A stretch of DNA of 64,000 bases from an uncultured virus (IMG/VR IMGVR_UViG_3300034118_000426). Its lineage: Duplodnaviria > Heunggongvirae > Uroviricota > Caudoviricetes. Both the position numbers and the translations under genes were made by a program. The notes under the pieces were generated by a model. The model saw only the letters and a program-made list of their open reading frames with translations. It was not told where the DNA came from and ran no database searches. Below, one piece after another: positions 1 through 64,000 of the stretch. Each line of letters opens with the position of its first letter. Position 1 is the first letter of the stretch. The stretch lies in the IMG/VR virus record IMGVR_UViG_3300034118_000426; one strand, given 5' to 3'.

Positions 1-273
1 CATACATGGTTGATATTTACCATGTACACCAGTAGGAATCCATTCAAAGTTTAACCACTTCTTGTTAGCCTCATACTTTGGATGACCCTCTTCATAGATT
101 TCCATCGTGTGACAACCAATGTAACTTGGATACCACAATTGACCACTGGGATCTAACCAGTAGTCAGTCATTGTGCCACCAATACCTTCTTCAATGTCTT
201 TGGTTTGACACACTGTATTTGTAAACTGCTCGCCCAAATCATATGAGCTTCTTAGATAGTCAAACATTCCCAT
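1..273 (-). CDS. hypothetical phage protein, truncated at the left window edge (MGMFDYLRSSYDLGEQFTNTVCQTKDIE...)
   Basis: Hand-translated. ATG at 273 and an open frame to position 1. Not in the ORF track. Confidence 0.75.
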   Translation of the reverse strand, partial: MGMFDYLRSSYDLGEQFTNTVCQTKDIEEGIGGTMTDYWLDPSGQLWYPSYIGCHTMEIYEEGHPKYEANKKWLNFEWIPTGVHGKYQPCM

Positions 274-274
274 G

Positions 275-442
275 TTACGTTACCGTCATGTTAAAGTTAA
301 AACTATCTATAAAGGTTTCCCATGCTCTATCATTAAACTCTTTGGTTTCATAAGAGAAACGATATCCATTCTCTTCCTGTAGAGCATATTCAATCTCACA
401 CCGAATCAGTGCTCTCAGTTGTTCTATTTGTTCTTTAGTCAT
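275..442 (-). CDS. hypothetical protein, 55 aa (MTKEQIEQLRALIRCEIEY...)
   Basis: Hand-translated. TAATG overlap with the upstream ORF stop, and it fills the gap exactly. Confidence 0.65.
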   Translation of the reverse strand: MTKEQIEQLRALIRCEIEYALQEENGYRFSYETKEFNDRAWETFIDSFNFNMTVT

Positions 443-642
443 TAGTAAATACTCCCCAGTTGTCCTGGATCATTACTGCCAGTACATTCTAGCATGTGGT
501 CTGATGCTTTGGGGCATCGTTTGTTGCCGCAGGTAGGACACAACACCATCTGAAATAGATGATGATGCCCTGTTGCTTCAGCACAACACCTTTGACACCA
601 ACAGGATAGATTCATTTGTTTTTCGTATAACTCCTCCATCAT
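442..642 (-). CDS. small Cys/His-rich putative Zn-binding protein
   Basis: CWCQRC...CPTCGNKRCPKASDHMLEC. Start moved to the ATG at 642, which gives an ATGA overlap. Confidence 0.65.
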   Translation of the reverse strand: MMEELYEKQMNLSCWCQRCCAEATGHHHLFQMVLCPTCGNKRCPKASDHMLECTGSNDPGQLGSIY

Positions 643-1274
643 TCTGTTTGCTCCCAAAGTTTTTCACGCATCATTCTAACACATTTATCCCATTGTAGCG
701 TATCATATGATGGTCGTGGGTCTTCCTTCGGCAACCATCGCTCAACTGCTTCTACAATCTCGTCACACATATCAATAGAGAATCCTAGCTCATCTCTCAT
801 GATTTTCCATAATGATGGTGGGCGATTGAAATGCTTTTCAAGTAGTTTATCAAAATCAAATACACCATCTTCCTTTGCTTGTTTCATAGCATTACGCAGA
901 CCTTCATTTACTTGTTCTGGTGTTTGTGGGGTTGGTTGATATTCAGTCATGATTGTCCTCGTCAAATAATTTTCTGCTAGTTTAATACCATCTAAATTAT
1001 CACCCAACATTCCAATGCCAGTGTTACATTTTCTACAAATCCAACCACGATATTTTCCTGTTTCATGACAATGATCAATTAACAATCCATCAGTTAGTTT
1101 ACCGCAACATTCACAATATTTTGGTTTAGGATGAGATTTTTTAAGTGCTTTTACTTCTTGTTGATGTCTTTTAGTACAACTTTTACAATACGGACTTAAA
1201 TTATCACCTTTACATGAATTTTTACCAAATTCATTTAATGGCAAATTTTGTTTACATCCAGAACAATACTTCAT
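639..1274 (-). CDS. recombination endonuclease VII-family (His-Me finger) putative homing endonuclease, fused in frame to a hypothetical protein
   Basis: N-terminal CxxC...CxxC, then CECC...IDHCH...RGWICRKCNTGIGMLGD (EndoVII motif). ATGA-coupled start at 1274. Internal GAGGA+ATG at 950. Confidence 0.8.
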   Translation of the reverse strand: MKYCSGCKQNLPLNEFGKNSCKGDNLSPYCKSCTKRHQQEVKALKKSHPKPKYCECCGKLTDGLLIDHCHETGKYRGWICRKCNTGIGMLGDNLDGIKLAENYLTRTIMTEYQPTPQTPEQVNEGLRNAMKQAKEDGVFDFDKLLEKHFNRPPSLWKIMRDELGFSIDMCDEIVEAVERWLPKEDPRPSYDTLQWDKCVRMMREKLWEQTE

Positions 1275-1453
1275 GAATCGTAAGGCACCTGTAAATCTTT
1301 TTTCCATTGATCGGTGAAGCACAACCAAGGCTCTTCTTTGTGTGACATTTCTGCCATCCAGTGTTGACCATGCTCGTCAATCGCATCCAAGTAATGAATG
1401 CGTGTCTTAGGGTCAATCGTGCGAGTTACATAGACAAACTTAACTTTATTCAT
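1271..1453 (-). CDS. hypothetical protein
   Basis: ORF track. ATGA overlaps on both sides. Confidence 0.7.
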   Translation of the reverse strand: MNKVKFVYVTRTIDPKTRIHYLDAIDEHGQHWMAEMSHKEEPWLCFTDQWKKDLQVPYDS

Positions 1454-1668
1454 TTCACAAAAGCTCCAATAGCAGGAACATCACCACAAATCTCATTCAC
1501 TCTTCCTACTGTTTGGTCTTTGAGTGCTTGACGACACTCTAAGTTCTTATTGTATGTTTGTTGGAAGAGTGCTCGTTGTTGTTGAGAATCATAGGTGATA
1601 ATAGCACCAGCAACGATTATAATAAAAAAGAAAGACAAAATTGCCCAATCAATTCCTTCAAATTTCAT
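1450..1668 (-). CDS. hypothetical membrane-anchored protein
   Basis: N-terminal hydrophobic helix WAILSFFFIIIVAGAII. ATGA overlaps. Confidence 0.7.
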   Translation of the reverse strand: MKFEGIDWAILSFFFIIIVAGAIITYDSQQQRALFQQTYNKNLECRQALKDQTVGRVNEICGDVPAIGAFVK

Positions 1669-1892
1669 AGTGCCTCCAATTCATCACAAATAGCATCAAT
1701 CTCTTTGAGACATTCATCCCATCCAGCATTAAACATTACATCCAGTTCATCAGTAAAATCAATCTTATTCGTTCCTGATAGTTGCTTACGAAGATGTTGA
1801 AGAACCTCTTGAAGCATCCAAGCAGTATTGTGTGCTTCACTTTTACAAATAACTTTTAGGAGTTCTTCTGCTCTTTCTTTATTCGTAGTCAT
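1665..1892 (-). CDS. hypothetical protein (MTTNKERAEELL...)
   Basis: Start moved to the ATG at 1892, which follows a GGAG-containing RBS. Confidence 0.7.
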   Translation of the reverse strand: MTTNKERAEELLKVICKSEAHNTAWMLQEVLQHLRKQLSGTNKIDFTDELDVMFNAGWDECLKEIDAICDELEAL

Positions 1893-2061
1893 AATACATC
1901 TCCTCCTCATAACGAACATAATCACTTTGAAGATAGTTAAAAAACTCTCCATCTTCACTTCTCATAGTATAACACCATTCATCAAAGATTTCTCCTACCC
2001 ACCACCAACCAACTTGGATTTTCTCAAAGAAATTCATAGGACGATTGTAGAGTTTCGTCAT
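1879..2061 (-). CDS. hypothetical Trp-rich protein
   Basis: ORF track. ATGA overlap with the upstream gene. Confidence 0.65.
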   Translation of the reverse strand: MTKLYNRPMNFFEKIQVGWWWVGEIFDEWCYTMRSEDGEFFNYLQSDYVRYEEEMYYDYE

Positions 2062-2261
2062 CGTGCTCCCTCTTTAATCATTTTACGCATAGTTGCTTCA
2101 CTAATAATGTCTTGTTCCAGTTCGTGTGGTGGTGCTACTTTGAGGTAGATTTCATAATGAAACTCATTCATATCTTTGGACGGGATATATCCTTTGTAGG
2201 ACAACATTTTTTGGATTGCTTTTTTGGTTGGTTCTTCCCAGTCCTCTTTGAAGTTAAACAT
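2058..2261 (-). CDS. hypothetical protein
   Basis: ORF track. Part of the overlapping gene chain. Confidence 0.65.
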   Translation of the reverse strand: MFNFKEDWEEPTKKAIQKMLSYKGYIPSKDMNEFHYEIYLKVAPPHELEQDIISEATMRKMIKEGAR

Positions 2262-2553
2262 TATACTTTAATTCCGTTTCTTTCATACGCAGCAGGAAAC
2301 TATCATCACCAATGTCACCACTGTAAAGATAGTCAATGTGCTTCATAATCTCTGCCATCTTACGCAGTTTGGGTATCTGCTCCCGTAAAACATCAATCAC
2401 ATCAGGGTCGTGGTTGGGATACCATTCATAACCATAAGTGCGGTCTTCATTCCTTTCCTTACCATTATTCTCAATCTCTACTTCCAACTCATCAGCAAAC
2501 TGTGAGACCTTGTAGTAATCGTATCCGTTGTCAGTGAAGTGTCCGCCGCTCAT
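2254..2553 (-). CDS. hypothetical phage protein (MSGGHF...IDYLYSGDIGDDSF)
   Basis: ORF track. ATGA coupling and GGAGG RBS. Confidence 0.75.
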   Translation of the reverse strand: MSGGHFTDNGYDYYKVSQFADELEVEIENNGKERNEDRTYGYEWYPNHDPDVIDVLREQIPKLRKMAEIMKHIDYLYSGDIGDDSFLLRMKETELKYNV

Positions 2554-2762
2554 TTTGCCTCCTCGTATTCGTCAATCTTTTCGTTGATAAAACCAGTCAT
2601 ATCAATGGTGTATGGATTTGTGCCCTCAATCTCGCAATCAAAGAGAAACTCCATAACAGCACCAAGAATCAGACAAGCACGGCGTTTGTCATGCTTGGTG
2701 ATAGCTGTGTGAGGCAGAGCAACATAGTTTACGATGTGCTCGTAGAGTTCGTCGTAGGTCAT
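2550..2762 (-). CDS. hypothetical protein
   Basis: ORF track. ATGA coupling. Confidence 0.7.
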   Translation of the reverse strand: MTYDELYEHIVNYVALPHTAITKHDKRRACLILGAVMEFLFDCEIEGTNPYTIDMTGFINEKIDEYEEAK

Positions 2763-2947
2763 TTTAGTTTAGATAAGCAAAGGGAGCAAAGGGAATCGTC
2801 AGTTTTAGGAACTCTAAACATAATGTGATTTCCAGAGCAACAATCTCTATCACCACATTTCATACAATTATCACAAACCCACTCTTTTTGATTACGACAC
2901 TTGACGAAATCTTCAAGAGTGTAGTTTTGGAGGAAAATAGTATTCAT
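2759..2947 (-). CDS. small Cys-rich putative Zn-finger protein
   Basis: CDNCMKC...CC...H...CSLC. TGATG/ATGA overlaps. Confidence 0.65.
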   Translation of the reverse strand: MNTIFLQNYTLEDFVKCRNQKEWVCDNCMKCGDRDCCSGNHIMFRVPKTDDSLCSLCLSKLK

Positions 2948-3126
2948 CAGAAATCCTCTTCGTCAAAGGTAAAGTATTCGTAGATTTGAGACATCACAGC
3001 GTCTTCAATGCGCTCAATAATAGCACCTTCAGAAGGATTCTCAACGTGTTTGTGTGCCAACGCATATCCACGACGCACACCTTCTTCAATCGCCATTTCT
3101 AAGATGACACGGGTTTTAGGTTTCAT
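2947..3126 (-). CDS. hypothetical protein (MKPKTRVILEMAIEEGV...)
   Basis: Start moved to the ATG at 3126, with an ATGA overlap and GGAG RBS. Confidence 0.7.
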   Translation of the reverse strand: MKPKTRVILEMAIEEGVRRGYALAHKHVENPSEGAIIERIEDAVMSQIYEYFTFDEEDF

Positions 3127-3245
3127 CGTTGCCAATCTCCATTGATTACATTCCAAAACATTTTACTATTGAAACCAATAATGTGGGGGTAGTTGGTTTC
3201 CCAGTATCCTGTGATGTGACGATACCAGATAGTATAGACAGTCAT
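3123..3245 (-). CDS. hypothetical protein, 40 aa (MTVYTIWYRHITGYWE...)
   Basis: Hand-translated. ATGA overlaps at both ends. Confidence 0.55.
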   Translation of the reverse strand: MTVYTIWYRHITGYWETNYPHIIGFNSKMFWNVINGDWQR

Positions 3246-3415
3246 TCTTCTTCCTCCACTGGAAACATTGTAGCATACTCTTCATCGGTGAGCGTGAGAT
3301 ACTCTACATCAGCATCTTGGTGCTCTTCAGCATACACCAATTGATAGTGAGCGAAGTCACTCAAACTGGTGCTACCATATTCTACCACACCATCAACAAG
3401 ACAAAGGTAGTTCAT
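3242..3415 (-). CDS. hypothetical acidic protein, 57 aa (MNYLCLVDGVVEYG...)
   Basis: Hand-translated. ATGA overlaps at both ends. Confidence 0.65.
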   Translation of the reverse strand: MNYLCLVDGVVEYGSTSLSDFAHYQLVYAEEHQDADVEYLTLTDEEYATMFPVEEEE

Positions 3416-3669
3416 TCATCCCATCCCGCAAAGTATTCTGTGAAAAATTCAAAAGCAAGAGATTGTTTATCGTTATTAAGTTCTACACCAAAAAGAGAAC
3501 TGGCAAGAAAAGAAAGTGTGACATGAAATCCACCAGAACACCAATGATGAGCGGTAGGATTTTCATAATTCACCCACAGAAATGAATGATTTTTGAAGAC
3601 ACCAAACTGCCAAGTATAAGAGGTTTCACCATTTTCCCAAACTTTTTTATCGTATTGAAAGAGTTTCAC
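3412..3669 (-). CDS. hypothetical protein (MKLF family, probable paralogue of 4897..5172)
   Basis: ORF track. ATGA coupling. Confidence 0.7.
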   Translation of the reverse strand: MKLFQYDKKVWENGETSYTWQFGVFKNHSFLWVNYENPTAHHWCSGGFHVTLSFLASSLFGVELNNDKQSLAFEFFTEYFAGWDE

Positions 3670-3902
3670 AAGATTACATCCTTGATTTCAGTGATAACTT
3701 CCCAGTGTGCGTCAGCTTTATCACCGAAGCGATTAGTGCCAGTGCGAGTGCTGACCCAGAAGAAGTATTTGCGATTCTCAGCAGCGAGAAACAACTCACT
3801 GCCAGTATCCTGCTCTACAACACAGACAGGATTACCTTCCATGCTGTTAGCAAGGCGATTCTTTGCCTTGCTACTCTTAGGTTTGACTACAACTTTTCTC
3901 AT
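3666..3902 (-). CDS. hypothetical phage protein (MRKVVVKPKSSKAKNRLANSM...)
   Basis: ORF track. ATGA coupling. Confidence 0.75.
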   Translation of the reverse strand: MRKVVVKPKSSKAKNRLANSMEGNPVCVVEQDTGSELFLAAENRKYFFWVSTRTGTNRFGDKADAHWEVITEIKDVIL

Positions 3903-4096
3903 TTGCCAGCAATAACAGCGAGAATGACAAAGATAACAAGGAAAGCGAGAGCAATCAGGGCACTAATCCACAGCGGCGACAGCACCCACACCCACGGCCA
4001 AGTAATATGACCCGTGAGTTTCAGACCGACAAACAGAACGGTCAGAAGACCAGGAAAACCGATACCGCTGGAGGAAGAAGAGGAGTTGCTGGACAT
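3899..4096 (-). CDS. small two-helix membrane protein (GIGFPGLLTVLFVGLKLTGHITWPWVWVLSPLWI)
   Basis: Start moved to the ATG at 4096, downstream of the promoter at 4121-4149. Hydrophobic helices. Confidence 0.75.
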   Translation of the reverse strand: MSSNSSSSSSGIGFPGLLTVLFVGLKLTGHITWPWVWVLSPLWISALIALAFLVIFVILAVIAGK

Positions 4097-4120
4097 GGCG
4101 TGTCTTTCGTTGATGTATGT

Positions 4121-4149
4121 AATATAACACCCCCCAACGCTGGTGTCAA
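4121..4149 (-). promoter_or_regulatory. sigma70-type early promoter
   Basis: TTGACA-17 nt-TATATT on the minus strand, in an intergenic gap. Confidence 0.8.
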
Positions 4150-4166
4150 GGGGTGATTGATAAGTA

Positions 4167-4697
4167 TTACGGATACCTGCCGACAATCTCAATAGAATAT
4201 CTTATCTGTCCTCCAAATCCAGTAAATGATTGATCTACTTCTGCTGAGATAGCTGATAACACTGCTTTTCCTTTTGCTAAATCATCCATCACCTTACACA
4301 AATGCTTATCCATTTGTGTGTTTTGTGGCAACATGAATGTGTTTGGTGTATGTGGTGATACTGTTGTGCCGTTACTAATCAATGCGTTTGGTCTGATATA
4401 GCTACCATCCATAGTTATGGCACCATTGTTTACAGTAGCAGCAGGAATAACAAACGCACCACTATCCATGATTTCTGACCCACCATTGATAGTTAATCCT
4501 GGATTAGTGTTAGGTTGAATGGATGTAATACTATTAGCACGACCAAAAGAGAGAAGATCATCTCCCATACCTCCAAGCAGGCCAGGTAATAGAGATTCTC
4601 TGAAGTCTTCTACTGTCGGTGATTTTTTTTCTTCTACGACTTCCTCTTTCTTCTCACCGTAGATTTCTTCGTATTTGTCAATCAGTGGGTTGCTCAT
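4167..4697 (-). CDS. hypothetical protein
   Basis: 176-aa ORF with ATGA coupling. Confidence 0.75.
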   Translation of the reverse strand: MSNPLIDKYEEIYGEKKEEVVEEKKSPTVEDFRESLLPGLLGGMGDDLLSFGRANSITSIQPNTNPGLTINGGSEIMDSGAFVIPAATVNNGAITMDGSYIRPNALISNGTTVSPHTPNTFMLPQNTQMDKHLCKVMDDLAKGKAVLSAISAEVDQSFTGFGGQIRYSIEIVGRYP

Positions 4698-4900
4698 TTC
4701 TTTTTCTTCCTATCAATAACTTCAACATGTTTTAGATGACCTGCTGGTGTTTGTAACCATCGTGCGATAACTTCATCATACCATTCGTATGCTTCTACTT
4801 TACCACTGGCATAGAATAGTTTGTATTTGTGCCTGTCATATGGTTTATAACAGCTCTGCTCAAAGTATTCTGATGATGTTTTAGGAATCAGTTGTGTCAT
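4694..4900 (-). CDS. hypothetical phage protein (KPYDRHKYKL)
   Basis: ORF track. ATGA coupling. Confidence 0.75.
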   Translation of the reverse strand: MTQLIPKTSSEYFEQSCYKPYDRHKYKLFYASGKVEAYEWYDEVIARWLQTPAGHLKHVEVIDRKKKK

Positions 4901-5172
4901 AGATATGAGTCTCCGCGATGGTATCTGTCAAAGTTTCGTGGGCAAGATGTCAGAAAATCGCAGCGAATCTCAAACCACTTCCAGCGGAATGAGAATCCTG
5001 TAAGTGAGCGACTACCGAAGCTAATCAGCAGCATTGGGAATATTTCTGTGGCAGGAAACTCATCCCACTGAATGACAACATCCATCAATGCGAAATATGG
5101 ATACCATCCAAGCAGTTGGAAATACCATTCGTGCCCGTAATCTTCGTAGTGATAATAGTCAAAGAGTTTCAT
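4897..5172 (-). CDS. hypothetical protein (MKLF family)
   Basis: ORF track. ATGA coupling. Confidence 0.75.
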   Translation of the reverse strand: MKLFDYYHYEDYGHEWYFQLLGWYPYFALMDVVIQWDEFPATEIFPMLLISFGSRSLTGFSFRWKWFEIRCDFLTSCPRNFDRYHRGDSYL

Positions 5173-5384
5173 TCTGCTAACCTCAATTTACGCTCAGGTG
5201 AAGGGATGTGAATAACAAATGGATCGTCATATGGATAGACATATTCATAATACCAACCTACGTTAATGGTCTCCCAAAACTCTCCATACCCCCATTCATC
5301 GCCAGCATTATAGGCGTCAAGGGCACTACAGATATAGTGGAATCCTTCAAGGAATTCCTGCCATTTAGATTCTTTAAGTCTCAT
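5169..5384 (-). CDS. hypothetical protein
   Basis: ORF track. GAGGA RBS. Confidence 0.7.
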   Translation of the reverse strand: MRLKESKWQEFLEGFHYICSALDAYNAGDEWGYGEFWETINVGWYYEYVYPYDDPFVIHIPSPERKLRLAE

Positions 5385-5568
5385 CCCATTCCTCGTATCT
5401 GGTATTGATTCTACCGTTATTGAGGAAAATATTCAAGTGCCCTGTGTTACCATTCTCAAGGTAGAATGCCATCCACACATGATGCCCCTCATCCATCACC
5501 TCATAGTGATAGGATTTGATATTATCCAGCAGAAACTCGTCTGGGTTGAATAGTGTTTTGTCGTCCAT
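5374..5568 (-). CDS. hypothetical protein
   Basis: ORF track. TAATG coupling. Confidence 0.7.
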   Translation of the reverse strand: MDDKTLFNPDEFLLDNIKSYHYEVMDEGHHVWMAFYLENGNTGHLNIFLNNGRINTRYEEWDET

Positions 5569-5927
5569 TATGAATAGTTAAAGTAGAAGTGTGTTTCCCA
5601 ATCAAATCCTGGCTGGTCTCTACGCTCAATCATCTTCACAATATATGGTGGAATCAGATTAGCATACTGAGTCATAAACTCTTCTTGTGTAGGCTGTGTT
5701 AGACCATAAATGTAATGGTCGGCACCTTCACCAATAAACTTAACAAACCTCTCAAGGTCTCTGTCTCTATCATCAAACTGTTGATAGTTACGACATACTT
5801 TCAACCAGAAAGACATACCCTCTCCAGTGGCAAAGTATTCAATCGCAAAGAAACGATAGAATGGTCGCTCGTTTTCTTCTTCTCGTTTCGCTGCTTCTTC
5901 AAGCATTTCTTCATGCGTCATTTTCAA
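5568..5927 (-). CDS. hypothetical protein (IEYFATGEG motif)
   Basis: ORF track. Part of the overlapping chain. Confidence 0.7.
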   Translation of the reverse strand: MKMTHEEMLEEAAKREEENERPFYRFFAIEYFATGEGMSFWLKVCRNYQQFDDRDRDLERFVKFIGEGADHYIYGLTQPTQEEFMTQYANLIPPYIVKMIERRDQPGFDWETHFYFNYS

Positions 5928-6252
5928 TCACCACACATTCTTGTACAATAAAAATAGGGATGTTATTTCCCTGTTCATCAAACTGAGGTAATGGTTTACC
6001 ATCTTCACCCAACTCAAAAGGAGCATTCTGAATAATATAATGAACAGATCCACCAACTTCTGCTTCTTCAATCTGTTGTTTAATACCCTCGATGGTAGTA
6101 AATTTGGGATTAAGCGAAGCATCAAGTAATTCGAATGCTTCTTCAATATTTTTCCAATCAGTCTGCGATAAAGTTTTCATTTTTTGTTTTAATAAATCGG
6201 GATGTCGTGCGTATAGCGGTCCTGGGTAGTTACCAGCAAATTTTTTGTCCAT
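5911..6252 (-). CDS. hypothetical protein
   Basis: ORF track. TAATG coupling. Confidence 0.7.
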   Translation of the reverse strand: MDKKFAGNYPGPLYARHPDLLKQKMKTLSQTDWKNIEEAFELLDASLNPKFTTIEGIKQQIEEAEVGGSVHYIIQNAPFELGEDGKPLPQFDEQGNNIPIFIVQECVVIENDA

Positions 6253-6872
6253 TAATTAATATCTATCTCCAATCCTTCTGCTTTATCATAGCTTCCAATT
6301 TTACCACAAGGAAATGTGTTGAAAGAAATAGTATATCTATCGTAATCTACATTTGTATTTTCGTCAACACTATGATAGAGATACGAAGGAAAAATTAACA
6401 AATTACCACGGATTGTTTTCTCTTTGTGTATAACTCTACTGAAATTTTCACGATCAAAATAAGGTTTTAATCCTAGTGAATTTGACCATAAATCCCAAAT
6501 ATTTTCGACACTGAACCAAGTACAGGAATCAGAATTTACTAAGTAGAATATACCACTAATTAAAGAATTGTGATGTACATGTGGATGATGCCATTGCTGA
6601 AATTCAGAACGATTACCCCACATTTGTATTATTTTTAATTTATCACACTGTAATTTTATTTCTTGCTGAACTTGATATAAGCAATCATCAAACCAATCAA
6701 CTATATTTTTATAGTTTTTATCTTTTTCTAGTCTTGAGTTTTTAGTGAAAAAATTATTAGTATTCTTGACCCAATTTTCATTCTGTAGATTATTGTATAT
6801 GTTTAAAATTAATTCTTCATCAAGACATTCAAACTTGAATATAGATTGAGGGCATAGTGATATTTTTTCCAT
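6252..6872 (-). CDS. putative 2OG-Fe(II) oxygenase (TIGR02466-like)
   Basis: W.N...HHPHVH.NSLISGIFY...GNLLIFPSYLYHSV...RYTISFN pattern. Confidence 0.85.
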   Translation of the reverse strand: MEKISLCPQSIFKFECLDEELILNIYNNLQNENWVKNTNNFFTKNSRLEKDKNYKNIVDWFDDCLYQVQQEIKLQCDKLKIIQMWGNRSEFQQWHHPHVHHNSLISGIFYLVNSDSCTWFSVENIWDLWSNSLGLKPYFDRENFSRVIHKEKTIRGNLLIFPSYLYHSVDENTNVDYDRYTISFNTFPCGKIGSYDKAEGLEIDIN

Positions 6873-6874
6873 AG

Positions 6875-6880
6875 TATTTA
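6875..6880 (-). promoter_or_regulatory. possible T4-type late promoter core TAAATA, directly before the oxygenase ATG
   Basis: tattta on the plus strand in the 9-nt gap. It is very close to the ATG, so the call is uncertain. Confidence 0.35.
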
Positions 6881-6881
6881 A

Positions 6882-7439
6882 TTAATTGCGTATAAATTGA
6901 TACCAACCAGTAGCAATATATTTTACACCAATATTTGGAGTAACACCTTTATGGGCATGTGTCCACCCCGCACTCCACACCACACATCTCCCCGCTCTAG
7001 ATTCTGTAATTAAATTTTGATAGGGAAATTCAGTACCACACTGAGCATCATTTAAATATATCATCCATGCTAGTATTCTATCTGGGTTAGAAATTTCATG
7101 TTCACAATGTAGACGAAAATATCCTTCGCCATTTTCATATTTTTGGATATTATACACATCATCTACTCTCCATAGAGATATCATTTTCAATATCTCATAT
7201 TGTGACACAAATTTGTCAACCGCACTATGAAGTGCTGGTAATAATATTTTATTGTAATTATTATCCGCAATATCAGTAAAATTACAGCATACATCAGTAG
7301 ATTTTTTAACACTATCTACAATTTGATAATTACCAACAACTCCAGGAGTTTTTCTTTTATCAGATTCATACAATGAAATAAGTTCTTGACATTGATCAGA
7401 TGTCAAAACATTATCATATATTTCAATTCCTAATTTCAT
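6882..7439 (-). CDS. 2OG-Fe(II) oxygenase, prolyl-4-hydroxylase-like
   Basis: KKSTD...IQKY..GEGYFRLHCE...RILAWMIYLND...GTEF...WTHAHKG...KYIATGW. Start moved to 7439. Confidence 0.85.
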   Translation of the reverse strand: MKLGIEIYDNVLTSDQCQELISLYESDKRKTPGVVGNYQIVDSVKKSTDVCCNFTDIADNNYNKILLPALHSAVDKFVSQYEILKMISLWRVDDVYNIQKYENGEGYFRLHCEHEISNPDRILAWMIYLNDAQCGTEFPYQNLITESRAGRCVVWSAGWTHAHKGVTPNIGVKYIATGWYQFIRN

Positions 7440-7635
7440 AAGTTGGTGGGTGATATTTAAGATACTCAAAGAACGTGAGTTTCATTTCTTTCTTTGTCAT
7501 ACCGCAATGAGCAGCAGCGGCAGGAAGTGTCATCTTTGATTGAAACAATCCTTCGTTTGCTTCTTTAACATTCTCTGGAGTTGTTTTAACAGGCACTTCA
7601 TACAGTGCTGCTTTATTAATTTTGAAAAGGTCCAT
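7423..7635 (-). CDS. small protein with a possible helix-turn-helix
   Basis: MTLPAAAAHCGMTKKEMK resembles an HTH. Confidence 0.7.
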   Translation of the reverse strand: MDLFKINKAALYEVPVKTTPENVKEANEGLFQSKMTLPAAAAHCGMTKKEMKLTFFEYLKYHPPTYEIRN

Positions 7636-7822
7636 CTTTAGCCATCATGTCAAGTTGATCTAAGATACCATCGAAAGATTTCATCTGGTCAATACGACAC
7701 AGAATCTCTGAAATACTATTACAAACCACTGGACGCTCTTGACGAGCAGCGTATGCCAAAGCATTGCGAAGTGCGGCAGATGCTTCATTCAGTGATTCTT
7801 CTACAGATTGTGATAATGCCAT
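7616..7822 (-). CDS. hypothetical phage protein (MALSQSVEESL...)
   Basis: ORF track. TGATG coupling. Confidence 0.75.
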   Translation of the reverse strand: MALSQSVEESLNEASAALRNALAYAARQERPVVCNSISEILCRIDQMKSFDGILDQLDMMAKDGPFQN

Positions 7823-8010
7823 CAGTCAGATGCCCTCCATTGTGTAAGTTTATTGCGAACGGTTTGAAATTCTTCTACATGCTGAAGAATGCGTTGTGCC
7901 GTTTCACGAACACATTCTTGAGTTTCTTCACAATCCCATTCACAGATTTCAGTCCACACATAGTAGATTTCATCAACGATGGAATCAATCAGTTTATCAT
8001 AATGAGTCAT
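7822..8010 (-). CDS. hypothetical protein
   Basis: ORF track. GGAGG RBS and ATGA coupling. Confidence 0.7.
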   Translation of the reverse strand: MTHYDKLIDSIVDEIYYVWTEICEWDCEETQECVRETAQRILQHVEEFQTVRNKLTQWRASD

Positions 8011-8132
8011 TTAGTAACCTCCAGAAGACGCTTGAGCGCCTGTTTGCGAGCTTTTGCTTGACGCAGTGCCTGAGGTTTCAGGGTGCGCTTCTGTTCTTTC
8101 TTAGAGTGATGCTGCCAGTTCGGGATGGTCAT
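8007..8132 (-). CDS. small basic protein, 41 aa (MTIPNWQHHSKKEQKRTLKPQALRQAKARK...)
   Basis: Hand-translated. AGGA RBS and ATGA overlap. Confidence 0.7.
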   Translation of the reverse strand: MTIPNWQHHSKKEQKRTLKPQALRQAKARKQALKRLLEVTK

Positions 8133-8161
8133 TGTCCTACTGTTTCTATGATTATATAGGA

Positions 8162-8395
8162 TTATTCAAAAGACGGGCAGACAAAATAGGAGAGTTCGTC
8201 GCCTGCTTCAGCGGAACCCCACTCATAAAACTCTTGACAAAGTGCCATGATGTCACCATCACGACCACCTTTCTTGTCAAGAAGTTCAAAACGATTTTCA
8301 ACGTATTCAAGGATATTTTCTACAACATTTTCAACGTCGTCCGATTCAATCATCGGAACAACGCCGTCATCGCCGTAGTCTTGAATGCCGATCAT
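8162..8395 (-). CDS. hypothetical acidic protein (MIGIQDYGDD...)
   Basis: Start moved to the ATG at 8395, after an AGGA RBS and a promoter. Confidence 0.7.
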   Translation of the reverse strand: MIGIQDYGDDGVVPMIESDDVENVVENILEYVENRFELLDKKGGRDGDIMALCQEFYEWGSAEAGDELSYFVCPSFE

Positions 8396-8419
8396 GGGTG
8401 TCCTGTTCAGTGCTCCGCT

Positions 8420-8449
8420 ACTGTAGCACAGGCGGTGGGGGTCTGTCAA
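8420..8449 (-). promoter_or_regulatory. sigma70-type early promoter with extended -10
   Basis: TTGACA-18 nt-TACAGT, with TGn directly before the -10. Confidence 0.7.
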
Positions 8450-9327
8450 CCCCTAGAAAAAATTATATTTTTTTCCAAAATTTTTGTATCCTCAAATATT
8501 ATTTCATAAACAATTTTTGATTGTTCTTCATTTTTTATTTTGTCTTTTAAAAGATCATTAACATTCATGTTATTAATTAATCCATCAAATCCCAATGATA
8601 TTGACCATTTATTTTGTTCTTCTCCCACAAAATAAAAACCCATTTTCATGATTTTATTGAAGCGAAAATCGTTAAAGAGCCTTTCTAATTCTTCTTTGTG
8701 ATCGTAACTCATATTCCATTTCAAAAAATTTTGAACTGAAATATAAAAATCAAATTTCTTTGGTGTGCTATCTGGATTTACAGTAATTGATGCCATACCA
8801 ATATCATATTTTGTTACATCATCAATTTTTTCCGAACAAAATTCATATAATTTTGGCATAAAATTAACGTATTTTTTTAAATCAACATCAGAAAAAATAT
8901 TTAAAGGAATATAATTTAAATTATACTCTGTATGTAAAATGTACTCCATGTTTGGAGTAAAACTAGAACCAAATATATTCGAAGATTCAAAAAAATATGT
9001 ATTTTTTAGACTAGGAAAATATTCCAAAAATTGAATCATATTTTCTATGTCTTTACGATTTTGATCATCAAAAATTACACCAGCATCACTATATGGATTA
9101 TATCGAGACACACTTTTAATTTCAGCTGTTTCACTATCATAGCAAGTTGTGTTTATAAGTGCTTCAAAATATTTCCTAGATCTTGCTTTCGCATCTAACA
9201 ACACAGGAAATATGTCTTCAAATCCTTGATACAAATCTTCTACTTTTTCAAAAGATAATGTAATATTTCTTTTTTCCAAACAATCAATTATTTTACTAAC
9301 ATCAAAAGCCGAATATTCAAAATTCAT
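8446..9327 (-). CDS. hypothetical protein, AT-rich gene
   Basis: 293-aa ORF with no recognised motif. Confidence 0.75.
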   Translation of the reverse strand: MNFEYSAFDVSKIIDCLEKRNITLSFEKVEDLYQGFEDIFPVLLDAKARSRKYFEALINTTCYDSETAEIKSVSRYNPYSDAGVIFDDQNRKDIENMIQFLEYFPSLKNTYFFESSNIFGSSFTPNMEYILHTEYNLNYIPLNIFSDVDLKKYVNFMPKLYEFCSEKIDDVTKYDIGMASITVNPDSTPKKFDFYISVQNFLKWNMSYDHKEELERLFNDFRFNKIMKMGFYFVGEEQNKWSISLGFDGLINNMNVNDLLKDKIKNEEQSKIVYEIIFEDTKILEKNIIFSRG

Positions 9328-9331
9328 AATT

Positions 9332-9694
9332 TTATATTCCTATAACTGGAAGTCCTTCTGGATCTACGCATTCCATACTTATATAGTAATCCATATCAAT
9401 GTCAGTATACTCTGGATCTTGAATTAAAGAAATGGATGGAAACCAATTAGAGGCACTCACTTGTGCGTCATTTTTCGTGCGAAAATAACAATAAATGTCT
9501 CCATAACTAATTAATTCATCAAGAATTTCATATGGCACTTTATCTTCATAATATTGCCAAATTTTTTTTACTTTTTCTTGATCTTGACATTTTAATGGAC
9601 CTTCAGCACGTATTCTCATAACTATTTTACCAGAATATCTTGCCAAATCTTTAATAAATTCTATAGTAGGTTTCACATCTTCTTGTAAAATCAT
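9332..9694 (-). CDS. hypothetical protein in the tail-fibre chaperone operon
   Basis: 120-aa ORF with ATGA coupling. Confidence 0.75.
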   Translation of the reverse strand: MILQEDVKPTIEFIKDLARYSGKIVMRIRAEGPLKCQDQEKVKKIWQYYEDKVPYEILDELISYGDIYCYFRTKNDAQVSASNWFPSISLIQDPEYTDIDMDYYISMECVDPEGLPVIGI

Positions 9695-10710
9695 TCTTTT
9701 TCCTCCGTTTCAGTATTATTTAAATCTTGAAGAATATCAATCACTTCCTGTGTTAATGCATTGCCGTTCATAGTTTTATAATGTGAAATTAATGAAGATA
9801 CTGATAGTTCTGTGCCAAGCATTTTTAATTGATTATCAATTTTTTCAGAGAATTTTTCCCAATCAGTAATAAATTCTTCCACAGTATTTTCAAAACCATT
9901 AAAGACATTATTTTCCAAATCTATTAATGGAAGTCTAAATCTCATTAAACATTGTATAACATTATTTTTAAAAGCAAACTCACAATAATTACTTACGAGA
10001 TTCGCCATCTTTTCTTCAAAATCTTCATCACCTTGGATACTATCAATATAGTTACCTACCACAGAATCTTTAATGCCAATTTCTTTCATAATATTATAGG
10101 TATACCCATCCTTTTCATCAGGAGAAATAGGCAATTTTATTTTGTGAATTTCTCCAGTCGCCCATTCGGTTTGTTTTGTGATATCTCTCCATTTTTGGCG
10201 ATATTCTGCCCACGCCGATCTTCTTTCATCTGTTATAGAATAATCCGCCAGAAAAAGATAATCCGTTTGTTTCAAAATTTCTTTTCTGGTATTTAAAATA
10301 GTTGATTGAATAAGAGAAAAATCTTGTATGTTTTTTAAAATATTTTGTTGAAGATCTTTTTCATATTGTATTTGTTTATTTTGAAAAAACTCAGCCAAGA
10401 AAGCAACAAATTTGTTGCTTTCTTCTTCATTTGCGGCATCGAATCTGTAAGGTATTTTTTCAAATGTCTTTGTAGAATAATTGTATACGTTTTTTTGCCT
10501 TTCACAATAATAACTATTATTAGAAAAAACTGTAAATAAAGTTAATTTATCATTTTCAGTGTGCCAAAATTCTGGCAAAGAATCAATAAATTCTTTTATG
10601 CCATCTGTATCAATTTGAAGATTAAGTCCTTTGTAAATAAAAATAAATCTATTTACTACATCTGGATGATCAGAATGTGGATCCAAATATACTGATAATA
10701 TTTTTTCCAT
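9691..10710 (-). CDS. tail fibre assembly chaperone-domain protein
   Basis: R..IL..TDY..LAD......R..W..YRQ..RDIT motif of phage tail assembly chaperones. It follows the fibre genes. Confidence 0.8.
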   Translation of the reverse strand: MEKILSVYLDPHSDHPDVVNRFIFIYKGLNLQIDTDGIKEFIDSLPEFWHTENDKLTLFTVFSNNSYYCERQKNVYNYSTKTFEKIPYRFDAANEEESNKFVAFLAEFFQNKQIQYEKDLQQNILKNIQDFSLIQSTILNTRKEILKQTDYLFLADYSITDERRSAWAEYRQKWRDITKQTEWATGEIHKIKLPISPDEKDGYTYNIMKEIGIKDSVVGNYIDSIQGDEDFEEKMANLVSNYCEFAFKNNVIQCLMRFRLPLIDLENNVFNGFENTVEEFITDWEKFSEKIDNQLKMLGTELSVSSLISHYKTMNGNALTQEVIDILQDLNNTETEEKE

Positions 10711-10727
10711 GTCTTTGCCGTTTTTTT

Positions 10728-10734
10728 TATTTAG
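10728..10734 (-). promoter_or_regulatory. late promoter CTAAATA overlapping the fibre stop codon
   Basis: tatttag on the plus strand, 17 nt before the ATG at 10710. Confidence 0.55.
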
Positions 10735-13700
10735 AAAGCTTTGATTAGATATTTTAATCTAAAATATGGTTGTTGTATAGGAATTGGTTCATTATTCCTC
10801 ATATAAAAATTCAAATAATTATCAAACGTACTTCTTGATCTAGTACTCATTGTTATAGTTCCTGAGGGAAGAGTAATCCCAAGATTTTGAGCAGTGCCAG
10901 TAGTAATGTGATGATTAATTGATTCGCTCAAAAATTGGTTGGCAGATCCCCTCAAAACACCCCAATTTCCATTATGATCAGCACTATTTACACCACCAGT
11001 AGATGGGTTTGATCCTGTAGTGCCACCACCGCTGAATATAACAGTAATTGTTGCTGATCCCGTCGAACCATTATTGTTGGCCCCACCAGCTGCGCCACCA
11101 GAATAACCAGTTGATAGACCAGGAGCTGCCGAAAAGAAAGAAGAATTGTACGCAGAAGTTCCTCCACTTCCTCCTGGAGCATTAACATCGCCACCCGCAT
11201 TACCACCGCCAGATCCACCAGTAAATCCTCCACCACCGCCGCCGCCACCGCCACCATCAGCGTTGGCACCTCTATCAGCTCCTATTCTACCAGATACTGG
11301 ATTGGCTCCATTTGCATCATATGCTCTAAAAGTTAGTGTGGATTGATTTGTATAATATGATGATGAATTTATTGTTGAGGATGCCCAACTTGTTGAAGCA
11401 GCTCCACCAGGAAATCTTGGTCTAGTATTATTATTATGATATCCACTACCGCCACCACCGCCACCGCCTCCAACAATTACCAATATTGTTCCTCTTTGTA
11501 AACCATTTGGATTTGGTCCAGAACCCACAGTTTCACAATACATGAAAGCAGCGCCGCCGCCGCCACCACCACCACCCGAGCAACCTTGTCCACCAGATCT
11601 ACCACCAGATCCTCCACCAAATCCAGTACCTTGAGATCCACCACCATTTCCAGCACCAGCATTTGATACACATCCACTACCACCGCCACCAGCAAAAGGA
11701 ATTATCACTCTTATACTACTGCCTCCAGGTATATTTGTACAAGTGCCAGTAACTCTAGCTCCAGCTCCACCCGCAGAACCAGGATTCGCTGCGTCATTAC
11801 CACCACCTCCACCAGAAGCAGAATATAAAGTAAAAGTAAAACTATTTACTGTGGAAGGAACAGTAAAAACATAGTTGCCTGGACTTGTATAAGAGAATCC
11901 AGATTCCCCACCTGATGGAGGAGTTATCGTTTCTCCAGTTCCTTCACCAAGCGTGGAATCATTCGGATCGAATGATAGCGCATGACTGTGTGTTCTAGAA
12001 GGATTTCTGGTATTATTAATAATTCCCTCTGGTCCTTGACGTATAGTTCCAACAGCAGATATAGATTGATTAGCGCCACAATTCCCACTACCACCATAAA
12101 CTCTATTAGTATCAGAAAATACAATTGAATTAATTCTATGTGTATGTGGAGGAGGACCACTCAAAGATACTTGAGCAATACCAGCAGAATCAGATATCTG
12201 ATAAGTTGTAGTTCCTGTAAATTGAGCATCAACTTCCACTGTACAATTTTCCCACCCATCAGTTCTGAATGTCCCAACAGTAAACAGATATGGAGAAACT
12301 GTAGGAGCAGTACCATCTGTTTCGCCACTAATATTGGGACTTCCTGGAGGCAACTGATCATATTTTTCAAAATTATACTCTCCTCCCATAGACCCAGCAT
12401 TTCCTATCTGACCGCCAGAAGATCCATCTGGGGCATATAAAGGTACGACAGAAGGTGATGATCTATTATTATCTACATTTCCTGTTCCCAACAAATACTT
12501 GCCATATGGACATGGTAACCTAAAGACATCTGTACTTTGATAATTTGGATATTGTCTGGTTGATGGAATATTTCCACCGTAAGTATTTCCGAGAATTCTT
12601 GCTAAATCGGGAAAATCCTGTGCTTTTAATAATTGACCTCGCATTTCAATAAATCCAGGAAATCTATCATTTGGTCCATAAGGTCTTGTTGTGTTAGACA
12701 CACCTTGAGCTGGACTACCAGAAGACATTTGACCAGTTAACGCAATTTTCCACCTATCGGCATCATCTGTTATGGCAGATGGATCTTCAATATAATCAGC
12801 TGGTTTGGGCACACAAATAACAGTACCAATAGCAGCTCCAACCTTTTGACGTTGATCATTATATGATGGTGATTCTATAATAGCTGTTGTTACTACAATT
12901 CGTATAATTTCCGTATTAAAAGTATTAACTGGAGTAGGATATATTAAAGTTATTGGACTACTTCTATAATACTTTACTTTTTTAACTTGATTAAAAGTAA
13001 CAACACATCTAAAATAAGCGTTAGATAAAGAAGATGGAATATTATATAATGATATTTGTGAACTAGTTGCTCCGTTTATGTTAATATTATATAATGGTCC
13101 ATTAATACCATCCGATAAATTAAAATAAGTTCCAGTTGGACCAGTTATACTAGCCTGCCATCTATACGTTGCTGTATCTGTTCCTGTATAAAATGGCGAT
13201 ATATCTAGAATGAGAGTACTTCCCTGAGTAATATTTTTAGTTGCTGCGTCGGCAAAATAGTTAAATACTCTATCAACTCTAACTGTAGTTTCATTCGTGT
13301 AGTAAGTATTTGGATTACCAGATATAGTTAATCTACAACGATATACATTGCCACTATCAGATATAGAAAGAGATGGAATTCTATAATTTTCACCTACAGT
13401 GTTCGTTTGATTAAATCCCACAGGAGCGTCAGACCACGTAGAAGAACCAGCTGGTTTTAATTGCCATTGATATTGTATCGTTCCTGGAGTAGTACTAGAC
13501 GCAACCACAGATAATGTTGTTCCAGCAAAATCTTCTTCAATAGCAAGCGAAGATGGCGTATTTGTTGTAATGTTTATAGTTACTGGTAAAACTTGTAATC
13601 TAGCAACGTTACTAAAATTAATTGTAGATCCCGCACTAATCACACGACATCTATAGAACCCCGCATTGGCAGAGAGAACTGAAGATATTGTAAAAGTAGG

Positions 13701-16283
13701 AGAATTTGCACCAACAATATCACTCCAAGTGGCAGCATTAGGATTTGCGGAAGTATAATTTGTACTTTTTTGCCACTGATATGCGGGAGTACTTAAGCTC
13801 GCAGAAGTAGCATTTACAGTCCACGTAACGCTTTCATATTCTTGTACTTGTCTATCATTAATTGAAGAAATTCCCAGGAATGTGTCGGATCTAATAATTA
13901 ATGACCCATATCCAGTTTCTACTGTTCCAATCGAATCAGGAACGGTGAGAACACATCTATAATATCTTTCAAGAATGCTCGAACTAGCAACATATATTAA
14001 CAAAGAACTAGTATTAATACCAACATACCTAGGTGATCTATGAACCGTGAATGGTCCAATACCATTTGTTGTTGGTATGTTAAACATGGTATATGTAAAT
14101 TGAGTTGATGTAAGACCAGTGGATAATACTGTCCAAACTCCATTGTAAGTTAAAGGTGTTACTCCAGCAACATAAACTCTATCACCAGAAACTAATCCAT
14201 GAGCGGAAGAACAAGTAACTGTTGCGGTATAAGAATTATATGTTATAGAAGTGACATTTAACAATGGAGGATTATTTGAAATATCACTCCAGGTTGTCCC
14301 ATTTAAACTATATTCCCATTTATACGCTATGTCTGTTCCGCTAGATGGAGAAGCAGTAACACTAAAAGAAGCAATACTGTTTTGAAATACTTCAGAATTT
14401 CCTGGATCATTATCAATATAAGCAGTTCTATACACAGAAATAGTACATGGATCAGAATAAGTAGTAACTGAATTACCACCACTCAGATATGTAACATACA
14501 TTCTATATTGAGATAGATGATCTGTACTTCTTCTCAATGGTGGTGTTGTAAATGTATGCGACCCAGACGATCTAGGATCAGTGCTTGTTGATGCTGGTAG
14601 ATCCGTGCCAGCATCATTTTTAGTAGTTCCAACATCAGTCCATCCAGTCTCCCCAGCATATTTTCTTTGCCATCCCAAAGTTATTGGTCCTCTGACGCCA
14701 GTATCAATACTAACATCAACAGAAGCTGACACAGTTATTGTTTGCTGAGTTTCTTGATACGAAGAACGATTTGGAACTGGACCATATCTATCTTCAATCG
14801 CAAAATCATCAGTTGGACTATCAATAACAGCAGTTTGTGTCAAATATAGTCCAGCGTCGTTAGAAGTGATAGTTTGTTCACCAGATAATCCACTTATACT
14901 TACTCGTATATACAATAAATTGCTACTAGAACCAGCTAATAATTTAACTCTTTCTAATTGAAGAATAGCACTCGTTCCATTTGTTCCTGTTACCAATCTA
15001 AATGGAGTTGTTGATAGTTGAGGGTTTGAAGACAATATAGGAGTATAAGTTGTTTGATCACTCCACCTCCACTCCCATGAATACGATATTGTGGTTGGAG
15101 CAGTTGTGAAAGAAGTTACACTAAGAGTGGCATTACCACTACTAGGAATATTTGTAACATATGATACTGTACTAGTTGTATCAGTTCCAGTCCCTGGTTG
15201 TTTAGAAATAAGTATTTGTGGATTAACCAATAAAGTTATAGCATTTGTACTTACTGGGCTATTGGAAGCAGTAACACCATCTTTAGTATATGTAACCTGA
15301 CACCTATACCTTCTATTATTTTGAGTGAATGCAATATTCGAAAGAGTAAGAACAGATCGTTTATAATATTGTACTGGAGTAGTTGCAAAACTAAGTAACG
15401 TATCTGTTATTGCTATGTTTGTTCCTGCTGTAATATTAGTCCACGTAGTTCCACCATCTGTACTCTGTTGCCACTGAAAAACTATTGGCGTAACATTAGC
15501 AGAGGTAGTATTAATAAAATTAGACAAACTACTATTTGTAGTAGCTTCAACTGTAAATGATAGACTAGAACCAGTAGCTACAGTATAAGATGACAGATTT
15601 TGATCAGAAACAGATAATAATGGCGGCGCATTTACTGTCAACTGACGTTGGAATCCAGGAACTTCATCACTATTGACAGTGCTCACCAAAGTAGTCGTTG
15701 CTGGAGCTAATGTAATAACTCCAACCATATTATTTGGGTTTTCTGCTGAGATATAATAATAAGTTCCAGCAGCAGCGCCAGCAGTATTCCAAACAACGGT
15801 ATTATTCTGAGTACCATTATTTGTTATTCCTGTAGATACCGTACTTCCAGTTCCCCCCACAGCAGCAGTTTTAATATAAAAAGTATTACTATTGGTAGAA
15901 CTTACAGCAAATCTTAAAGTATCACCAACAGTAGCAGTAAGAGATGGATTATTACCACTCGCAGATCCAGTAAAAGTCCAAGCAGAAGAACCAGTTCCAG
16001 TAACAGTATAATTATATGTTACTGGAGAATATGGAGTGCTTTCAGATATAGCAACTCTAATATAATCACCACTAGCTGTAATTGGAATATTCGTTAAAGT
16101 AATACTATTGGCACCATTATCAGGCAGTGTTAACCATGGTCCAGTAGAACTACTACTAGTTTGCCAAAGATAATCTAGAGTAGCTCCTGATATATTTGAG
16201 GTGGCAGAAACAGAAAATGTTAATGATCCACCAGCAAAAACTGTTGGATTAGTTGGCGTAAGAGAATTAATGGTAATAGCCAT
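10731..16283 (-). CDS. large tail fibre/adhesin: about 8 Ig-like domains, a cupredoxin-like insert, a collar domain, HxH motifs and a glycine-rich domain
   Basis: Repeated YQWQ...YRC.V Ig patterns. Collar motif PGFIEMRGQLLKAQDFPDLARILGNTYGG...FRLP. HTH and HSH. Poly-Gly runs. C-terminal PYFRLKYLIKAF. Confidence 0.85.
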   Translation of the reverse strand: MAITINSLTPTNPTVFAGGSLTFSVSATSNISGATLDYLWQTSSSSTGPWLTLPDNGANSITLTNIPITASGDYIRVAISESTPYSPVTYNYTVTGTGSSAWTFTGSASGNNPSLTATVGDTLRFAVSSTNSNTFYIKTAAVGGTGSTVSTGITNNGTQNNTVVWNTAGAAAGTYYYISAENPNNMVGVITLAPATTTLVSTVNSDEVPGFQRQLTVNAPPLLSVSDQNLSSYTVATGSSLSFTVEATTNSSLSNFINTTSANVTPIVFQWQQSTDGGTTWTNITAGTNIAITDTLLSFATTPVQYYKRSVLTLSNIAFTQNNRRYRCQVTYTKDGVTASNSPVSTNAITLLVNPQILISKQPGTGTDTTSTVSYVTNIPSSGNATLSVTSFTTAPTTISYSWEWRWSDQTTYTPILSSNPQLSTTPFRLVTGTNGTSAILQLERVKLLAGSSSNLLYIRVSISGLSGEQTITSNDAGLYLTQTAVIDSPTDDFAIEDRYGPVPNRSSYQETQQTITVSASVDVSIDTGVRGPITLGWQRKYAGETGWTDVGTTKNDAGTDLPASTSTDPRSSGSHTFTTPPLRRSTDHLSQYRMYVTYLSGGNSVTTYSDPCTISVYRTAYIDNDPGNSEVFQNSIASFSVTASPSSGTDIAYKWEYSLNGTTWSDISNNPPLLNVTSITYNSYTATVTCSSAHGLVSGDRVYVAGVTPLTYNGVWTVLSTGLTSTQFTYTMFNIPTTNGIGPFTVHRSPRYVGINTSSLLIYVASSSILERYYRCVLTVPDSIGTVETGYGSLIIRSDTFLGISSINDRQVQEYESVTWTVNATSASLSTPAYQWQKSTNYTSANPNAATWSDIVGANSPTFTISSVLSANAGFYRCRVISAGSTINFSNVARLQVLPVTINITTNTPSSLAIEEDFAGTTLSVVASSTTPGTIQYQWQLKPAGSSTWSDAPVGFNQTNTVGENYRIPSLSISDSGNVYRCRLTISGNPNTYYTNETTVRVDRVFNYFADAATKNITQGSTLILDISPFYTGTDTATYRWQASITGPTGTYFNLSDGINGPLYNININGATSSQISLYNIPSSLSNAYFRCVVTFNQVKKVKYYRSSPITLIYPTPVNTFNTEIIRIVVTTAIIESPSYNDQRQKVGAAIGTVICVPKPADYIEDPSAITDDADRWKIALTGQMSSGSPAQGVSNTTRPYGPNDRFPGFIEMRGQLLKAQDFPDLARILGNTYGGNIPSTRQYPNYQSTDVFRLPCPYGKYLLGTGNVDNNRSSPSVVPLYAPDGSSGGQIGNAGSMGGEYNFEKYDQLPPGSPNISGETDGTAPTVSPYLFTVGTFRTDGWENCTVEVDAQFTGTTTYQISDSAGIAQVSLSGPPPHTHRINSIVFSDTNRVYGGSGNCGANQSISAVGTIRQGPEGIINNTRNPSRTHSHALSFDPNDSTLGEGTGETITPPSGGESGFSYTSPGNYVFTVPSTVNSFTFTLYSASGGGGGNDAANPGSAGGAGARVTGTCTNIPGGSSIRVIIPFAGGGGSGCVSNAGAGNGGGSQGTGFGGGSGGRSGGQGCSGGGGGGGGAAFMYCETVGSGPNPNGLQRGTILVIVGGGGGGGGSGYHNNNTRPRFPGGAASTSWASSTINSSSYYTNQSTLTFRAYDANGANPVSGRIGADRGANADGGGGGGGGGGFTGGSGGGNAGGDVNAPGGSGGTSAYNSSFFSAAPGLSTGYSGGAAGGANNNGSTGSATITVIFSGGGTTGSNPSTGGVNSADHNGNWGVLRGSANQFLSESINHHITTGTAQNLGITLPSGTITMSTRSRSTFDNYLNFYMRNNEPIPIQQPYFRLKYLIKAF

Positions 16284-16288
16284 ATTTC

Positions 16289-17206
16289 TTAAAATTTAAT
16301 TAGATATTCGCACAAAATAAATTTTCCAGAAACTCTATCTATCGAGAATCTATTAAATTTATTAAAAGTTACTGTAGTTGTTATTCCACTAGAAGGTATT
16401 TGTGCTCTATTAAGAAAAGCAGTGGAACTACTGGAAGTGATATTAGGAAATAATCCAGAATGGGAATGATTTGTTAATTCATCACTCCCTGTAGTATCTA
16501 GTTGCCATGTCGCCCATTCTCTTCCCGTGGGCACTCTCGCACCCCCCTGTGGAGATGCATTTTGACATAAAAATGTTCTGGGAGCAGTTTGACTAACAAA
16601 ACATTGAAATCCAGAGGCAATTCTTCCAGTAGCTAATGTACTACCATGACCGTGACCCATAATCTCACCTTCGCTAACAGATCTTCTGCTAGTAGATGAG
16701 GGACCAGTGATTCGTATTTGCCCATTAACTGGTATTTCATGTTGCGTAAACACAAAATCTCCATTATATGAAAAAGAAATTTGATTGGACGATGAAGCAT
16801 TTGATTGTAAATCTACAGCAATTCCCGCTCTAGCAACTTCAGTATTAGTGGCAGTATTGGTTGTGGTAGCATTTAAATAACTTCCTGGAACAGAAGAAGA
16901 TGTAATATATTTTGACCCCAAATCTGGTAATTGTATTTGCCCACCCGTTCCATCATCATTTGCGTTTTGTAAAGAAGTTCCTGTTTTTCTGTAAATACAT
17001 GATTCTCCAACCCCCAAAACTAAAGCTAAATTTGGATATTGATCGGCATTTAATATTTGACCCCTACAACGTAAATATCCAGCTGGTATATAATCAATAT
17101 ATTCTTGTTCTCTGGGGTTCAAATTTTGCATAGATCTAAAATATGGAAAAATTGTTCCACATGGACCACCATATTTACCTCTTTCGAAAGAATAAGTAGT
17201 TGCCAT
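16289..17206 (-). CDS. tail collar-domain (short-fibre-like) protein
   Basis: GTIFPY...IPAGYLRCRGQILNADQYPNLALVLG...QLPDL, HGH/HSH, and C-terminal EYLIKF. Confidence 0.85.
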   Translation of the reverse strand: MATTYSFERGKYGGPCGTIFPYFRSMQNLNPREQEYIDYIPAGYLRCRGQILNADQYPNLALVLGVGESCIYRKTGTSLQNANDDGTGGQIQLPDLGSKYITSSSVPGSYLNATTTNTATNTEVARAGIAVDLQSNASSSNQISFSYNGDFVFTQHEIPVNGQIRITGPSSTSRRSVSEGEIMGHGHGSTLATGRIASGFQCFVSQTAPRTFLCQNASPQGGARVPTGREWATWQLDTTGSDELTNHSHSGLFPNITSSSSTAFLNRAQIPSSGITTTVTFNKFNRFSIDRVSGKFILCEYLIKF

Positions 17207-17216
17207 TTGTAATCTC

Positions 17217-18308
17217 CTAGAAAACCTTAATAATAAAAATCATGGATACAGAAGGGCATAAAGTGGTAGCATTTATAGTACCTGCATCTAGACCAGCAGA
17301 GTTATCTATTACTACATCACTTGAAACTATATCTGTGTAAGTGCTTGTTGACCTAACAGACAATCCACTTGTAAAAGTAATTGTATTTGATCCATGACTA
17401 TGACCACCTATAGACGCCCAAGTTCTAAATTCTGCGTTAATACTGGTGTGAAAATTCTTTTGTCCACCAACATGCGCTAACATATCACCCCCAGAAAATC
17501 CATTTCCAGCAAATTCATTGTTTGCGCTCGTATTACCACCACCTGGACGAGCATGATCTCCCGTCACATTATTTCTATACTCATCGGTTCTTTTCGCATT
17601 ATTCTCATTAGTTGTTTGTGCTTCACAAGGACGCCTCCAAAAATCTTCAAAATCATCTAAATTTGTAGATCCTTGTGTGTGTGAAATTTCTTGACCAGTT
17701 TGAATGGGTATAGTATGTGCGTGAATTGCGATATGACCATCTCCCAGTTTTCTAGGCATAATTTGATATCCTCTTTGTAGGATTCCAGGTGTTAAAGCAA
17801 GTCCGCTAACAGTTGCTGACAATCCAGGAATACTATTATTTCTAACTCCAACTAAATCAATCGTGGATGGTACTGGATTGCCAGTAGCAGATCCAGTATT
17901 TCCATTATCAGCATTTCCAATCTGTGCCCAATATGGATCATCAGATATCCCTCTCGTCGTAACAGGAGTCCACGCAGCAGTATTTAATCCCTCCATAGGA
18001 TTGTTATTTGTATTAGAATATGTAGAAGCAGTTGATTTTAAATAACCATAATGCCCCCTAAAAATATCAACTATCCCCTTACCAACAATATCAGGCAATC
18101 TAAATGTAGATCCCTCAGTACCACCATAAGTATTTCCAATACACTTAAACAATCTTGGATAAGCAGTAATGTTTAAATAGGATCCATTACACACTTTCCA
18201 CCCCACTGGTATAGTATCTTCTGTTCCAGACCAAGGAACAATAGTTCCCACTGGATAACCAGATAAACTCTTTAATTTATTATATTTTATTGCGTCTGCG
18301 TATGCCAT
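17217..18308 (-). CDS. tail collar-domain (short-fibre-like) protein
   Basis: PVGTIVPWSG...IPVGWKVCNGSYL..TAYPRLF..IGNTYGG....FRLPD, HAH/HSH, and C-terminal FIIKVF. Confidence 0.9.
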   Translation of the reverse strand: MAYADAIKYNKLKSLSGYPVGTIVPWSGTEDTIPVGWKVCNGSYLNITAYPRLFKCIGNTYGGTEGSTFRLPDIVGKGIVDIFRGHYGYLKSTASTYSNTNNNPMEGLNTAAWTPVTTRGISDDPYWAQIGNADNGNTGSATGNPVPSTIDLVGVRNNSIPGLSATVSGLALTPGILQRGYQIMPRKLGDGHIAIHAHTIPIQTGQEISHTQGSTNLDDFEDFWRRPCEAQTTNENNAKRTDEYRNNVTGDHARPGGGNTSANNEFAGNGFSGGDMLAHVGGQKNFHTSINAEFRTWASIGGHSHGSNTITFTSGLSVRSTSTYTDIVSSDVVIDNSAGLDAGTINATTLCPSVSMIFIIKVF

Positions 18309-18309
18309 A

Positions 18310-21300
18310 TCAAACCTCCACTATCCACCAACCTCTATTATCACTTGGTATCGTATTAACACCAGAAGAATCTGTATCTCCAACAAACATTAGACCAAAT
18401 CCAGCATTTGGAGTGTTAACTATTAACTCTCCGCCAGACCATCCACCAGTGCCACCTTGCGTTTTTTGAATATTTGTTCCGCCTTCAGATCTAATTTTTA
18501 GAGATACATTGTAATTCAAACTTCCCTGAATATCAATAAATCTAACCACATCTCCAGTTACACAATCAGAAGCCACAGGTAGATACAGAATTAGTTCGGA
18601 AGTAGGTCTGACCAAATATTGTGTATTTGGTTGTAGTCTTTGATTTGTAGCATTTAAATTTCCACTTTGGGCATCAATAGAAATAGTTCTTCTACCACCA
18701 TTTTTAGTATAGAAATTCTCTCTACCAAATGCTTGAATAGATCCATCCAATCTAATTCTAAATGGTTTATCATTATTAATACCGAGGTTTTCGACAGCAA
18801 ATACTGATGTAATTGCTGGAGCAGAAGTACTATATGTAGCATTAAGAGTTAATGTAGCGCCAGTTGCGGCAGATGATAATGGTTTACCAATTACTGTAGT
18901 ACCTAACTGTGCGTCTAAAGTTATGGTATTTGTTCCAGAAAGACCACTCTTAATAATAACATCATCTCCTGTAGTTAATGTTCCAGAAAGTCTCGTATTT
19001 CCAGAAGCACCTAATACTTCAAAGGCAATATCACTAGCGATATCCAACCTATTTTTGTCGAATACACCAGATGAGAAGAAAGAATCTTTAAATACCTGTA
19101 AATTTGCTCCATTATATAATCTGGTATTTCCAGTCGCACTTTCTACATATAATCTCGGAGCAGATCCATTAGTAATTACAAAATATTGTTTTGCTGGTAT
19201 AGTAGTGGAAGTATTTCCACTTAGTTCAATTGAATTATGTACTTTTAAATTACCACCACCCGATATAATATCAACACCGTTTAAACTAGAAGTGCTTGTA
19301 TCAGTTCCAATCGTGACATCGCCACGAGCAAATGTATCACCTGTTGTAGTAGTAACTTTAAAAGTTAATACCTTGCCAGCACCAATTCCTCCATTATTGA
19401 TTTCAAATGTTTGCGATTCATCTGGATTGATGCTAGAAATGGTTACAAATTCTTCATCCGCAGTATTTTTATCAATTCTTAATAAATCATTTATTTTAAA
19501 TGTTCCGCTAAATTCAGCAAGATTTATACTTGGTTGAACATCAGTAATACTAGATGGGAAAATATAAGTAGCATTTTCCGATTTATTTAATTTTACAACT
19601 TTAGATCCATCTGGGTGAGCAACAGCAGCTGTTCCATCTTGTCCTCTCAAAACTTCAACAGTATATGGATAAACAGAAGAAGGTAAGTTCGTTGTTCTAA
19701 CTATTTCCGTATTGATTAAGAAATATGTCCCAATTTCATTTATCCCAGATGGGTTGTTAATAGGTAGTGTTGTAAGAGTAGAACTGATTTCTGAAGCTCC
19801 ACCAGTGTCAATTAAAGTATCTTTTAATCTAAGTGTAGCATTACCAGGAGAAGTAGAACCAGATGCAAGATTAATAACAATGCCGCTACCACCACTTGTC
19901 GTTGAAAGAACTACTCCATTTAAATCGGCATTAACAACATAATATGTCGTAGTGGTGTTAACATTAGTAAAATTACCAGTATTTGTAAAGACTACCGAAT
20001 TACCCGACACGAGATAATTATTATTAATAACTAACTTAGTGGCTGGTGATGGATCTGTAACTGATAATACCGCAGTGATACTTTGAGATGAAGCAATATC
20101 TTCAACATATTCATAATAATCCACATTTAAATTAGAAGATGTTGCCCCATTGAATCCAGATAATTGTCCTTGATTATGGAACTTACCAAATCCTGTTCTA
20201 ATTACAGTACCAGTAGCAGAAGTTGAAGAAATCGTGCCACTTCCAGTAGTTGTATATGTAAATCTTGTTGTATTAACAACAGTAACATTAACAGTACCAA
20301 TGGTAGTGAACTGACTATTGCTACATACTATTCTAACAGGCATACCTGTAGTTAATCCATGTACCGCAGTAGTTGTTATTGTTGCGGTATTTCCAGTTCT
20401 AGAAACTTGAGAAATTTTAATAGTTCCTAATGTATTTCTAGTTGCTCCTACACTAGCATTTCTAAAACCACCATTTTGTTCAATATCACTTTCAAAAATT
20501 GTCTTGTTACTTACACGCAAACCATTCTTAATATAACTGATGCCAGCAGATCCACCAATTTCCACAATACCAGCAGTAGGACCAATCTTTAATGTAGTTA
20601 AATTCGATGGGAATAAAGTAAATTCTGTTGATGGAGTTGTAGCTAGAAGTTGTGTTCCCTTAATTTCAAGAGTTCCATCCAAAACAGTCTGATAATTTCT
20701 TACTCTAAAGATACTTTGAGAAGGATTGTTTATTGCTCCACCAAATGTAATGATTGAAGATGGGAAAGCATTTGGAGTTGCTGGGTTTGTAATCTGCGGA
20801 ACAACACCAATATTTACAATAGAGTTGTAACTATTGTTATGAACATTAAATGTGCCAGTAGCAGCAACACCAGTACCAATATTAACTGTCTGAGAGCTAG
20901 TTGTGGTATTGAATAGATTTGCTGTGGTGGCATTAGCACCAGCAGAGAACGTTAGAGCATTTGCTTCATTTGCGATATTAAATACTGCGTTTGTCGTGGT
21001 AATATCGCCACCATTAACTTCAATATCTGACTGGAATCTAAAGTCTCCAGTAATTCTACCATTTCCAGCGACAACCAGAGTTCTATCAAGATCTGCGTTG
21101 TTTACATTAATACCAACTCTACCGTTATTATTGGTAGAAATTCTTAGAGTAGCGGCAGCGGTGAGTGGGTTAGCACTATCGCCACCCACAACGAGTGCGT
21201 CATCTCTATTTGTTTGCGTCTTAGTTGTTCCAGTTTCAGTGAGATAAGAAAGAATCTTCTTGCCACTAATAAATGCTGTACCGACAACATCAAGGTTTGC

Positions 21301-24300
21301 TCTTGGTGTTGTTTCAGCAGAAACAAATGCTGTCTCATAGGCGCTATGAGCAGAACGTGCTACAGTGTTAATACCTAATTTATAATCACCAATTGTTTCC
21401 GTTTCTGTTCTAATCGCCTCAGACCCAAGAACACCAAACTCTTTAAATGCTGCTTTCGATTTCTCGATTACAATATTTGGTTGTGCTACCGCATCAACTG
21501 GGTATCCATTATTTGGAAGAGGAATAGCAGTGTAAAGTGGTAAGTTAGCATTAACAATAATATTAACAAAGTTATTGGTAGGAACAAATGGAATGCCAAC
21601 AGTACTATAAACAGGCCATACACCGTTGAGAGGAGCAAGAGCACCCGTAGCACCAGTAATACGAATTTGCGAAGAAGAAGAAATTTGTAACGCTGCGTTA
21701 GTAATGCCAACATTCCACGTCAATCTAACAATAGTACCAGAAGCTGCGCCCTGAATACCAATTATCTGAGCGTTAAATCCACCACCAGAACGATTCTCAA
21801 TACGAATGTAATCATTCGCATAGATCCATCCAAGAGATCCAGTGAATAAAGTTTGATTACCTTTTAATTGAATCAAACCTGATGCTAGAGGGAACTTAGT
21901 ACCAAAATCAGTATTTTGTAACTGCGAAGGACCGTTCGTAGTTAATCCAAATGTATTAGCAAGATCTGGCGTTCTATTAGATAGAGCCGTCATGATCTGA
22001 TAATCTTGTAATCCTCTTGGATTTAAATCAACAACTGTTGTTTGTAGTCTTCCTTGATGTAGGATGATATCGCCAGTTTTTTGTTGTGCGATATTTACTT
22101 CGAGGTATGGATCATAACCAACTACAGTTCCTTCTCCCGTTACAATCTTAAGTGATGGGAAATTCTCGACAGATCCAAATGCTGTAGTGTTATTGATTAC
22201 GATAGGAGCATTGAAGAAACTTTCTGCTCTGCCTTCAGAACCATTGACTGTAATAATTTCGTTAAATGTCACCGCAGTATCAAACGTGGTAACAAGACCA
22301 CCAATTACATCAGCTTCATCTGAAGATTCAACAAGTTTAGCAGACTCTAGGAATGTCTCTTCACCAGTAATAGCGTTGATCTTTCTGTTACCGATGTAAA
22401 GGTCACCGTTTGAGTTTAAACCAGTGTAGAAGACGATACCAGCGTCTTGCTTCTTCGCTTGAGCGTAGAAGTCCTGAACATCAGTAAGAATGATTTCCTG
22501 TCTTGCTGGGAAACCAGTTGAGTAGTTACCAGGACCGAATCCTAGATATTCAAATGTATGGTTACCAGAACGAGCGATGGATGGTCTGCGAAGTTCTACA
22601 TAAAGTTTTCCTTCTGTTGGATACTGAGAAGTTCCATTGATAGGAATTCTTCTACCTTCAGATCCAGCAGAAGCTGTACCAGACTGTGCCTGGATGGTAG
22701 ATGTACCGTTAAATGTGTATCCACCAGTTCCTGGATCTTGAACAAAATCAAGAACCATCTCTTTGGTCAAGCTATTCTTAGCATCGTTTACAGTTACCAG
22801 ACCATGAATGTAGTTGTCTGCGGTAGATACTGTTGGAGGTGGATCTGAAAGAGTTGTAGTTGTTAAATCTACACCCTTATACCATTCTGGATCATTCTTA
22901 TAGAACTCTGGATACAACTTAGAGATTGGTTGTGAGAACTTAAAGTTTCTGAAGTTTTCGCCAACACCCGAACCAGTTGGATATGGAGAAATATTACCTC
23001 TTACACAAGTCAAGTAATATACACCATCTTGCTGACCAGGAATTCTTCTACGAATGGTATTAATATCAAAAATGTAGAAAGTATTCTCCATATCAGAAAC
23101 ATCTTCCACACTAGCAATCGTGTAGGAAACACCATTGTCGTCATTTATTCTATCACCAGGAGTTAGTGTATAGACATTGGCACCTTCAACAACATATGGA
23201 TACTTGGTTATATCTGATCTACCATCATTTGGTTCACTAATGAGTGAAGCAGTTACTGAACCTTGTGTAAATATAGTGGGGGTGGTACTACTGTAATCAA
23301 GCACCGAGTTTCCTGTCAAATCTTTCAGGATCATGTAATAGTTATTTTCATACGCAAAATAACCATGTACATATCCACTACCAGAACAGTTGCCAGACCA
23401 AGATATTAAGTTAGTGCTGTTTGAATTAGGAATGCTTGAGACAAAGACACCATTACCACCTTCTGGTGAAGTAATTTTTACTGTAGTAAAAAGTTTTGTT
23501 TTGTAGGCTTCAGCATCAATTCCAATATCAAAAGCAGTTAATTGTAAATAATTTTTATTATTTACAGAAACTTTTCTTGCTGATTGAACCGTAAAAGCAA
23601 CTTTTGAAGTTGTCTCAAGTCTCTTCGGATTGCCAAAGGCAGATGGATCATATGTAGATACAAAATTTGGATTCAGTACAAGTTGCTCAGCAGTTGTGAG
23701 TCCAAGTCTTTCTCCCGATACTGGAGCGAGCAACGTTGCTGTATCTGCTCCTGTTGATGTTGGTTTAAGAAGAATTCTTTGTGGTAATAGTCTTCTCTTT
23801 TCATCTGTACGAATCTTAAATACGAATCCTCTGATTGGATCACGAACTGTCTTGAGATTCTTAGGAATAACATAACGAAGACGATATACTCTATCTTCCT
23901 TGGTTCTGTTATCCTCAATTCTTTCAAAGTATGAATCAGTGGTTCTCAATCTACCAGCATAATCCGACTGCTTCATTCTAGGAATGATCGTGTTGCCAGC
24001 AGATAGAGTTTCTAGATACCAACATCCATCAGTAGCAGCAGCACCAATCTTAGGATCATATCTCAGAGGAGATCTACGCTTATTAGAGAACGTATAGAAT
24101 ACCGCAGTGCTTCCTGGTTGGAAAGAAATAGGAGCAATGTTATCACGAGCGTTCGCAAATGTTTCGTGAATGGTAAATCTTCTAGCATTTACATAACGAA
24201 CGAAGTAAAGATTTTTGCCAGAAATAGTGGTTCCGCCAAACTGAGATGATAGTGTTGGTAGTGAAGATCCAGTAATATCAGACCCAACGCGGAAAAATAC

Positions 24301-27300
24301 TAACTGTGGTTCTACGTTTGTTGATGGTCTGTCAAAAGCATGTGGTCTATCAGTTTCAAGAATTGTGCTTGATCCAGAAGCAATCTTAGTCTGATATTGA
24401 TGTAAATCATAGTTAATGTCAAGAACATATTGATATACATCAATTTCTACGTTGGCATCAATACCATCTGTTTCAGACGAGTAGATGTAGATACCAGCAG
24501 CTGCGTTTTCTTCACTAGTTGCTAGTAATAGATTCTGTTGATTAGATCCGTTGAACGAACCAATCGTAGAATAATTAAATGGATCTGTAATTCTTCCAGG
24601 AGCAATAACATAATATACAGTATTTGTATCAAATCCTTTTGGCAGACGAATCAATCGTTTGTCTACATTAATACCAGATCTTGCTCTAGGTACAAGTCTG
24701 ACAGGAGTTCCTGTTTCTAACTGGTGTGGGTTGGAAGTAGGTAATCCATTGCTATCAGACTCTGTTAGAGTAAACAGCGTGGCTCTTTGTGCCAAAGCAC
24801 CTGTATTAATAGATGAGGCAACTCTAGGTACAGTCCCGATCCCACTATTAAGAATAGTAGATAGAATCTGATAGAAGTTAACAATCGTGCTTGCTGTAGA
24901 AGCACACTCGCCACCTGGAGCTCCAGTTGCTGGATCCCCAGCAGTCAAATAATTATAATCTTGTATTACACTAGAGTCGGTGGATGGTGTTAGTGTATTT
25001 GTCCAAACCCCTCGTGTAAATTCAACATAAAGATTAACATTTGTCGCCGTAGCAGTAGCATTTACTGTAGAACCAAAATCTAACTTACTACCTTGGGTTC
25101 CGAGTTGAATTTGGTTTGATGCTAATCCATTAACACCATCGCCAATCTTTTTAATATATGCGGTTGATGGAATTGTTGTTGTATATGCTATTGTGCTGCT
25201 AGAAGAAGTTGGAATCGCATTAACACTACGAACTCTCATACCAACAACAAGACCAACAGTGCTATTCACCGTAACGATTGGCGATCCAAATGTCGTGCTT
25301 GCGTTTGGAAGATATGTATTGTGATTTCTCATCGAAGAAATCGCCAAATCTCTCACATAACGATAAGCATCTAGAGTTTCTAGTTTTTCATTCTCAATGT
25401 AATCAAGTTGATTTCCAGTGTAATATGCTTCTGCTGCGTTAATTGTATTAACGTTTCCGCCCAATCTTAGGTCAGAAGTGATAGCTTCTACAATGTATCC
25501 AATGTCACGCTTACACTTGCTTGATTCACTTACCTGTGACCAAGGACCAGGATTTCTAACAGGAAGATTATTCAAATTACCAGCAAGAATAGTGCTAGTG
25601 ATGATATTTGTTAGAGTATCAATCGTCTGTCTTACGTTAGCACAATCCCAATCTCCATTATCTACAGCAGGAAGACCAGAAATACTACCCGCATTAACAA
25701 CGCTAGTAACAATTGAGAATAGAGAATCTACTGCTGATTGTACATCTGTACAAGTAGCACCGTTACCAGAGGCATTGTAGGAAACATTGCCACCAGAACC
25801 ACCAGCAGTTGCTGGACCAGTTGATAAAGCAAGATTCTTTGTATAAAGTTGATTGGTAAGAGCTCTCTTACACCAATCTCTTGCCTTATTAAAAGCAACA
25901 ACAGATTCTGCCGATTCGCCAACTAATCCATTGGAAATTGGTGTACCTGCTTGCGTGAAATACTCTCTTACAGCACCAACAGTGAACTCGTTTCCACCCC
26001 AGAAGAGGTCTTGTGCGATAGAGTCAACGATGTAACCAATATCACGCTTACACTTAGTTTCTCCAGCTGGAATAACAGTAGAAACTTGTTCAGGAGCAAG
26101 ATTTGTAATGTTTCCTGCGCTTAAATTAGAAGTAACAATAAAAGTAAGACTGTCAATTGCTAATCTTACGTCAGCACACGAATTAGGACTTGTGTTTGGG
26201 ATGTTACCACCAGTTCCGCTATAGTTTGCTGGTCCAGAAGTAATGGTAGCATCTTTGATTGTTAATTGATTGGTCAGCGCATCTTTCATCAAATTACGAG
26301 CTTTTACAAAAGCAACGTTTGACTGATCAATTTCCCCCGCCAGTCCATTTGGAAGTAGTGTGGTGGCATTGGTAAAATATTGTTGGAGGAATTTGCGTGT
26401 ATATACGTTGCCAGCACCCTGAGAAATATCTAGAGAAACAGCATCAATAAAGAATTCAATATCACGCTTACACTTATCTGGATCTGGATTTGTAAAACTA
26501 GGATACTGAATGGCAATTTCTGCGTATGCTCCATCCACAATCTCTTGCTTATTTTGTTGAATTAAACGATAAGCATCTTTGTAACGAGAGATTGATGTTG
26601 TTTGAGGATCTCCAGGATAGTAAAAATCTGGGAATTGAACAGCAATTTCAGCAGCTGCTCTATCAATAATTTCCTGTCTGTTGGCAGTAATTAATTTGCT
26701 ACCATCCTTAAATCTACCAACATTTGCGTCATCATTTACTGGATCAATCGTAATTGTTGAGACGTAAATAGCACCAGTGGCATTTGTTACTCCAGGAGCT
26801 GTTGGTACGGTATATCTAAACTGAGTGCTTGTTAATCCAGCAGAAAGAACCTGAAATTTTCCATTAAATGCTGTTTGTGTAGCACCACCAACAGTTACAA
26901 ATTGGTTTGGTTGTAGATTATGTGGTGTGAGAGTTGTTACAGTAATAGTTGTACCAGAAGCAGAAAGTGTTGGAGTATTAAGAAGTGATGTATTTGTTAA
27001 TAAGTTTGAAATTGCTTTCTTTGACCAATCTTTGGCTCTGTTAAAAGCAAATACCGATTGAGTTTCTTCACCAGCGAGACCATTTGTAAGTGGTTGACCA
27101 GAAGAATTGAAATACGCTCTAGTAGCGTCAATCATATTGGAGTTGCCACCAGTGTACAAATCATTGGCAATGGCATCTACAATATAACCAATATCTCTCT
27201 TACACTTTTCGTTGGCATTTCCTCCCCCAGGAACAGTAAATGCTGGGAAAGCAGTTTGCATTTGTGAAAACGCATAATCAATAATTTCTTGGCGGTTTGC

Positions 27301-29562
27301 CTTGATTAGATTACTTGCGTCTCTAAAACGACCAGTTTCTGCAGTAATATTTGGATTTACATAAGGAATATTCTGAAGATTTGGGTATTTCTCTAAAATA
27401 TATCCAAATGCTTCAGATTGAATAAATGTCTTGTTAGCATCAATTAAATTGGCAGCATCTTGTCTGAGATTATACTCAGTAGTAAATCCAACACCCGTAG
27501 GATTTAAGGTTGATAGAGATGCTGTCCACTTCTTAAATCCAGAATGAATCAAATCTGCTGATTTAGCACCAGAAGCATCTAATTTTACAAAGATTTTTTC
27601 GTTTCTCTTAGCACCAAGTCTATAACCGTCAATAGAAGCTGCTGGGCGATCTTCTGGATTGCGAGCATCTTCTGCGCCCAAATAAAGTCTCGTTGAGTTT
27701 GGATTTAGCGAAGTGCCTCTTACTAGAGGTACATCAAATGTATAATATTGCTTTCTAATTGTCTTTAATGTAGACAGTGATTTTGGTGGGATAATATCCG
27801 TAACATATCCACCTTTATCTTGGTTGAAAGCAAATCCTTTGTAACCAATAGCATGGAGTGAGGTATTACCAAAGTTCGAGTTTGAGTTGGTGATAGACAT
27901 ATCACCACCAGACTCCATTAGGAAGTGATCAGCAAAACCTACAGCGAAGATCGAAACGCACTGAATGAAGGAGTCATCAGATGCCTTAACGTGGAAGTTT
28001 CTCCAATCGTCTTTCCAGTATGCGTCACCCTTGATGTGATAAGGAGTTGTAGCAAACGCATCAGTTAGAGGTGCCTGATTCCATGTGTTGCTGAACTCAT
28101 CGTAGCGAATAAACGCACGATCGTCTTTCTGTAGAGAAACACCAGTGTACTGAGCGATAACCATGGATTTGAAACCAGTGGCTTTCTTACCATCTGCCCA
28201 GATACCACAAATACCCCAAGTCGAACGAATCGAAACGTTGAAGACGTATGGTGATGCTGATTCTACGCTATCCACCTCCGCCTGTACGGTAGCATTGGTG
28301 TCAAGAGCAGGGGATGAAGCAGCAGTGTAAGTTGTGCCACTAACAAGACCCAATCCAGTGGCGGTCGCTGGTACTCTATAAGTAAATACTTTGGGGTCTG
28401 TTGGACTGATGCTGAATACCTGAAATACTCCATTTAGAGTATCATTTAAACCATTATTAGTAATAGCAACATATTGACCAGGAAAAAATCCATGATTAAT
28501 TTTCGTGCGTACCGTTAATGTAGCAACACCAGCAGGAGAAGAATCATCAATTCTTACCTCATCAAGACGAATAGCATCCTGTAGAGGACCAACAATTCTA
28601 TTTTCTTGTACTCTAAAATCAAATTCTCTATTACGAATAACCATCAACGTCCATTTATTTGGATTTGTTGATGGAACTGAATTTGTTGAAGATGAGGAAG
28701 CTTGATATGCTTGACCATTATAAAGAACTTTATCCCCAGCAGTATAAGTAGTGGTGGAAGACCAATATTCTGTTACAGGAAGAGTTTGACCCTCTACATA
28801 TACATCATCAATAGGTGGTTGGAAATCGCTGAATACGTGAGAAATCTTTCTGTAAAGAAGACCAAGATCCTGTCTATCAGCAAAAACAAAGTTTGTAATC
28901 TTGTGGTGTGAAAACTCAGGAACGAGTTTAGTTACAGTGTCGTTTGGTTGAGTGTAAACTTTACCAATACCAGCAGTGGCATCGTAAAGAGGAGAATTAG
29001 AAGAAAGATCTCCATCCTGAATAGTGAACTGCCAGAAATAACAACCACCAGTTACATTAAATAAGGCACAACGAGGAACATCTTTGTCCGCAGGATCAGG
29101 AACATAAAGTGGACGTAGTTGAGTTCTACGCAAATCCATACCTACAAGAGATGTACCTCTAGGAATTGTAGCACCACCATCACGTCCATTAAATTTATAA
29201 AGAATGTTATTTGGATCGCTTAGATTAAAACTTACATTGCTGTTTGTTTCCCACTCGCCAAGTGCTTGATTATACTGAAAAACAGGTAGATCTGCTACGT
29301 TTTCTATGCCTGGGCGGTTGTCAATGTGGTGTACACCAGGAGACAACATGATCGTAAATTGATCGAAACGATCATTGTCAATTCCTGGGAGATACGAGAA
29401 TCTTGCTACTTCAAGAAAAGCTCTCTGAATGCTTACGAATGGTCTTGTTGGTGAATTTCCTCTGTTGTCTAACGCATCTGTAGCATTAAAGTCGTCAGGA
29501 GAAACATAAAGATACTTACCAGTCTTACTTGAAAGTAGATTATCTAATCTCGTTAATGGCAT
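18310..29562 (-). CDS. giant tail fibre/virion protein (3750 aa): beta-helix-like N-terminus, CBM5/12-like insert, four nested phycobiliprotein-like domains, beta-barrel repeats and a fibre-type C-terminus
   Basis: N-terminus YLYVSPDD...RGNSPTRPFVSIQRA is typical of cyanophage fibres. Four KCKRD repeats. HG...G..V beta-barrel repeats. Late promoter upstream. Confidence 0.85.
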   Translation of the reverse strand: MPLTRLDNLLSSKTGKYLYVSPDDFNATDALDNRGNSPTRPFVSIQRAFLEVARFSYLPGIDNDRFDQFTIMLSPGVHHIDNRPGIENVADLPVFQYNQALGEWETNSNVSFNLSDPNNILYKFNGRDGGATIPRGTSLVGMDLRRTQLRPLYVPDPADKDVPRCALFNVTGGCYFWQFTIQDGDLSSNSPLYDATAGIGKVYTQPNDTVTKLVPEFSHHKITNFVFADRQDLGLLYRKISHVFSDFQPPIDDVYVEGQTLPVTEYWSSTTTYTAGDKVLYNGQAYQASSSSTNSVPSTNPNKWTLMVIRNREFDFRVQENRIVGPLQDAIRLDEVRIDDSSPAGVATLTVRTKINHGFFPGQYVAITNNGLNDTLNGVFQVFSISPTDPKVFTYRVPATATGLGLVSGTTYTAASSPALDTNATVQAEVDSVESASPYVFNVSIRSTWGICGIWADGKKATGFKSMVIAQYTGVSLQKDDRAFIRYDEFSNTWNQAPLTDAFATTPYHIKGDAYWKDDWRNFHVKASDDSFIQCVSIFAVGFADHFLMESGGDMSITNSNSNFGNTSLHAIGYKGFAFNQDKGGYVTDIIPPKSLSTLKTIRKQYYTFDVPLVRGTSLNPNSTRLYLGAEDARNPEDRPAASIDGYRLGAKRNEKIFVKLDASGAKSADLIHSGFKKWTASLSTLNPTGVGFTTEYNLRQDAANLIDANKTFIQSEAFGYILEKYPNLQNIPYVNPNITAETGRFRDASNLIKANRQEIIDYAFSQMQTAFPAFTVPGGGNANEKCKRDIGYIVDAIANDLYTGGNSNMIDATRAYFNSSGQPLTNGLAGEETQSVFAFNRAKDWSKKAISNLLTNTSLLNTPTLSASGTTITVTTLTPHNLQPNQFVTVGGATQTAFNGKFQVLSAGLTSTQFRYTVPTAPGVTNATGAIYVSTITIDPVNDDANVGRFKDGSKLITANRQEIIDRAAAEIAVQFPDFYYPGDPQTTSISRYKDAYRLIQQNKQEIVDGAYAEIAIQYPSFTNPDPDKCKRDIEFFIDAVSLDISQGAGNVYTRKFLQQYFTNATTLLPNGLAGEIDQSNVAFVKARNLMKDALTNQLTIKDATITSGPANYSGTGGNIPNTSPNSCADVRLAIDSLTFIVTSNLSAGNITNLAPEQVSTVIPAGETKCKRDIGYIVDSIAQDLFWGGNEFTVGAVREYFTQAGTPISNGLVGESAESVVAFNKARDWCKRALTNQLYTKNLALSTGPATAGGSGGNVSYNASGNGATCTDVQSAVDSLFSIVTSVVNAGSISGLPAVDNGDWDCANVRQTIDTLTNIITSTILAGNLNNLPVRNPGPWSQVSESSKCKRDIGYIVEAITSDLRLGGNVNTINAAEAYYTGNQLDYIENEKLETLDAYRYVRDLAISSMRNHNTYLPNASTTFGSPIVTVNSTVGLVVGMRVRSVNAIPTSSSSTIAYTTTIPSTAYIKKIGDGVNGLASNQIQLGTQGSKLDFGSTVNATATATNVNLYVEFTRGVWTNTLTPSTDSSVIQDYNYLTAGDPATGAPGGECASTASTIVNFYQILSTILNSGIGTVPRVASSINTGALAQRATLFTLTESDSNGLPTSNPHQLETGTPVRLVPRARSGINVDKRLIRLPKGFDTNTVYYVIAPGRITDPFNYSTIGSFNGSNQQNLLLATSEENAAAGIYIYSSETDGIDANVEIDVYQYVLDINYDLHQYQTKIASGSSTILETDRPHAFDRPSTNVEPQLVFFRVGSDITGSSLPTLSSQFGGTTISGKNLYFVRYVNARRFTIHETFANARDNIAPISFQPGSTAVFYTFSNKRRSPLRYDPKIGAAATDGCWYLETLSAGNTIIPRMKQSDYAGRLRTTDSYFERIEDNRTKEDRVYRLRYVIPKNLKTVRDPIRGFVFKIRTDEKRRLLPQRILLKPTSTGADTATLLAPVSGERLGLTTAEQLVLNPNFVSTYDPSAFGNPKRLETTSKVAFTVQSARKVSVNNKNYLQLTAFDIGIDAEAYKTKLFTTVKITSPEGGNGVFVSSIPNSNSTNLISWSGNCSGSGYVHGYFAYENNYYMILKDLTGNSVLDYSSTTPTIFTQGSVTASLISEPNDGRSDITKYPYVVEGANVYTLTPGDRINDDNGVSYTIASVEDVSDMENTFYIFDINTIRRRIPGQQDGVYYLTCVRGNISPYPTGSGVGENFRNFKFSQPISKLYPEFYKNDPEWYKGVDLTTTTLSDPPPTVSTADNYIHGLVTVNDAKNSLTKEMVLDFVQDPGTGGYTFNGTSTIQAQSGTASAGSEGRRIPINGTSQYPTEGKLYVELRRPSIARSGNHTFEYLGFGPGNYSTGFPARQEIILTDVQDFYAQAKKQDAGIVFYTGLNSNGDLYIGNRKINAITGEETFLESAKLVESSDEADVIGGLVTTFDTAVTFNEIITVNGSEGRAESFFNAPIVINNTTAFGSVENFPSLKIVTGEGTVVGYDPYLEVNIAQQKTGDIILHQGRLQTTVVDLNPRGLQDYQIMTALSNRTPDLANTFGLTTNGPSQLQNTDFGTKFPLASGLIQLKGNQTLFTGSLGWIYANDYIRIENRSGGGFNAQIIGIQGAASGTIVRLTWNVGITNAALQISSSSQIRITGATGALAPLNGVWPVYSTVGIPFVPTNNFVNIIVNANLPLYTAIPLPNNGYPVDAVAQPNIVIEKSKAAFKEFGVLGSEAIRTETETIGDYKLGINTVARSAHSAYETAFVSAETTPRANLDVVGTAFISGKKILSYLTETGTTKTQTNRDDALVVGGDSANPLTAAATLRISTNNNGRVGINVNNADLDRTLVVAGNGRITGDFRFQSDIEVNGGDITTTNAVFNIANEANALTFSAGANATTANLFNTTTSSQTVNIGTGVAATGTFNVHNNSYNSIVNIGVVPQITNPATPNAFPSSIITFGGAINNPSQSIFRVRNYQTVLDGTLEIKGTQLLATTPSTEFTLFPSNLTTLKIGPTAGIVEIGGSAGISYIKNGLRVSNKTIFESDIEQNGGFRNASVGATRNTLGTIKISQVSRTGNTATITTTAVHGLTTGMPVRIVCSNSQFTTIGTVNVTVVNTTRFTYTTTGSGTISSTSATGTVIRTGFGKFHNQGQLSGFNGATSSNLNVDYYEYVEDIASSQSITAVLSVTDPSPATKLVINNNYLVSGNSVVFTNTGNFTNVNTTTTYYVVNADLNGVVLSTTSGGSGIVINLASGSTSPGNATLRLKDTLIDTGGASEISSTLTTLPINNPSGINEIGTYFLINTEIVRTTNLPSSVYPYTVEVLRGQDGTAAVAHPDGSKVVKLNKSENATYIFPSSITDVQPSINLAEFSGTFKINDLLRIDKNTADEEFVTISSINPDESQTFEINNGGIGAGKVLTFKVTTTTGDTFARGDVTIGTDTSTSSLNGVDIISGGGNLKVHNSIELSGNTSTTIPAKQYFVITNGSAPRLYVESATGNTRLYNGANLQVFKDSFFSSGVFDKNRLDIASDIAFEVLGASGNTRLSGTLTTGDDVIIKSGLSGTNTITLDAQLGTTVIGKPLSSAATGATLTLNATYSTSAPAITSVFAVENLGINNDKPFRIRLDGSIQAFGRENFYTKNGGRRTISIDAQSGNLNATNQRLQPNTQYLVRPTSELILYLPVASDCVTGDVVRFIDIQGSLNYNVSLKIRSEGGTNIQKTQGGTGGWSGGELIVNTPNAGFGLMFVGDTDSSGVNTIPSDNRGWWIVEV
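24840..27475 (-). repeat. four nested phycobiliprotein-like protein repeats inside the giant fibre
   Basis: Four D-[AG]-x-x-L-I-x-x-N segments, four KCKRD segments and four C-x-x-x-x-x-[AT]-[IV] helices. Confidence 0.8.
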
Positions 29563-29600
29563 TACTCAGTTACCCGTAACTATGGTTATTTCTTCTGAGT

Positions 29601-29608
29601 TATTTATA
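29601..29608 (-). promoter_or_regulatory. T4-type late promoter TATAAATA for the giant fibre
   Basis: tatttata on the plus strand, 38 nt upstream of the ATG at 29562. Confidence 0.8.
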
Positions 29609-29609
29609 C

Positions 29610-29635
29610 AAAAAAACCCAAGGCGAACCTTAGGT
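29610..29635 (-). terminator. Rho-independent terminator after cpeT/tRNA-Thr
   Basis: ACCTAAGG-TTCG-CCTTGGGT followed by a T run. Confidence 0.85.
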
Positions 29636-29660
29636 GTGATTTGACTTCCTTCACACGGAG

Positions 29661-29734
29661 AGCCCCAAGTCGGACTTGAACCAACGACCTACGGTTTACA
29701 AAACCGTTGCTCTATCCAGCTGAGCTATTAGGGC
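29661..29734 (-). tRNA. tRNA-Thr(UGU)
   Basis: GCCCTAA-TAGCTCAGCTGGATAGAGC, anticodon arm ACGGT-TTTGTAA-ACCGT, GGTTCAAGTCC. CCA is not encoded. Confidence 0.95.
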
Positions 29735-30197
29735 ATTTGACGAACTGGAAATTCCCATTAAAGGAACCCCAAACATGTTCGTCGGTATTTATATCGTATC
29801 CCTTGTCAATTACGTGATAGTAACCGTTTCCGAGAATACTTTGTGTTTGTAGATAGGTTTCTTTTCCCGACCAGGAGACAAGACATTCTTTACAGAGATT
29901 TTTGCCGTGAAATTCATCACCTATCAACTCAAATAGTATATCACATCCAGAGAGATATGTCAAGTCGTTTTCTTCTTTGTAATTTTTCACAAGAAGTGTT
30001 GACTCTTGAGGAATGACCTCAATAACTGATTTACGATACGCTCGTTTATCAACATAATATTGTTGAGTACAGCGAAACTGGTTTTTACCAATTTTTTCGT
30101 GAATCATCTCAATCATAGCAAACTTTGTAGGATGAGACATTGCTTGCATACAATTATTAAAATTACCCTCAAAGTATTCACAAAATTTGTCAATCAT
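29712..30197 (-). CDS. cpeT: CpcT/CpeT-family (T-type) phycobiliprotein lyase
   Basis: F.G.F.N..QA...P..F, YR, GCDI.F, F.G....C.V, DKGYD......VWGS..G.F.F.K family pattern. Confidence 0.9.
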   Translation of the reverse strand: MIDKFCEYFEGNFNNCMQAMSHPTKFAMIEMIHEKIGKNQFRCTQQYYVDKRAYRKSVIEVIPQESTLLVKNYKEENDLTYLSGCDILFELIGDEFHGKNLCKECLVSWSGKETYLQTQSILGNGYYHVIDKGYDINTDEHVWGSFNGNFQFVKCPNSSAG

Positions 30198-30456
30198 CTT
30201 TAGGCAATAATTCTGGATTTTCTACTTCTATGTCAAACATCAATGGATGCATTTCTTCCATTATTAAATAATTGGAATAAACATACAAATCTTCATCATC
30301 ATAATCACGATGAGAAAGAGCTTCTGTTTGAACTGATGGATGGTCTTGTATAAGTTGAGGAAGTTCGTCAAACGTATAAGGAAGACCTTGAATGAAATAC
30401 ATACGAACAACCTCACCCATATAAAAACAATATGCTTGAGAAAGTGTGTATTTCAT
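30190..30456 (-). CDS. hypothetical phage protein (MKYTLSQAYCFY...MYFIQGLPYTFDEL)
   Basis: Start moved to 30456 because the longer ORF runs through tRNA-Leu. It overlaps the cpeT start. Confidence 0.8.
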   Translation of the reverse strand: MKYTLSQAYCFYMGEVVRMYFIQGLPYTFDELPQLIQDHPSVQTEALSHRDYDDEDLYVYSNYLIMEEMHPLMFDIEVENPELLPKDD

Positions 30457-30475
30457 TACTTTTCCCACTACACTG

Positions 30476-30482
30476 TATTTAG
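30476..30482 (-). promoter_or_regulatory. late promoter CTAAATA upstream of the hypothetical-cpeT pair
   Basis: tatttag on the plus strand, between tRNA-Leu and the ATG at 30456. Confidence 0.6.
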
Positions 30483-30489
30483 TGAGAAA

Positions 30490-30573
30490 TAGGGACGGGG
30501 GGACTTGAACCCCCACGGGATTGCTCCCAACAGATTTTAAGTCTGGTGTGTCTACCACTTCCACCACATCCCC
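30490..30573 (-). tRNA. tRNA-Leu(UAA)
   Basis: GGGGATG...CAGA-CTTAAAA-TCTG, long variable arm GGGA-GCAA-TCCC, GGTTCAAGTCC. Confidence 0.95.
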
Positions 30574-30586
30574 GTGGTATGACAGT

Positions 30587-30615
30587 ATTATAGCAGGTGC
30601 TCTAGGGACTGTCAA
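30587..30615 (-). promoter_or_regulatory. consensus sigma70 promoter for tRNA-Leu, hypothetical, cpeT and tRNA-Thr
   Basis: Perfect TTGACA-17 nt-TATAAT, with an extended TG. Confidence 0.9.
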
Positions 30616-30616
30616 G

Positions 30617-30689
30617 TGCTGGTTGCGAGGATCGAACTCGCCTATATCCGATTATGAGTCGGGTGCTTTCACCAGATAGCTAAACCAGC
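30617..30689 (-). tRNA. tRNA with CAU anticodon (elongator Met or Ile2)
   Basis: GCTGGTT...CCGA-CTCATAA-TCGG...GCGAG-TTCGATC-CTCGC-AACCAGCA. G1-C72 is paired, so it is not an initiator tRNA. Confidence 0.9.
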
Positions 30690-30690
30690 A

Positions 30691-30879
30691 TTATCTGTAA
30701 ATGAAATTGTCCGACTTAAGAAGTTTGGAACATTTATCCTTAAGTTCAACTAATTCATTGATCGTAGCACATTTAAACGTGATAATCGTTCCATCTTCAC
30801 CTCGGATGACTACCTTCTTATTATAGAGGTCTACTGCGATCTTGTCGAGAGCTTGTTCAGAAGGATTTAAGAAACTCAT
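30691..30879 (-). CDS. hypothetical protein
   Basis: 62-aa ORF with a GAGG RBS, downstream of a promoter. Confidence 0.75.
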   Translation of the reverse strand: MSFLNPSEQALDKIAVDLYNKKVVIRGEDGTIITFKCATINELVELKDKCSKLLKSDNFIYR

Positions 30880-30909
30880 AAGACTCAGACCTCAAAGCGT
30901 CACATTGCT

Positions 30910-30938
30910 AGTTTACCCGTATTTAGGGATTCTGTCAA
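30910..30938 (-). promoter_or_regulatory. composite early promoter with a late CTAAATA inside its spacer
   Basis: TTGACA-gaatccCTAAATAcggg (17 nt)-TAAACT. Confidence 0.75.
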
Positions 30939-31026
30939 GGGGGTGAGCTCGACTTTTTTGACCAAAAATTTGCCGAGATTTTTTTTACGACCTTTTGGTA
31001 ATTAAAGGTCAATTTTGAAATCGCTA

Positions 31027-32559
31027 TTAATTTAAGAAAATTGCTGGAGCAACTAAATTAATCTTGGCGGCTGTAATACCTATAGTTAGTGCGGTAGGTG
31101 GCGTTCCTGGTGTATATGGTCCCGCTGTCATGTAAACTGCTCCTTTGCCAAACATGGCAAGATCAGAAGCATCAGACCCGACATACATTCCTGGTTTATT
31201 CATTTTAATTAGAGATGGTGCCAACGTTTTGTCTAGGATGGGTGTTACAATATCAGCTACAACACTCTTGGCATTTCCAGAAGCAAAGTTGCCCACCTTT
31301 GTACTAAACACTATGTCGCCTTTGGTGATGTTGAATGTGACTCCACCATCAGCAGACAATCCATTTTCCACTAGCAACAATGGTTTAGTAATTTCTGGCG
31401 TTGAGGTTGTTGCTGGCGTAATATCTTTAAACTTATTGTTAATTGTATACGCCGCCTTCGCTGTTATCATTGGAGGAGTTGCTGATGCTGTTGCTATAAC
31501 AGCTGCTAAAGCAGGGTTTGTATTTAAAACTGTAGTTGCTTTCTTGCCGCCAATTGTTTCAAGCATGTCACGAGCGACATTAATATCCAAGTCACCAGCA
31601 GAATTGATGTTCAACGATGAAGCAGCGTTGTCCATTTGAATGGTATATTCTCCATCCACTTTCATAAACTTAGCTGACTCTTGTGTAACCTTTGTTGATG
31701 CTGTATTATTATAAGAACCACATCGCATGTCAATCAATCCACCATATTCCTCTCCTGGCTTTGCTGAACCTGTTTTTTCTCCTGGTCCACCACCAGCGAG
31801 TAATTTGATGTCAGAACCTTTTAACTCTAATGATTTTGCTGCTGCTAAAGTCAGGTTGCCAGCAGATTTAACCGCAACATTTCCACTTCTAACTTCTATT
31901 GCTAAGTCTCCGTTTACAACCAACGAAAATGCTGTTCCCTTTACAGACGGATTCTCTGCTGCTAAGGCATCATTGTCATTGTTTACTTCAATAGCAAGAT
32001 ATTCGTTGATTTTAATTTGAGATGGTCCATCACTATGAATGGACATGTTGCCCGTGTTTGGGTCGTTTGATGGATTTTTAACTGATGATAAAAGCAAAGA
32101 ACCATTTGGTTCTACACGTACTCCAGCTCCTTGTGCTGTTCTCACTTGCCAGAACGCACCACCAGTTAACTCATTATATCCTTCTTGCTTAATTAAATTA
32201 CCACCTTGCGATGTTGTTGTTTCTAGTTTTGTTATGTCTGCTACTTTACTTGCTTGAACATCTGATTCTGGATTTAGTGAACCAGAACTTCCAAATCCCT
32301 GTAGTTCTGGTGGAATCCATGCTCCAATATCTTGAAGCACTCCCATCACTTCAGAACCAAACTGGTCTATCTCATCTTGTATGTCTCCAAGAAAACTATT
32401 GACACCAGAAGTAGCATCTGCTAAACTTGGAAGGTTTAAATTAGCATCTGGGGTGAAGTTTCTTAATCCAGTACCGCACTTCCCGCTTACAGTAGGTCTG
32501 GGAAGACTACGTGCTCCTGTTCTTAAATCGTTCTGTAATTCTAACCAGTTCTTTGGCAT
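31027..32559 (-). CDS. baseplate hub/spike protein, gp5 C-terminal-like beta-strand repeat region
   Basis: Alternating beta-repeats (LVVNGDLAIEVRSGNVAVKSAGNLTL). C-terminal INLVAPAIFLN. Directly after the gp5 N-terminal gene. Confidence 0.65.
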   Translation of the reverse strand: MPKNWLELQNDLRTGARSLPRPTVSGKCGTGLRNFTPDANLNLPSLADATSGVNSFLGDIQDEIDQFGSEVMGVLQDIGAWIPPELQGFGSSGSLNPESDVQASKVADITKLETTTSQGGNLIKQEGYNELTGGAFWQVRTAQGAGVRVEPNGSLLLSSVKNPSNDPNTGNMSIHSDGPSQIKINEYLAIEVNNDNDALAAENPSVKGTAFSLVVNGDLAIEVRSGNVAVKSAGNLTLAAAKSLELKGSDIKLLAGGGPGEKTGSAKPGEEYGGLIDMRCGSYNNTASTKVTQESAKFMKVDGEYTIQMDNAASSLNINSAGDLDINVARDMLETIGGKKATTVLNTNPALAAVIATASATPPMITAKAAYTINNKFKDITPATTSTPEITKPLLLVENGLSADGGVTFNITKGDIVFSTKVGNFASGNAKSVVADIVTPILDKTLAPSLIKMNKPGMYVGSDASDLAMFGKGAVYMTAGPYTPGTPPTALTIGITAAKINLVAPAIFLN

Positions 32560-32571
32560 TTACTTCACCTC

Positions 32572-35214
32572 TTACACAGTACAATCATCACAATTGCCAT
32601 CGGGACAATCAACAACTTCAGCTGTTCCGAATGGAGCAATACCTTGAGTATATCTATCAAACAATTCTTGCTCTAAGCAAGAGAAAGATGGAATTGCTAG
32701 TGCTCCATTGCCACCACCACCAATGATTTCTATCGTAGGAAACTCATCGAAGGTTTTAATTTTATTTATTATCTTGATGTTACTCACATATCCATTTGTA
32801 ATTTCTGCTTGTGCTACAGTTTTCTCACCATTTACATAGATGATTGGAGATGAAGTGTATCCATATCCTGGTCTGATGACAATGAATCCATCTATGAAAC
32901 AGTTTGTACCTGATGGTTTATTAGGAACATAACCTGATCCAGGGCGTTCAACTTTAACCTTAACGATCTTCCCGTTTTCATCCACAACCGCAGATGCTGA
33001 TGCTCCATTTCCCTCACCATAGATTCGTATGAATGGTGGTTTAATATAATTATCTCCAGGATCAACGATAGGAATATCAAGTATCCTTCCCCTATCATCT
33101 ACAATAGGTGGACCAAAAGTAGGTGGAATAAATTCTCTATCTTCTGGAGTTGTGGGTGTGACTGGAGAATCATTATAGATTGTAAAGTCTACTGTCACGC
33201 CTGGTCCCAAAACACTAAACGTAACTACTTCTTCTGTGGAGACACTAATGTTTTCAGAAATTGTAACTGTAGTAACAGCAACGTTTCCGACCATTCTCAT
33301 TTTTCCTACCGTTGTACCACCAACAAAATCACGACTCTCAACATTGCCGAAGAGTAAGAAATCATACTCAGTTCCATCAGGAACTGAACCAGAAGAAACA
33401 GCAAGGGTAAAAGCAATGTTTTCTCTTCTTGTTACTCTTGTTTTGTTAGCGATTAGAGTAAACAATAGTGGATCTGGTGTGCCAGTAGATACGGGAGAGA
33501 ATACGTTAGTTGATGAACCAGACATTATAATATCTTCTTCTCTTTTCAAATCAATAGAAACTCTAGCATCTACATTTGTTTCTACTGTTGATACACCACT
33601 AATTACAATCGTGTCAAATTCATCTTCCTCTACATTCACTGGGGGGAATACTGCCACAGGCACTGGATCTGTTGGAGTGGGCGTTGTTGGTTCTACATAC
33701 TCTGGCACCTCTGGGAATGGCGATGGCGGTTCTGGTTCTGGTGGTATGACAGGTCCAGATGGTGTGCCAGGAATACCTCCACCAGGAACTGCTGTAGTAG
33801 GTTCTGGGCAAGGCAAAGAATACGCTTCCTCACAAGTTGTCTGTAACTCAGAGACACCCTCAGAAGCAATCTTATCTATCAAAGCATCTAGTTTAGCGAA
33901 GTCATCTGCTCCAGGTTTTTTCTTTGCTCTCTTATTACATGCGGATTTCAGTTGCTCTTCTGTTAAACATTTTTCTCCTGCTCCAGAGCAACTGATACCA
34001 AGGAGTTGAAAGATGAATTGTAGAGCTGCTCCAAGAATATTCAATGGACTTGCTATGATTCCAAGCAACGCCTGTAAAGGACCGAGAATAGATGATACAA
34101 TACTCTCTAGAAAACTTGAGATTTGACTTAAAATTTGTGAGATGATTCCTTCAATAACACATGTTGCTGCGTTAACTGCCTCAAGCAACAGATTCGTCAA
34201 TAGATTAGTCAAGAAATCAAATAACTTTTCCTCAAGGTCAGCAATCTGACAGTTTAGTTTTCCTAATTGTTCATTCAACCACTTGGTTAATTTACCGAGA
34301 ACTCCCAACCTTCTCTTCTTAATAACTGTACCAGTCTTAGGGTCTTTGAGCGATTCTGGTGATGGAATACCAAGCAAAAATTTTACAACTACTTTGACAC
34401 CTTGCTTTAAAAGAGAATGTAACTTTGCTTTAGCTGCTTCAACATATGTTCTTGCGATGCCATTTATTCTACTGATATATCCCTGTGCTGTTCCAGCATA
34501 GTCAACTACAGTCCCTGTTGTACTACTCAACATTTGTGTGCCAATCTGCCCACCATTTTTCGAGACGCTGCCCAAAAATTCTGTGAGCGTTTGCTCCATC
34601 TTTGTCTTAACTGTGTTTGTTTTCTTACACAGTGGGTCAGCAACACCAACACAGAAGTAAGAACCTGCTGGATTGCCTACAGTTTTTTCTCCATTTGTTC
34701 CAGCAGCAAGAGTTGATGGTGGTAGTTGTGTTGTGGCGGTTCCTGTTGTTTGATTCGCTGCTGCGTCTTGTGCTCCAGCTGGCAACGTTACGGATGGGTT
34801 TGTTGGTGGAACATAACGTTGATATGATAAACAAGCATCAGCAGGGACTGAAGTTTCAATTGATTTATTTTTCGAAGAATTATATACCTTTGCCATCTGC
34901 CCCATGATGACGGGGTGTTGTCCAGTAGCACCATCAAGAAAGAATCCCATTACCCAATCACCTTTCTGTAATCTTACAGGAGAATGATTGCTCTTTCCTT
35001 CACTTGATGTGTGTGTCACTGGCATTAGCACAGTAGCCCAAGGCAAATCCTCATAGGGAACAGATGTACAACTCTTTAGATGTTGCCCTACGATTCTTAC
35101 TTTATATCTAAAAGATGCCTTTGGGTCTTTGTCTGTTTCAACTTGCCCAATCCACCAATAGAATCCGTCTTTACCTGCGAATCCAATTGGTGTATTTAAT
35201 TCAGGTAACAGCAT
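32572..35214 (-). CDS. gp5: baseplate hub protein, gp5-like (N-terminal OB-fold), with no lysozyme domain recognised
   Basis: FYWWIGQVE..DP....RYKVRIVG.H...LPWA.V..P...GDWVMGFFLDG...QHPVIMG. C-terminal G.GY...P repeats. Confidence 0.85.
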   Translation of the reverse strand: MLLPELNTPIGFAGKDGFYWWIGQVETDKDPKASFRYKVRIVGQHLKSCTSVPYEDLPWATVLMPVTHTSSEGKSNHSPVRLQKGDWVMGFFLDGATGQHPVIMGQMAKVYNSSKNKSIETSVPADACLSYQRYVPPTNPSVTLPAGAQDAAANQTTGTATTQLPPSTLAAGTNGEKTVGNPAGSYFCVGVADPLCKKTNTVKTKMEQTLTEFLGSVSKNGGQIGTQMLSSTTGTVVDYAGTAQGYISRINGIARTYVEAAKAKLHSLLKQGVKVVVKFLLGIPSPESLKDPKTGTVIKKRRLGVLGKLTKWLNEQLGKLNCQIADLEEKLFDFLTNLLTNLLLEAVNAATCVIEGIISQILSQISSFLESIVSSILGPLQALLGIIASPLNILGAALQFIFQLLGISCSGAGEKCLTEEQLKSACNKRAKKKPGADDFAKLDALIDKIASEGVSELQTTCEEAYSLPCPEPTTAVPGGGIPGTPSGPVIPPEPEPPSPFPEVPEYVEPTTPTPTDPVPVAVFPPVNVEEDEFDTIVISGVSTVETNVDARVSIDLKREEDIIMSGSSTNVFSPVSTGTPDPLLFTLIANKTRVTRRENIAFTLAVSSGSVPDGTEYDFLLFGNVESRDFVGGTTVGKMRMVGNVAVTTVTISENISVSTEEVVTFSVLGPGVTVDFTIYNDSPVTPTTPEDREFIPPTFGPPIVDDRGRILDIPIVDPGDNYIKPPFIRIYGEGNGASASAVVDENGKIVKVKVERPGSGYVPNKPSGTNCFIDGFIVIRPGYGYTSSPIIYVNGEKTVAQAEITNGYVSNIKIINKIKTFDEFPTIEIIGGGGNGALAIPSFSCLEQELFDRYTQGIAPFGTAEVVDCPDGNCDDCTV

Positions 35215-35216
35215 GA

Positions 35217-35429
35217 TTAGTTATCATAAATTCTACACTCTAAAGCATTTGGATTCTCATCGCAAAATAATTCAAATGGAGTTGGGTCGTGCTGAGTTTC
35301 TGGGTGTCTCTCCAGAAATTTTTCTAGTGCTTCTAATTCTTCTTCAGCATGTCTTCTTGCTTGCGATGACACTAAAGCATCATCAATTATTTTTTTGTCG
35401 TGTTCAATATGTTTGTGAATGTTTTCCAT
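35217..35429 (-). CDS. cp12: CP12 Calvin-cycle regulator, phage type
   Basis: RRHAEEELEAL...DPTPFELFCDENPNALECRIYD (C-x8-C). Confidence 0.9.
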   Translation of the reverse strand: MENIHKHIEHDKKIIDDALVSSQARRHAEEELEALEKFLERHPETQHDPTPFELFCDENPNALECRIYDN

Positions 35430-35430
35430 C

Positions 35431-36834
35431 TTAACTACCTAAGTTGTCTCGTATTAATTCCACATTTGAAACGGCAACAAGTCCTACGTTATTATCTCTT
35501 AGAACTTCATAAGATATTTTACTAATTAAATAAACTCCACTATTAGCTTTATCAAAAAGTTCTTTCTCTCTTTCTGATGCGAGAGATTGATTTGGTAACT
35601 TAACTTTTAACTTATCGCCTGCTCTTAATTCTAAATTCAATGGTATAGTAATATTTAGTACCTGATTTTTCATTATCATACTTCTGCTAATAGATTGTGC
35701 CATCCATTGTTTTTTGAAGTCTGGATATGGTGTTGCTTGCCCGCCAGAAGATTGTGTTGGGTCAGCGATACCAAAACCAGAATAGAATGTTTCATGATCA
35801 TAGAACTGAAGCATTACTCTCGATGGGTACTGTGAAAAGTTTTTAATCTGATCAGGAATCTTTTCATCAGTGCCGAGATGTTTCATCTGTTGATATTCTT
35901 TTTCCAAGGAAAATTTATACTCTTCGTATTCTAATGATGATGGATTGAAGAAAGAAATTACAGAACCATACACACCATATCTCATTTTCTGTAAAATATT
36001 TTCTTGACTGCCGAAAGAATAATTTAGTATTTTGTAAGTGTTGTTTTCGGTATTTGACTCTGGTGTTTGAGCAATTGAATACGCATACTCTTTATGTTTT
36101 TCTGGGTCCGATACTAACTTATCAATAGATTTAAAAACGTATCCATCGTATGTTTCAAAGAACTTATAACCAGCACTTCCAGAAATTATCTTTGTTGTAT
36201 CAGGAACATCGGATTTTATTGCTCCTGGATTATCTGTTTTAGTTGTTTTAGATGCCGCTGCTTTTTGTTGTGGATTAGCAGCACTTGACACACACTCGGG
36301 GAGTAAAGACGCTATCATGTCAAAAGGTCTTTTCATAGATGGAATTTCTTTTGTCTTATATTTACAAGTTTCAAAGTTGGAAGATTTAATTTTAGACCCC
36401 GCTTCTAGATAATTTGTTAGTATATCTTTTACAATAGTGTCTCCAGTGCCTTCTACTTTTTTACCAATACGAAGGACTTCATTCTTAAGTGCTTCCATGG
36501 TAAACAAATCTAAGATATACATCTGAGTATTTCTAGAAACAATTCTATTTCTTATGCCATAAATTACAAACTCATACTTGTATTCCGTTTTTGAAATTGC
36601 TGGAACTTGTATTTTTATGACAACTTTTTCTGTTCCTACAATTGGTGCGGTGGCAATCAAGTTAGTCGCGGTATCAATTAATGTTAATTCTGCTGCCATG
36701 GTAGGCATATCAATTCCTTCATAGATACGAATACTTTCAATCTGAGCTGCTGGTTTCGAACCAGTAAGGATATACTTCTTACCTTTTAATCCTTCAATGT
36801 ATACTTCCTTTACTACCGCATTTAAATCGTTCAT
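35431..36834 (-). CDS. baseplate hub/tail protein (gp27-like)
   Basis: IYE.I......L.L.D, YKFFETYDGYVFKSI, ITIP.N..LRAGD, SGVYLISKI. Position in the baseplate cluster. Confidence 0.65.
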   Translation of the reverse strand: MNDLNAVVKEVYIEGLKGKKYILTGSKPAAQIESIRIYEGIDMPTMAAELTLIDTATNLIATAPIVGTEKVVIKIQVPAISKTEYKYEFVIYGIRNRIVSRNTQMYILDLFTMEALKNEVLRIGKKVEGTGDTIVKDILTNYLEAGSKIKSSNFETCKYKTKEIPSMKRPFDMIASLLPECVSSAANPQQKAAASKTTKTDNPGAIKSDVPDTTKIISGSAGYKFFETYDGYVFKSIDKLVSDPEKHKEYAYSIAQTPESNTENNTYKILNYSFGSQENILQKMRYGVYGSVISFFNPSSLEYEEYKFSLEKEYQQMKHLGTDEKIPDQIKNFSQYPSRVMLQFYDHETFYSGFGIADPTQSSGGQATPYPDFKKQWMAQSISRSMIMKNQVLNITIPLNLELRAGDKLKVKLPNQSLASEREKELFDKANSGVYLISKISYEVLRDNNVGLVAVSNVELIRDNLGS

Positions 36835-36837
36835 TTT

Positions 36838-39285
36838 TTAATTCCCCCAAGGATTAATGGTCAACACAGAAAAAGCTATTCCACTACCAAAAGCATCACC
36901 AACATAAGAACTTGTTGATTGCCCTTCATCATTTGATACTGGTATAATAGGAGCTGGTCCAGCTTGCTGATATAAATTTATAATGGTAGCAGTATCCAAA
37001 CCATCAAATGGTTGTGCTGTTGGAGTAGGCACAGATTTGGCAGGAGATGATCGTGGTGCTACTGCCGTTGCTGTTGGTCGTGGAATCAAATCATCCCCAA
37101 CAACAGTAGGTTGACCAGGAAATTCTTTATCGGTTCCTAATAAGTTTCTTCCTTGTTGTCTCATTTGTGACGCAGTAATCATTCTCCTGATGTCACCCAC
37201 ATCATCTGATATGCCTGATTGTTTTACTGACCCACCTTTCTCATAATTTCTACCCATCATTTCTTGTATAGCTTTATTTGTATTTGCTGTTCTATCAGCA
37301 AGTCTACCCATTGGAGCATCGGAATAGATGCCAGTCTTTCCTTGTTCAACTGACTTCATACCTGTTACCCACCCTAAGAAATCCCACCAAGGTTTCTTGA
37401 CAACGCCACCTTCTTTCATTGATGGTTTGATAGTTCCTCCCCTTTCTTGATCACCTCTAACTCTAGAACTTCTTGCGTTGGAGATGTCTGTTTCTGCTAT
37501 CCACTTGAAAGTATTTTTAGCACTCTCTGGCATATGAACACGCATAAAAGCTCTCACTTCATTAAAAGCTTCCGTAGCAATAGCACTGTTTTGTATATTG
37601 CCAGCACCATCTTTCTTTCCTTGGTAAACCATTTTCGGTGCCCAATTAAATATTCCTGGTTTTTCCCAAACTTCAAAAGACCCATTGCCGCTGTTTAATA
37701 ATATATGATGACTTTTATTCCACTTTGATTCTGAACGGAATGGTAAGTATCTTTGCTTTACTTCTTTATTTTCTAAATGTTTTCCTTCTTCGACTGTTAG
37801 ATCTGGTATAGCCGCGCCCTTTTGACTGGTTGGATCGGAATACTTACCGTCCATTGGTTTTTGATTTCCATTTGAAGGTGGTGGAGATGCTGGATTGCCA
37901 GATGGATTTGATTGTGGTGGAGTAACTCCTGGTGGAGGTGTAGTTACTGTAGGATTTGGTGTTGTTCCTTCTGTTTTCTCTTCTTTTTTCTTAGCCCCCA
38001 ATGCTTCTAAAGATCCAGCAATTAAATTTTCTAAAAACTTATCTCTTGTTTTTTTGGCACCAGCATCTTCTCTAAATCTACCACCACCAACTTTTATGTT
38101 TGGAAGTGTTTGTGACATACCAAATGTTCTTGCTAAATTAGAAATGTCTGGACCTAGTGCTTGTGCGACTGGAGCACCTAATGGTCCCATACCTTTGATG
38201 AACTGATCAACTACCGCAAGAGTAGAGGCACCTGATGCTTGCATTCCAGGATCAGATTCGCCCTCTGGAGTGGCAGAAGGTTTAGCATTAAACATGCTAC
38301 GAGCAGATCTCGAATTCAAATCAACGACTGCTTCTTTACCTGCTTCGCCTATCATACTATTCGTTCCACCAGTCATGCCACCAGCAAACTTCATGGTGCC
38401 AGAAGAATGTTTGATTATTGCCCCTGAAGATTTATTTTTATCATTTTCTAATTGTTGATTGACGAGTGTAGGAATTAAAAATCCACCAGTCAAAGGATTT
38501 GATGCTTGTTCTATGAGAACTTTTTCCTTTTGTTTTTCTGTTAATGCTTGACCAGATTTCTTTTCTTTTTCAGTTACTACTCTTTCCGCAGTAGATTTAG
38601 AATCTTGACTGAGTTTAAATGCACTGAGAGTAGTAGCAATTATAGGTATAGTGAGAGGATATTGTATGGCAGTTCTTAATCCACCCATAATACCAGCACC
38701 AATACCCATATCACCAGCACGTTGTAATAAAGCACCAGTAAGTGTGCCACCACCATCTGCGCTGCCACCACCTCTTCCACCACCCGTTGCTCTCGGTGCA
38801 CCCGTTGCTCTCGGTGCTTTACCAACACCACCGCCTGGTCTCAATGATTTAACACCAGAAACTATAGAAGATTGATTCTCAAGTTGATCTGATAGAATAC
38901 TTGTGATTGCTTGTACACCAGTAGCCGTGAAGGATTGTGCTTGTAACTGCTGATTTAAAATGTTGGTTATGGCAGCAAGACCACCAGCAAGACCAAGAGT
39001 ATCTGCTGTAAGAGATCCAAATCCTTCAGTTAAAATTTTAGCAAGACCAGTAGCACCACCAGAAGTTCTTGGTTGTTTACTCTCTACTTCCTCTGCTTTT
39101 CCTTTGTCTGGTTTAAATAAATTAGTAACTGAAGATAGAGCACCTGTCAATAAGTTAGTTGACTGTTGTGGTGTATCTTTCTTGGATTTTTTCTTCTTGC
39201 TTTTATCTTTCTTCTTCGCTGCCTTTCTACTTTGAGTAGCTTTAGATAGTATAAAACCTGTTAAAGTATTATTTTCTGCTGGCAT
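36838..39285 (-). CDS. tape-measure-like virion protein
   Basis: Gly/Ala-rich helices. IGEAGKEAVV and EGG motifs shared with the neighbouring genes. Confidence 0.6.
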   Translation of the reverse strand: MPAENNTLTGFILSKATQSRKAAKKKDKSKKKKSKKDTPQQSTNLLTGALSSVTNLFKPDKGKAEEVESKQPRTSGGATGLAKILTEGFGSLTADTLGLAGGLAAITNILNQQLQAQSFTATGVQAITSILSDQLENQSSIVSGVKSLRPGGGVGKAPRATGAPRATGGGRGGGSADGGGTLTGALLQRAGDMGIGAGIMGGLRTAIQYPLTIPIIATTLSAFKLSQDSKSTAERVVTEKEKKSGQALTEKQKEKVLIEQASNPLTGGFLIPTLVNQQLENDKNKSSGAIIKHSSGTMKFAGGMTGGTNSMIGEAGKEAVVDLNSRSARSMFNAKPSATPEGESDPGMQASGASTLAVVDQFIKGMGPLGAPVAQALGPDISNLARTFGMSQTLPNIKVGGGRFREDAGAKKTRDKFLENLIAGSLEALGAKKKEEKTEGTTPNPTVTTPPPGVTPPQSNPSGNPASPPPSNGNQKPMDGKYSDPTSQKGAAIPDLTVEEGKHLENKEVKQRYLPFRSESKWNKSHHILLNSGNGSFEVWEKPGIFNWAPKMVYQGKKDGAGNIQNSAIATEAFNEVRAFMRVHMPESAKNTFKWIAETDISNARSSRVRGDQERGGTIKPSMKEGGVVKKPWWDFLGWVTGMKSVEQGKTGIYSDAPMGRLADRTANTNKAIQEMMGRNYEKGGSVKQSGISDDVGDIRRMITASQMRQQGRNLLGTDKEFPGQPTVVGDDLIPRPTATAVAPRSSPAKSVPTPTAQPFDGLDTATIINLYQQAGPAPIIPVSNDEGQSTSSYVGDAFGSGIAFSVLTINPWGN
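38781..38816. repeat. perfect 18-bp tandem duplication (encodes APRATG twice)
   Basis: cacccgttgctctcggtg occurs twice in tandem. Confidence 0.9.
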
Positions 39286-39310
39286 TTCTTTACAGGTCTC
39301 CTACTTGTTG

Positions 39311-39317
39311 TATTTAT
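39311..39317 (-). promoter_or_regulatory. late promoter ATAAATA
   Basis: tatttat overlapping the stop of the upstream gene. AGGAG RBS downstream. Confidence 0.65.
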
Positions 39318-41437
39318 CGAGCACGTCTCATTCCTAACTCTCTTTTTAACTTATGAGAATTAAAAATTAAATTGGGGATAAAAGTAATCGCACTCTGAAC
39401 TTGTTGTACAAAATTTGGTTGACTGGGGGAAGACATATTGTTCACAATAATTCTGTTTGATGATTGCGATTGTGTGGAAGGTGTTCTTGTTTGAGATGAT
39501 ATCATCTTAGGAACTGGTGCTGGTTTAGGTAACTTAGCATCATAAAACCATCCATGAAAATTATATCTTGGTCCTCTTGTAACATCTCCAGGTTTCATAT
39601 ATGGTTTTTGACTTTCTCCCATAAAGTCTGTTCTACCACCAATAAATCTTTGTGCCTCTCTTTGTAATGATGGATTTGTTATTGATTGAGCCGCCATATC
39701 TACCTTCTGTCCATTTCCAGCAGCAGCAATAGCAGATTTCCTATCTCTTATTGCTGCCCACACGCCAGCGTTATGGAAAGTAGGTTCGAACTGACCAGGA
39801 GCAGTAATGATAGCACCTATAGATTTACCACCAGGGTATGTTCCTATAGCAGCACGATTATACAACGCTTGGGCTATATCAGCTTGTCCTTGTGGATGTA
39901 AACTATCTTCCTTTGAAGCTAAAGCAGCAATCTTCCAGAAATCAGCAGAACCACCAGTAGAAAATTCATTCACACGTTGAGTGTTAGATCCCATAGCAAT
40001 TTGTCTCCATCTTTTTGATACTCCGAGAGGATCTTTAAAAATATCATATCGTTTATTTTTAACAGGATATACCTGAAATCCTTCACTACTTTCAACAACA
40101 ATTTCAGAACCATGTAGTGTAACTGGCATCCCAAGAATTGTGGTATCATATCCACCATCTGGTCCAGTAATTAAATATGGTGTTCCTGGTGATATGTTTT
40201 TACCTATACTTGCTCCTTCCTGTAGTTTATATTTTTTCTTTTTCTCTTCTACGTGTGCGTCTAAATCTGATCTAGTAATTTTTCCATCTTGGTTATAATC
40301 CAGACCGACGTTTGCTTCATAATATCTTTCTCCTTTGACTGTCAAAACATCTTCTTTAATAAATGCTGGTAAAAATACTGCGGCATATATTTGCCCACCT
40401 GTAGCACCTTGAGGTAATTTGTTATCAAAATATTTTTCTACATATTTCATTTGCTGCGCTCTAGTCATGCGAGCAAGTTCATCCGTAGATGTTCCCAATC
40501 CAGCTGCTGTAGAAGGAATGAATTGTATTAATCCAGTTGCTCCGCTTTTGGGGTTTCTAATATCTGGTTTTAATGTTCCACCAGTTTCAACTAACATCAC
40601 CGCAAGAAGATCATTGGCATTGATATTGAATTTTTTTGCTACTCTGTTTAATTCTGCTGTAAATTCTGGATCGTCCTTCCAGTTTGCTGGAACAAATCCT
40701 GACGGTCTATTTGGATCGGTTGGATCTATTGTTCTATCAATAAACTTTTTAATAAAATCCTCATCACCTAAAAATTGCCCCCAAGTTTTACCAAAATCTC
40801 TTTGCTGTTGATTTAAATCAAGCATCGCGGCTTGTACAGGACCACCCACCAAAGAATTAACAACGCTATCAGTAATACCTAGAGCAACTGAAAATGGTTT
40901 TACAATACTATTCAGATATGGTTTGAAAAATCCCCCCAAAGAACCAGATGATTTTATAAAATCACCGAGCACAGATAGAGCAGCAATACCAGATGCTTGT
41001 AATGGCAGTGATAATGTATCTGCGTATGGTTGTAATTGTTTTTCTTTTCTTTCTTGTTTTGTTTGCCCAGGAACAACACCACCGCTTGCCATTTTATTTG
41101 GCGATGATGGTGAAGGTGTTTGTGGAGATGGAATATTTAATTCTTCTGGTGTTTTCTTGGGAAACTTAGATATTTTTTCTTCTACTTTATTGTAAAATAA
41201 ATTTTCAAGCAATGCGTTCTTAGAAAACATTGCTGCAATAACGCTTACTTTATTGGCAATTTCATTTTCTATTTCAATTGCTTCGTTTCTTAGATCAATT
41301 TGCTCATTAAGTTTTTCTAAATTTTCTTCCGATTTTTCAGTTAAAGAATCGAATTCTAATTGTAAAGATTGTTCAAAACTTAGTGCTTCCTCTCTGTTTT
41401 GTTTTGCCTTCGCAGCAATTTGCTCATTGAGGTTCAT
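39314..41437 (-). CDS. virion protein with SLT-type lytic transglycosylase and SleB/Hydrolase_2-like domains
   Basis: LLAVMLVETGG...NPKSGATGLIQF (SLT). ALASKE....GQADIAQALYNR....I.AIITAPGQFEP (SleB-like). Confidence 0.8.
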   Translation of the reverse strand: MNLNEQIAAKAKQNREEALSFEQSLQLEFDSLTEKSEENLEKLNEQIDLRNEAIEIENEIANKVSVIAAMFSKNALLENLFYNKVEEKISKFPKKTPEELNIPSPQTPSPSSPNKMASGGVVPGQTKQERKEKQLQPYADTLSLPLQASGIAALSVLGDFIKSSGSLGGFFKPYLNSIVKPFSVALGITDSVVNSLVGGPVQAAMLDLNQQQRDFGKTWGQFLGDEDFIKKFIDRTIDPTDPNRPSGFVPANWKDDPEFTAELNRVAKKFNINANDLLAVMLVETGGTLKPDIRNPKSGATGLIQFIPSTAAGLGTSTDELARMTRAQQMKYVEKYFDNKLPQGATGGQIYAAVFLPAFIKEDVLTVKGERYYEANVGLDYNQDGKITRSDLDAHVEEKKKKYKLQEGASIGKNISPGTPYLITGPDGGYDTTILGMPVTLHGSEIVVESSEGFQVYPVKNKRYDIFKDPLGVSKRWRQIAMGSNTQRVNEFSTGGSADFWKIAALASKEDSLHPQGQADIAQALYNRAAIGTYPGGKSIGAIITAPGQFEPTFHNAGVWAAIRDRKSAIAAAGNGQKVDMAAQSITNPSLQREAQRFIGGRTDFMGESQKPYMKPGDVTRGPRYNFHGWFYDAKLPKPAPVPKMISSQTRTPSTQSQSSNRIIVNNMSSPSQPNFVQQVQSAITFIPNLIFNSHKLKRELGMRRAR

Positions 41438-41438
41438 C

Positions 41439-44033
41439 TTATGCTATCCTCCTCATCTGAGTAGTTGACATGACAGAACTTGTTGGGATGTCAACAGACA
41501 CAAAAGCAACCTGTGATTTAGATGATTGTGGAATTATGGTTGGGGAAGATGTGGAAGGCACAGACATCGAAACAGTTTTTGGTTTTGGTTTATTTTTTAA
41601 GTTGCCATATATATCCATGTTTTGATCAGCGCCTTTCATTCCAGCGTCTCTCATCACATCTCTCAATTTATCATAGTATTGCTGTTGCTTTACAGCAGTT
41701 CTTGCGGCACTGTTAACTAAAGGTTTGTATGCTCCACCACCTGGCATGTTGGTTATATCTCTTGCGTTTTGTATAGCGTTTCTTAATTGTTGATTGTTGG
41801 TTGATGTTATAGCACCCTGAGGTTTAACTTGCCTCTGAGCGTTGGGTGGTGTATACAATCCATGAATGCCTGGTAAATATCCTGGACCAAAATCGGTAGG
41901 AATAAAATACTTACCAGTCTTTTCGTAGTATCTTCTATTTTCTTTTTGAGAATACTCACCCATATTTCCTTTAGGGAACGAAGGCTTGCCCAAAGGAATG
42001 CCAAGTAATTTATTTTGATACCCAGCAAGAGTTTGTCTGATGCCTTGTATATCTTTTGGTCCACTACTCTTTGGTGCCATTACGGTTCCAGTACCTGGAA
42101 GGACTCTACCTAGAGTATTTAAAAATCCACCCTCAGAAAAACTTGGTTTGTTCTGGTGAGTCCATTCTACTGGGTCTATTTGCCCACCGTATTTCTGTGT
42201 TCTTACTTCCCAATGTAGGTGAGGACCAGTAGACCTACCAGTATTTCCTAGTGTACCAATAACTTCACCCGCCTTAACTTTGGAACCTATTTGAAGACTA
42301 GCAGCTACGTCTTGTAAGTGTCCATAGTAAGTAAATATTTTTGGTTGATCGTGTTCGATGCCAATCAAATTTCCATATCCACCACCACCATCAATAGGAT
42401 AATTTCTATTAATATCATACACAGTACCCGCAAATGGGGTGATAATTTTTATACCTGGATCGCCATCTAAATCAATACCACTGTGTTGTCTACCCCAACG
42501 ATAACCAAATCCAGATACATAACCAATTTTTTTTGTATCTGCTTTAGAAAAAGGTATCCAAGCGGGAAGTTTTCCTACATTAGTTCCGCCAACAAATCTT
42601 AAATCTTTCTCAGAAGAAATTGTTCCAATGTCTTTTGCTATTTCTCCCGAAGGCAATCCTGGAGGTCCACCAAATACTCCACTCGCTCCAGGAAAAAATA
42701 GACGATTGTTATTCATATAAATCCGCCAGGATTTATAGAAACGATTTACATCAAATATATTTTCTTCTGTGCCAGCATACCCAGGACCACCAAACATTTC
42801 GATAACTTCACTGCGCGACAGACCAAGAATAGAAGAAATTAATTCTATATTTTTTGGAATGTTTACGTTAAAGTAACCAGCAAATGGTCCCAATGAACGA
42901 AGAACCGAACCAAATACTGATACCGCAGCACCAAGTAAAGCATTGATTGGTTTAGTTAATACGTCAGCCAGTGCTTGATTGTATTGTTGATTGTCATATT
43001 GATTGAGTATTTCCTTTCCATAATTTCTATTCAAAGGAATTACTGCTGTTCCTGGCGCCAATTTACCAACAGTTGGATTATCATATACCCCAGGTGGTAT
43101 AACTTTTCCTTGAGATGGAAGCGTTGATACCCCACCCTCTGCTAGTTTTGTAGTTGGTTGTGTGGATTGTTTCTTGCCAGTAAATGGAGATGTTAATTTC
43201 TGGAAGAATTGTTTTCTTGCTTCTCTTTTTCTTTCTTCAGTTTCAATATCATCAAGTGCTTCTTGATAGTTCTCACCCATCTGTTCGAGTAAGAACTTAA
43301 CATCATTTAAGTCTTCATCTATTCTTCTTAGGTAACCTAGACTTCTTTGTAGTCTAAAGTTTTGTCTTGATAATTCATTACCTATTTTATCCAACACCAT
43401 TCCATATTTTGTCATGGATCTCATGACATTAGATGGCATTTTATTGGGAGGAATGAGATCCTCATCTCTCAATGGAGTTGGTTTAGGTTTCTCTGGTTCT
43501 GGTTGAACAACTGGTACTGGTATTTCTGGTATTAATTCTACCTTTGGTTCTTCAGGAATTTCTGGTATGAGATCTGGCGCTGGTTGTGGTTCTGGCGCTG
43601 GTGGTTTCGTTGCTGGTATAAGAGGAGTTGCTGGCTTGATCTTAGTTTCTCTTCGCTGATTAACCAAACGATCTACTTCAGCTTCTTCTATCTTCGCATC
43701 TACTTTCTTGCGAAATGGTTTCTCAAGATACTCTTCAACTAACCACTCTTGATATTTCTGCTGCCTCTCCATCCACTGAACAGGAGTACCACTTTCTTGA
43801 TCCAAAGAAGGATACCCACGAGGATCCTTCTTTAAATTTTCAATCAGCTTATCGGCTTCTGCTTCTGTTATGTTTACATAGGAAGAATAATGTTCACCAT
43901 CTGTTGGTCTTCCAGTAAGACGAGCTTTTAAAGTTACCCACAAACGAGATTTTGGACTAACATAAGACCAGGGTATCTTGGGATCAAGTACCCCCTCAGG
44001 CGGCTGTGGTAAATCTAAGTCTTCGGGATTCAT
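41439..44033 (-). CDS. tape-measure-like virion protein with an M23 peptidase domain
   Basis: SGFGYRWGRQHSGID...YGN.....H......YGHL...GNTGRSTGPHLHWE (HxxxD and HxH Zn ligands). Confidence 0.85.
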   Translation of the reverse strand: MNPEDLDLPQPPEGVLDPKIPWSYVSPKSRLWVTLKARLTGRPTDGEHYSSYVNITEAEADKLIENLKKDPRGYPSLDQESGTPVQWMERQQKYQEWLVEEYLEKPFRKKVDAKIEEAEVDRLVNQRRETKIKPATPLIPATKPPAPEPQPAPDLIPEIPEEPKVELIPEIPVPVVQPEPEKPKPTPLRDEDLIPPNKMPSNVMRSMTKYGMVLDKIGNELSRQNFRLQRSLGYLRRIDEDLNDVKFLLEQMGENYQEALDDIETEERKREARKQFFQKLTSPFTGKKQSTQPTTKLAEGGVSTLPSQGKVIPPGVYDNPTVGKLAPGTAVIPLNRNYGKEILNQYDNQQYNQALADVLTKPINALLGAAVSVFGSVLRSLGPFAGYFNVNIPKNIELISSILGLSRSEVIEMFGGPGYAGTEENIFDVNRFYKSWRIYMNNNRLFFPGASGVFGGPPGLPSGEIAKDIGTISSEKDLRFVGGTNVGKLPAWIPFSKADTKKIGYVSGFGYRWGRQHSGIDLDGDPGIKIITPFAGTVYDINRNYPIDGGGGYGNLIGIEHDQPKIFTYYGHLQDVAASLQIGSKVKAGEVIGTLGNTGRSTGPHLHWEVRTQKYGGQIDPVEWTHQNKPSFSEGGFLNTLGRVLPGTGTVMAPKSSGPKDIQGIRQTLAGYQNKLLGIPLGKPSFPKGNMGEYSQKENRRYYEKTGKYFIPTDFGPGYLPGIHGLYTPPNAQRQVKPQGAITSTNNQQLRNAIQNARDITNMPGGGAYKPLVNSAARTAVKQQQYYDKLRDVMRDAGMKGADQNMDIYGNLKNKPKPKTVSMSVPSTSSPTIIPQSSKSQVAFVSVDIPTSSVMSTTQMRRIA

Positions 44034-44197
44034 TGCTTGTTCTTACGGTTTTGTTCTTCTATGTACTGATTCAACATAGTAACATAAACAATTCTTTCCC
44101 AAGGTAGCATGTTATCCAATTCACTCAAAGAAAATTTATGAATGTACATCAGATTAAAATTTGACTGATAATGATTAGCCAAATTATCATGGAACAT
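44030..44197 (-). CDS. gp51: baseplate hub assembly catalyst, gp51-like, 55 aa
   Basis: Hand-translated MFHDNLANHYQSNFNLMYIHKFSLSELDNMLPWERIVYV. It follows gp26. Missed by the ORF track. Confidence 0.85.
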   Translation of the reverse strand: MFHDNLANHYQSNFNLMYIHKFSLSELDNMLPWERIVYVTMLNQYIEEQNRKNKQ

Positions 44198-44199
44198 GC

Positions 44200-44916
44200 T
44201 CACCCGAAAAAATTTACAAGACCCTCAATGGTGTACTCAGATTCAACTTCTGTCTTTGGATTCTTAACAGTAAAAGTATGAGATAGTTTTGGCATCGTAG
44301 CAAAGAAGTCTTTGACTTTTTCAAACTGCTTTGATGTAAGACCACCAATCCATTCTTCTATTTCTTTCTTGGAAGTATTTTTTGCTTCGTAAACATCTTC
44401 ACCAACAAAAATTTGATCTACAGAATCAACAATGATATCAAAAACTTCTTCGGCGTTCAAACTCTTCATCATGATTTGTGTCTTGATGAACTGATCCATT
44501 CCAGGATACTTCATTATTAATCCAGTAGTATCATCGAGTAGGATTGTGTTTGTATGTTCTGGTGTTTTTTGTACTTTAACTTCGTTTAGATCTAAAGTAT
44601 AATTTACTTGAGTTTCATTATCATCACTACAAGTAATCTTCATCTGAACTTCTTCACCAACAGACTTAGCACGAATGTTGAGAAACAAATATTCAATATC
44701 AAACGATGCCAAATCTGATACTTTAATGCCTCTAGTAAGTACACAAGACTTCACGATGTTAACTACAGCATCTTGAATTTGTTTCTCATCCTCAGACTCC
44801 ATTGCCATCAGTAAAACTTTTTCTTCACTGACTAAGAATGGTCTGAACTTAACTGGTTTTTCCGTTGATGGTAGTTCCAATTCATATGTTGGGACTGGTG
44901 GTTTTGGTAAAGCCAT
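44200..44916 (-). CDS. gp26: baseplate hub subunit gp26
   Basis: MALPK..VPTYELELPS....FRPFLVSEEK...FDIEYLFLNIRAKSVGE. Confidence 0.92.
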   Translation of the reverse strand: MALPKPPVPTYELELPSTEKPVKFRPFLVSEEKVLLMAMESEDEKQIQDAVVNIVKSCVLTRGIKVSDLASFDIEYLFLNIRAKSVGEEVQMKITCSDDNETQVNYTLDLNEVKVQKTPEHTNTILLDDTTGLIMKYPGMDQFIKTQIMMKSLNAEEVFDIIVDSVDQIFVGEDVYEAKNTSKKEIEEWIGGLTSKQFEKVKDFFATMPKLSHTFTVKNPKTEVESEYTIEGLVNFFG

Positions 44917-44949
44917 GATTACTCCAAAAGAAATAATATTATTACAATT

Positions 44950-44956
44950 TATTTAT
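44950..44956 (-). promoter_or_regulatory. late promoter ATAAATA for gp26
   Basis: tatttat overlapping the stop of the upstream gene. Confidence 0.65.
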
Positions 44957-45606
44957 CGGTTAGGCCAACGTAATCCATTTTCAGATTTATCCCAAGAACT
45001 ATAATAAAAATTAGCAGTACACTTTACTAATTGTGAAGAACCATATGATAATGGGATAGCATCTACTGAATAAGGCCAAGCATTATTTAAAACATAACCA
45101 AGTGTAGCTACACCAATCTCATCATCTTTGTTTCTTTCTCTTTTTTCTATATTAATTTGACACTGGTAATCTTTAGGATACTTCAATCTTCTAACTTTTT
45201 CTCCAGATCTTGATGCCGATGTAGTATTATAAATTGCTCCATGCCAATCCAACAAAAATTTAAATGCCTGCATTTCGGCATCACACATAAATGATAATTG
45301 TATGTCACTATAAATTGGTGAAGTTGGATAGTAAATTGGACCCTGCCCCTGATATCTTCCAGCAATTGATCCAGTATTTGATTGAATACCAGGGAGAGAA
45401 ACTTCATCACACATTAATAATATTCTTTCACCAACTTTAGATACTCCCTTACTTCCAAATACAGGTGCTTCTAGTCCACCAGAACGACCAGTTCCAGTCA
45501 ACAAACCTCTAAGTGAATCAGTGAGAGTAAAGTATACGGAATAGGTATTACTCCTTGCCATTCCCCTACCATTAACAATAGCGGTAAGGTAATTCTTAAC
45601 ACCCAT
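44953..45606 (-). CDS. gp54: baseplate-tail tube initiator, gp54-like (tail tube fold)
   Basis: G.ARSN.Y, MCDEVSLPG, YPKDY, L.NAWPYSV..IPLSYG. Confidence 0.75.
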   Translation of the reverse strand: MGVKNYLTAIVNGRGMARSNTYSVYFTLTDSLRGLLTGTGRSGGLEAPVFGSKGVSKVGERILLMCDEVSLPGIQSNTGSIAGRYQGQGPIYYPTSPIYSDIQLSFMCDAEMQAFKFLLDWHGAIYNTTSASRSGEKVRRLKYPKDYQCQINIEKRERNKDDEIGVATLGYVLNNAWPYSVDAIPLSYGSSQLVKCTANFYYSSWDKSENGLRWPNR

Positions 45607-45607
45607 C

Positions 45608-45644
45608 TATAAATACCTTTGAGTAGTTTTATATTTATATTTAT
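45608..45644. promoter_or_regulatory. pair of oppositely oriented T4 late promoters at the strand switch
   Basis: TATAAATA on plus at 45608-45615 and TATAAATA on minus at 45632-45639. Confidence 0.85.
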
Positions 45645-46077
45645 GGCGTACTCGGGATTTTATCGCCCAATAAATCCCACGAAGTATAGGGGCAACCCTA
45701 TGAATATAATCTATCGCTCGTTATGGGAAAGGAAATTTATGATTTTCTGTGATAGAAATAATAGTGTGATTGAATGGGGCAGTGAGGAAGTTGTGATACC
45801 TTATCGTTCCCCAGTGGATGGTAGAGTACACAGATACTATGTGGACTTCTATATTAAAGTTCGTACCAAAACAAATGAAATTAAAAAATATCTTGTTGAA
45901 ATCAAACCAAAGAATCAAACATCTCCTCCACCCCCAGCAAAGAAACAAACTAAATTATACAAAGATAAAGTCCTGACGTTTCTAAAGAACCAAGCGAAAT
46001 GGGAAGCCGCAAGTGACTGGTGTGAGGATAGACAGATGCAGTTCCTTATTCTCACCGAAGATCACTTGGGGGTATGA
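45643..46077 (+). CDS. gp4: head completion protein gp4 (TnsA-like endonuclease fold)
   Basis: P.NP.KYRGNP.NI.YRSLWE...WGSEE..IPY.SP.DG..HRYYVDF...EIKP...NQAKW. Start at ATG 45643. Confidence 0.93.
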   Translation: MAYSGFYRPINPTKYRGNPMNIIYRSLWERKFMIFCDRNNSVIEWGSEEVVIPYRSPVDGRVHRYYVDFYIKVRTKTNEIKKYLVEIKPKNQTSPPPPAKKQTKLYKDKVLTFLKNQAKWEAASDWCEDRQMQFLILTEDHLGV

Positions 46078-46080
46078 CGT

Positions 46081-46758
46081 ATGGCAAAAGGATTCAAAAA
46101 AGAATCAAGAGGAAAATCAAAAGGATACCAAACACTCTTTGAAAGAGTAAAAGAAAAAACTGATGGAGAAGAACAGACTTGGCAGTGGTATAGAAAGACT
46201 GTTCGTTCGATGGCACTTGAATACAAACAGAATCCAGACAAAACAATAAGAGATGAACGCAGAGATAGAAATGATGATAGTGATGCTCAAGATCAAAATA
46301 GATTAAGAAGATATGCGAGACAGGGTAGACTGTTTCTTTTTGAATACAAAGCAAAGATGAAGTATCTACCATACTACGATACTTTTCCTCTAGTCTACGT
46401 CATCAAAGCCAACACAGATCATTTCTTTGGTTTCAATCTTCATTATCTAGAACCAAGAAAAAGAGTAATAGCAATACAAAAACTAAAAGATGATAGAATA
46501 GACTTGCCTCGATCATGTCTTCATAAATATATTTTAGACCATGTAGATGGATTCCTTTTAGATCTTTCTATCAATGAATGGGATACTGCTATTACACTAC
46601 CAGTAGAACACTTTGTTAGAGAAAGAAGTGGGGTACTAATTCCATATAAATCATCTGATGTGTGGAAAGAAACCAACGAAAAATATAATGATCGCATCAA
46701 AGCCAAGCGTATCATAAAAGGATACGGAAGCCCAGAAGATATCACAGACGTAACGTAA
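46081..46758 (+). CDS. gp2: DNA end protector protein gp2
   Basis: LFLFEY.AK...LPYYDTFPLV......F.G.NLHYL...HKY. Confidence 0.85.
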   Translation: MAKGFKKESRGKSKGYQTLFERVKEKTDGEEQTWQWYRKTVRSMALEYKQNPDKTIRDERRDRNDDSDAQDQNRLRRYARQGRLFLFEYKAKMKYLPYYDTFPLVYVIKANTDHFFGFNLHYLEPRKRVIAIQKLKDDRIDLPRSCLHKYILDHVDGFLLDLSINEWDTAITLPVEHFVRERSGVLIPYKSSDVWKETNEKYNDRIKAKRIIKGYGSPEDITDVT

Positions 46759-47646
46759 ATGGCAACTTTAAAGTATCCAGAAAATATTAATGGTAGTTCC
46801 GACTATATAAAATTTAAATTTTTTGAATACAAGGCACCGTATAGTGATGGAGCGATTACTGGTGCTGCTTCTGGTGTATTATACAACAAAAGTGCGATAG
46901 CACTAACACCAGCTAAACTTGATGAAATAATAATAACTATGCCAAATGATATTGGCAGTTCTATCGTTGGAACCTGGGGCGATAGATCTTTTTCTGGATT
47001 GGCAGCTGCTGCTATTGGTGCGGTTGGTGGCATTACCAATTTAGACAAAGTAGGAAACAACATTGGAGAGTTTGTAAGTAAAATGACAGCAGGTGCTGCT
47101 ACGGGCGTGCTGGAAGATGCATTAAAACTAGCAGCAGAAAAATTATCAACTGCTCCAGGAGTTGGTTCAAATCTACAACTCAACGATTATCTAGGACTTG
47201 TTAGTGGATACATTACAAATCCAAATACAGAATTGTTATATCAAGGTACTCAACTAAGAAATCATGGTTACACATTTAAGATGATTGCTCAAACTGAAAC
47301 AGAAGCAAAAGCGATAGATAAAATTGCTACAGTATTCAAACAAGCAGCAGCACCAAAAGGGAATACTGCTAAAATTTTAAATGCCAATGTAAGAAACTTT
47401 ATTGGCATTCCTAATGTATGTAGAGTTTCTTTTCACCAAGGAGGAGAGACATCAGAAGAACATTTATATCTTCCAAGATTTAAAACATCTGCCATAACAA
47501 GTGTAAGTGTTGATTATATTACCGAGGGACAATACATGACATTTGAAGATGGAAGACCAATAGGACTAGGACTACAAGTTAATTTCAGAGAACTCAAACT
47601 ACTCTTTGCTGATGAAATTGGTGAAGGTAACACTAAGTTTAGATAA
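46759..47646 (+). CDS. gp48: baseplate tail tube cap gp48
   Basis: LKYP, MP..I, NPNTELLYQG.QLR...YTFKM......EA..I, V.VDY, L...F.ELK. Confidence 0.85.
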   Translation: MATLKYPENINGSSDYIKFKFFEYKAPYSDGAITGAASGVLYNKSAIALTPAKLDEIIITMPNDIGSSIVGTWGDRSFSGLAAAAIGAVGGITNLDKVGNNIGEFVSKMTAGAATGVLEDALKLAAEKLSTAPGVGSNLQLNDYLGLVSGYITNPNTELLYQGTQLRNHGYTFKMIAQTETEAKAIDKIATVFKQAAAPKGNTAKILNANVRNFIGIPNVCRVSFHQGGETSEEHLYLPRFKTSAITSVSVDYITEGQYMTFEDGRPIGLGLQVNFRELKLLFADEIGEGNTKFR

Positions 47647-47648
47647 TC

Positions 47649-48353
47649 ATGGCATACTTCAACAGACTACCTAACGTAGAGTACGATAAAAAACCTTTGA
47701 CGTTTCCATATTCGGAAACAGAATATGTTCTTGTCAAAAATTTCTTTCGTCGTTACAAGTTATCCGAATCATCTTTCAACTACAATACTTTGTTTGATAA
47801 GTATGCCATGATTGATACTGATAGGTTGGATGTTTTAGCAGATAAATTTTATGAGAATCCAGAGTATGATTGGATTATCGCCATCACCAACAACATCTTA
47901 AATACTTATTCTGATTTACCAAAACCAGAGACAAGACTATACGATATGGTAAACGAAGCATACAAAGATGCTCCTGGTAATCAGTCTGTACTTCCTGCTG
48001 ATAGAATTCATCACTACGAAACCAGAGAAGTGAAAGATAGTGCTGGTAGAGTTGTGCTACAATCTGGATTAAAAGTTGAATCTACTTTCTCTAACAGTCC
48101 ACTTAAACCTAGCGATGGAAAATTCTATTATTATGATAGCGGATCAGGTGCTACTATGAAAGTAAATGGCAGTAGTGTCATCACGGCAATCACGAACTAT
48201 GAATATGAGTTGAAATTAAACGATGTGAAGAGAGAAATTTATATTTTAAAACCTCAATTCGTTCAAGAATTTATTTCGCAATTTGAAGCTGGCATGGAAT
48301 ACTCTAGATCATCAGCTTACGTTGACAAAACGACAAAACTTTCGGGTAAATAA
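47649..48353 (+). CDS. gp53: baseplate wedge subunit gp53
   Basis: MAYF..LPN, KNFFRR, DRLD.LA..FY....YDWII, IHHYET, TNYEYE...ND.KREI.ILKP. Confidence 0.92.
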   Translation: MAYFNRLPNVEYDKKPLTFPYSETEYVLVKNFFRRYKLSESSFNYNTLFDKYAMIDTDRLDVLADKFYENPEYDWIIAITNNILNTYSDLPKPETRLYDMVNEAYKDAPGNQSVLPADRIHHYETREVKDSAGRVVLQSGLKVESTFSNSPLKPSDGKFYYYDSGSGATMKVNGSSVITAITNYEYELKLNDVKREIYILKPQFVQEFISQFEAGMEYSRSSAYVDKTTKLSGK

Positions 48354-48371
48354 AAGGGGGCAGATGCCCCC
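48352..48371 (-). terminator. hairpin terminator between the convergent gp53 and gp32 genes
   Basis: GGGGGC-ATCT-GCCCCC followed by TTTT on the minus strand. Confidence 0.75.
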
Positions 48372-48377
48372 AACTTA

Positions 48378-49295
48378 TCAGTCTTCTTCAGCGAGACGAG
48401 CAAAGTAACTTAGAGCATCGTCATCATCGTCAGTTCCAGCAGCAACTGCTACCTTAGGTAGGGCAGGTTCACGGCGAGCAACGGGAGCGGGAGCAGAGAA
48501 CTCTTCATCCTCTTCCTCATCCATCACGCGAGTCACCTGAGCGGCGCGGGCAGCAGCAGGAGTCTGGGTGATACCCAGCACCAGATTCAAACGCTCCTCC
48601 AGTTCTTCATAGCTCTTGAAGTTATCAGGAGATACGAATGCTTGGAGGGAGTGTGCCTGACGCCAAATGTTTTCCAGTTTGGAATCATCAGCGGCGAGAG
48701 CAGAAGGAGCAGCGAACTCAGACTTGTCGTAGTTCCAGTAACCAGCAACGTTGGTGATCTTCAGTTTGAAGTTAGCACCTTCCCACAGATCGAAAGGATT
48801 CACGGGAGTCTCATCTTCAAACTCAGGTTGCATAGCAGCGGTAATCTTATCAAAGATTTTCTTACCGAACTTATACAGGAACACTTTGCCTTCATTATCG
48901 GGGTTTGCTTTATCGCTCACCACATAGATGTTAGCGTAGTAAGTCAGTTTACGCTTCTGCTTACGGGCAGTTTCTTTATCAGCATCACGACCACTATTCC
49001 ACAGGCGACGATTCACCTCACCCACAGGATCTTTCTGACCCAGAGTGGTGAGAGAGTTCTCGATATACCAACCACCATCACCTTGAAAGGCGTGGGAATA
49101 GAGTTTCACGAACGGGATTTCCTCACCATCAGGAGCAGGAAGGAAACGAATAACAGCAAAACCATTGCCAGCGGCGTCAACGCTAGGTTTCCAGAAACGG
49201 TCATCGGAACTGGAAGTGGAGTTTGCTTTCTCAAGTTCCTTAGTCAGAGAAGCAAAGGAGTTTTGAGATTTGCGCTTGAGATCAGCGAAAGACAT
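48378..49295 (-). CDS. gp32: single-stranded DNA-binding protein gp32
   Basis: DDRFWKP..D.AGNG.AVIRFLP, WYIEN, KFGKKIFDKI, NYDKSEF, and an acidic tail. Confidence 0.97.
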   Translation of the reverse strand: MSFADLKRKSQNSFASLTKELEKANSTSSSDDRFWKPSVDAAGNGFAVIRFLPAPDGEEIPFVKLYSHAFQGDGGWYIENSLTTLGQKDPVGEVNRRLWNSGRDADKETARKQKRKLTYYANIYVVSDKANPDNEGKVFLYKFGKKIFDKITAAMQPEFEDETPVNPFDLWEGANFKLKITNVAGYWNYDKSEFAAPSALAADDSKLENIWRQAHSLQAFVSPDNFKSYEELEERLNLVLGITQTPAAARAAQVTRVMDEEEDEEFSAPAPVARREPALPKVAVAAGTDDDDDALSYFARLAEED

Positions 49296-49350
49296 AGGAT
49301 TACCTCGGATTGTTTTGGATTTGGTCTGTGTGACACCTCATCACTTAGTC

Positions 49351-49379
49351 ATCATACCACGGGCAGAGGTCGGTGTCAA
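49351..49379 (-). promoter_or_regulatory. sigma70-type promoter of gp32
   Basis: TTGACA-17 nt-TATGAT, with an extended TG. Confidence 0.85.
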
Positions 49380-49720
49380 CCCTCTGCCTCGATCTCTTTT
49401 TCAAACTCGTCGAGCTTGTCAAGCATGTTACGCATCAAGGAGAGAACATCTTGCGTTTCCCACCATCCATAAAGCATCTTGGCACCTTGTTCAATCTGCT
49501 CACACATTTCTACTGCGCGAGGATCATCAGAAAGTTTGAGACGAGTGTAAAAGATTTGTTGTTTTTCAACTAGAGAACGAACAACATTAATATATTCAAG
49601 TTGATCTTCCTTGCTTCCTTTCATGGGAGAAGCAAGTGTGAGTTCCATTGCTTTCATTTGTAGGAACTCCATTTCTTTCGCCTCGTTACGGACGATATCT
49701 GAATCAAAGAAGTCGCTCAT
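49376..49720 (-). CDS. DUF1825-family protein
   Basis: FFDSDIVR.E...L.EKQ..FY.RL.LSDDP.A. Confidence 0.8.
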   Translation of the reverse strand: MSDFFDSDIVRNEAKEMEFLQMKAMELTLASPMKGSKEDQLEYINVVRSLVEKQQIFYTRLKLSDDPRAVEMCEQIEQGAKMLYGWWETQDVLSLMRNMLDKLDEFEKEIEAEG

Positions 49721-49965
49721 ACTAACATTAATTTTGCTCTAGATGTTTTTTTGATGAAGTTCAATTGTTGAGCTTCATGTTTTAGTTTTTCTTTTAGTGG
49801 TTTTGAAATCAACTTGGGCACAGTCTCCAACTCAATATCGTTGATATCACAATAATGAATGATAGCATCAATATAGCTCATTGAATCACTGTTCACAAGC
49901 GTCTCCACTTCTGAAGAGAATCTTGCAACTGTCATAAATTTTTCCTGTAGTATATTATCCTCCAT
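49717..49965 (-). CDS. gp33: late promoter transcription accessory protein gp33
   Basis: FS.EVE.LV.....SYIDAI..YC....IE.E.V.KLISKPLKEKL..EA..LN. Confidence 0.92.
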   Translation of the reverse strand: MEDNILQEKFMTVARFSSEVETLVNSDSMSYIDAIIHYCDINDIELETVPKLISKPLKEKLKHEAQQLNFIKKTSRAKLMLV

Positions 49966-50629
49966 AGATTTCCTGGTAGAGTGCGCGTAGTTCGATTAGT
50001 CTATCGAGATATTCTTTTTTTGGTTGCTTGATAACAACTTGCGTATTGCCATCTTCGCAAGCAACGATAGTTACAAGTTGTTTGATGCGTGTATTATATA
50101 GTTCGTAAAACATACAACCATATGCTGTTTCTTGAATATAATAATCTTCCATCCATTCTTCACGCTTCTCTTCCTTTGAGGTTTTGAAGTCAATGATGGA
50201 TGGAATACCATCAAACTCACCAATACAATCAACTCGCCCAGCTACTTCTAGGTGATCTGAGTATAATGCTGCTTCTTGTAAATAGACCTTAGTGATTCTA
50301 TTGAGTGTTGGCACAGCATTTTTGAACATCAAAAGGGGGAGGGGATTCCCTTTGAAGTTGCTTTCATTATAGCAGTTATTCAGAAAATCTTCAACTATTT
50401 TGTGGAAGTGAGTACCACGAGTAGCAGAGCGATTAGAAATTGCCTGTGCTTTATCAGCACCCACACGCTGTCTCCACTCATTGAGTTTCTTTTTCTTCTT
50501 CGGGCACACCCCAAGAACTGTAGTAATAGATGGATACTTACCACCAGAAGGAACAGGGTAAACCCTGCGACCATCTACCATAATAGGTTCCAATTCAATG
50601 GGGGCGAATGACGAAGAATGAATAAACAT
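49955..50629 (-). CDS. PD-(D/E)xK exonuclease
   Basis: YPSITTVL, RGT.FH, AGRVDCI......IIDFKTS, Q..AY. Confidence 0.88.
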   Translation of the reverse strand: MFIHSSSFAPIELEPIMVDGRRVYPVPSGGKYPSITTVLGVCPKKKKKLNEWRQRVGADKAQAISNRSATRGTHFHKIVEDFLNNCYNESNFKGNPLPLLMFKNAVPTLNRITKVYLQEAALYSDHLEVAGRVDCIGEFDGIPSIIDFKTSKEEKREEWMEDYYIQETAYGCMFYELYNTRIKQLVTIVACEDGNTQVVIKQPKKEYLDRLIELRALYQEIYGG

Positions 50630-51388
50630 TTAGAATCCCAAATTAATTTTACTAATCAGATAAGAACGAACAAGTCCAGAACGAACAATGTCTTGAACAC
50701 CAAACTCAACAGAAGCAAACTCTTCCATTGTACCAATGATACGCTGGAAGTCAAGGATACCGTTGCGTTCATTAGTGCGAACTAAGTCAGTCTGTTGAAC
50801 GTCACCAGAGAAGATGATCTTACAATCCTGACCAACACGGGTAATGATAGAGTCGAGTTCATGGAAGTTTAGATTTTGCATTTCGTCAACAAGGATAATA
50901 CAATTATCCATTGTGGTTCCGCGAAGGAATGATGTAGACCAGAAGCTAATAGTTCCCTGAGTTTTTAGATTACCATACAGTAGTTCAAACTCCTCATCAG
51001 TGGGAAGTTCAAACATATACTTCACCATATTCTTATAAGGAATTTGGTAAAGCGATGACTTATCTTCATGGTCTCCAGGTAGGAAACCAATCTCACGGGT
51101 TGCTACAAGAGAGCGAACAATGTATACCTTTTCGTATGGAGTATTCTCATTAAGAACATCCTTGAGTGCTAGGTAAAGTGCCACGAATGTTTTACCAGTT
51201 CCAGCAGCACCATAAGCAAATAGATGCTTATCATTTTCCCACTCTTCAAACATCTTGCGTTGTGCTTCAGTAAGTGGTTCAATATCCTTAGCGAAATAAT
51301 CCATGTTTAATGGTTTCTTGCGCTTCATTTGTTTGACGCTCATTCCCGATGGAACAGCTTGCTTTGTTTTACGAGTTCTTACAGGCAT
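50630..51388 (-). CDS. phoH: PhoH-family ATPase
   Basis: GAAGTGKT, IGFLPG, FLRG, VDEMQN, TRVG, GDVQQTD, DIVRSG. Start at 51388. Confidence 0.95.
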   Translation of the reverse strand: MPVRTRKTKQAVPSGMSVKQMKRKKPLNMDYFAKDIEPLTEAQRKMFEEWENDKHLFAYGAAGTGKTFVALYLALKDVLNENTPYEKVYIVRSLVATREIGFLPGDHEDKSSLYQIPYKNMVKYMFELPTDEEFELLYGNLKTQGTISFWSTSFLRGTTMDNCIILVDEMQNLNFHELDSIITRVGQDCKIIFSGDVQQTDLVRTNERNGILDFQRIIGTMEEFASVEFGVQDIVRSGLVRSYLISKINLGF

Positions 51389-51389
51389 A

Positions 51390-51620
51390 TTAGAGACGGT
51401 TAATGTTAGATCCAGGTGTATCTGCGGCACGATTGATGATGTGTTTCCAATCGCTATCGGTTTTGTTTTGCCAGTTTCCTACTTCAGATACCGCGTGTAG
51501 TATAGTGGGCATCTGAGTAATATGAGGATTAGCTTCAAGATAAGGTTCTCTTTCTGCCATCATCATCCACTTTTCAAACTCTTCACCTGTATTATTATCT
51601 TTGAATTTGTAAGTTGGCAT
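51390..51620 (-). CDS. small FmdB-like hypothetical phage protein
   Basis: MPTYKFKDNNTGEEFE...YLEANPH. Start moved to 51620. Confidence 0.75.
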   Translation of the reverse strand: MPTYKFKDNNTGEEFEKWMMMAEREPYLEANPHITQMPTILHAVSEVGNWQNKTDSDWKHIINRAADTPGSNINRL

Positions 51621-52158
51621 CTTCAGTAAACCATGATGGAGTGGTGGAAGGAGATTTCCATTTCGCAAATGAAATTTTATCTCCGATATAATAGTTACGA
51701 TATGACTGGATGGTATCTCCAGGCACTTTATATTTATCTGGCATTGCGGGGGGCGGATCTATCCATCCTGCTTCTGGTATGTTAAATGGAGCAACCCAAA
51801 GATAACTAATCAAACTTTCTGTGCTATGATAATTTTTATAGCGACGGGTATACTCTACACAACAGTGCTGAAACAAATCGAATAACCAACGATAGTGCGA
51901 GCGAGATTGTCTAACCCATACAGCAGATGGATGGTTGATGTGACAAGCTTTATAAAGCACATCTTCCCGTGGTTTTTCTAATCGGTAACGCTTAACTGTT
52001 TTACCTTTGGGAGATTTTTGCGTATAAGGAATGCCGTCGAGCACACGATGAGCAGTGGAAAGAAGCTGAGCGTACTCAACAATCATTTTAACCACATGCT
52101 TATCGCAATGCTCGGCGGCACAAGTACGAGGGTCGTAACTGAGGTAGAAGATATTCAT
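51595..52158 (-). CDS. pyrimidine-dimer DNA glycosylase-like (DenV-related) protein
   Basis: MNIFYL...P..CA..HCDKHVVKM..EYAQLLSTAH, H.NHPS..W.R, PPAMPD, YRNYY. Confidence 0.8.
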   Translation of the reverse strand: MNIFYLSYDPRTCAAEHCDKHVVKMIVEYAQLLSTAHRVLDGIPYTQKSPKGKTVKRYRLEKPREDVLYKACHINHPSAVWVRQSRSHYRWLFDLFQHCCVEYTRRYKNYHSTESLISYLWVAPFNIPEAGWIDPPPAMPDKYKVPGDTIQSYRNYYIGDKISFAKWKSPSTTPSWFTEDANLQIQR

Positions 52159-52179
52159 GGGGTCTTCGTGGTTGACCCC

Positions 52180-52208
52180 ATTATATCACCATTCCATGGC
52201 TTCCGCAA
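52180..52208 (-). promoter_or_regulatory. sigma70-type promoter overlapping the thyX 3' end
   Basis: TTGCGG-17 nt-TATAAT, with an extended TG. Confidence 0.65.
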
Positions 52209-52818
52209 CCGTTGGGAACTGGGTTTTAAAAACCTCTTTACATCCCTCAGCAATCTCCATGTGTTCCCTTTGAGTACCATGGGCAGAGCGAAGGTCAATG
52301 TAATGAATCCATGAGCGACATGAGCCCGTCATGTAGATCCTTGTGGGCGTTGCCAGGGGCAACACAAAGCGAGCACACTCCTTAGCGACTCCCGCCTCTA
52401 GGAGACGCTTATAGAGGTTGTTGGCGGCGGTGAAGTGCTCAGCAATCTCTGCTTGAAACTTCAGTTTCACATAGTCTCCAAGGTCGTCAGTGGAGTTCTG
52501 ACGATTCTTAGTATCCTGACGACGAAGATCAGGTACAGGAATATTTTCAGTAATTAGATTTGTATCAGCATAACGCTGTGAAAACTCTTGGAATGTGAAG
52601 CTCCTGTGACGAAGCACTTGTGCCGCGATGCCACGAGTTGTTTCAATCTCAAGTGTCATATGAGATTGTTCAAACACAGACCAATGATTATGCTCAATAC
52701 AATAACGAAGTAACCCCGCATAGTTTTCGTTATCTTGATTACTAGGGTTAGACACTCTAGCAATATATGCCATTGTCTTTTCCGCATCTGGTGTCACCGA
52801 AATAAGTTTAACCGTCAT
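52186..52818 (-). CDS. thyX: flavin-dependent thymidylate synthase
   Basis: H.SVFE, RHRSFTFQEFSQRY (RHRx7S), KECARFVLP. AAGGA RBS before 52818. Confidence 0.96.
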   Translation of the reverse strand: MTVKLISVTPDAEKTMAYIARVSNPSNQDNENYAGLLRYCIEHNHWSVFEQSHMTLEIETTRGIAAQVLRHRSFTFQEFSQRYADTNLITENIPVPDLRRQDTKNRQNSTDDLGDYVKLKFQAEIAEHFTAANNLYKRLLEAGVAKECARFVLPLATPTRIYMTGSCRSWIHYIDLRSAHGTQREHMEIAEGCKEVFKTQFPTVAEAMEW

Positions 52819-53074
52819 TAGATTCATCCTTCACTTGTTGTTTTAAGTCCATCATTTGTATTTGAAATAATGGATTTTTTTCTAGGCGACGAAGACGTTT
52901 TACAGACTCGCGTATTTGTAGATACTTTCTTTTATCAATTTCAGAAGCATCTGGTGGCGGTGGTTTCAACGCATCATTAGCATAGAACATATTTCTTTGT
53001 ACGATAGGAGACTCGTAGTTCTCATCGTTTAAAATTTCTTCTTCACTATTCAATTCAATATTATCTTCATTCAT
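52808..53074 (-). CDS. hypothetical protein
   Basis: ORF track. Confidence 0.65.
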   Translation of the reverse strand: MNEDNIELNSEEEILNDENYESPIVQRNMFYANDALKPPPPDASEIDKRKYLQIRESVKRLRRLEKNPLFQIQMMDLKQQVKDESNDG

Positions 53075-53077
53075 ATA

Positions 53078-53473
53078 TCAAGTAAGACGCAAGGATAAAG
53101 TTACTGAAATAACATCACCACTGGTCTGAACATTGTATGGACCAGTAGAAAATTTTTCTGCCAAAAGTAAAATACCAGAAGCGTTAGTTACATAGTAACC
53201 ATAGATATTTCCTTTTGGTGCTGTGAATGTCCAAGTTTGTTGTGGATATGAAGCTGAAGGAGGAGGACCAGCACTAACTGTCCACGAAGAACCAGTTAAT
53301 ACTTTAGGAGTATATCCATCTCCAGTAGTAACTTCAGTTACAGAAGCAACAACAGTGCTATCAGTGATAGCAGAGTTATTAGAAAACAACCTTAGTGTTA
53401 ATGCCTCTACGGTTGTATCACTTCCAACAAGATAAGACAACGCTTGTGTCTTTGCTGATTGATTAATAATCAT
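53078..53473 (-). CDS. hypothetical beta-rich, virion-like protein
   Basis: LRLFSNN...EVT.G.GY....L....W...YPQQTWTF.....IYGYYV pattern. Ser/Thr-rich. Confidence 0.7.
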   Translation of the reverse strand: MIINQSAKTQALSYLVGSDTTVEALTLRLFSNNSAITDSTVVASVTEVTTGDGYTPKVLTGSSWTVSAGPPPSASYPQQTWTFTAPKGNIYGYYVTNASGILLLAEKFSTGPYNVQTSGDVISVTLSLRLT

Positions 53474-53474
53474 T

Positions 53475-53729
53475 TTACCTCTTTTTCTTTTGTTCTTTTG
53501 ACGGGGAATCCCAAAGCTTTGGATTAACTCTCCCCTCAGATTGTTTCCAACCCTTCAAACCCTCTCTATATCTATCCCAGTAATAATCAAAAATTTCGAT
53601 TTGTTTATCTGGAATAACTAAATCATATGCGAGTGCTCCATCAATTTCATAGGTAACTAGATAAGCATTATAAGGTAAACCACGATCTTTGGCAATACTA
53701 GGATCACAGTTTTGATGGAGAATTTTCAT
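53475..53729 (-). CDS. hypothetical phage protein
   Basis: HQNCDP......LPYNAYLV...IFDYYWD...G.VNPKLW. Confidence 0.8.
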   Translation of the reverse strand: MKILHQNCDPSIAKDRGLPYNAYLVTYEIDGALAYDLVIPDKQIEIFDYYWDRYREGLKGWKQSEGRVNPKLWDSPSKEQKKKR

Positions 53730-54178
53730 TAACTACGTCCTCCCCATTGAATTTGTGGAAATGTTTCTTGTACTAATGCTTTTGAAATTCTATTGTATTT
53801 TGTTTGAAGCTTCTTATCTTTCACCAAGCAAAGAATCTCTGCTTCATCAGGATGAAGATTTTCAAGCATACCTAAAAAGATTTGTTCTCTTTTACTTTGG
53901 GTAATATTAGATCCACCTTTGACAAAGTGGAACATTTTCTTACCTTCATTTTCAAGTAACAGATGATCCGTTCCTTCTGGTGCTGGATTAGTTACATACG
54001 GAACTTCTCCCTCAGGTAGCATAGAAACTACACTATCATCAAAGTTCCAGATGAAAAGAGAACGAAGAACTTGCGTGTTATTTTCTAACAAAATTCGTTT
54101 CTTTTCTTCTTTAGTCTTTGCGTTATTGGTTTTGCGTAGCACCTCTGAAATTAGAGGGCGATATGTTTTAGTTGCCAT
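53729..54178 (-). CDS. conserved T4-like hypothetical protein, adjacent to rnh
   Basis: LISEVL...WNFD....SMLPEGEVPY...KREQIFLGMLE.LHP.EA..L..VKDK. Confidence 0.85.
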   Translation of the reverse strand: MATKTYRPLISEVLRKTNNAKTKEEKKRILLENNTQVLRSLFIWNFDDSVVSMLPEGEVPYVTNPAPEGTDHLLLENEGKKMFHFVKGGSNITQSKREQIFLGMLENLHPDEAEILCLVKDKKLQTKYNRISKALVQETFPQIQWGGRS

Positions 54179-54184
54179 GTCAAT

Positions 54185-55075
54185 TCAAAATGGTTGTGTG
54201 TTACGAAATACGAAATCTTCCATCAACTTGGTAAGTTGATGTTCTTGGAAGTATTCCAATGGAACTTTCCTTTCGTTGCTATTTAGTGACTTGTAATAAT
54301 TAACAATTTCTGTAGCAAGGTGTTCTGGAATACAAGAAAGATCAATCAATTTTCGATTGCGCTCATAGTTTTCTCTCGCTTGTTGATCAAGACAGAATGC
54401 AGATGGATCTTGCTTTACCCACTTTTCTAAGTTTTTCTTACTTATAGGTTTCTGTCTTTTACCTACCACAAATGTATCAGCATCAGATAGGAAGTTAGGT
54501 ATGCCATCTGACTTATCTCCCTTAATGATATGCTCTCTAGCATATGCTTTTGGGTCCGCATGTTTAATCTCCTTTTTTAAAATAGGATTGTATTGCTTCA
54601 CAAAAGGATATTTTTGTAGTTGAATAAAATCTTTATCGCCAGACAAGATTAAAACTTGTTCAGCATCTTCTCCTGCTTTCTGGAGTTTAATATTACGATA
54701 GGCTTGATAGGTGGTGAGAGTACTGATAACATCATCAGCCTCAGCTCCATATACCTCAACAACTTTATACGGAAAAAAGTTTTTAATTTCATCGCGTATC
54801 TTATTCAAGACTTCGAAGATAGCATTCCAATCTAGATCAGATGCTTCTCGGTCTTTCTTTCTATTCTGTTTGTAATAAGGAAATGCTTCCTTTCGCCAGT
54901 AGTGCTTACTGTCATACGCAAGAACAACCTCACCATACTTAGGAGAGTATTGTTTTTCAAATGCGCGAAGGGCAGTAAGCACCATATGACGAACAAGATT
55001 TTCATTCAAAGCATCGCCTTTCAGTTGCACCATCAGATTACTAATCATAATCTGATTCATATCAATTAGAATCAT
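54185..55075 (-). CDS. rnh: T4-type RNase H / 5'-3' exonuclease
   Basis: MILID.NQ, YWRK..FPYYK..RK, EADD, ILSGDKDF.QL, GDKSDGIPN. Confidence 0.95.
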   Translation of the reverse strand: MILIDMNQIMISNLMVQLKGDALNENLVRHMVLTALRAFEKQYSPKYGEVVLAYDSKHYWRKEAFPYYKQNRKKDREASDLDWNAIFEVLNKIRDEIKNFFPYKVVEVYGAEADDVISTLTTYQAYRNIKLQKAGEDAEQVLILSGDKDFIQLQKYPFVKQYNPILKKEIKHADPKAYAREHIIKGDKSDGIPNFLSDADTFVVGKRQKPISKKNLEKWVKQDPSAFCLDQQARENYERNRKLIDLSCIPEHLATEIVNYYKSLNSNERKVPLEYFQEHQLTKLMEDFVFRNTQPF

Positions 55076-55318
55076 TTAATCCTCTTCGTCGTACTCCTCA
55101 AAATCTTCAGAATTCTCAAAGCGAACCGCTACGATCTCATCAGGAATCAGTTGACCATTTTCATCAAACATTTCAGGATGCATAGGAACAATCCTGTTCT
55201 TGTTTAAAAATGAATAGACGATATCGTTTCCGAACCATCCGATCATCAGTCCAATCATAAAAGACCCTACGATACCTATTCCACTAAAGAATAAGATATA
55301 TGGTGTTGCTGACTCCAT
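55076..55318 (-). CDS. small membrane protein
   Basis: Transmembrane helix followed by HPEMFDENG. GGGAG RBS before 55318. Confidence 0.75.
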   Translation of the reverse strand: MESATPYILFFSGIGIVGSFMIGLMIGWFGNDIVYSFLNKNRIVPMHPEMFDENGQLIPDEIVAVRFENSEDFEEYDEED

Positions 55319-55322
55319 CTTA

Positions 55323-55457
55323 CTACTCCCTTGTTGGTTTGTCAACCTCCCAGGAAAACTCCAGATGAAAATGGAATGTTCTGCGTAGGAGGTGAAAAGT
55401 GTTACTTAAATTTAATCCATGCTTAGGTTTGACTTTATCAACCCTCCTACGCAACAT
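55323..55457 (-). CDS. hypothetical protein (MLRRRVDK...)
   Basis: Start uncertain. A late-promoter-like ATAAATA lies at 55472-55478. Confidence 0.55.
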   Translation of the reverse strand: MLRRRVDKVKPKHGLNLSNTFHLLRRTFHFHLEFSWEVDKPTRE

Positions 55458-55470
55458 GAATTCTATACCT

Positions 55471-55821
55471 TTATTTATTTGAAGTTTTTGGTTTTCTTCC
55501 AGGTCGTTTTGATTTTTCATACTGTTTAGCATCTTCAATAATTTTATTCAAAAAATCTCTGGTTTTTATTACTCTCTGTTCGCCCATCCATTCATAAGCT
55601 TCTTTTAATAAAGCATTATCAATTAAATATAAATTTAATTCATTAACTTGATCAACAAGAGATGTATACAAGTATGATTTAATAAATTTTTTTATATCAT
55701 TTCTTGAGATTTTTTGAGACGAAAGATAAACAAAAAAATCTAAATCATATTTGTCTTCAGAAAAAACAAGATTGATTGCTTCGTTTACTACATCATACAA
55801 TGTTTCAATTGCTGCCGCCAT
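55471..55821 (-). CDS. hypothetical protein
   Basis: 116-aa ORF with LKEAY and a basic tail. Confidence 0.75.
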   Translation of the reverse strand: MAAAIETLYDVVNEAINLVFSEDKYDLDFFVYLSSQKISRNDIKKFIKSYLYTSLVDQVNELNLYLIDNALLKEAYEWMGEQRVIKTRDFLNKIIEDAKQYEKSKRPGRKPKTSNK

Positions 55822-56074
55822 TTTTATTCTTGGAGCTTGTTACTAGTCCTTCTTTCACAAATAATTTAACCGCGTCAACAAGTCCTCCAATCTGTCTTCC
55901 ATCCACAACAACAAAAGGAAACATATTGACTCCTGGAAATAATGATTCAAATTCATCTAAAGGCATGTCTCTCTTTACAACTACCTCAGTATAATCTGTC
56001 TTTGCTCTCTTAAAAAGTTCTTTAAGGGTTTTACAATGAGAACATCCTGGCAAAGTATATGCTACTATTTCCAT
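55805..56074 (-). CDS. nrdC: glutaredoxin
   Basis: YTLPGCSHC...FPFVVVDGRQIGG. TGATG coupling at 56074. Confidence 0.9.
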   Translation of the reverse strand: MEIVAYTLPGCSHCKTLKELFKRAKTDYTEVVVKRDMPLDEFESLFPGVNMFPFVVVDGRQIGGLVDAVKLFVKEGLVTSSKNKNGGSN

Positions 56075-56421
56075 CAAATACCTCTCAAATATACGCGAAT
56101 GTTTGGTTTTACACATTCTAGCACCTGAATCATATATTCGCAAGCCTTGTGAGGCATGGTATGGTCACCACACGTAAAGATATCTACAGCAGCATATCCT
56201 TTCTCAGGCCAAGTATGAATACTGATGTGACTTTCTGATAGTAAGCAAACAGCAGTGATTCCCTGTGGCGTGAATTCGTATTTGATTTCTTCTAGTAACG
56301 TTGCGTTCGCGTGTTCTACTGCTTGCCTAAGGGAAGTGCTAATAAATTCTGAGTTGTTTAAAAGGTCAGCATTACACTCGCATAACTCTGCGATGTGATG
56401 AACCCCCAGCACTTCATCCAT
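56074..56421 (-). CDS. speD: pyruvoyl-dependent S-adenosylmethionine decarboxylase family
   Basis: G.H.IAEL..C, F.PQG.T...LLSESHISIHTWPE.GYAAVDIFTCG. Confidence 0.93.
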   Translation of the reverse strand: MDEVLGVHHIAELCECNADLLNNSEFISTSLRQAVEHANATLLEEIKYEFTPQGITAVCLLSESHISIHTWPEKGYAAVDIFTCGDHTMPHKACEYMIQVLECVKPNIRVYLRGI

Positions 56422-56443
56422 CAATGTGTCTCCAATAACGTTA

Positions 56444-56450
56444 TATTTAT
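56444..56450 (-). promoter_or_regulatory. late promoter ATAAATA upstream of speD
   Basis: tatttat in a 34-nt intergenic gap. GGAGA RBS downstream. Confidence 0.6.
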
Positions 56451-56455
56451 TACCG

Positions 56456-57163
56456 TTATTTGTATCTTTCTAAAGAATATATTCCATTCTTTTCTACAAT
56501 TGCCGAGCAAGTGTCACACCAATCCCCACAGCACATATAAAGAAGTTTATTGAAGTAACGAATGTTTGCGTGATGAATATGACCACAAATCACACCATCA
56601 TATTTCTTATCTCTCTGTATACAATATGATGCCACATCAGTCTCATATTGATTGATGTATCTCTTTCCACGAATGGTATTTTTCAAAGCATACACCAATG
56701 AGAAACGAAAGAATCTTTCTAGAAACAAACTCAATGGTGTGATAAATTCATATCCCTTGTTGAATATCAATTGCTTCCAAGACCCAGAAGAATATTCTGA
56801 ATACTTATCACCGTGTACACAAAGAAACTTATTGCCTTTTGAATCTTTATGTGTGTATTCATCCACCATTTTAAAATTCTTGTGCTCAAAATCACAGTAA
56901 CGACGAATCTGACCTTCGTGATTTCCTAGAATATAAACAATTTCTGTGCCTTTCTTGGCGAGATTTAAAATCTGATGAACACATTCAGTGTGTTCTTTTT
57001 TCCAATGTGTATGATATGTTTCTAAGCAAGCGATGTCAATAATATCACCTACCAATACTAACTTTTTTGTTTTAAGTTCTTTGATAAATTTTAAAAATTT
57101 CTGAGTGTTACACCTATTGGTGCCCAAATGAACATCAGAAATAAAAACTGTATCGTAAGTCAT
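56456..57163 (-). CDS. metallophosphoesterase, LpxH/PlcP-like (calcineurin-like) family
   Basis: FISDVHLG, LVGDIID, GNHE, HGD, CGHIH, GDW. Confidence 0.88.
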   Translation of the reverse strand: MTYDTVFISDVHLGTNRCNTQKFLKFIKELKTKKLVLVGDIIDIACLETYHTHWKKEHTECVHQILNLAKKGTEIVYILGNHEGQIRRYCDFEHKNFKMVDEYTHKDSKGNKFLCVHGDKYSEYSSGSWKQLIFNKGYEFITPLSLFLERFFRFSLVYALKNTIRGKRYINQYETDVASYCIQRDKKYDGVICGHIHHANIRYFNKLLYMCCGDWCDTCSAIVEKNGIYSLERYK

Positions 57164-57165
57164 AA

Positions 57166-57327
57166 TCAAAATCTTGTTGGAGTATAATTCATATCTTCAA
57201 GTAACTGGTCTAACATTTTTCCATATTCTTTAAATCTTCTGTCACCAGCAATAAAACATCTTTGTCTCATCCACACAGCATCTGCTAAAAGTTTTATTTC
57301 TTTTTCTGTGAGTGTTAAGGTTTTCAT
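57166..57327 (-). CDS. hypothetical protein (MKTLTLTEKEIKLLADAVWMRQR...)
   Basis: Start moved downstream of the psbA terminator. Confidence 0.65.
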   Translation of the reverse strand: MKTLTLTEKEIKLLADAVWMRQRCFIAGDRRFKEYGKMLDQLLEDMNYTPTRF

Positions 57328-57368
57328 TTTTGTATGACATACCTCTCTATGTAGGTTAGTTTCTAGAC

Positions 57369-57394
57369 AAAAAAAGACCCCCCGAAGGAGGTCT
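57369..57394 (-). terminator. Rho-independent terminator of psbA
   Basis: GACCTCC-TTCG-GGGGGTC followed by T7. Confidence 0.92.
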
Positions 57395-57412
57395 GTGATG
57401 TATTGAAAACAA

Positions 57413-58495
57413 TCAACCGATAGCAGGTGCTGTAAGAGCAACAGGTGTCATATCAGCAGCAGCAAGGTCAAGAGGGAAGTTGTGAGCGTTACGCTCGTGC
57501 ATCACTTCAAAACCGAGATTAGCACGGTTAAGGATGTCTGCCCAGGTGTTGATCACGCGACCGTTGTTATCAAGCAGCGACTGATTAAAGTTGAATCCGT
57601 TGAGGTTGAATGCCATGGTACTAACACCAAGAGCAGCAAACCAGATGCCAACTACAGGCCAGGCAGCAAGGAAGAAGTGAAGACTACGAGAGTTATTGAA
57701 GGAAGCGTATTGGAAAATAAGGCGACCAAAATAACCGTGAGCAGCTACAATGTTGTAGGTCTCTTCTTCTTGTCCGAACTTGTATCCGTAGTTCTGAGAT
57801 TCAGTTTCAGTTGTTTCGCGGACGAGGGAACTAGTGACCAAAGATCCATGCATAGCAGAGAAAAGAGAACCACCAAATACACCAGCCACCCCAAGCATAT
57901 GGAAGGGGTGCATGAGGATGTTATGCTCCGCCTGAAAAACAAGCATGTAGTTAAATGTTCCGCTAATGCCGAGCGGCATACCATCAGAGAAGGAACCTTG
58001 TCCAAAGGGATAGACGAGGAAAACTGCAGTAGCAGCAGCAACGGGTGCGCTGTAGGCAACACAAATCCAAGGACGCATACCAAGTCGGTAAGAAAGTTCC
58101 CATTCACGACCCATGTAAGAGAAGACACCGATAAGAAAGTGGAAGACCACCAGTTGATAAGGACCACCATTATATAGCCACTCATCGAGCGACATGGCAT
58201 TCCAGATGGGATAAAAGTGAAGACCAATAGCGTTGCTTGAAGGAACAACAGCACCAGAGATGATGTTGTTTCCATACATTAGTGAACCAGCGACAGGCTC
58301 ACGGATGCCGTCAATATCCACGGGGGGTGCGGCGATGAAAGCGACGATGAAGCAGATGGTTGCTGCAAGGAGGGTAGGAATCATAAGAGTTCCAAACCAA
58401 CCAACATAAAGACGATTGTTGGTAGAGGTAACCCACTCGCAGAAGCTTTCCCAAATGTTTTCACCACCGCGACGTTGTGCGATAGTTGCAGTCAT
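57413..58495 (-). CDS. psbA: photosystem II D1 protein, 360 aa, no intron
   Basis: NRLYVGWFG...[17 protein letters not shown] (Gln130-type). RETTETESQ loop. GGAG RBS before 58495. Confidence 0.99.
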
Positions 58496-58557
58496 TGAAA
58501 TACTCCGAGTAGTTGAGGGTAAGTATTGTGAAGAAATGTTTCCATTTCTTAACATTT

Positions 58558-58590
58558 ATTTATAGTAGCACGGTTCCCCGCCCCTGTCAA
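58558..58590 (-). promoter_or_regulatory. psbA promoter: sigma70-type, with an overlapping late TATAAATA
   Basis: TTGACA-17 nt-TACTAT running into AAATA, so TATAAATA occupies 58557-58564. Confidence 0.85.
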
Positions 58591-58609
58591 GCCCCCCAGT
58601 CCCACCATT

Positions 58610-58627
58610 TATAAATATAACTAAATA
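58610..58627 (+). promoter_or_regulatory. tandem late promoters TATAAATA and CTAAATA
   Basis: 58610-58617 and 58621-58627, upstream of the ATG at 58650. Confidence 0.8.
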
Positions 58628-58649
58628 GGGCACTCATTGTAGGTTACGA

Positions 58650-60767
58650 ATGGCAAATAGATACCCATTAATTGCCAACGCTGTTACAAGACAATTAGAA
58701 GAAGTTAAAACAGGTGATAGTTTAAATCTCGCACAAACTGGAATTTTTGATGGAACCAGTACAGGATTGGCTGGTTATGTTCTAACTTCAACTGGTTCAA
58801 CTGTATCATGGCAGGCACCATTATCAACGGAACAAGTCCAAGATATTATTGGTGACATGGTTTCTGTAAACACAGAAACTAATATATCAGTAACTTATGA
58901 TGACGCAAATGGAAAACTAAATTTTTCTGTTCCAACAGCAACAACAACAATCGCTGGAGCAGTAAAACCAGATGGTTCAACGCTAAGTATAGCACCTGAT
59001 GGAACTCTCACCGTAATTGGTGGTGGCGGAAGTAATGTAACAAACTTAGATAGTCTAACTGATGTTCAAATCGGTGGTGTAATCACTGGTCAAACTCTAC
59101 GTTACAATGGCACACAGTTTGTAAACGCAAGCTTATCGTATAATGATTTATCAAACAGACCAGCACTTGCTACAGTAGCGACATCTAGTTCTTACAATGA
59201 CCTGACATTCAAACCTTTCATTCCATCTCTCATCAATGATCTCGCTGATGTGGATGGCACACCTTCAGTTGGTCAAGTTCTAAAATGGAATGGTACTGTA
59301 TGGGCACCAGCAGCTGATTTAACTGGTGGTGGAGGTGGTGGTGGTATCACACTAACAGACCTTTCGGTAACTACAAACGCAGCGGTTGGTGGTGGTTCAT
59401 TGTCATATGATAATAATAATGGCACATTCACGTTCACCCCACCAAATCTTTCTGTTTATTTGACAAGTGAAACAAATGCTGATTGGAATGCTACAACTGG
59501 TGTTGCTCAAATTTTAAACAAACCCACACTATCTGCTGTAGCAACATCTGGTTCATACAATGATCTCTCAAATACACCAACAATTCCAGCAGCACAAGTT
59601 CCATCTGATTGGTCAGCAACGACAGGTGTTACACGCATCTTAAATAAACCAACTCTTGCTACTGTAGCAACATCTGGTTCATACAATGATTTAACGAATA
59701 GACCAAGTTTAGCAACCGTAGCAACCAGCGGTGAATACGCTGATTTGGCAAACAGACCAAGCCTAGCATCCGTTGCTATCTCAGCATCATACAATGACCT
59801 TGTAGATCAACCAGTTATCCCAGCAGCACAAGTTCCTTCTGATTGGAATGCTAATACTGGTGTGTCGAGAATCTTAAACAGACCATCACTATCAACCGTT
59901 GCCACAACAGGAGATTATTTTGATTTAGCAAATCGCCCAACACTATCCACTGTATCAGCAACTGGTTCATATAACGACTTATTGAATAGACCAACACTAT
60001 CAACTGTTGCTATCACTGGTTCTTATAATGATCTGACAAATAGACCAACATTAGTTACTGCCCTCAGTGCTCTAACAGATGTAACAATAACATCACCAAT
60101 ATCTAATCAAACCATTCGTTACAATGGAATTCGCTGGGTAAACGTCACCGATAACTTTATTGGAAGAGATGGAGTATCTGTATCAACTGCAACTGCTTCT
60201 GGTGGCGGCAGTTTATCATACAACAGTACAAATGGTGTATTTACCTTTACACCACCCAACTTAAGTAGTTATCTGACTGGTATTGGTTCATTATCAATTG
60301 ACGCTCTGAGTGATGTACAAATTGGCACACCACAAGTTGGACAAACACTAAAATGGAATGGAACTAACTGGTCTCCAGCTGATTCTGCTGGCGGAAGATC
60401 AACAGTATTTGCCAGCACTTCTTCAATAGTAAACGGAGCATCTGAAAACATTACAATTGTCGGATTTAAGTCTTATGCTTTACTGAAGATTCAAACTTCA
60501 GAAGCAGCATGGGTAACATTATATTCCGATACTGGCAGTAGATTATCCGATGCTTCACGTTCAGAAAATACAGATCCAGCACCAGGAGCAGGTGTAATCG
60601 CTGAAGTTATTCACACGGCAGCTCAAACAACAATCATAACTCCTGGCACAATTGGGTGGAATAATGACACAATACCATCCACGAATATCTACGCTAAAGT
60701 TGTCAATAAAAGTGGTTCAACCACAGCAATTACAGTAACGTTAACAGTTCTACAATTAGAAACCTAA
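58650..60767 (+). CDS. repeat-rich tail fibre/virion structural protein
   Basis: LATVATSGSYNDLxNRP repeats, L.DV...GQ.L.WNG repeats, and late promoters. Confidence 0.8.
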   Translation: MANRYPLIANAVTRQLEEVKTGDSLNLAQTGIFDGTSTGLAGYVLTSTGSTVSWQAPLSTEQVQDIIGDMVSVNTETNISVTYDDANGKLNFSVPTATTTIAGAVKPDGSTLSIAPDGTLTVIGGGGSNVTNLDSLTDVQIGGVITGQTLRYNGTQFVNASLSYNDLSNRPALATVATSSSYNDLTFKPFIPSLINDLADVDGTPSVGQVLKWNGTVWAPAADLTGGGGGGGITLTDLSVTTNAAVGGGSLSYDNNNGTFTFTPPNLSVYLTSETNADWNATTGVAQILNKPTLSAVATSGSYNDLSNTPTIPAAQVPSDWSATTGVTRILNKPTLATVATSGSYNDLTNRPSLATVATSGEYADLANRPSLASVAISASYNDLVDQPVIPAAQVPSDWNANTGVSRILNRPSLSTVATTGDYFDLANRPTLSTVSATGSYNDLLNRPTLSTVAITGSYNDLTNRPTLVTALSALTDVTITSPISNQTIRYNGIRWVNVTDNFIGRDGVSVSTATASGGGSLSYNSTNGVFTFTPPNLSSYLTGIGSLSIDALSDVQIGTPQVGQTLKWNGTNWSPADSAGGRSTVFASTSSIVNGASENITIVGFKSYALLKIQTSEAAWVTLYSDTGSRLSDASRSENTDPAPGAGVIAEVIHTAAQTTIITPGTIGWNNDTIPSTNIYAKVVNKSGSTTAITVTLTVLQLET
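59130..60050 (+). repeat. 18-aa (54-bp) degenerate repeat array, about 8 copies, with three DW.A.TGV..ILN.P units
   Basis: Visible in the translation and in the DNA (gcaacatctggttcatacaatgat occurs twice). Confidence 0.85.
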
Positions 60768-60768
60768 T

Positions 60769-63039
60769 ATGAACTTAGAAGATATTCTCTTAGAAAGAGG
60801 GTCACGAGAGTCAAATTTAAACACAAATACTATTTCTTGTCACACAAAAGAACAAGATGATAGTGATGCGTTAAGAGAATATGTTGTAACTCTACACAAC
60901 TTTGATGACTTAGATAACTTTTATGATGAGATGAGAGATGCTACTGGCAACGATTATGTTCCTGATAGATCAGTAGAAAGAACAAACAAAAGACCCTTGA
61001 GTAGAAATACACACTATCTACTGACTAAAGAAGAAGCAGAAAAATTAAAAGAAGATCCCAGGGTATGGGATGTGGATCTTACGATGGAAGAAAAGGGAGT
61101 TGTAGCAGTTCCCCTTGGATCAACATTCATAAACAATGGAGTGTTCGCAAGAAAGTCTGCTGGGTTTTCAAACACTGATTTGAACTGGGGGTTATTAGCA
61201 CACTCAAATCCAGGAGCAGTTTTGGATTTAGATGACGCAGGAACTGATTTTTTAAATAGTTTAGGCGAAGCAAGGTATTCTACTTGGGGTAGTGATAGAA
61301 CTGGAAACGCAACAGCTTCAACAACGATACCTTTCAATGGAGAGAACGTTGACGTGGTTATTGTTGATGATGAAATTCCTATCAATCATCCTGAGTTCGC
61401 AGTAAATTCTGATGGCACTGGTGGCAGTAGAGTTAATCAAATTAACTGGTGGAGTTTATACAGAAATGCTGTTCAGAATATTGATAACGATGTAGTAGAC
61501 GCATCCGTTCCAACAACATATAATTATGGAGACTATGGAGATCACGGAACACACGTAGCTGGAACTTGTGTTGGCAATAGATTGGGGTGGGCAAGAAAAG
61601 CAAACATTTATAATCTGTACGCTTACAGCACAACAAAGGTTCCTCCATCATTAATGTATGATCTGCTAAGAGCATTTCATTTAAACAAACCAATTAATCC
61701 AGCAACTGGAAGAAGAAATCCAACCATAACCAACCACAGTTATGGTTATGTTACACTACTTCCCATCACTCAAATAACGCAAGTTAGATATAGAGGATCA
61801 AATATAAACGTTTCTTTTACAAATACTCAATCAGATTTAAATATCCTAAGAGGAACGTATGGTCTTTGGGGAGGATTATATACCACCTTCATATATAATA
61901 ACTACCCAACACAATCATCACAATGGTGTGTTTGGTTGCCAATTAGAGGTGGAATATCGCATCAAGCAGATATTGAAGATGCGATATCAAATGGTATTGT
62001 TTTTGTATCCGCTGCTGGAAATTACGGTGATACCAGTGTGAGTTCTACGCACCCAGATTATAATAATTCGTTAGTTTATAATTACCAAAGTCAAAACAGC
62101 ACCCAAGTCTATACTGGATTTATAGATTTTTATAAGAGAGGAACAGATCCCGCTGCTGTTCCAGCAGGAATAACCGTAGGAAATATAGATTCAGTTGCTG
62201 CCCTAAAAATGAGCACAACATCACCAGATTCCGAACAAGTGTGGGTAGAATTCAAAGCAAACTCTTCATCCCATGGCAACACATGTGATGTGTGGGCAGC
62301 AGGAACAAATATTCTGTCTTCAGTATACACATCACAAACACTGAAAGATCCAAGAAACAATTCGTTCTCTTTGAATGTGTTGAGTGGGACAAGCATGGCA
62401 TCACCACAAGTAGCTGGTATGATTGCTTGTCTGGCAGAAAGATATCCAAGATTTAAACAATCAGACTTTCTAAATTTATTAAGATACTATGGTTATACAG
62501 GACCAAATTATAATTATTCAAGAACGTTTCCTGGTTTCTATCACAAACATTATGTTACAAATACAGGGTCAACTTCGTATGAATTTACATCAAACGCAGA
62601 TAGATTGTTTGGGAGAAATGGATCCAATCAAAACTTTGATGTGAGAGTTGGTGAGATCATGGAGTTTTCGGTAAACACTCCTGGTCAACCATTTTGGATT
62701 AAAACATTACAAATTATTGGAACTGGTAACGTAGTGACAACTGGCATTACAAATAATGGAGCAACATCAGGCAGTATCATTTGGGACACCACTAACGTTG
62801 CTCCTGGAACTTATTATTATATTTCACAAAACTCTTCTATCATGACAGGAACTATCACCCTAAGATATTCTCAGATTGATAGATCTTACACTGCGGTTGA
62901 TGCTAGAACTCAACCATATGTTTTATTCCCAAAAACACTAAGAAAAACTACAGGTTACGTTACTCCAGATGCTACGGCAACACCAAGACCTTCATCTGGG
63001 TTGACATTTCCACGAAGAATAATTTATCAATCAAAATAA
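60769..63039 (+). CDS. S8 subtilisin-like serine peptidase with propeptide and a C-terminal cupredoxin-like domain
   Basis: VDVVIVDD, HGTHVAG, SAAGN, SGTSMASPQVAG (catalytic D/H/S and oxyanion N). Confidence 0.9.
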   Translation: MNLEDILLERGSRESNLNTNTISCHTKEQDDSDALREYVVTLHNFDDLDNFYDEMRDATGNDYVPDRSVERTNKRPLSRNTHYLLTKEEAEKLKEDPRVWDVDLTMEEKGVVAVPLGSTFINNGVFARKSAGFSNTDLNWGLLAHSNPGAVLDLDDAGTDFLNSLGEARYSTWGSDRTGNATASTTIPFNGENVDVVIVDDEIPINHPEFAVNSDGTGGSRVNQINWWSLYRNAVQNIDNDVVDASVPTTYNYGDYGDHGTHVAGTCVGNRLGWARKANIYNLYAYSTTKVPPSLMYDLLRAFHLNKPINPATGRRNPTITNHSYGYVTLLPITQITQVRYRGSNINVSFTNTQSDLNILRGTYGLWGGLYTTFIYNNYPTQSSQWCVWLPIRGGISHQADIEDAISNGIVFVSAAGNYGDTSVSSTHPDYNNSLVYNYQSQNSTQVYTGFIDFYKRGTDPAAVPAGITVGNIDSVAALKMSTTSPDSEQVWVEFKANSSSHGNTCDVWAAGTNILSSVYTSQTLKDPRNNSFSLNVLSGTSMASPQVAGMIACLAERYPRFKQSDFLNLLRYYGYTGPNYNYSRTFPGFYHKHYVTNTGSTSYEFTSNADRLFGRNGSNQNFDVRVGEIMEFSVNTPGQPFWIKTLQIIGTGNVVTTGITNNGATSGSIIWDTTNVAPGTYYYISQNSSIMTGTITLRYSQIDRSYTAVDARTQPYVLFPKTLRKTTGYVTPDATATPRPSSGLTFPRRIIYQSK

Positions 63040-63042
63040 TAA

Positions 63043-63648
63043 TTAGTTGAATGATATATTAAAAGATATTGCGATTTTTTCTTCTTCCGATCCTCTTCTA
63101 GGATTTCCATGTAATAAATCACTATTCCAAATCAATAATGTTCCAGGAAAACATTTATAAGTTGTCTGTGAACAAGAAATTCTAGTGGGACTATTTGCTT
63201 TATAAATATTGCTAATCAATTTTTGTGTATTGTAAAATATTATAGAATCTTCTTGACTTGTTTTTACATAAAAAACTCCAGATAACATAGATCCTGAATG
63301 TGTGTGTGGAAATAGGAAACTTTCTTTTTCACATACATTACACCACATATCAATACTTAATTTTGTATCATCATTGATATTATATCCTTGAGCACCAAGC
63401 ATTATTAAAGAATAATGGTTTATATATTCTCCCAAAGAATCAAATGGATATGTATTTAATTTTTTAAATGAAGTATGAGTTGAATCAACGTAGAGAATAT
63501 TGTTTTTAAATGAATATTCTTCAACTTCTTTTTTACAAGATGTTTCCAAATCTGCCAAAAGATGATTACAGCAATCATCAACTATCAATATTGGACAAGG
63601 AAACAACTCATCTATGACATAATTTTGATTAACATATGAGTCTGACAT
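63043..63648 (-). CDS. putative 2OG-Fe(II) oxygenase (TIGR02466-like)
   Basis: W.N.......PHTH.GS.LSGVFY...GTLLIW.S.L.HG......KIAISFN. Confidence 0.82.
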   Translation of the reverse strand: MSDSYVNQNYVIDELFPCPILIVDDCCNHLLADLETSCKKEVEEYSFKNNILYVDSTHTSFKKLNTYPFDSLGEYINHYSLIMLGAQGYNINDDTKLSIDMWCNVCEKESFLFPHTHSGSMLSGVFYVKTSQEDSIIFYNTQKLISNIYKANSPTRISCSQTTYKCFPGTLLIWNSDLLHGNPRRGSEEEKIAISFNISFN

Positions 63649-63649
63649 T

Positions 63650-63681
63650 AAAAAAAAGATGTAAGCAATTGCTTACATCTT
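63650..63681 (-). terminator. terminator of the hli cluster (26-bp perfect palindrome plus T run)
   Basis: AAGATGTAAGC-AATT-GCTTACATCTT followed by TTTTTT. Confidence 0.75.
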
Positions 63682-63705
63682 ATCAAAGATATTTTATTTT
63701 GTCAA
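63677..63705 (-). promoter_or_regulatory. sigma70-type promoter overlapping the palindrome
   Basis: TTGACA-17 nt-TAAGAT, with an extended TG. Confidence 0.7.
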
Positions 63706-63709
63706 GTTA

Positions 63710-63829
63710 TCACCAAATGCCAGGAATAATCTGACCAGTAGTAGCGTATGTTCCAACAGCAATGACGAAACCGAGCATTGCCAGACGAGCGTTGAGGATC
63801 TCTGCCTCAGGGGTGAATCCGAATTTCAT
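63710..63829 (-). CDS. hli: high-light-inducible protein, 39 aa
   Basis: Hand-translated MKFGFTPEAEILNARLAMLGFVIAVGTYATTGQIIPGIW (ExxNxRxAMxG and TGQIIPG). AGGAG RBS. Confidence 0.95.
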   Translation of the reverse strand: MKFGFTPEAEILNARLAMLGFVIAVGTYATTGQIIPGIW

Positions 63830-63840
63830 AGTAGTTCTCC

Positions 63841-63927
63841 TTAATAAGTTTCAGCGAGTTGTTCTACAGCATAGCACAGGGTTACGAAAAAAGCAACCGC
63901 AGTAAAAGTAAAGATTACTTCAGTCAT
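63841..63927 (-). CDS. 28-aa single-TM peptide between hli genes
   Basis: MTEVIFTFTAVAFFVTLCYAVEQLAETY. GGAG RBS and TGATG coupling. Confidence 0.7.
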   Translation of the reverse strand: MTEVIFTFTAVAFFVTLCYAVEQLAETY

Positions 63928-64000
63928 CAGAAGACTCCGAAGAAGAGTTTACCAGTGAGAGCATAAGAAATAGCACCAGCAATAATACCGACCATTGCCC
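63927..64000 (-). CDS. hli: high-light-inducible protein, 3' part (truncated by the window)
   Basis: ...AMVGIIAGAISYALTGKLFFGVF-stop. Confidence 0.85.
   Translation of the reverse strand, partial: AMVGIIAGAISYALTGKLFFGVF

Follow-up and report, generated by a model that had tools for sequence, protein, structure and literature searches.

Between about aa 735 and 1435, the giant virion fibre encoded in this DNA contains four domains of phycobiliprotein (PBP) descent. The DNA analysed, a stretch of 64,000 nt that we call the window, comes from a T4-like cyanomyovirus near S-PM2 and S-RSM4. Its 3750-aa fibre gene lies on the minus strand, as a preliminary description of the sequence had it (Table 1). 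Judging from the sequence and from structural models, we put the probability that the fibre domains of the virion carry covalently bound host bilin at roughly 0.45. If the domains do bind bilin, cyanophages would have the first pigmented virions known for any phage, and their infection machinery would include a repurposed antenna protein of the host.

Table 1. Features of the fibre and cpeT region, in window positions
Feature	Position	Strand	Basis and remarks
Giant virion fibre ORF (tail or baseplate fibre), 3750 aa	18310-29562	-	ORF and translation
PBP-like domain R1, aa 735-870	26953-27360	-	PF00502, 33.9 bits alone; Cys787 Cys84-type, codon 27202-27204; no helix-H Cys after it
PBP-like domain R2, aa 979-1150	26113-26628	-	PF00502, 21.4 bits, just below cut-off; model match
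R2 cysteines	Cys1031, codon 26470-26472; Cys1129, codon 26176-26178	-	Cys1031 Cys84-type; Cys1129 predicted helix-H N-cap, beta-155-like; most orthologues keep both
PBP-like domain R3, aa 1150-1295	25678-26115	-	Internal homology, 44% identity to R1; no Pfam match of its own
R3 cysteines	Cys1171, codon 26050-26052; Cys1271, codon 25750-25752	-	Cys1171 Cys84-type; Cys1271 predicted helix-H N-cap; at least 90% conserved (C162 and C262 of alignment A3)
PBP-like domain R4, aa 1296-1435	25258-25677	-	Internal homology; profile match, E 1.5e-56; no Pfam match of its own
R4 cysteines	Cys1307, codon 25642-25644; Cys1350, codon 25513-25515	-	Cys1307 on extra Cys-capped helix; Cys1350 Cys84-type; alignment of repeats
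T4-late-type motif TATAAATA	29601-29608	-	Exact match; 39 nt 5' of fibre ATG
Terminator-like hairpin	29616-29635	-	8 pairs, 4-nt loop, then TTTTTTT; between tRNA-Thr and fibre promoter
tRNA-Thr (UGU)	29660-29734	-	ARAGORN; overlaps last cpeT codons
cpeT, T-type phycobilin lyase homologue, 161 aa	29712-30197	-	Pfam and PDB matches
Small conserved ORF, 88 aa	30190-30456	-	phrog_4134; stop overlaps cpeT start (ATGA)
CTAAATA, weak motif	30476-30482	-	7-mer match; cpeT 'late promoter' of the preliminary description
Sigma-70-type promoter, TTGACA-17-TATAAT with TG	30587-30615	-	12/12; 5' of tRNA-Leu, small ORF and cpeT

Phycobiliprotein-like domains in a giant fibre

The fibre matches the profiles phrog_4527 ('short tail fiber', E 0) and phrog_529 ('tail fiber', E 2.4e-300), and in S-PM2 and S-RSM4 the orthologous proteins carry the annotation short tail fibre. 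As the orthologue of these two giants, it belongs with the giant fibre and gp7-like baseplate proteins of T4-like cyanophages (phrog_4527, phrog_529, phrog_701). In P-SSM4, P-TIM40, P-RSM4 and S-RIM2, the PBP-like domain is present in baseplate proteins of 6-8 kaa too. The giant fibre and baseplate records that we examined are named as structural proteins only, with no mention of this domain in their annotations, and a cluster look-up of 10 giant homologues yielded no informative names. Searches of the literature at our disposal found no description of a PBP-like domain in phage virion proteins.

The KCKRD motif occurs four times in the fibre (aa 786, 1030, 1170 and 1349), and in an alignment of R1-R4 the residues K-C-K-R-D-I, an Asp, GGN and a Tyr are invariant. 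That these repeats are genuine PBP homologues is well supported. Against PF00502 the whole fibre scores 47 bits (E 3.4e-12), compared with a gathering cut-off of 22.2. A profile search of the PDB with alignment A2 gave 101 matches at E ≤ 1, of which the best 60 are all PBPs (top E 1.1e-6); the alignment spans PBP residues 27-104, Cys84 included. A single-sequence phmmer search of the PDB with R2 plus helix H gave nothing at E ≤ 10. The homology shared with the alpha and beta subunits of phycocyanin, phycoerythrin and allophycocyanin (PF00502) extends over helices B-E and includes K-C-x-R-D-I-G-Y. PBPs are free subunits of 160-180 aa, whereas the fibre domains are tandem repeats with shorter loops, set inside a 3750-aa virion fibre.

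Structure prediction with AlphaFold, and Foldseek searches, yielded a globin/PBP fold. The AF2 models have a pLDDT of about 75-91 across the domain. In VIA, the first of them (R1) matches PE-beta 5aqd_M at Z 12.2 (rmsd 2.6, 127 aa). Its VIA-align scores to PE, APC and ApcE are 12.2, 11.9, 11.0, 10.8 and 10.6, versus 10.3 to a photocobilin and about 7 to generic globins. As regards the N-terminal X-Y hairpin of PBPs and their assembly into alpha-beta monomers and trimeric discs, the best match of this model covers chain residues 3-163, but the N-terminal 53 residues of the model have a pLDDT <50. Every row among Foldseek ranks 1-50 is a PBP or a PBP-derived fluorescent protein, with E values of 6.3e-3 to 2.5e-2, none of them ≤0.001. 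A second model, which includes helices E, F, G and H of R3, aligns over aa 1010-1148 with PE-beta residues 51-184 (Z 10.2, rmsd 2.4, 115 aa). This model also gives Z 10.5 to an RsbR-type globin, and helical folds reach middling Z by chance. As modelled, the globin-type helices B, E, F and G of PBPs are kept in the fibre domains, and H is kept too in R2 and R3. The preliminary description had read the repeats as globin-like and related to PBPs, and on this the PF00502, PDB profile and predicted-fold matches agree.

In the PDB alignment, Cys787 of R1 falls on Cys84 of C-phycocyanin alpha; the other KCKRD cysteines are Cys1031, Cys1171 and Cys1350. A second, helix-capping set consists of Cys1129, Cys1271 and Cys1307. 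In the model, and judging from the alignment ranges, the helix matching PBP helix H has Cys1129 (R2) or Cys1271 (R3) at its N-cap. The fibre domains share with PBP subunits the predicted fold and the Cys84-type Cys, and R2 and R3 would have a helix-H Cys as in beta subunits. By topology this suggests that R2 and R3 carry Cys of the beta-155 type, as candidate bilin sites. It had been claimed earlier that each repeat has two conserved Cys, giving up to 8 candidate sites per chain. The pair stands for R2 and R3; because R1 and R4 have no Cys helix following, we count 7 sites, not 8. Cys1231 is limited to close relatives. At one stage, we argued that a T-type lyase would be unfit for these domains because the invariant Cys is of the Cys84 type, which is served by S/U- and E/F-type lyases; this was dropped after the second model gave a Cys-capped helix H.

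Conservation of the domain and a possible pigment

In our library, 1129 proteins, each a cluster representative, match the domain at E ≤ 1e-3, and a single protein of 1-8 kaa can hold up to 35 copies. Conservation was scored on 1507 copies, taken from the fibre of the window and the 150 best-scoring library proteins, a set biased to close matches: Cys is kept in 96%, Arg in 94%, Asp in 98% and Tyr in 97%. The same set contains family-specific residues absent from PBPs, namely an Asp 14 residues after the Cys (97%) and GGN. Acidic residues of the E helix are conserved, with Asp at +3, +9/10 and +14 from the Cys. Since the family has its own conserved Asp and GGN, its pocket may differ from that of PBPs. 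Among 16 diverse isolates, the Cys is kept in 58 of 66 copies and the Asp and Tyr almost always; a C-x-[DNES]-[VIL] helix cap lies 88-118 aa downstream in 32 of the 58 Cys-bearing copies. The Arg of C-x-R-D is swapped in the subtypes C-x-D-D and C-K-T-D, and in P-SSM4 all three copies of the domain are without the Cys.

The domain is found in 360 of 50,697 phage records, 359 of them named for cyanophages and one a 'Marine virus'. Of 1734 gp32-bearing records, those of non-cyanobacterial T4-likes are all domain-negative. A search of GTDB genomes with the narrow pattern KCKRDI[GE][YF] gave 36 matches and one confirmed locus, on a 4.4-kb MAG contig, and says little on bacteria. Even without pigment, the 1129 cluster representatives amount to a large cyanophage-confined family of virion proteins with PBP folds of host origin.

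Bilin binding by the domains is the likeliest explanation for why the bilin-site residues are conserved. R1-R4 retain the residues of the Cys84 bilin site, that is, the Cys, an Asp three residues on and a Tyr about 30 on, and the putative helix-H N-cap Cys of R2 and R3 would sit where beta subunits hold their second bilin. Because the fibre domains keep the PBP fold together with pigment-attachment residues, the virion may carry pigment. We infer such binding, as we do any lyase role or light-related function. The domains would take up host-made bilin covalently during folding of the fibre inside the infected cell, and a fibre loaded in this way would make the virion pigmented. Neither a ferredoxin-dependent bilin reductase nor a haem oxygenase was found in four related records (the nearest, 45% complete, and three near-complete genomes), which counts against a pigment; with no bilin synthesis of their own, such phages would draw bilin from the host. 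Attachment could be autocatalytic, as in ApcE, or could be performed by a host lyase of the S/U, E/F or T type, or by the phage CpeT at the beta-155-like Cys.

Several known proteins bear on this reading. ApcE (LCM) is a very large multidomain structural protein that includes a PBP-type bilin domain, and the two fibre models score Z 10.8 and 9.4 in VIA to its structure 4xxi_A. ApcE attaches its own bilin autocatalytically, within the large protein and with no separate lyase (PMC2327270). ApcE is a linker of the host antenna core with one PBP domain, whereas the phage virion proteins have 4 to 35 copies. More distant PBP relatives, the BBAGs and the photoglobins or photocobilins, have a conserved pocket and work outside light harvesting (excerpts of PMC10151467 and PMC8717448); the photocobilin 8j2y_B is the one that gives Z 10.3 to the fibre model. 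As set out in those excerpts, PBP-like globins that keep the pocket have been proposed or shown to bind bilins, namely BBAGs (PMC10151467) and photoglobin (PMC8717448). Unlike the virion fibre domains, these are soluble bacterial proteins of signalling or linked to biosynthesis. By term searches, 'phage' occurs in PMC10151467 solely in bilin-reductase contexts, and PMC8717448 is without the word.

It is quite possible, although we consider it less probable than bilin binding, that the domain is a structural exaptation without pigment. A captured host PBP gene would then provide the giant fibre and baseplate proteins with a helical spacer or a module for oligomerisation, with its Cys, Asp and Tyr conserved for folding or packing. 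As many as 35 module copies in proteins of 1-8 kaa is typical of structural repeats. However, it is precisely the bilin-contacting residues that are kept at 96-98%, while identity between the repeats is otherwise 25-45%, and packing alone leaves the lone conserved Cys of each repeat unexplained. The restriction of the domain to phages whose hosts make bilins also argues against a purely structural role. On the other side, coloured preparations of cyanomyoviruses are, to our knowledge, unreported, which counts against a pigmented virion.

An unlikely alternative is that the pocket binds a non-bilin ligand, or that the Cys stabilises a trimeric fibre by linking its chains through disulfide, thioether or metal bonds: the E-helix Asp residues at +3, +9/10 and +14 and the GGN are not PBP features, and globin-fold relatives such as the RsbR-type globin (Z 10.5) bind varied ligands, but no specific alternative ligand is indicated, and the Cys-Asp-Tyr trio corresponds to the PBP ligand residues named in PMC8717448.

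cpeT and its proposed link to the fibre

As the preliminary description had proposed, CpeT of the window is a T-type lyase homologue; it is a clear member of the family that includes CpcT/CpeT and the cyanophage PhiCpeT. It matches Pfam CpeT (PF06206) with E 1.8e-23 (83.8 bits, cut-off 21) and the solved lyases 5hi8 (E 4.3e-15) and 4o4o (E 2.7e-12). The gene had been described as lying beside the fibre, with a late-type promoter for each. It is indeed the next protein gene upstream on the same strand, although tRNA-Thr and a terminator-like hairpin intervene. The late-type promoter of the fibre is an exact TATAAATA at 29601; position 30476, before cpeT, holds CTAAATA only. Neither motif is enriched in the window: TATAAATA occurs 7 times vs 5.7 expected, and CTAAATA 6 times vs 15 expected by chance. 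As far as motif predictions tell, cpeT and the fibre are not co-transcribed but form two units: tRNA-Thr, the hairpin and the fibre's own TATAAATA separate them, and the unit of cpeT has a sigma-70-type promoter ahead of it. The small ORF (phrog_4134) is directly upstream of cpeT in related loci as well. The content of the interval between cpeT and the fibre differs among relatives, which have tRNAs, an HNH endonuclease or a 2OG-Fe(II) oxygenase there. A complex prediction for CpeT and R2 gave a score of 0.01 against a mark of 0.32, which speaks neither for nor against binding.

Among 80 related loci, 44 have cpeT upstream of the domain in the same orientation, at a distance of 2.36-4.2 kb. 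Of the other 36, five have about 10 kb of upstream sequence without cpeT, and 31 are too short upstream to judge. In four loci (L021-L024), cpeT is lost while the fibre and the small ORF are kept. In S-RIM2, S-RIM8, Syn9 and ACG-2014a/b, cpeT maps to about 13 kb, the domain to 60-75 kb. Adjacency of the two genes is conserved only in this fibre clade; in other Kyanoviridae they are about 50 kb apart.

Co-occurrence was examined in 28 complete genomes, of which 20 have both cpeT and the domain, three (P-SSM2, S-SM2 and S-SSM7) have neither, five have the domain only and none has cpeT only. The association (Fisher p 0.017) is uncorrected for phylogeny, and the 28 genomes were partly hand-picked. 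S-PM2 and S-RSM4 are the nearest isolates to have both. By Pfam, cpeT is absent from 5 of the 25 domain-bearing complete genomes (S-B43, S-T4, S-RIM14, ACG-2014d and ACG-2014f); ACG-2014f has a partial tblastn match to cpeT despite the lack of a Pfam match. It is absent as well from a 90%-complete domain-bearing IMG/VR genome. We had predicted that genomes without cpeT would also be without the second Cys. This failed, since ACG-2014d (3 of 4 copies), S-RIM14 (3 of 4) and S-B43 (1 of 1) still carry the beta-155-like Cys motif. The co-occurrence and synteny that were to be expected of a dedicated pair are seen in part: cpeT never appears without the domain in these 28 genomes, but a fifth of the domain-bearing ones lack cpeT and adjacency is limited to one clade. 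This lends weak genomic support to a functional link between CpeT and the fibre.

If the domain has a purely structural role, cpeT would be an auxiliary metabolic gene of the ordinary kind, with host phycoerythrin as its target, and would lie near the fibre through inherited order in a variable, tRNA-rich region. The separate transcription of the two genes, the variable interval, the distance between them in S-RIM2, S-RIM8, Syn9 and ACG-2014a/b and the five cpeT-less genomes all favour this account of cpeT.

The preliminary description went further, proposing a special case of the pigmented virion in which CpeT is dedicated to the beta-155-like Cys of the fibre and the pigmented fibre light-gates adsorption. 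We consider this improbable, and likewise doubt that the phage CpeT, in itself, is the lyase for a fibre bilin. In its favour, 44 of the 80 loci have cpeT upstream of the domain and in its orientation, none of the 28 genomes is cpeT-only (p 0.017, phylogeny again uncorrected), and Cys1129 and Cys1271 are predicted to cap helix H, as at beta-155. Known T-type lyases act on Cys-beta155 of host PBPs and are specific for that site (PMC2327270, in part), and the role of phage cpeT is described as unresolved in the portion of PMC3037559 that we cite. Against it stand the terminator and separate late promoter between the genes and the sigma-70-type promoter of the cpeT unit. The beta-155-like Cys is also retained in ACG-2014d, S-RIM14 and S-B43, all without cpeT, and L021-L024 have lost cpeT and kept both fibre and small ORF. 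The five domain-bearing isolates and the 90%-complete genome that lack cpeT count against a dedicated CpeT too, but do not refute a link, because host T-type lyases could substitute.

Bilin binding would bear both on the target of phage cpeT, whose role PMC3037559 leaves unsettled in the passages cited, and on the light-only adsorption of some cyanomyoviruses, as reported in PMC6628666 and PMC2984593. In the most far-reaching version, virions with bilins on fibre and baseplate domains would act as a light-gating photoreceptor for adsorption, with CpeT as the lyase at beta-155-like sites. We regard this as more improbable still; were it true, the long-missing substrate of cpeT would be found and light-dependent adsorption explained. 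Adsorption data for three phages, as given in part of PMC6628666, fit such a light gate: P-HM1 and P-HM2, which have both cpeT and the domain, show no adsorption in the dark, and P-SSM2, which has neither, adsorbs in the dark.

Phycobiliprotein-derived domains in cyanophage virion proteins

Here, we show that the four KCKRD repeats of the giant tail fibre descend from phycobiliproteins (PBPs) and represent a large family of domains found in virion proteins of cyanophages only. The motif occurs at aa 786, 1030, 1170 and 1349, and in the alignment of the repeats (R1, aa 735–870; R2, 979–1150; R3, 1150–1295; R4, 1296–1435) K-C-K-R-D-I, a D, GGN and a Y are invariant. Pfam PF00502 (Phycobilisome protein) matches fibre aa 748–804 (E 3.4e-12, 47 bits, cut-off 22.2). 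Scanned separately, R1 scores 33.9 bits and R2 21.4, slightly below that cut-off, and R3 and R4 give no PF00502 match. In a single-sequence search of the PDB, the 17 distinct sequences with E ≤ 1 are without exception PBP chains (best E 0.02). Alignment sets the fibre segment '...EKCKRDIGYIVDAIANDLYTGGN' against a C-phycocyanin alpha segment, which places the fibre Cys on Cys84, a bilin site. With a profile of 53 sequences (R1 plus IMG/VR orthologues), the number of PDB sequences at E ≤ 1 rises to 101 (best 1.1e-6), of which the best 60 are all PBPs.

An AlphaFold2 model of fibre aa 690–880, built without templates, has a mean pLDDT of 66.5 (~75–91 across residues 54–176). Foldseek ranks 1–50, as listed, are all PBPs or PBP-derived fluorescent proteins, with E-values of 6e-3 to 2.5e-2 among the matches listed and none ≤ 0.001. 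The best match in a VIA search against representatives is PE-beta 5aqd_M (Z 12.2, rmsd 2.6, 127 aa), followed by APC 8imk_G (11.9), far-red APC 8or7_A (11.0), ApcE 4xxi_A (10.8) and PE-alpha 1b8d_A (10.6), then by photocobilin 8j2y_B (10.3); ordinary globins lie at ~7. Middling Z can arise by chance for helical folds; homology, beyond mere likeness, rests on the sequence evidence. The PF00502 score, the PBP-only PDB matches listed and the predicted fold together back the phycobiliprotein-like nature of the repeats put forward in the preliminary description.

Among 1.84 billion cluster representatives, a four-repeat profile matches 1129 proteins with E ≤ 1e-3, of which 744 have E ≤ 1e-10; family members are 0.5–8 kaa long and carry up to 35 domain copies each. 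With R1 as tblastn query, 360 of 50,697 phage records match, 359 of them named Synechococcus, Prochlorococcus or Cyanophage and the last a 'Marine virus' from a single-cell genome. A divergent member retrieves 251 records, cyanophages plus 9 'Marine' records. Of the 1734 T4-like records found with gp32, 378 bear the name Synechococcus and 61 Cyanophage. Most others are phages of enterobacteria, Vibrio or Acinetobacter, and none of these is among the domain matches. By profile, no window protein besides the fibre matches the domain; related genomes have it in one or two further giant proteins as well, among them 6–8 kaa gp7-like baseplate proteins. The only confirmed GTDB match to the KCKRDI pattern is a 4.4 kb contig (CAJXMP010000232.1) of a MAG labelled uncultured Lewinella, which may be a binned phage fragment.

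Candidate bilin sites and their possible use

Conservation was measured on 1507 domain copies from the window fibre and the 150 best-scoring library proteins, a set biased to close matches: Cys 96%, Arg 94%, Asp 98%, a further Asp 97%, GGN 75/66/82% and Tyr 97%. Across 16 diverse isolate genomes, Cys is kept in 58/66 copies and Asp and Tyr nearly always; Arg is substituted in the C-x-D-D and C-K-T-D subtypes. Together with C-x-R-D, these make three subtypes of the Cys84-position motif (L116–L125, the gp7-like giants of S-RIM2, S-RIM12, S-SM1, S-IOM18, S-CAM8, P-RSM4, P-TIM40 and P-SSM4). In P-SSM4, Cys is absent from all 3 detected copies; for example, a C-K-T-D copy reads K-K-T-D.

According to PMC2327270, lyases of the S/U or E/F type act at Cys84 sites, whereas those of the T type act specifically at Cys-beta155. 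The view that a T-type lyase fits poorly, the invariant Cys being of Cys84 type, was revised once the model showed a Cys-capped helix H. The E-F-G units of R2 and R3 are followed by a Gly/Ser/Pro-rich loop and then '[ST]-C-[AST]-[DN]-V-x-x-A-[IV]-D', in orthologues down to ~46% identity. In a model of fibre aa 1010–1300 (pLDDT 78.2), Cys1129 and Cys1271 immediately precede helices 121–140 and 263–282. Model residues 1–139 align with PE-beta residues 51–184, reaching as far as its C-terminal helix H (Z 10.2, rmsd 2.4, 115 aa), and also reach the ends of the APC and PE-alpha chains; an RsbR-type globin scores equally high (Z 10.5). By this alignment, the Cys-capped helix corresponds to helix H of the domain before it, and the helix-cap Cys of R2 and R3 would sit where beta subunits carry Cys153/155, a placement at helix level because the alignment is given as residue ranges. 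No such helix follows R1, while an additional one, with Cys1307, comes before R4, so the 'up to 8' candidate bilin sites previously counted become four Cys84-type plus three helix-cap Cys. In the 16 isolates, the helix-cap motif follows 32/58 Cys-keeping copies, at +88 to +118. A stricter pattern follows only 151/1411 C.RD motifs in the 150 best-scoring proteins and is absent from 99 of the 142 multi-repeat proteins among them.

The Cys, Asp and Tyr matching the phycocyanin ligand residues named in sections of PMC8717448 are retained in the family. Bilin binding has been proposed or shown for further PBP-like globins whose pocket is retained: BBAGs are described as self-assembling biliproteins (PMC10151467). 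In ApcE, a large protein, the PBP domain attaches its bilin without help (PMC2327270). Given these residues and the BBAG and ApcE precedents, we put a covalent bilin on the fibre at a probability of about 0.45. Genes for a bilin reductase or haem oxygenase are absent from 4 related records searched for them; any such bilin would be host-supplied. It is also possible, if somewhat less probable, that the PBP domain was exapted structurally, free of pigment. A different ligand, or a Cys cross-link, is unlikely. By term search, phages come up in the BBAG paper solely in connection with bilin reductases, and the photoglobin paper (PMC8717448) has 'phage' nowhere. No published description of a PBP-like domain in cyanophage fibres was found in a search of largely open-access literature.

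Gene order around cpeT and the fibre gene

The window is from a T4-like cyanomyovirus. Its DNA is closest to Synechococcus phages S-PM2 and S-RSM4 (78–84% over short parts); baseplate and tail genes adjoin, for a gp5-like hub, tail collar proteins and gp48- and gp53-like proteins, with psbA, phoH and gp32 farther along. The fibre and cpeT ORFs lie where the preliminary description placed them. CpeT scores 83.8 bits against PF06206 (cut-off 21); among solved structures it matches a cyanophage 'antenna protein', 5hi8 (E 4.3e-15), and CpcT, 4o4o (E 2.7e-12).

Minus-strand elements of the cpeT–fibre region, listed 5′ to 3′ (consensus matches and motif predictions), and features of the fibre
Order	Feature	Coordinates	Strand	Remarks
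1	tRNA-Met		−
2	Perfect sigma-70-type promoter, TTGACA-17-TATAAT	30615–30587	−
3	tRNA-Leu		−
4	CTAAATA	30476–30482	−
5	88-aa conserved ORF	30190–30456	−	phrog_4134, E 1e-40; stop overlaps cpeT start
6	cpeT	29712–30197	−	161 aa
7	tRNA-Thr	29660–29734	−	overlaps cpeT stop / last 23 bases of cpeT ORF
8	Terminator-like hairpin	29635–29616	−
9	TATAAATA	29601–29608	−	late-type motif
10	Fibre ATG	29562	−
	Fibre ORF	18310–29562	−	3750 aa
	CBM_5_12-like carbohydrate-binding motif	~28651–28764	−	fibre aa 267–304; E 4.9e-5, 23.7 bits, under 26.2 cut-off

Late promoters had been claimed for both genes. The fibre motif exists, but the cpeT site holds only CTAAATA. In the window, the fibre motif is unenriched (7 observed, 5.7 expected) and CTAAATA falls below chance (6 observed, 15 expected). 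On these motifs, cpeT and the fibre are predicted to form separate transcription units. An ATGA overlap couples the 88-aa ORF translationally to cpeT; this ORF is present in 44/80 related loci, 40 of those 44 also with cpeT, and is retained in four (L021–L024) where cpeT is missing. The tRNAs flank the cpeT unit likewise in S-RSM4 and S-PM2.

Among the 80 IMG/VR loci best matching R1, cpeT lies 2.36–4.2 kb upstream on the same strand in 44 and is absent from 5 despite 10 kb of upstream DNA; the other 31 are too short upstream for judgement. These loci form one clade, and the adjacency is therefore inherited gene order, not independent evidence. The cpeT–fibre interval of S-PM2 and S-RSM4 holds tRNAs plus a 2OG-Fe(II) oxygenase or HNH endonuclease. 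Outside this clade the two are not adjacent: in S-RIM2, S-RIM8, Syn9 and ACG-2014a/b cpeT is at ~13 kb and the domain at 60–75 kb.

Co-occurrence of cpeT and the domain, and light

Co-occurrence was scored with the Pfam CpeT model and a domain profile (A1) in 28 complete isolate genomes (10 chosen as likely discordant, 14 evenly spread gp32 matches, and P-HM1, P-HM2, S-PM2 and S-RSM4 added by hand). Both are present in 20, including the four added by hand; P-SSM2, S-SM2 and S-SSM7 have neither. No genome has cpeT only (Fisher's p 0.017, for a partly hand-picked sample and uncorrected for phylogeny), and five have the domain only: S-B43, S-T4, S-RIM14, ACG-2014d and ACG-2014f, the last with a partial CpeT match by tblastn. 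A 90%-complete IMG/VR genome likewise has the domain and lacks cpeT. Nor is the helix-cap Cys confined to cpeT genomes, being kept in cpeT-less ACG-2014d (3/4 copies), S-RIM14 (3/4) and S-B43 (1/1); this weakens the link without refuting it, as host T-type lyases could substitute. That CpeT is the fibre's own lyase, a sub-case of the covalent bilin, appears improbable.

Adsorption of S-PM2 is reportedly light-dependent. PMC2984593 speaks of 'several marine cyanomyoviruses', and Liu et al. 2019 (PMC6628666) describe no adsorption of P-HM1 and P-HM2 in the dark, where P-SSM2 adsorbs, less than in light. The two dark-non-adsorbing phages carry the domain and cpeT, whereas P-SSM2 has neither, a lead only from three phages.

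P-SSM4, said in part of PMC2984593 to be without cpeT, encodes a 148-aa CpeT-family ORF (AY940168.2, 16642–17064, +; Pfam E 2.4e-10); Table 3 of Sullivan et al. 2010 has a P-SSM4 cpeT entry of 444 nt. The CpeT match G005:C1:46979-47452, from a related IMG/VR genome that is 100% complete, is listed with one TAG within the matched stretch.

Follow-up and report, generated by a model that had tools for sequence, protein, structure and literature searches.

Nested phycobiliprotein-fold domains predicted in a giant T4-like cyanophage protein of the tail-fibre type

Introduction

How is a polypeptide chain to be read when the pieces of four similar domains do not follow one another domain by domain? 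The question is raised by a giant gene of an uncultured virus (IMG/VR IMGVR_UViG_3300034118_000426), of which a stretch of 64,000 nucleotides (the window) was analysed. The window belongs to a linear virus record (123,152 bases, ~65% complete by estimate) whose baseplate, tail tube, gp32, psbA and phoH genes mark a T4-like cyanophage. A preliminary description of the sequence proposed that three types of segment, named A, E and H, make up four globin-like domains, each inserted in a loop of the previous one. Domain insertion and out-and-back chains are already known. In flagellin and in the hook protein FlgE the N- and C-terminal pieces meet as outer domains and the inner domains are inserted in loops. 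The phage nest would share with them an out-and-back chain with inserted domains. Their nested folds are mostly different and their depth is fixed, whereas in the phage proteins one fold would be inserted in itself, at two loops, to a depth of 3 to 10 and with branching.

The fibre gene and its neighbourhood

The nest is held by a giant tail-fibre-type protein of 3750 aa (P0001; 18310..29562, minus strand), defined as an ORF and by its match to PHROG 4527, "short tail fiber protein", which extends across all four parts of the protein. Matches to PHROG 529 flank the nest on both sides and none lies inside it. PHROG 4527 includes the cyanomyovirus "short tail fiber" of S-PM2 (YP_195253; T4-like cluster 734), which has the same scaffold and the same gene order, cpeT, tRNA-Thr, fibre and collar-domain genes; its annotation names no globin domains. 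The S-PM2 protein differs in that its D1 (the outer domain, see below) is un-nested and a two-level nest is found near the N-terminus instead.

The gene cpeT, coding a homologue of T-type bilin lyases (29712..30197, minus strand; Pfam PF06206, E 1.8e-23), is found 150 bases upstream of the fibre gene. A tRNA-Thr(TGT) (29660-29734, minus strand) lies between the two genes and overlaps the 3′ end of cpeT; S-PM2 has a tRNA-Thr(TGT) in the same place (13136-13209 of NC_006820.1). The latter record also lists 16 tRNAs within the fibre CDS (17218-22045), where ARAGORN finds none, and this annotation is probably misplaced. Further upstream, a 141-aa ORF (30190-30615, minus strand) overlaps a tRNA-Leu (30490-30573), its true start being probably a later ATG. 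Beside psbA, the opposite strand carries two large genes (58650-63039, plus strand), the second of which codes a subtilase-family protease (PF00082, E 2.2e-22). A ferredoxin-dependent bilin reductase was not found in the record, which at 65% completeness gives no proof of absence.

Order of the segments

Profiles of the A, E and H segments, seeded on the four copies and then iterated on 121 proteins, read the protein as AAEAAEHEHHEH between aa 699 and 1575 (window 27468-24838). No match to the 121 reversed proteins was obtained at the thresholds used. The D..LI..N motif starts at aa 702, 748, 953 and 996, KCKRD at aa 786, 1030, 1170 and 1349, and the Cys that opens the last helix is found at aa 1129, 1271, 1307 and 1553. 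Motifs and profiles therefore agree with the order A A E A A E H E H H E H, four of each, given in the preliminary description, and gaps of 94 and 135 aa are found at the two places assigned there to beta inserts. The E motif proposed at the same time, KCKRD...AF..A, holds in its first half for the four copies and in its second half for three, the fourth reading AY..V. On the phycobiliprotein globin fold segment A covers helices A-B, segment E helices E-G and segment H helix H, and the A/E boundary falls in the B-E loop in a profile alignment to phycocyanin alpha.

The features are described here in the order of the chain, all on the minus strand, with the pairing that the models below predict. 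A1 (27379..27468, aa 699-728; motif and profile) carries helices A-B of the outer domain D1, with Asp702; in S-PM2-type relatives it runs into an E1-like segment. D2, placed within the B-E loop of D1, begins by A2 (27244..27336, aa 743-773; profile and model superposition), which has helices A-B and Asp748, and continues by E2 (27001..27216, aa 783-854; motif, profile and superposition), with helices E-G and C787-x-R-D. The G-H loop of D2 then takes beta-barrel 1 (26749..26991, aa 858-938; model match to 4hiz) and, after it, D3, whose helices A-B and Asp953 lie in A3 (26626..26718, aa 949-979; fragment model and profile). D4 (26107..26589, aa 992-1152; superposition on phycocyanin beta), in the B-E loop of D3, bears Asp996, C1031-x-R-D and Cys1129. 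It is the sole contiguous domain, as had been claimed for the innermost one, and is missing as a block in P0068 and P0072. On the way back the chain passes E3 (25846..26064, aa 1167-1239; motif, fragment model and profile), with helices E-G of D3 and C1171-x-R-D, then H3 (25684..25764, aa 1267-1293; fragment model and profile) and H2 (25573..25653, aa 1304-1330; superposition and profile), the helices H of D3 and D2 with Cys1271 and Cys1307. D1 is resumed by E1 (25321..25527, aa 1346-1414; motif, S-PM2-type relatives and profile), with helices E-G and C1350-x-R-D. Beta insert 2 (25009..25320, about aa 1415-1518; middling model match to 8eci) occupies the G-H loop of D1, which ends by H1 (24838..24915, aa 1550-1575; superposition and profile), its helix H with Cys1553.

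The sequence by itself gives the order, the balance, the motifs and the natural un-nested forms of the domains. The frequency of valid nests among random orders was rejected as a test of nesting: four A, four E and four H can be ordered in 34,650 ways, 55 of which (0.16%) are valid nests, the plain tandem order being one of them, so that the figure shows balance and not nesting.

Predicted structures

The AlphaFold model of aa 690-1585 (896 aa), made with an alignment of 49 sequences (about 26 effective), has a pLDDT of 85.4 and a pTM of 0.66. All models are single-chain, and the pairing was read from order-preserving superpositions, each range giving the first and last residue only. D4 (model 301-459) superposes on residues 33-172 of phycocyanin beta with an rmsd of 1.9 Å over 131 residues (Z 16.5). 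D2 (model 53-638, that is aa 742-1327, A2 to H2) superposes on 4xxi, the bilin domain of ApcE (Z 14.7, rmsd 2.1 Å over 117), as well as on many phycobiliprotein beta chains. The D3 range is absent among the 100 matches listed for the whole 896-aa model and D3 was therefore folded with D4 alone. This fragment (aa 942-1300; pLDDT 87.5, pTM 0.88) gives D3 (fragment 6-350, that is aa 947-1291, A3 to H3) on 4xxi (Z 14.1, rmsd 1.9 Å over 117) and on phycoerythrin beta (Z 15.8), and the D4 range (46-207) is likewise recovered in it. D1 (model 4-891, A1 to H1) is found on the globin 1x3k (Z 7.8, rmsd 4.0 Å over 142) and, as model 7-888, on a second haemoglobin (Z 6.7, rmsd 3.8 Å), matches that are weak alone. 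D4 and the adjacent A2-E2 pair use up E4 and E2, leaving E3 and E1 for D3 and D1. Foldseek, run on PDB with the whole model, found nothing at E 0.001 and listed phycobiliproteins only far down, a result explained by its linear alignment.

The models thus reassemble the four domains according to the parse that had been proposed, A1[A2 E2[beta A3[A4 E4 H4]E3 H3]H2]E1[beta]H1, and the A1 to H1 (with its weak score), A2 to H2 and A3 to H3 reassemblies for which AlphaFold had been suggested as a check all appear in them. On these predictions we regard as nearly certain that the protein has four phycobiliprotein-fold domains nested D2 in D1, D3 in D2 and D4 in D3. Two loops take inserts, the B-E loop (D2 in D1, D4 in D3) and the G-H loop (barrel and D3 in D2, barrel in D1). 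As D3 exits D2 by the G-H loop, beside the barrel, and the B-E loop serves for D2 and D4, the arm is likely bent or branched rather than straight.

Both beta inserts are predicted to be small beta-barrels. The first (model 169-249), which has no Pfam match, resembles the barrel of phi92 endosialidase 4hiz (Z 9.5, rmsd 2.2 Å over 77) and the second (model 719-829) a chain of phage Bridgette 8eci (Z 7.1, rmsd 1.9 Å over 71), the latter with a middling score. The BFVD model of a S-CAM1 tail protein matches the D3+D4 model with a TM of 0.85 (rmsd 1.9 Å over 358 columns). BFVD models from uncultured Caudovirales phages also match it (E 1e-5 to 6e-3), although their labels (collagen repeat, lectin) are unrelated, and the fold may reach beyond cultured cyanophages.

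Pairing of the segments tested from sequence

Nested pairing predicts that A segments which resemble each other will have E partners that do so too. It shows such congruence in all 22 parsed proteins with at least seven domains (r 0.54-0.89, p <=0.022) and in-order pairing in one of the same 22, which form about four families and are not 22 independent tests. When the outermost and the contiguous domains are left out of five depth-10 proteins, nested pairing keeps r values of 0.49-0.73 (p 0.002-0.045) and in-order r is negative. Nested and in-order pairing are not told apart in P0039 and in trimmed P0089. Congruence of A with H is weaker (p 0.004-0.38). Mean mutual information over 438 split domains is 0.251 for nested pairing, 0.203 for in-order pairing and 0.164-0.173 in eight random pairings.

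Depth of the nest and un-nested forms among relatives

A comparison of nesting depth among homologues was made with 121 proteins, the query and the best 120 of 664 matches, picked by likeness to the query. Balanced nests were found in 71 of them at strict thresholds and in 96 when H was accepted at 2 bits and a short second E match right after an E was discarded, a relaxed parse that still gave no false tokens. The depth of these 96 nests varies from 3 to 10: it is 3 (n=3), 4 (n=25), 5 (n=18), 6 (n=30) or 10 (n=20). None of the parsed proteins has a purely tandem order. In the 25 proteins that were not parsed the segment counts are off by 1 (21 proteins) or by 2 (4 proteins). The 669 parsed domains carry inserts in the B-E loop only (320), in the G-H loop only (72), in both (121) or in neither (156).

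The closest relatives follow the word AAE-beta-(A)n(EH)n-H-E-H, with n from 1 to 4. P0068 and P0072 lack aa 985-1165, a block of 181 aa that is exactly D4, and P0087 has one gap of 43 and another of 140. Conversely, the extra level is accounted for by one insertion of 41-55 aa and one of 132-169 aa in all seven five-domain proteins aligned. Where n is 1 the inner A has no clear likeness to A3, being nearer to A2 or A4, and such proteins support its position and not its orthology. The outer domain is also found un-nested: in the six S-PM2-type loci an A1-like segment (similarity 0.45-0.75 to A1, next best <=0.32) is followed 9-10 aa on by an E1-like one, that is D1 without its insert. S-PM2 has a D3+D4-like block elsewhere, near aa 100-450, with 57% identity, and nests therefore move within the gene.

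Other scaffolds carry the domain too. The proteins of the P0009-P0031 family (about 2920 aa) are mostly nest, with ten A in a row and twelve domains arranged to a depth of 10 plus one side branch, and five members have a ~400-aa insert inside one domain. The domain is also found in larger tail/baseplate proteins, namely the frame of more than 6900 aa of L040/L041, with a seven-deep nest in L040, and the 8573-aa frame of P-RSM6. By tblastn D4 is found in 231 phage records and CpeT in 325. A scan for the domain pattern in one genome per prokaryote species found no locus, and a search for short stand-alone homologues yielded 23 proteins among which no cellular phycobiliprotein is named.

Detection by linear profiles

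The expectation that nesting hides the domains from linear HMM searches holds for single split domains and fails for the protein as a whole, which scores 47 bits against Pfam PF00502 (Phycobilisome; curated cut-off 22.2). Among the split halves A1, E1-H1 and E3-H3 give no match to PF00502 and A3 one of E 0.049, while their un-nested counterparts are recognized (D1 in 3 of 3 cases at E 1.4e-4 to 2.7e-3, the D3 position at E 1.8e-6). Single pieces reach 26.5 bits (A-E of D2) and 21.4 bits (D4). D4 alone has no match at E 1 in a phmmer search of PDB sequences, and a profile is therefore needed: one built from 37 contiguous domains places A and E on residues 39-103 of phycocyanin alpha (best E 0.002). 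In hhalign the A-E part reaches 93% with alpha subunits and 7.7% with beta subunits, and the alignment stops short of helix H with either.

Bilin-type sites and the cpeT neighbour

The domains resemble the beta subunits of phycobiliproteins (CpcB, CpeB and cryptophyte beta chains; PF00502) by a globin fold from helix A to helix H (Z 15.7-17.4, rmsd about 2 Å), by CxRD on helix E, found in the four domains here, and by equivalents of Asp39 and Cys153, both present in each of the four. The ends of the superposition put Asp996 on beta-39 and Cys1129 on beta-153, if the terminal helices are ungapped, and the hhalign register for the Asp39 equivalent agrees, with low probability. Asp39 and Cys153 are invariant in the four beta subunits compared. 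Among the 669 parsed domains CxRD is found in 640 and C-x-D-D in the other 29; the latter, in which the Arg is lost and Cys and Asp are kept, is seen in a divergent side domain at depth 4 of P0064 and the P0086-P0121 group. Conservation is 0.98 for the Asp of A (880 segments), 1.00 for Cys and Asp of E (916), 0.94 for the Arg of CxRD and 1.00 for the Cys of H (822). The Cys values compare with an overall Cys content of 0.64% and include the bias of profiles seeded on Cys motifs. Asp39 holds the beta-153 bilin. It is carried by helix A and the Cys by helix H, up to 850 aa apart, so that the second site needs the split halves to be rejoined.

The phage domains also differ from beta subunits. The N-terminal helices X/Y are absent, the low-rmsd superpositions starting at subunit residue 28-33 and longer ones borrowing a helix of the enclosing domain; the B-E loop, which in phycocyanin lies beside the first bilin site, either has only 5-9 aa left or gives way to an entire domain; three of the four copies are discontinuous, within a 3750-aa tail protein, and identity is 12-20%. 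In sequence their A-E part is nearer to alpha than to beta subunits. The domain is thus like a beta-type phycobiliprotein globin in fold and residues and, lacking helices X/Y, is not a light-harvesting subunit. The accessible text of work on BBAGs and photoglobins (PMC10151467) gives CXRD as a bilin motif, as in BBAG-1 and BBAG-3, and does not mention phage globins alongside them. These proteins and the ApcE bilin domain (4xxi, Z 14.1-14.7) have in common with the phage domains a bilin-type globin within or apart from larger assemblies; they are cellular, contiguous single domains, whereas the phage domains are split and keep the second, beta-153-type Cys.

T-type lyases such as CpcT serve Cys153 of beta subunits, according to the accessible text of PMC10452541. 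Of 23 loci that have this scaffold and a flank of 1 kb or more, 18 carry cpeT <=1.5 kb upstream, a count that includes three loci identical to the window and two of S-PM2; the gene is not in the flanks of the other five, nor of any of 52 loci with other scaffolds. In nine related, hand-picked phage genomes the domain is present in the six that have cpeT and in none of the three that lack it. Gasper et al. in 2017 reportedly found no transfer by a phage CpeT to a host subunit. P-SSM2 and S-SSM7 have pebS and ho1 without the domain, which cannot thus explain all phage bilin genes. From gene adjacency and co-occurrence the cpeT product is a candidate partner enzyme of the nested domains. Binding of bilin pigment by the latter is somewhat favoured.

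Virion location and light

For the 3750-aa protein itself the pointers to the virion are its gene context and PHROG label. Another domain-bearing protein, ORF112 of S-SCSM2R, was found in the proteome of CsCl-purified virions and judged unlikely to be structural by its authors, according to the accessible text (PMC12801897). The virus particle may carry pigment. Phage P-HM1 needs light to adsorb; P-SSM2 also adsorbs in the dark, to a lesser extent than in light (accessible text of PMC6628666). The first has the domain and cpeT, the second neither. This difference is consistent with a light-sensing role, in a comparison of two phages only and with light still helping P-SSM2. We put forward only tentatively the full scheme, in which recursive self-insertion would give cyanomyoviruses bilin-loaded arms, CpeT would load the beta-153-type site formed at closure of the nest and the pigment would be a light sensor gating attachment to the host. 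Light gating of attachment by the arm pigment is, taken as such, unlikely.

An out-and-back arm and its alternatives

The explanation that we prefer, by a modest degree of confidence, is that the four nested phycobiliprotein-fold domains form an out-and-back arm, likely bilin-carrying and partly loaded probably by phage CpeT. The chain would lay the first pieces of each domain outward and complete the domains on its way back. Such a course gives two linkers at every junction and lets the depth change without breaking the scaffold; one-step changes might arise if nests of unequal depth recombined through their similar flanking pieces, A and E-H. The second bilin-type site (Cys of helix H and Asp39 of helix A) would arise only once the distant halves rejoin, bilin would be attached in part by the CpeT encoded next door, and the arm would be displayed on the virion.

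A real nest of purely structural use, in which the captured globin fold is a stackable, length-adjustable spacer placing beta-barrels or fibre, with cysteines for disulphides or packing and no pigment, has a minor though appreciable probability. The free variation of depth, the move of the D3+D4-like block in S-PM2 and the remodelled loop of the first site are in its favour, as is the fact that disulphides can form on virion proteins outside the cell. It leaves unexplained, however, the link to cpeT and the conservation (0.94-1.00) of the Asp and Arg of CxRD and of the Asp39 equivalent, and the two cysteines are far apart in beta subunits. The domains could also be pigment-free mimics of host phycobiliproteins which bind the host surface or antenna, or soak up bilins or degradation adaptors before assembly. 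Such a role would fit the closeness of the predicted structures to beta subunits (Z up to 17.4), and cyanophages do act on host antennae, for example by a viral NblA (accessible text of PMC12695635); the missing X/Y helices of the alpha-beta interface and the poor vehicle that giant tail proteins make for an intracellular decoy argue against it, and we consider mimicry improbable.

Much less credible still is that the segments rebuild globins otherwise than by a nest within the chain, either by pairing in order or by exchange among the chains of a fibre trimer. Many phage fibres are trimeric, the models have one chain only, in-order pairing fits equally in P0039 and trimmed P0089, and the sequence tests cannot tell chain swapping with the same partners from a within-chain nest. 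However, the single-chain models satisfy all twelve segments by short linkers and with high confidence, A1-E1 and the D3 position are found contiguous in natural deletion forms, and in-order pairing has the negative r noted above in the five depth-10 proteins. Helical repeats in a purely local tandem, without long-range reassembly, the outcome by which the preliminary description would have fallen, are refuted at the level of prediction by order-preserving superpositions that span 340-890 residues at 1.9-4.0 Å, found no support, the Foldseek result being put down to linear alignment, and deserve practically no credence.

No description of phage phycobiliprotein-fold domains, of their nesting or of repeated self-insertion to variable depth was found in the literature that was accessible to the search. 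The nested architecture has good support and is unusual: one fold is predicted to be inserted in itself repeatedly at two loops, its matched pieces lying hundreds to more than 2000 residues apart and the depth varying from 3 to 10 between relatives, providing a natural repeat protein that obeys bracket rules rather than tandem order. Such an architecture defeats per-domain linear annotation. It also hints at how arms of adjustable length could be built, and a tail protein with intact bilin-type sites beside cpeT offers a concrete candidate together with a simple assay.
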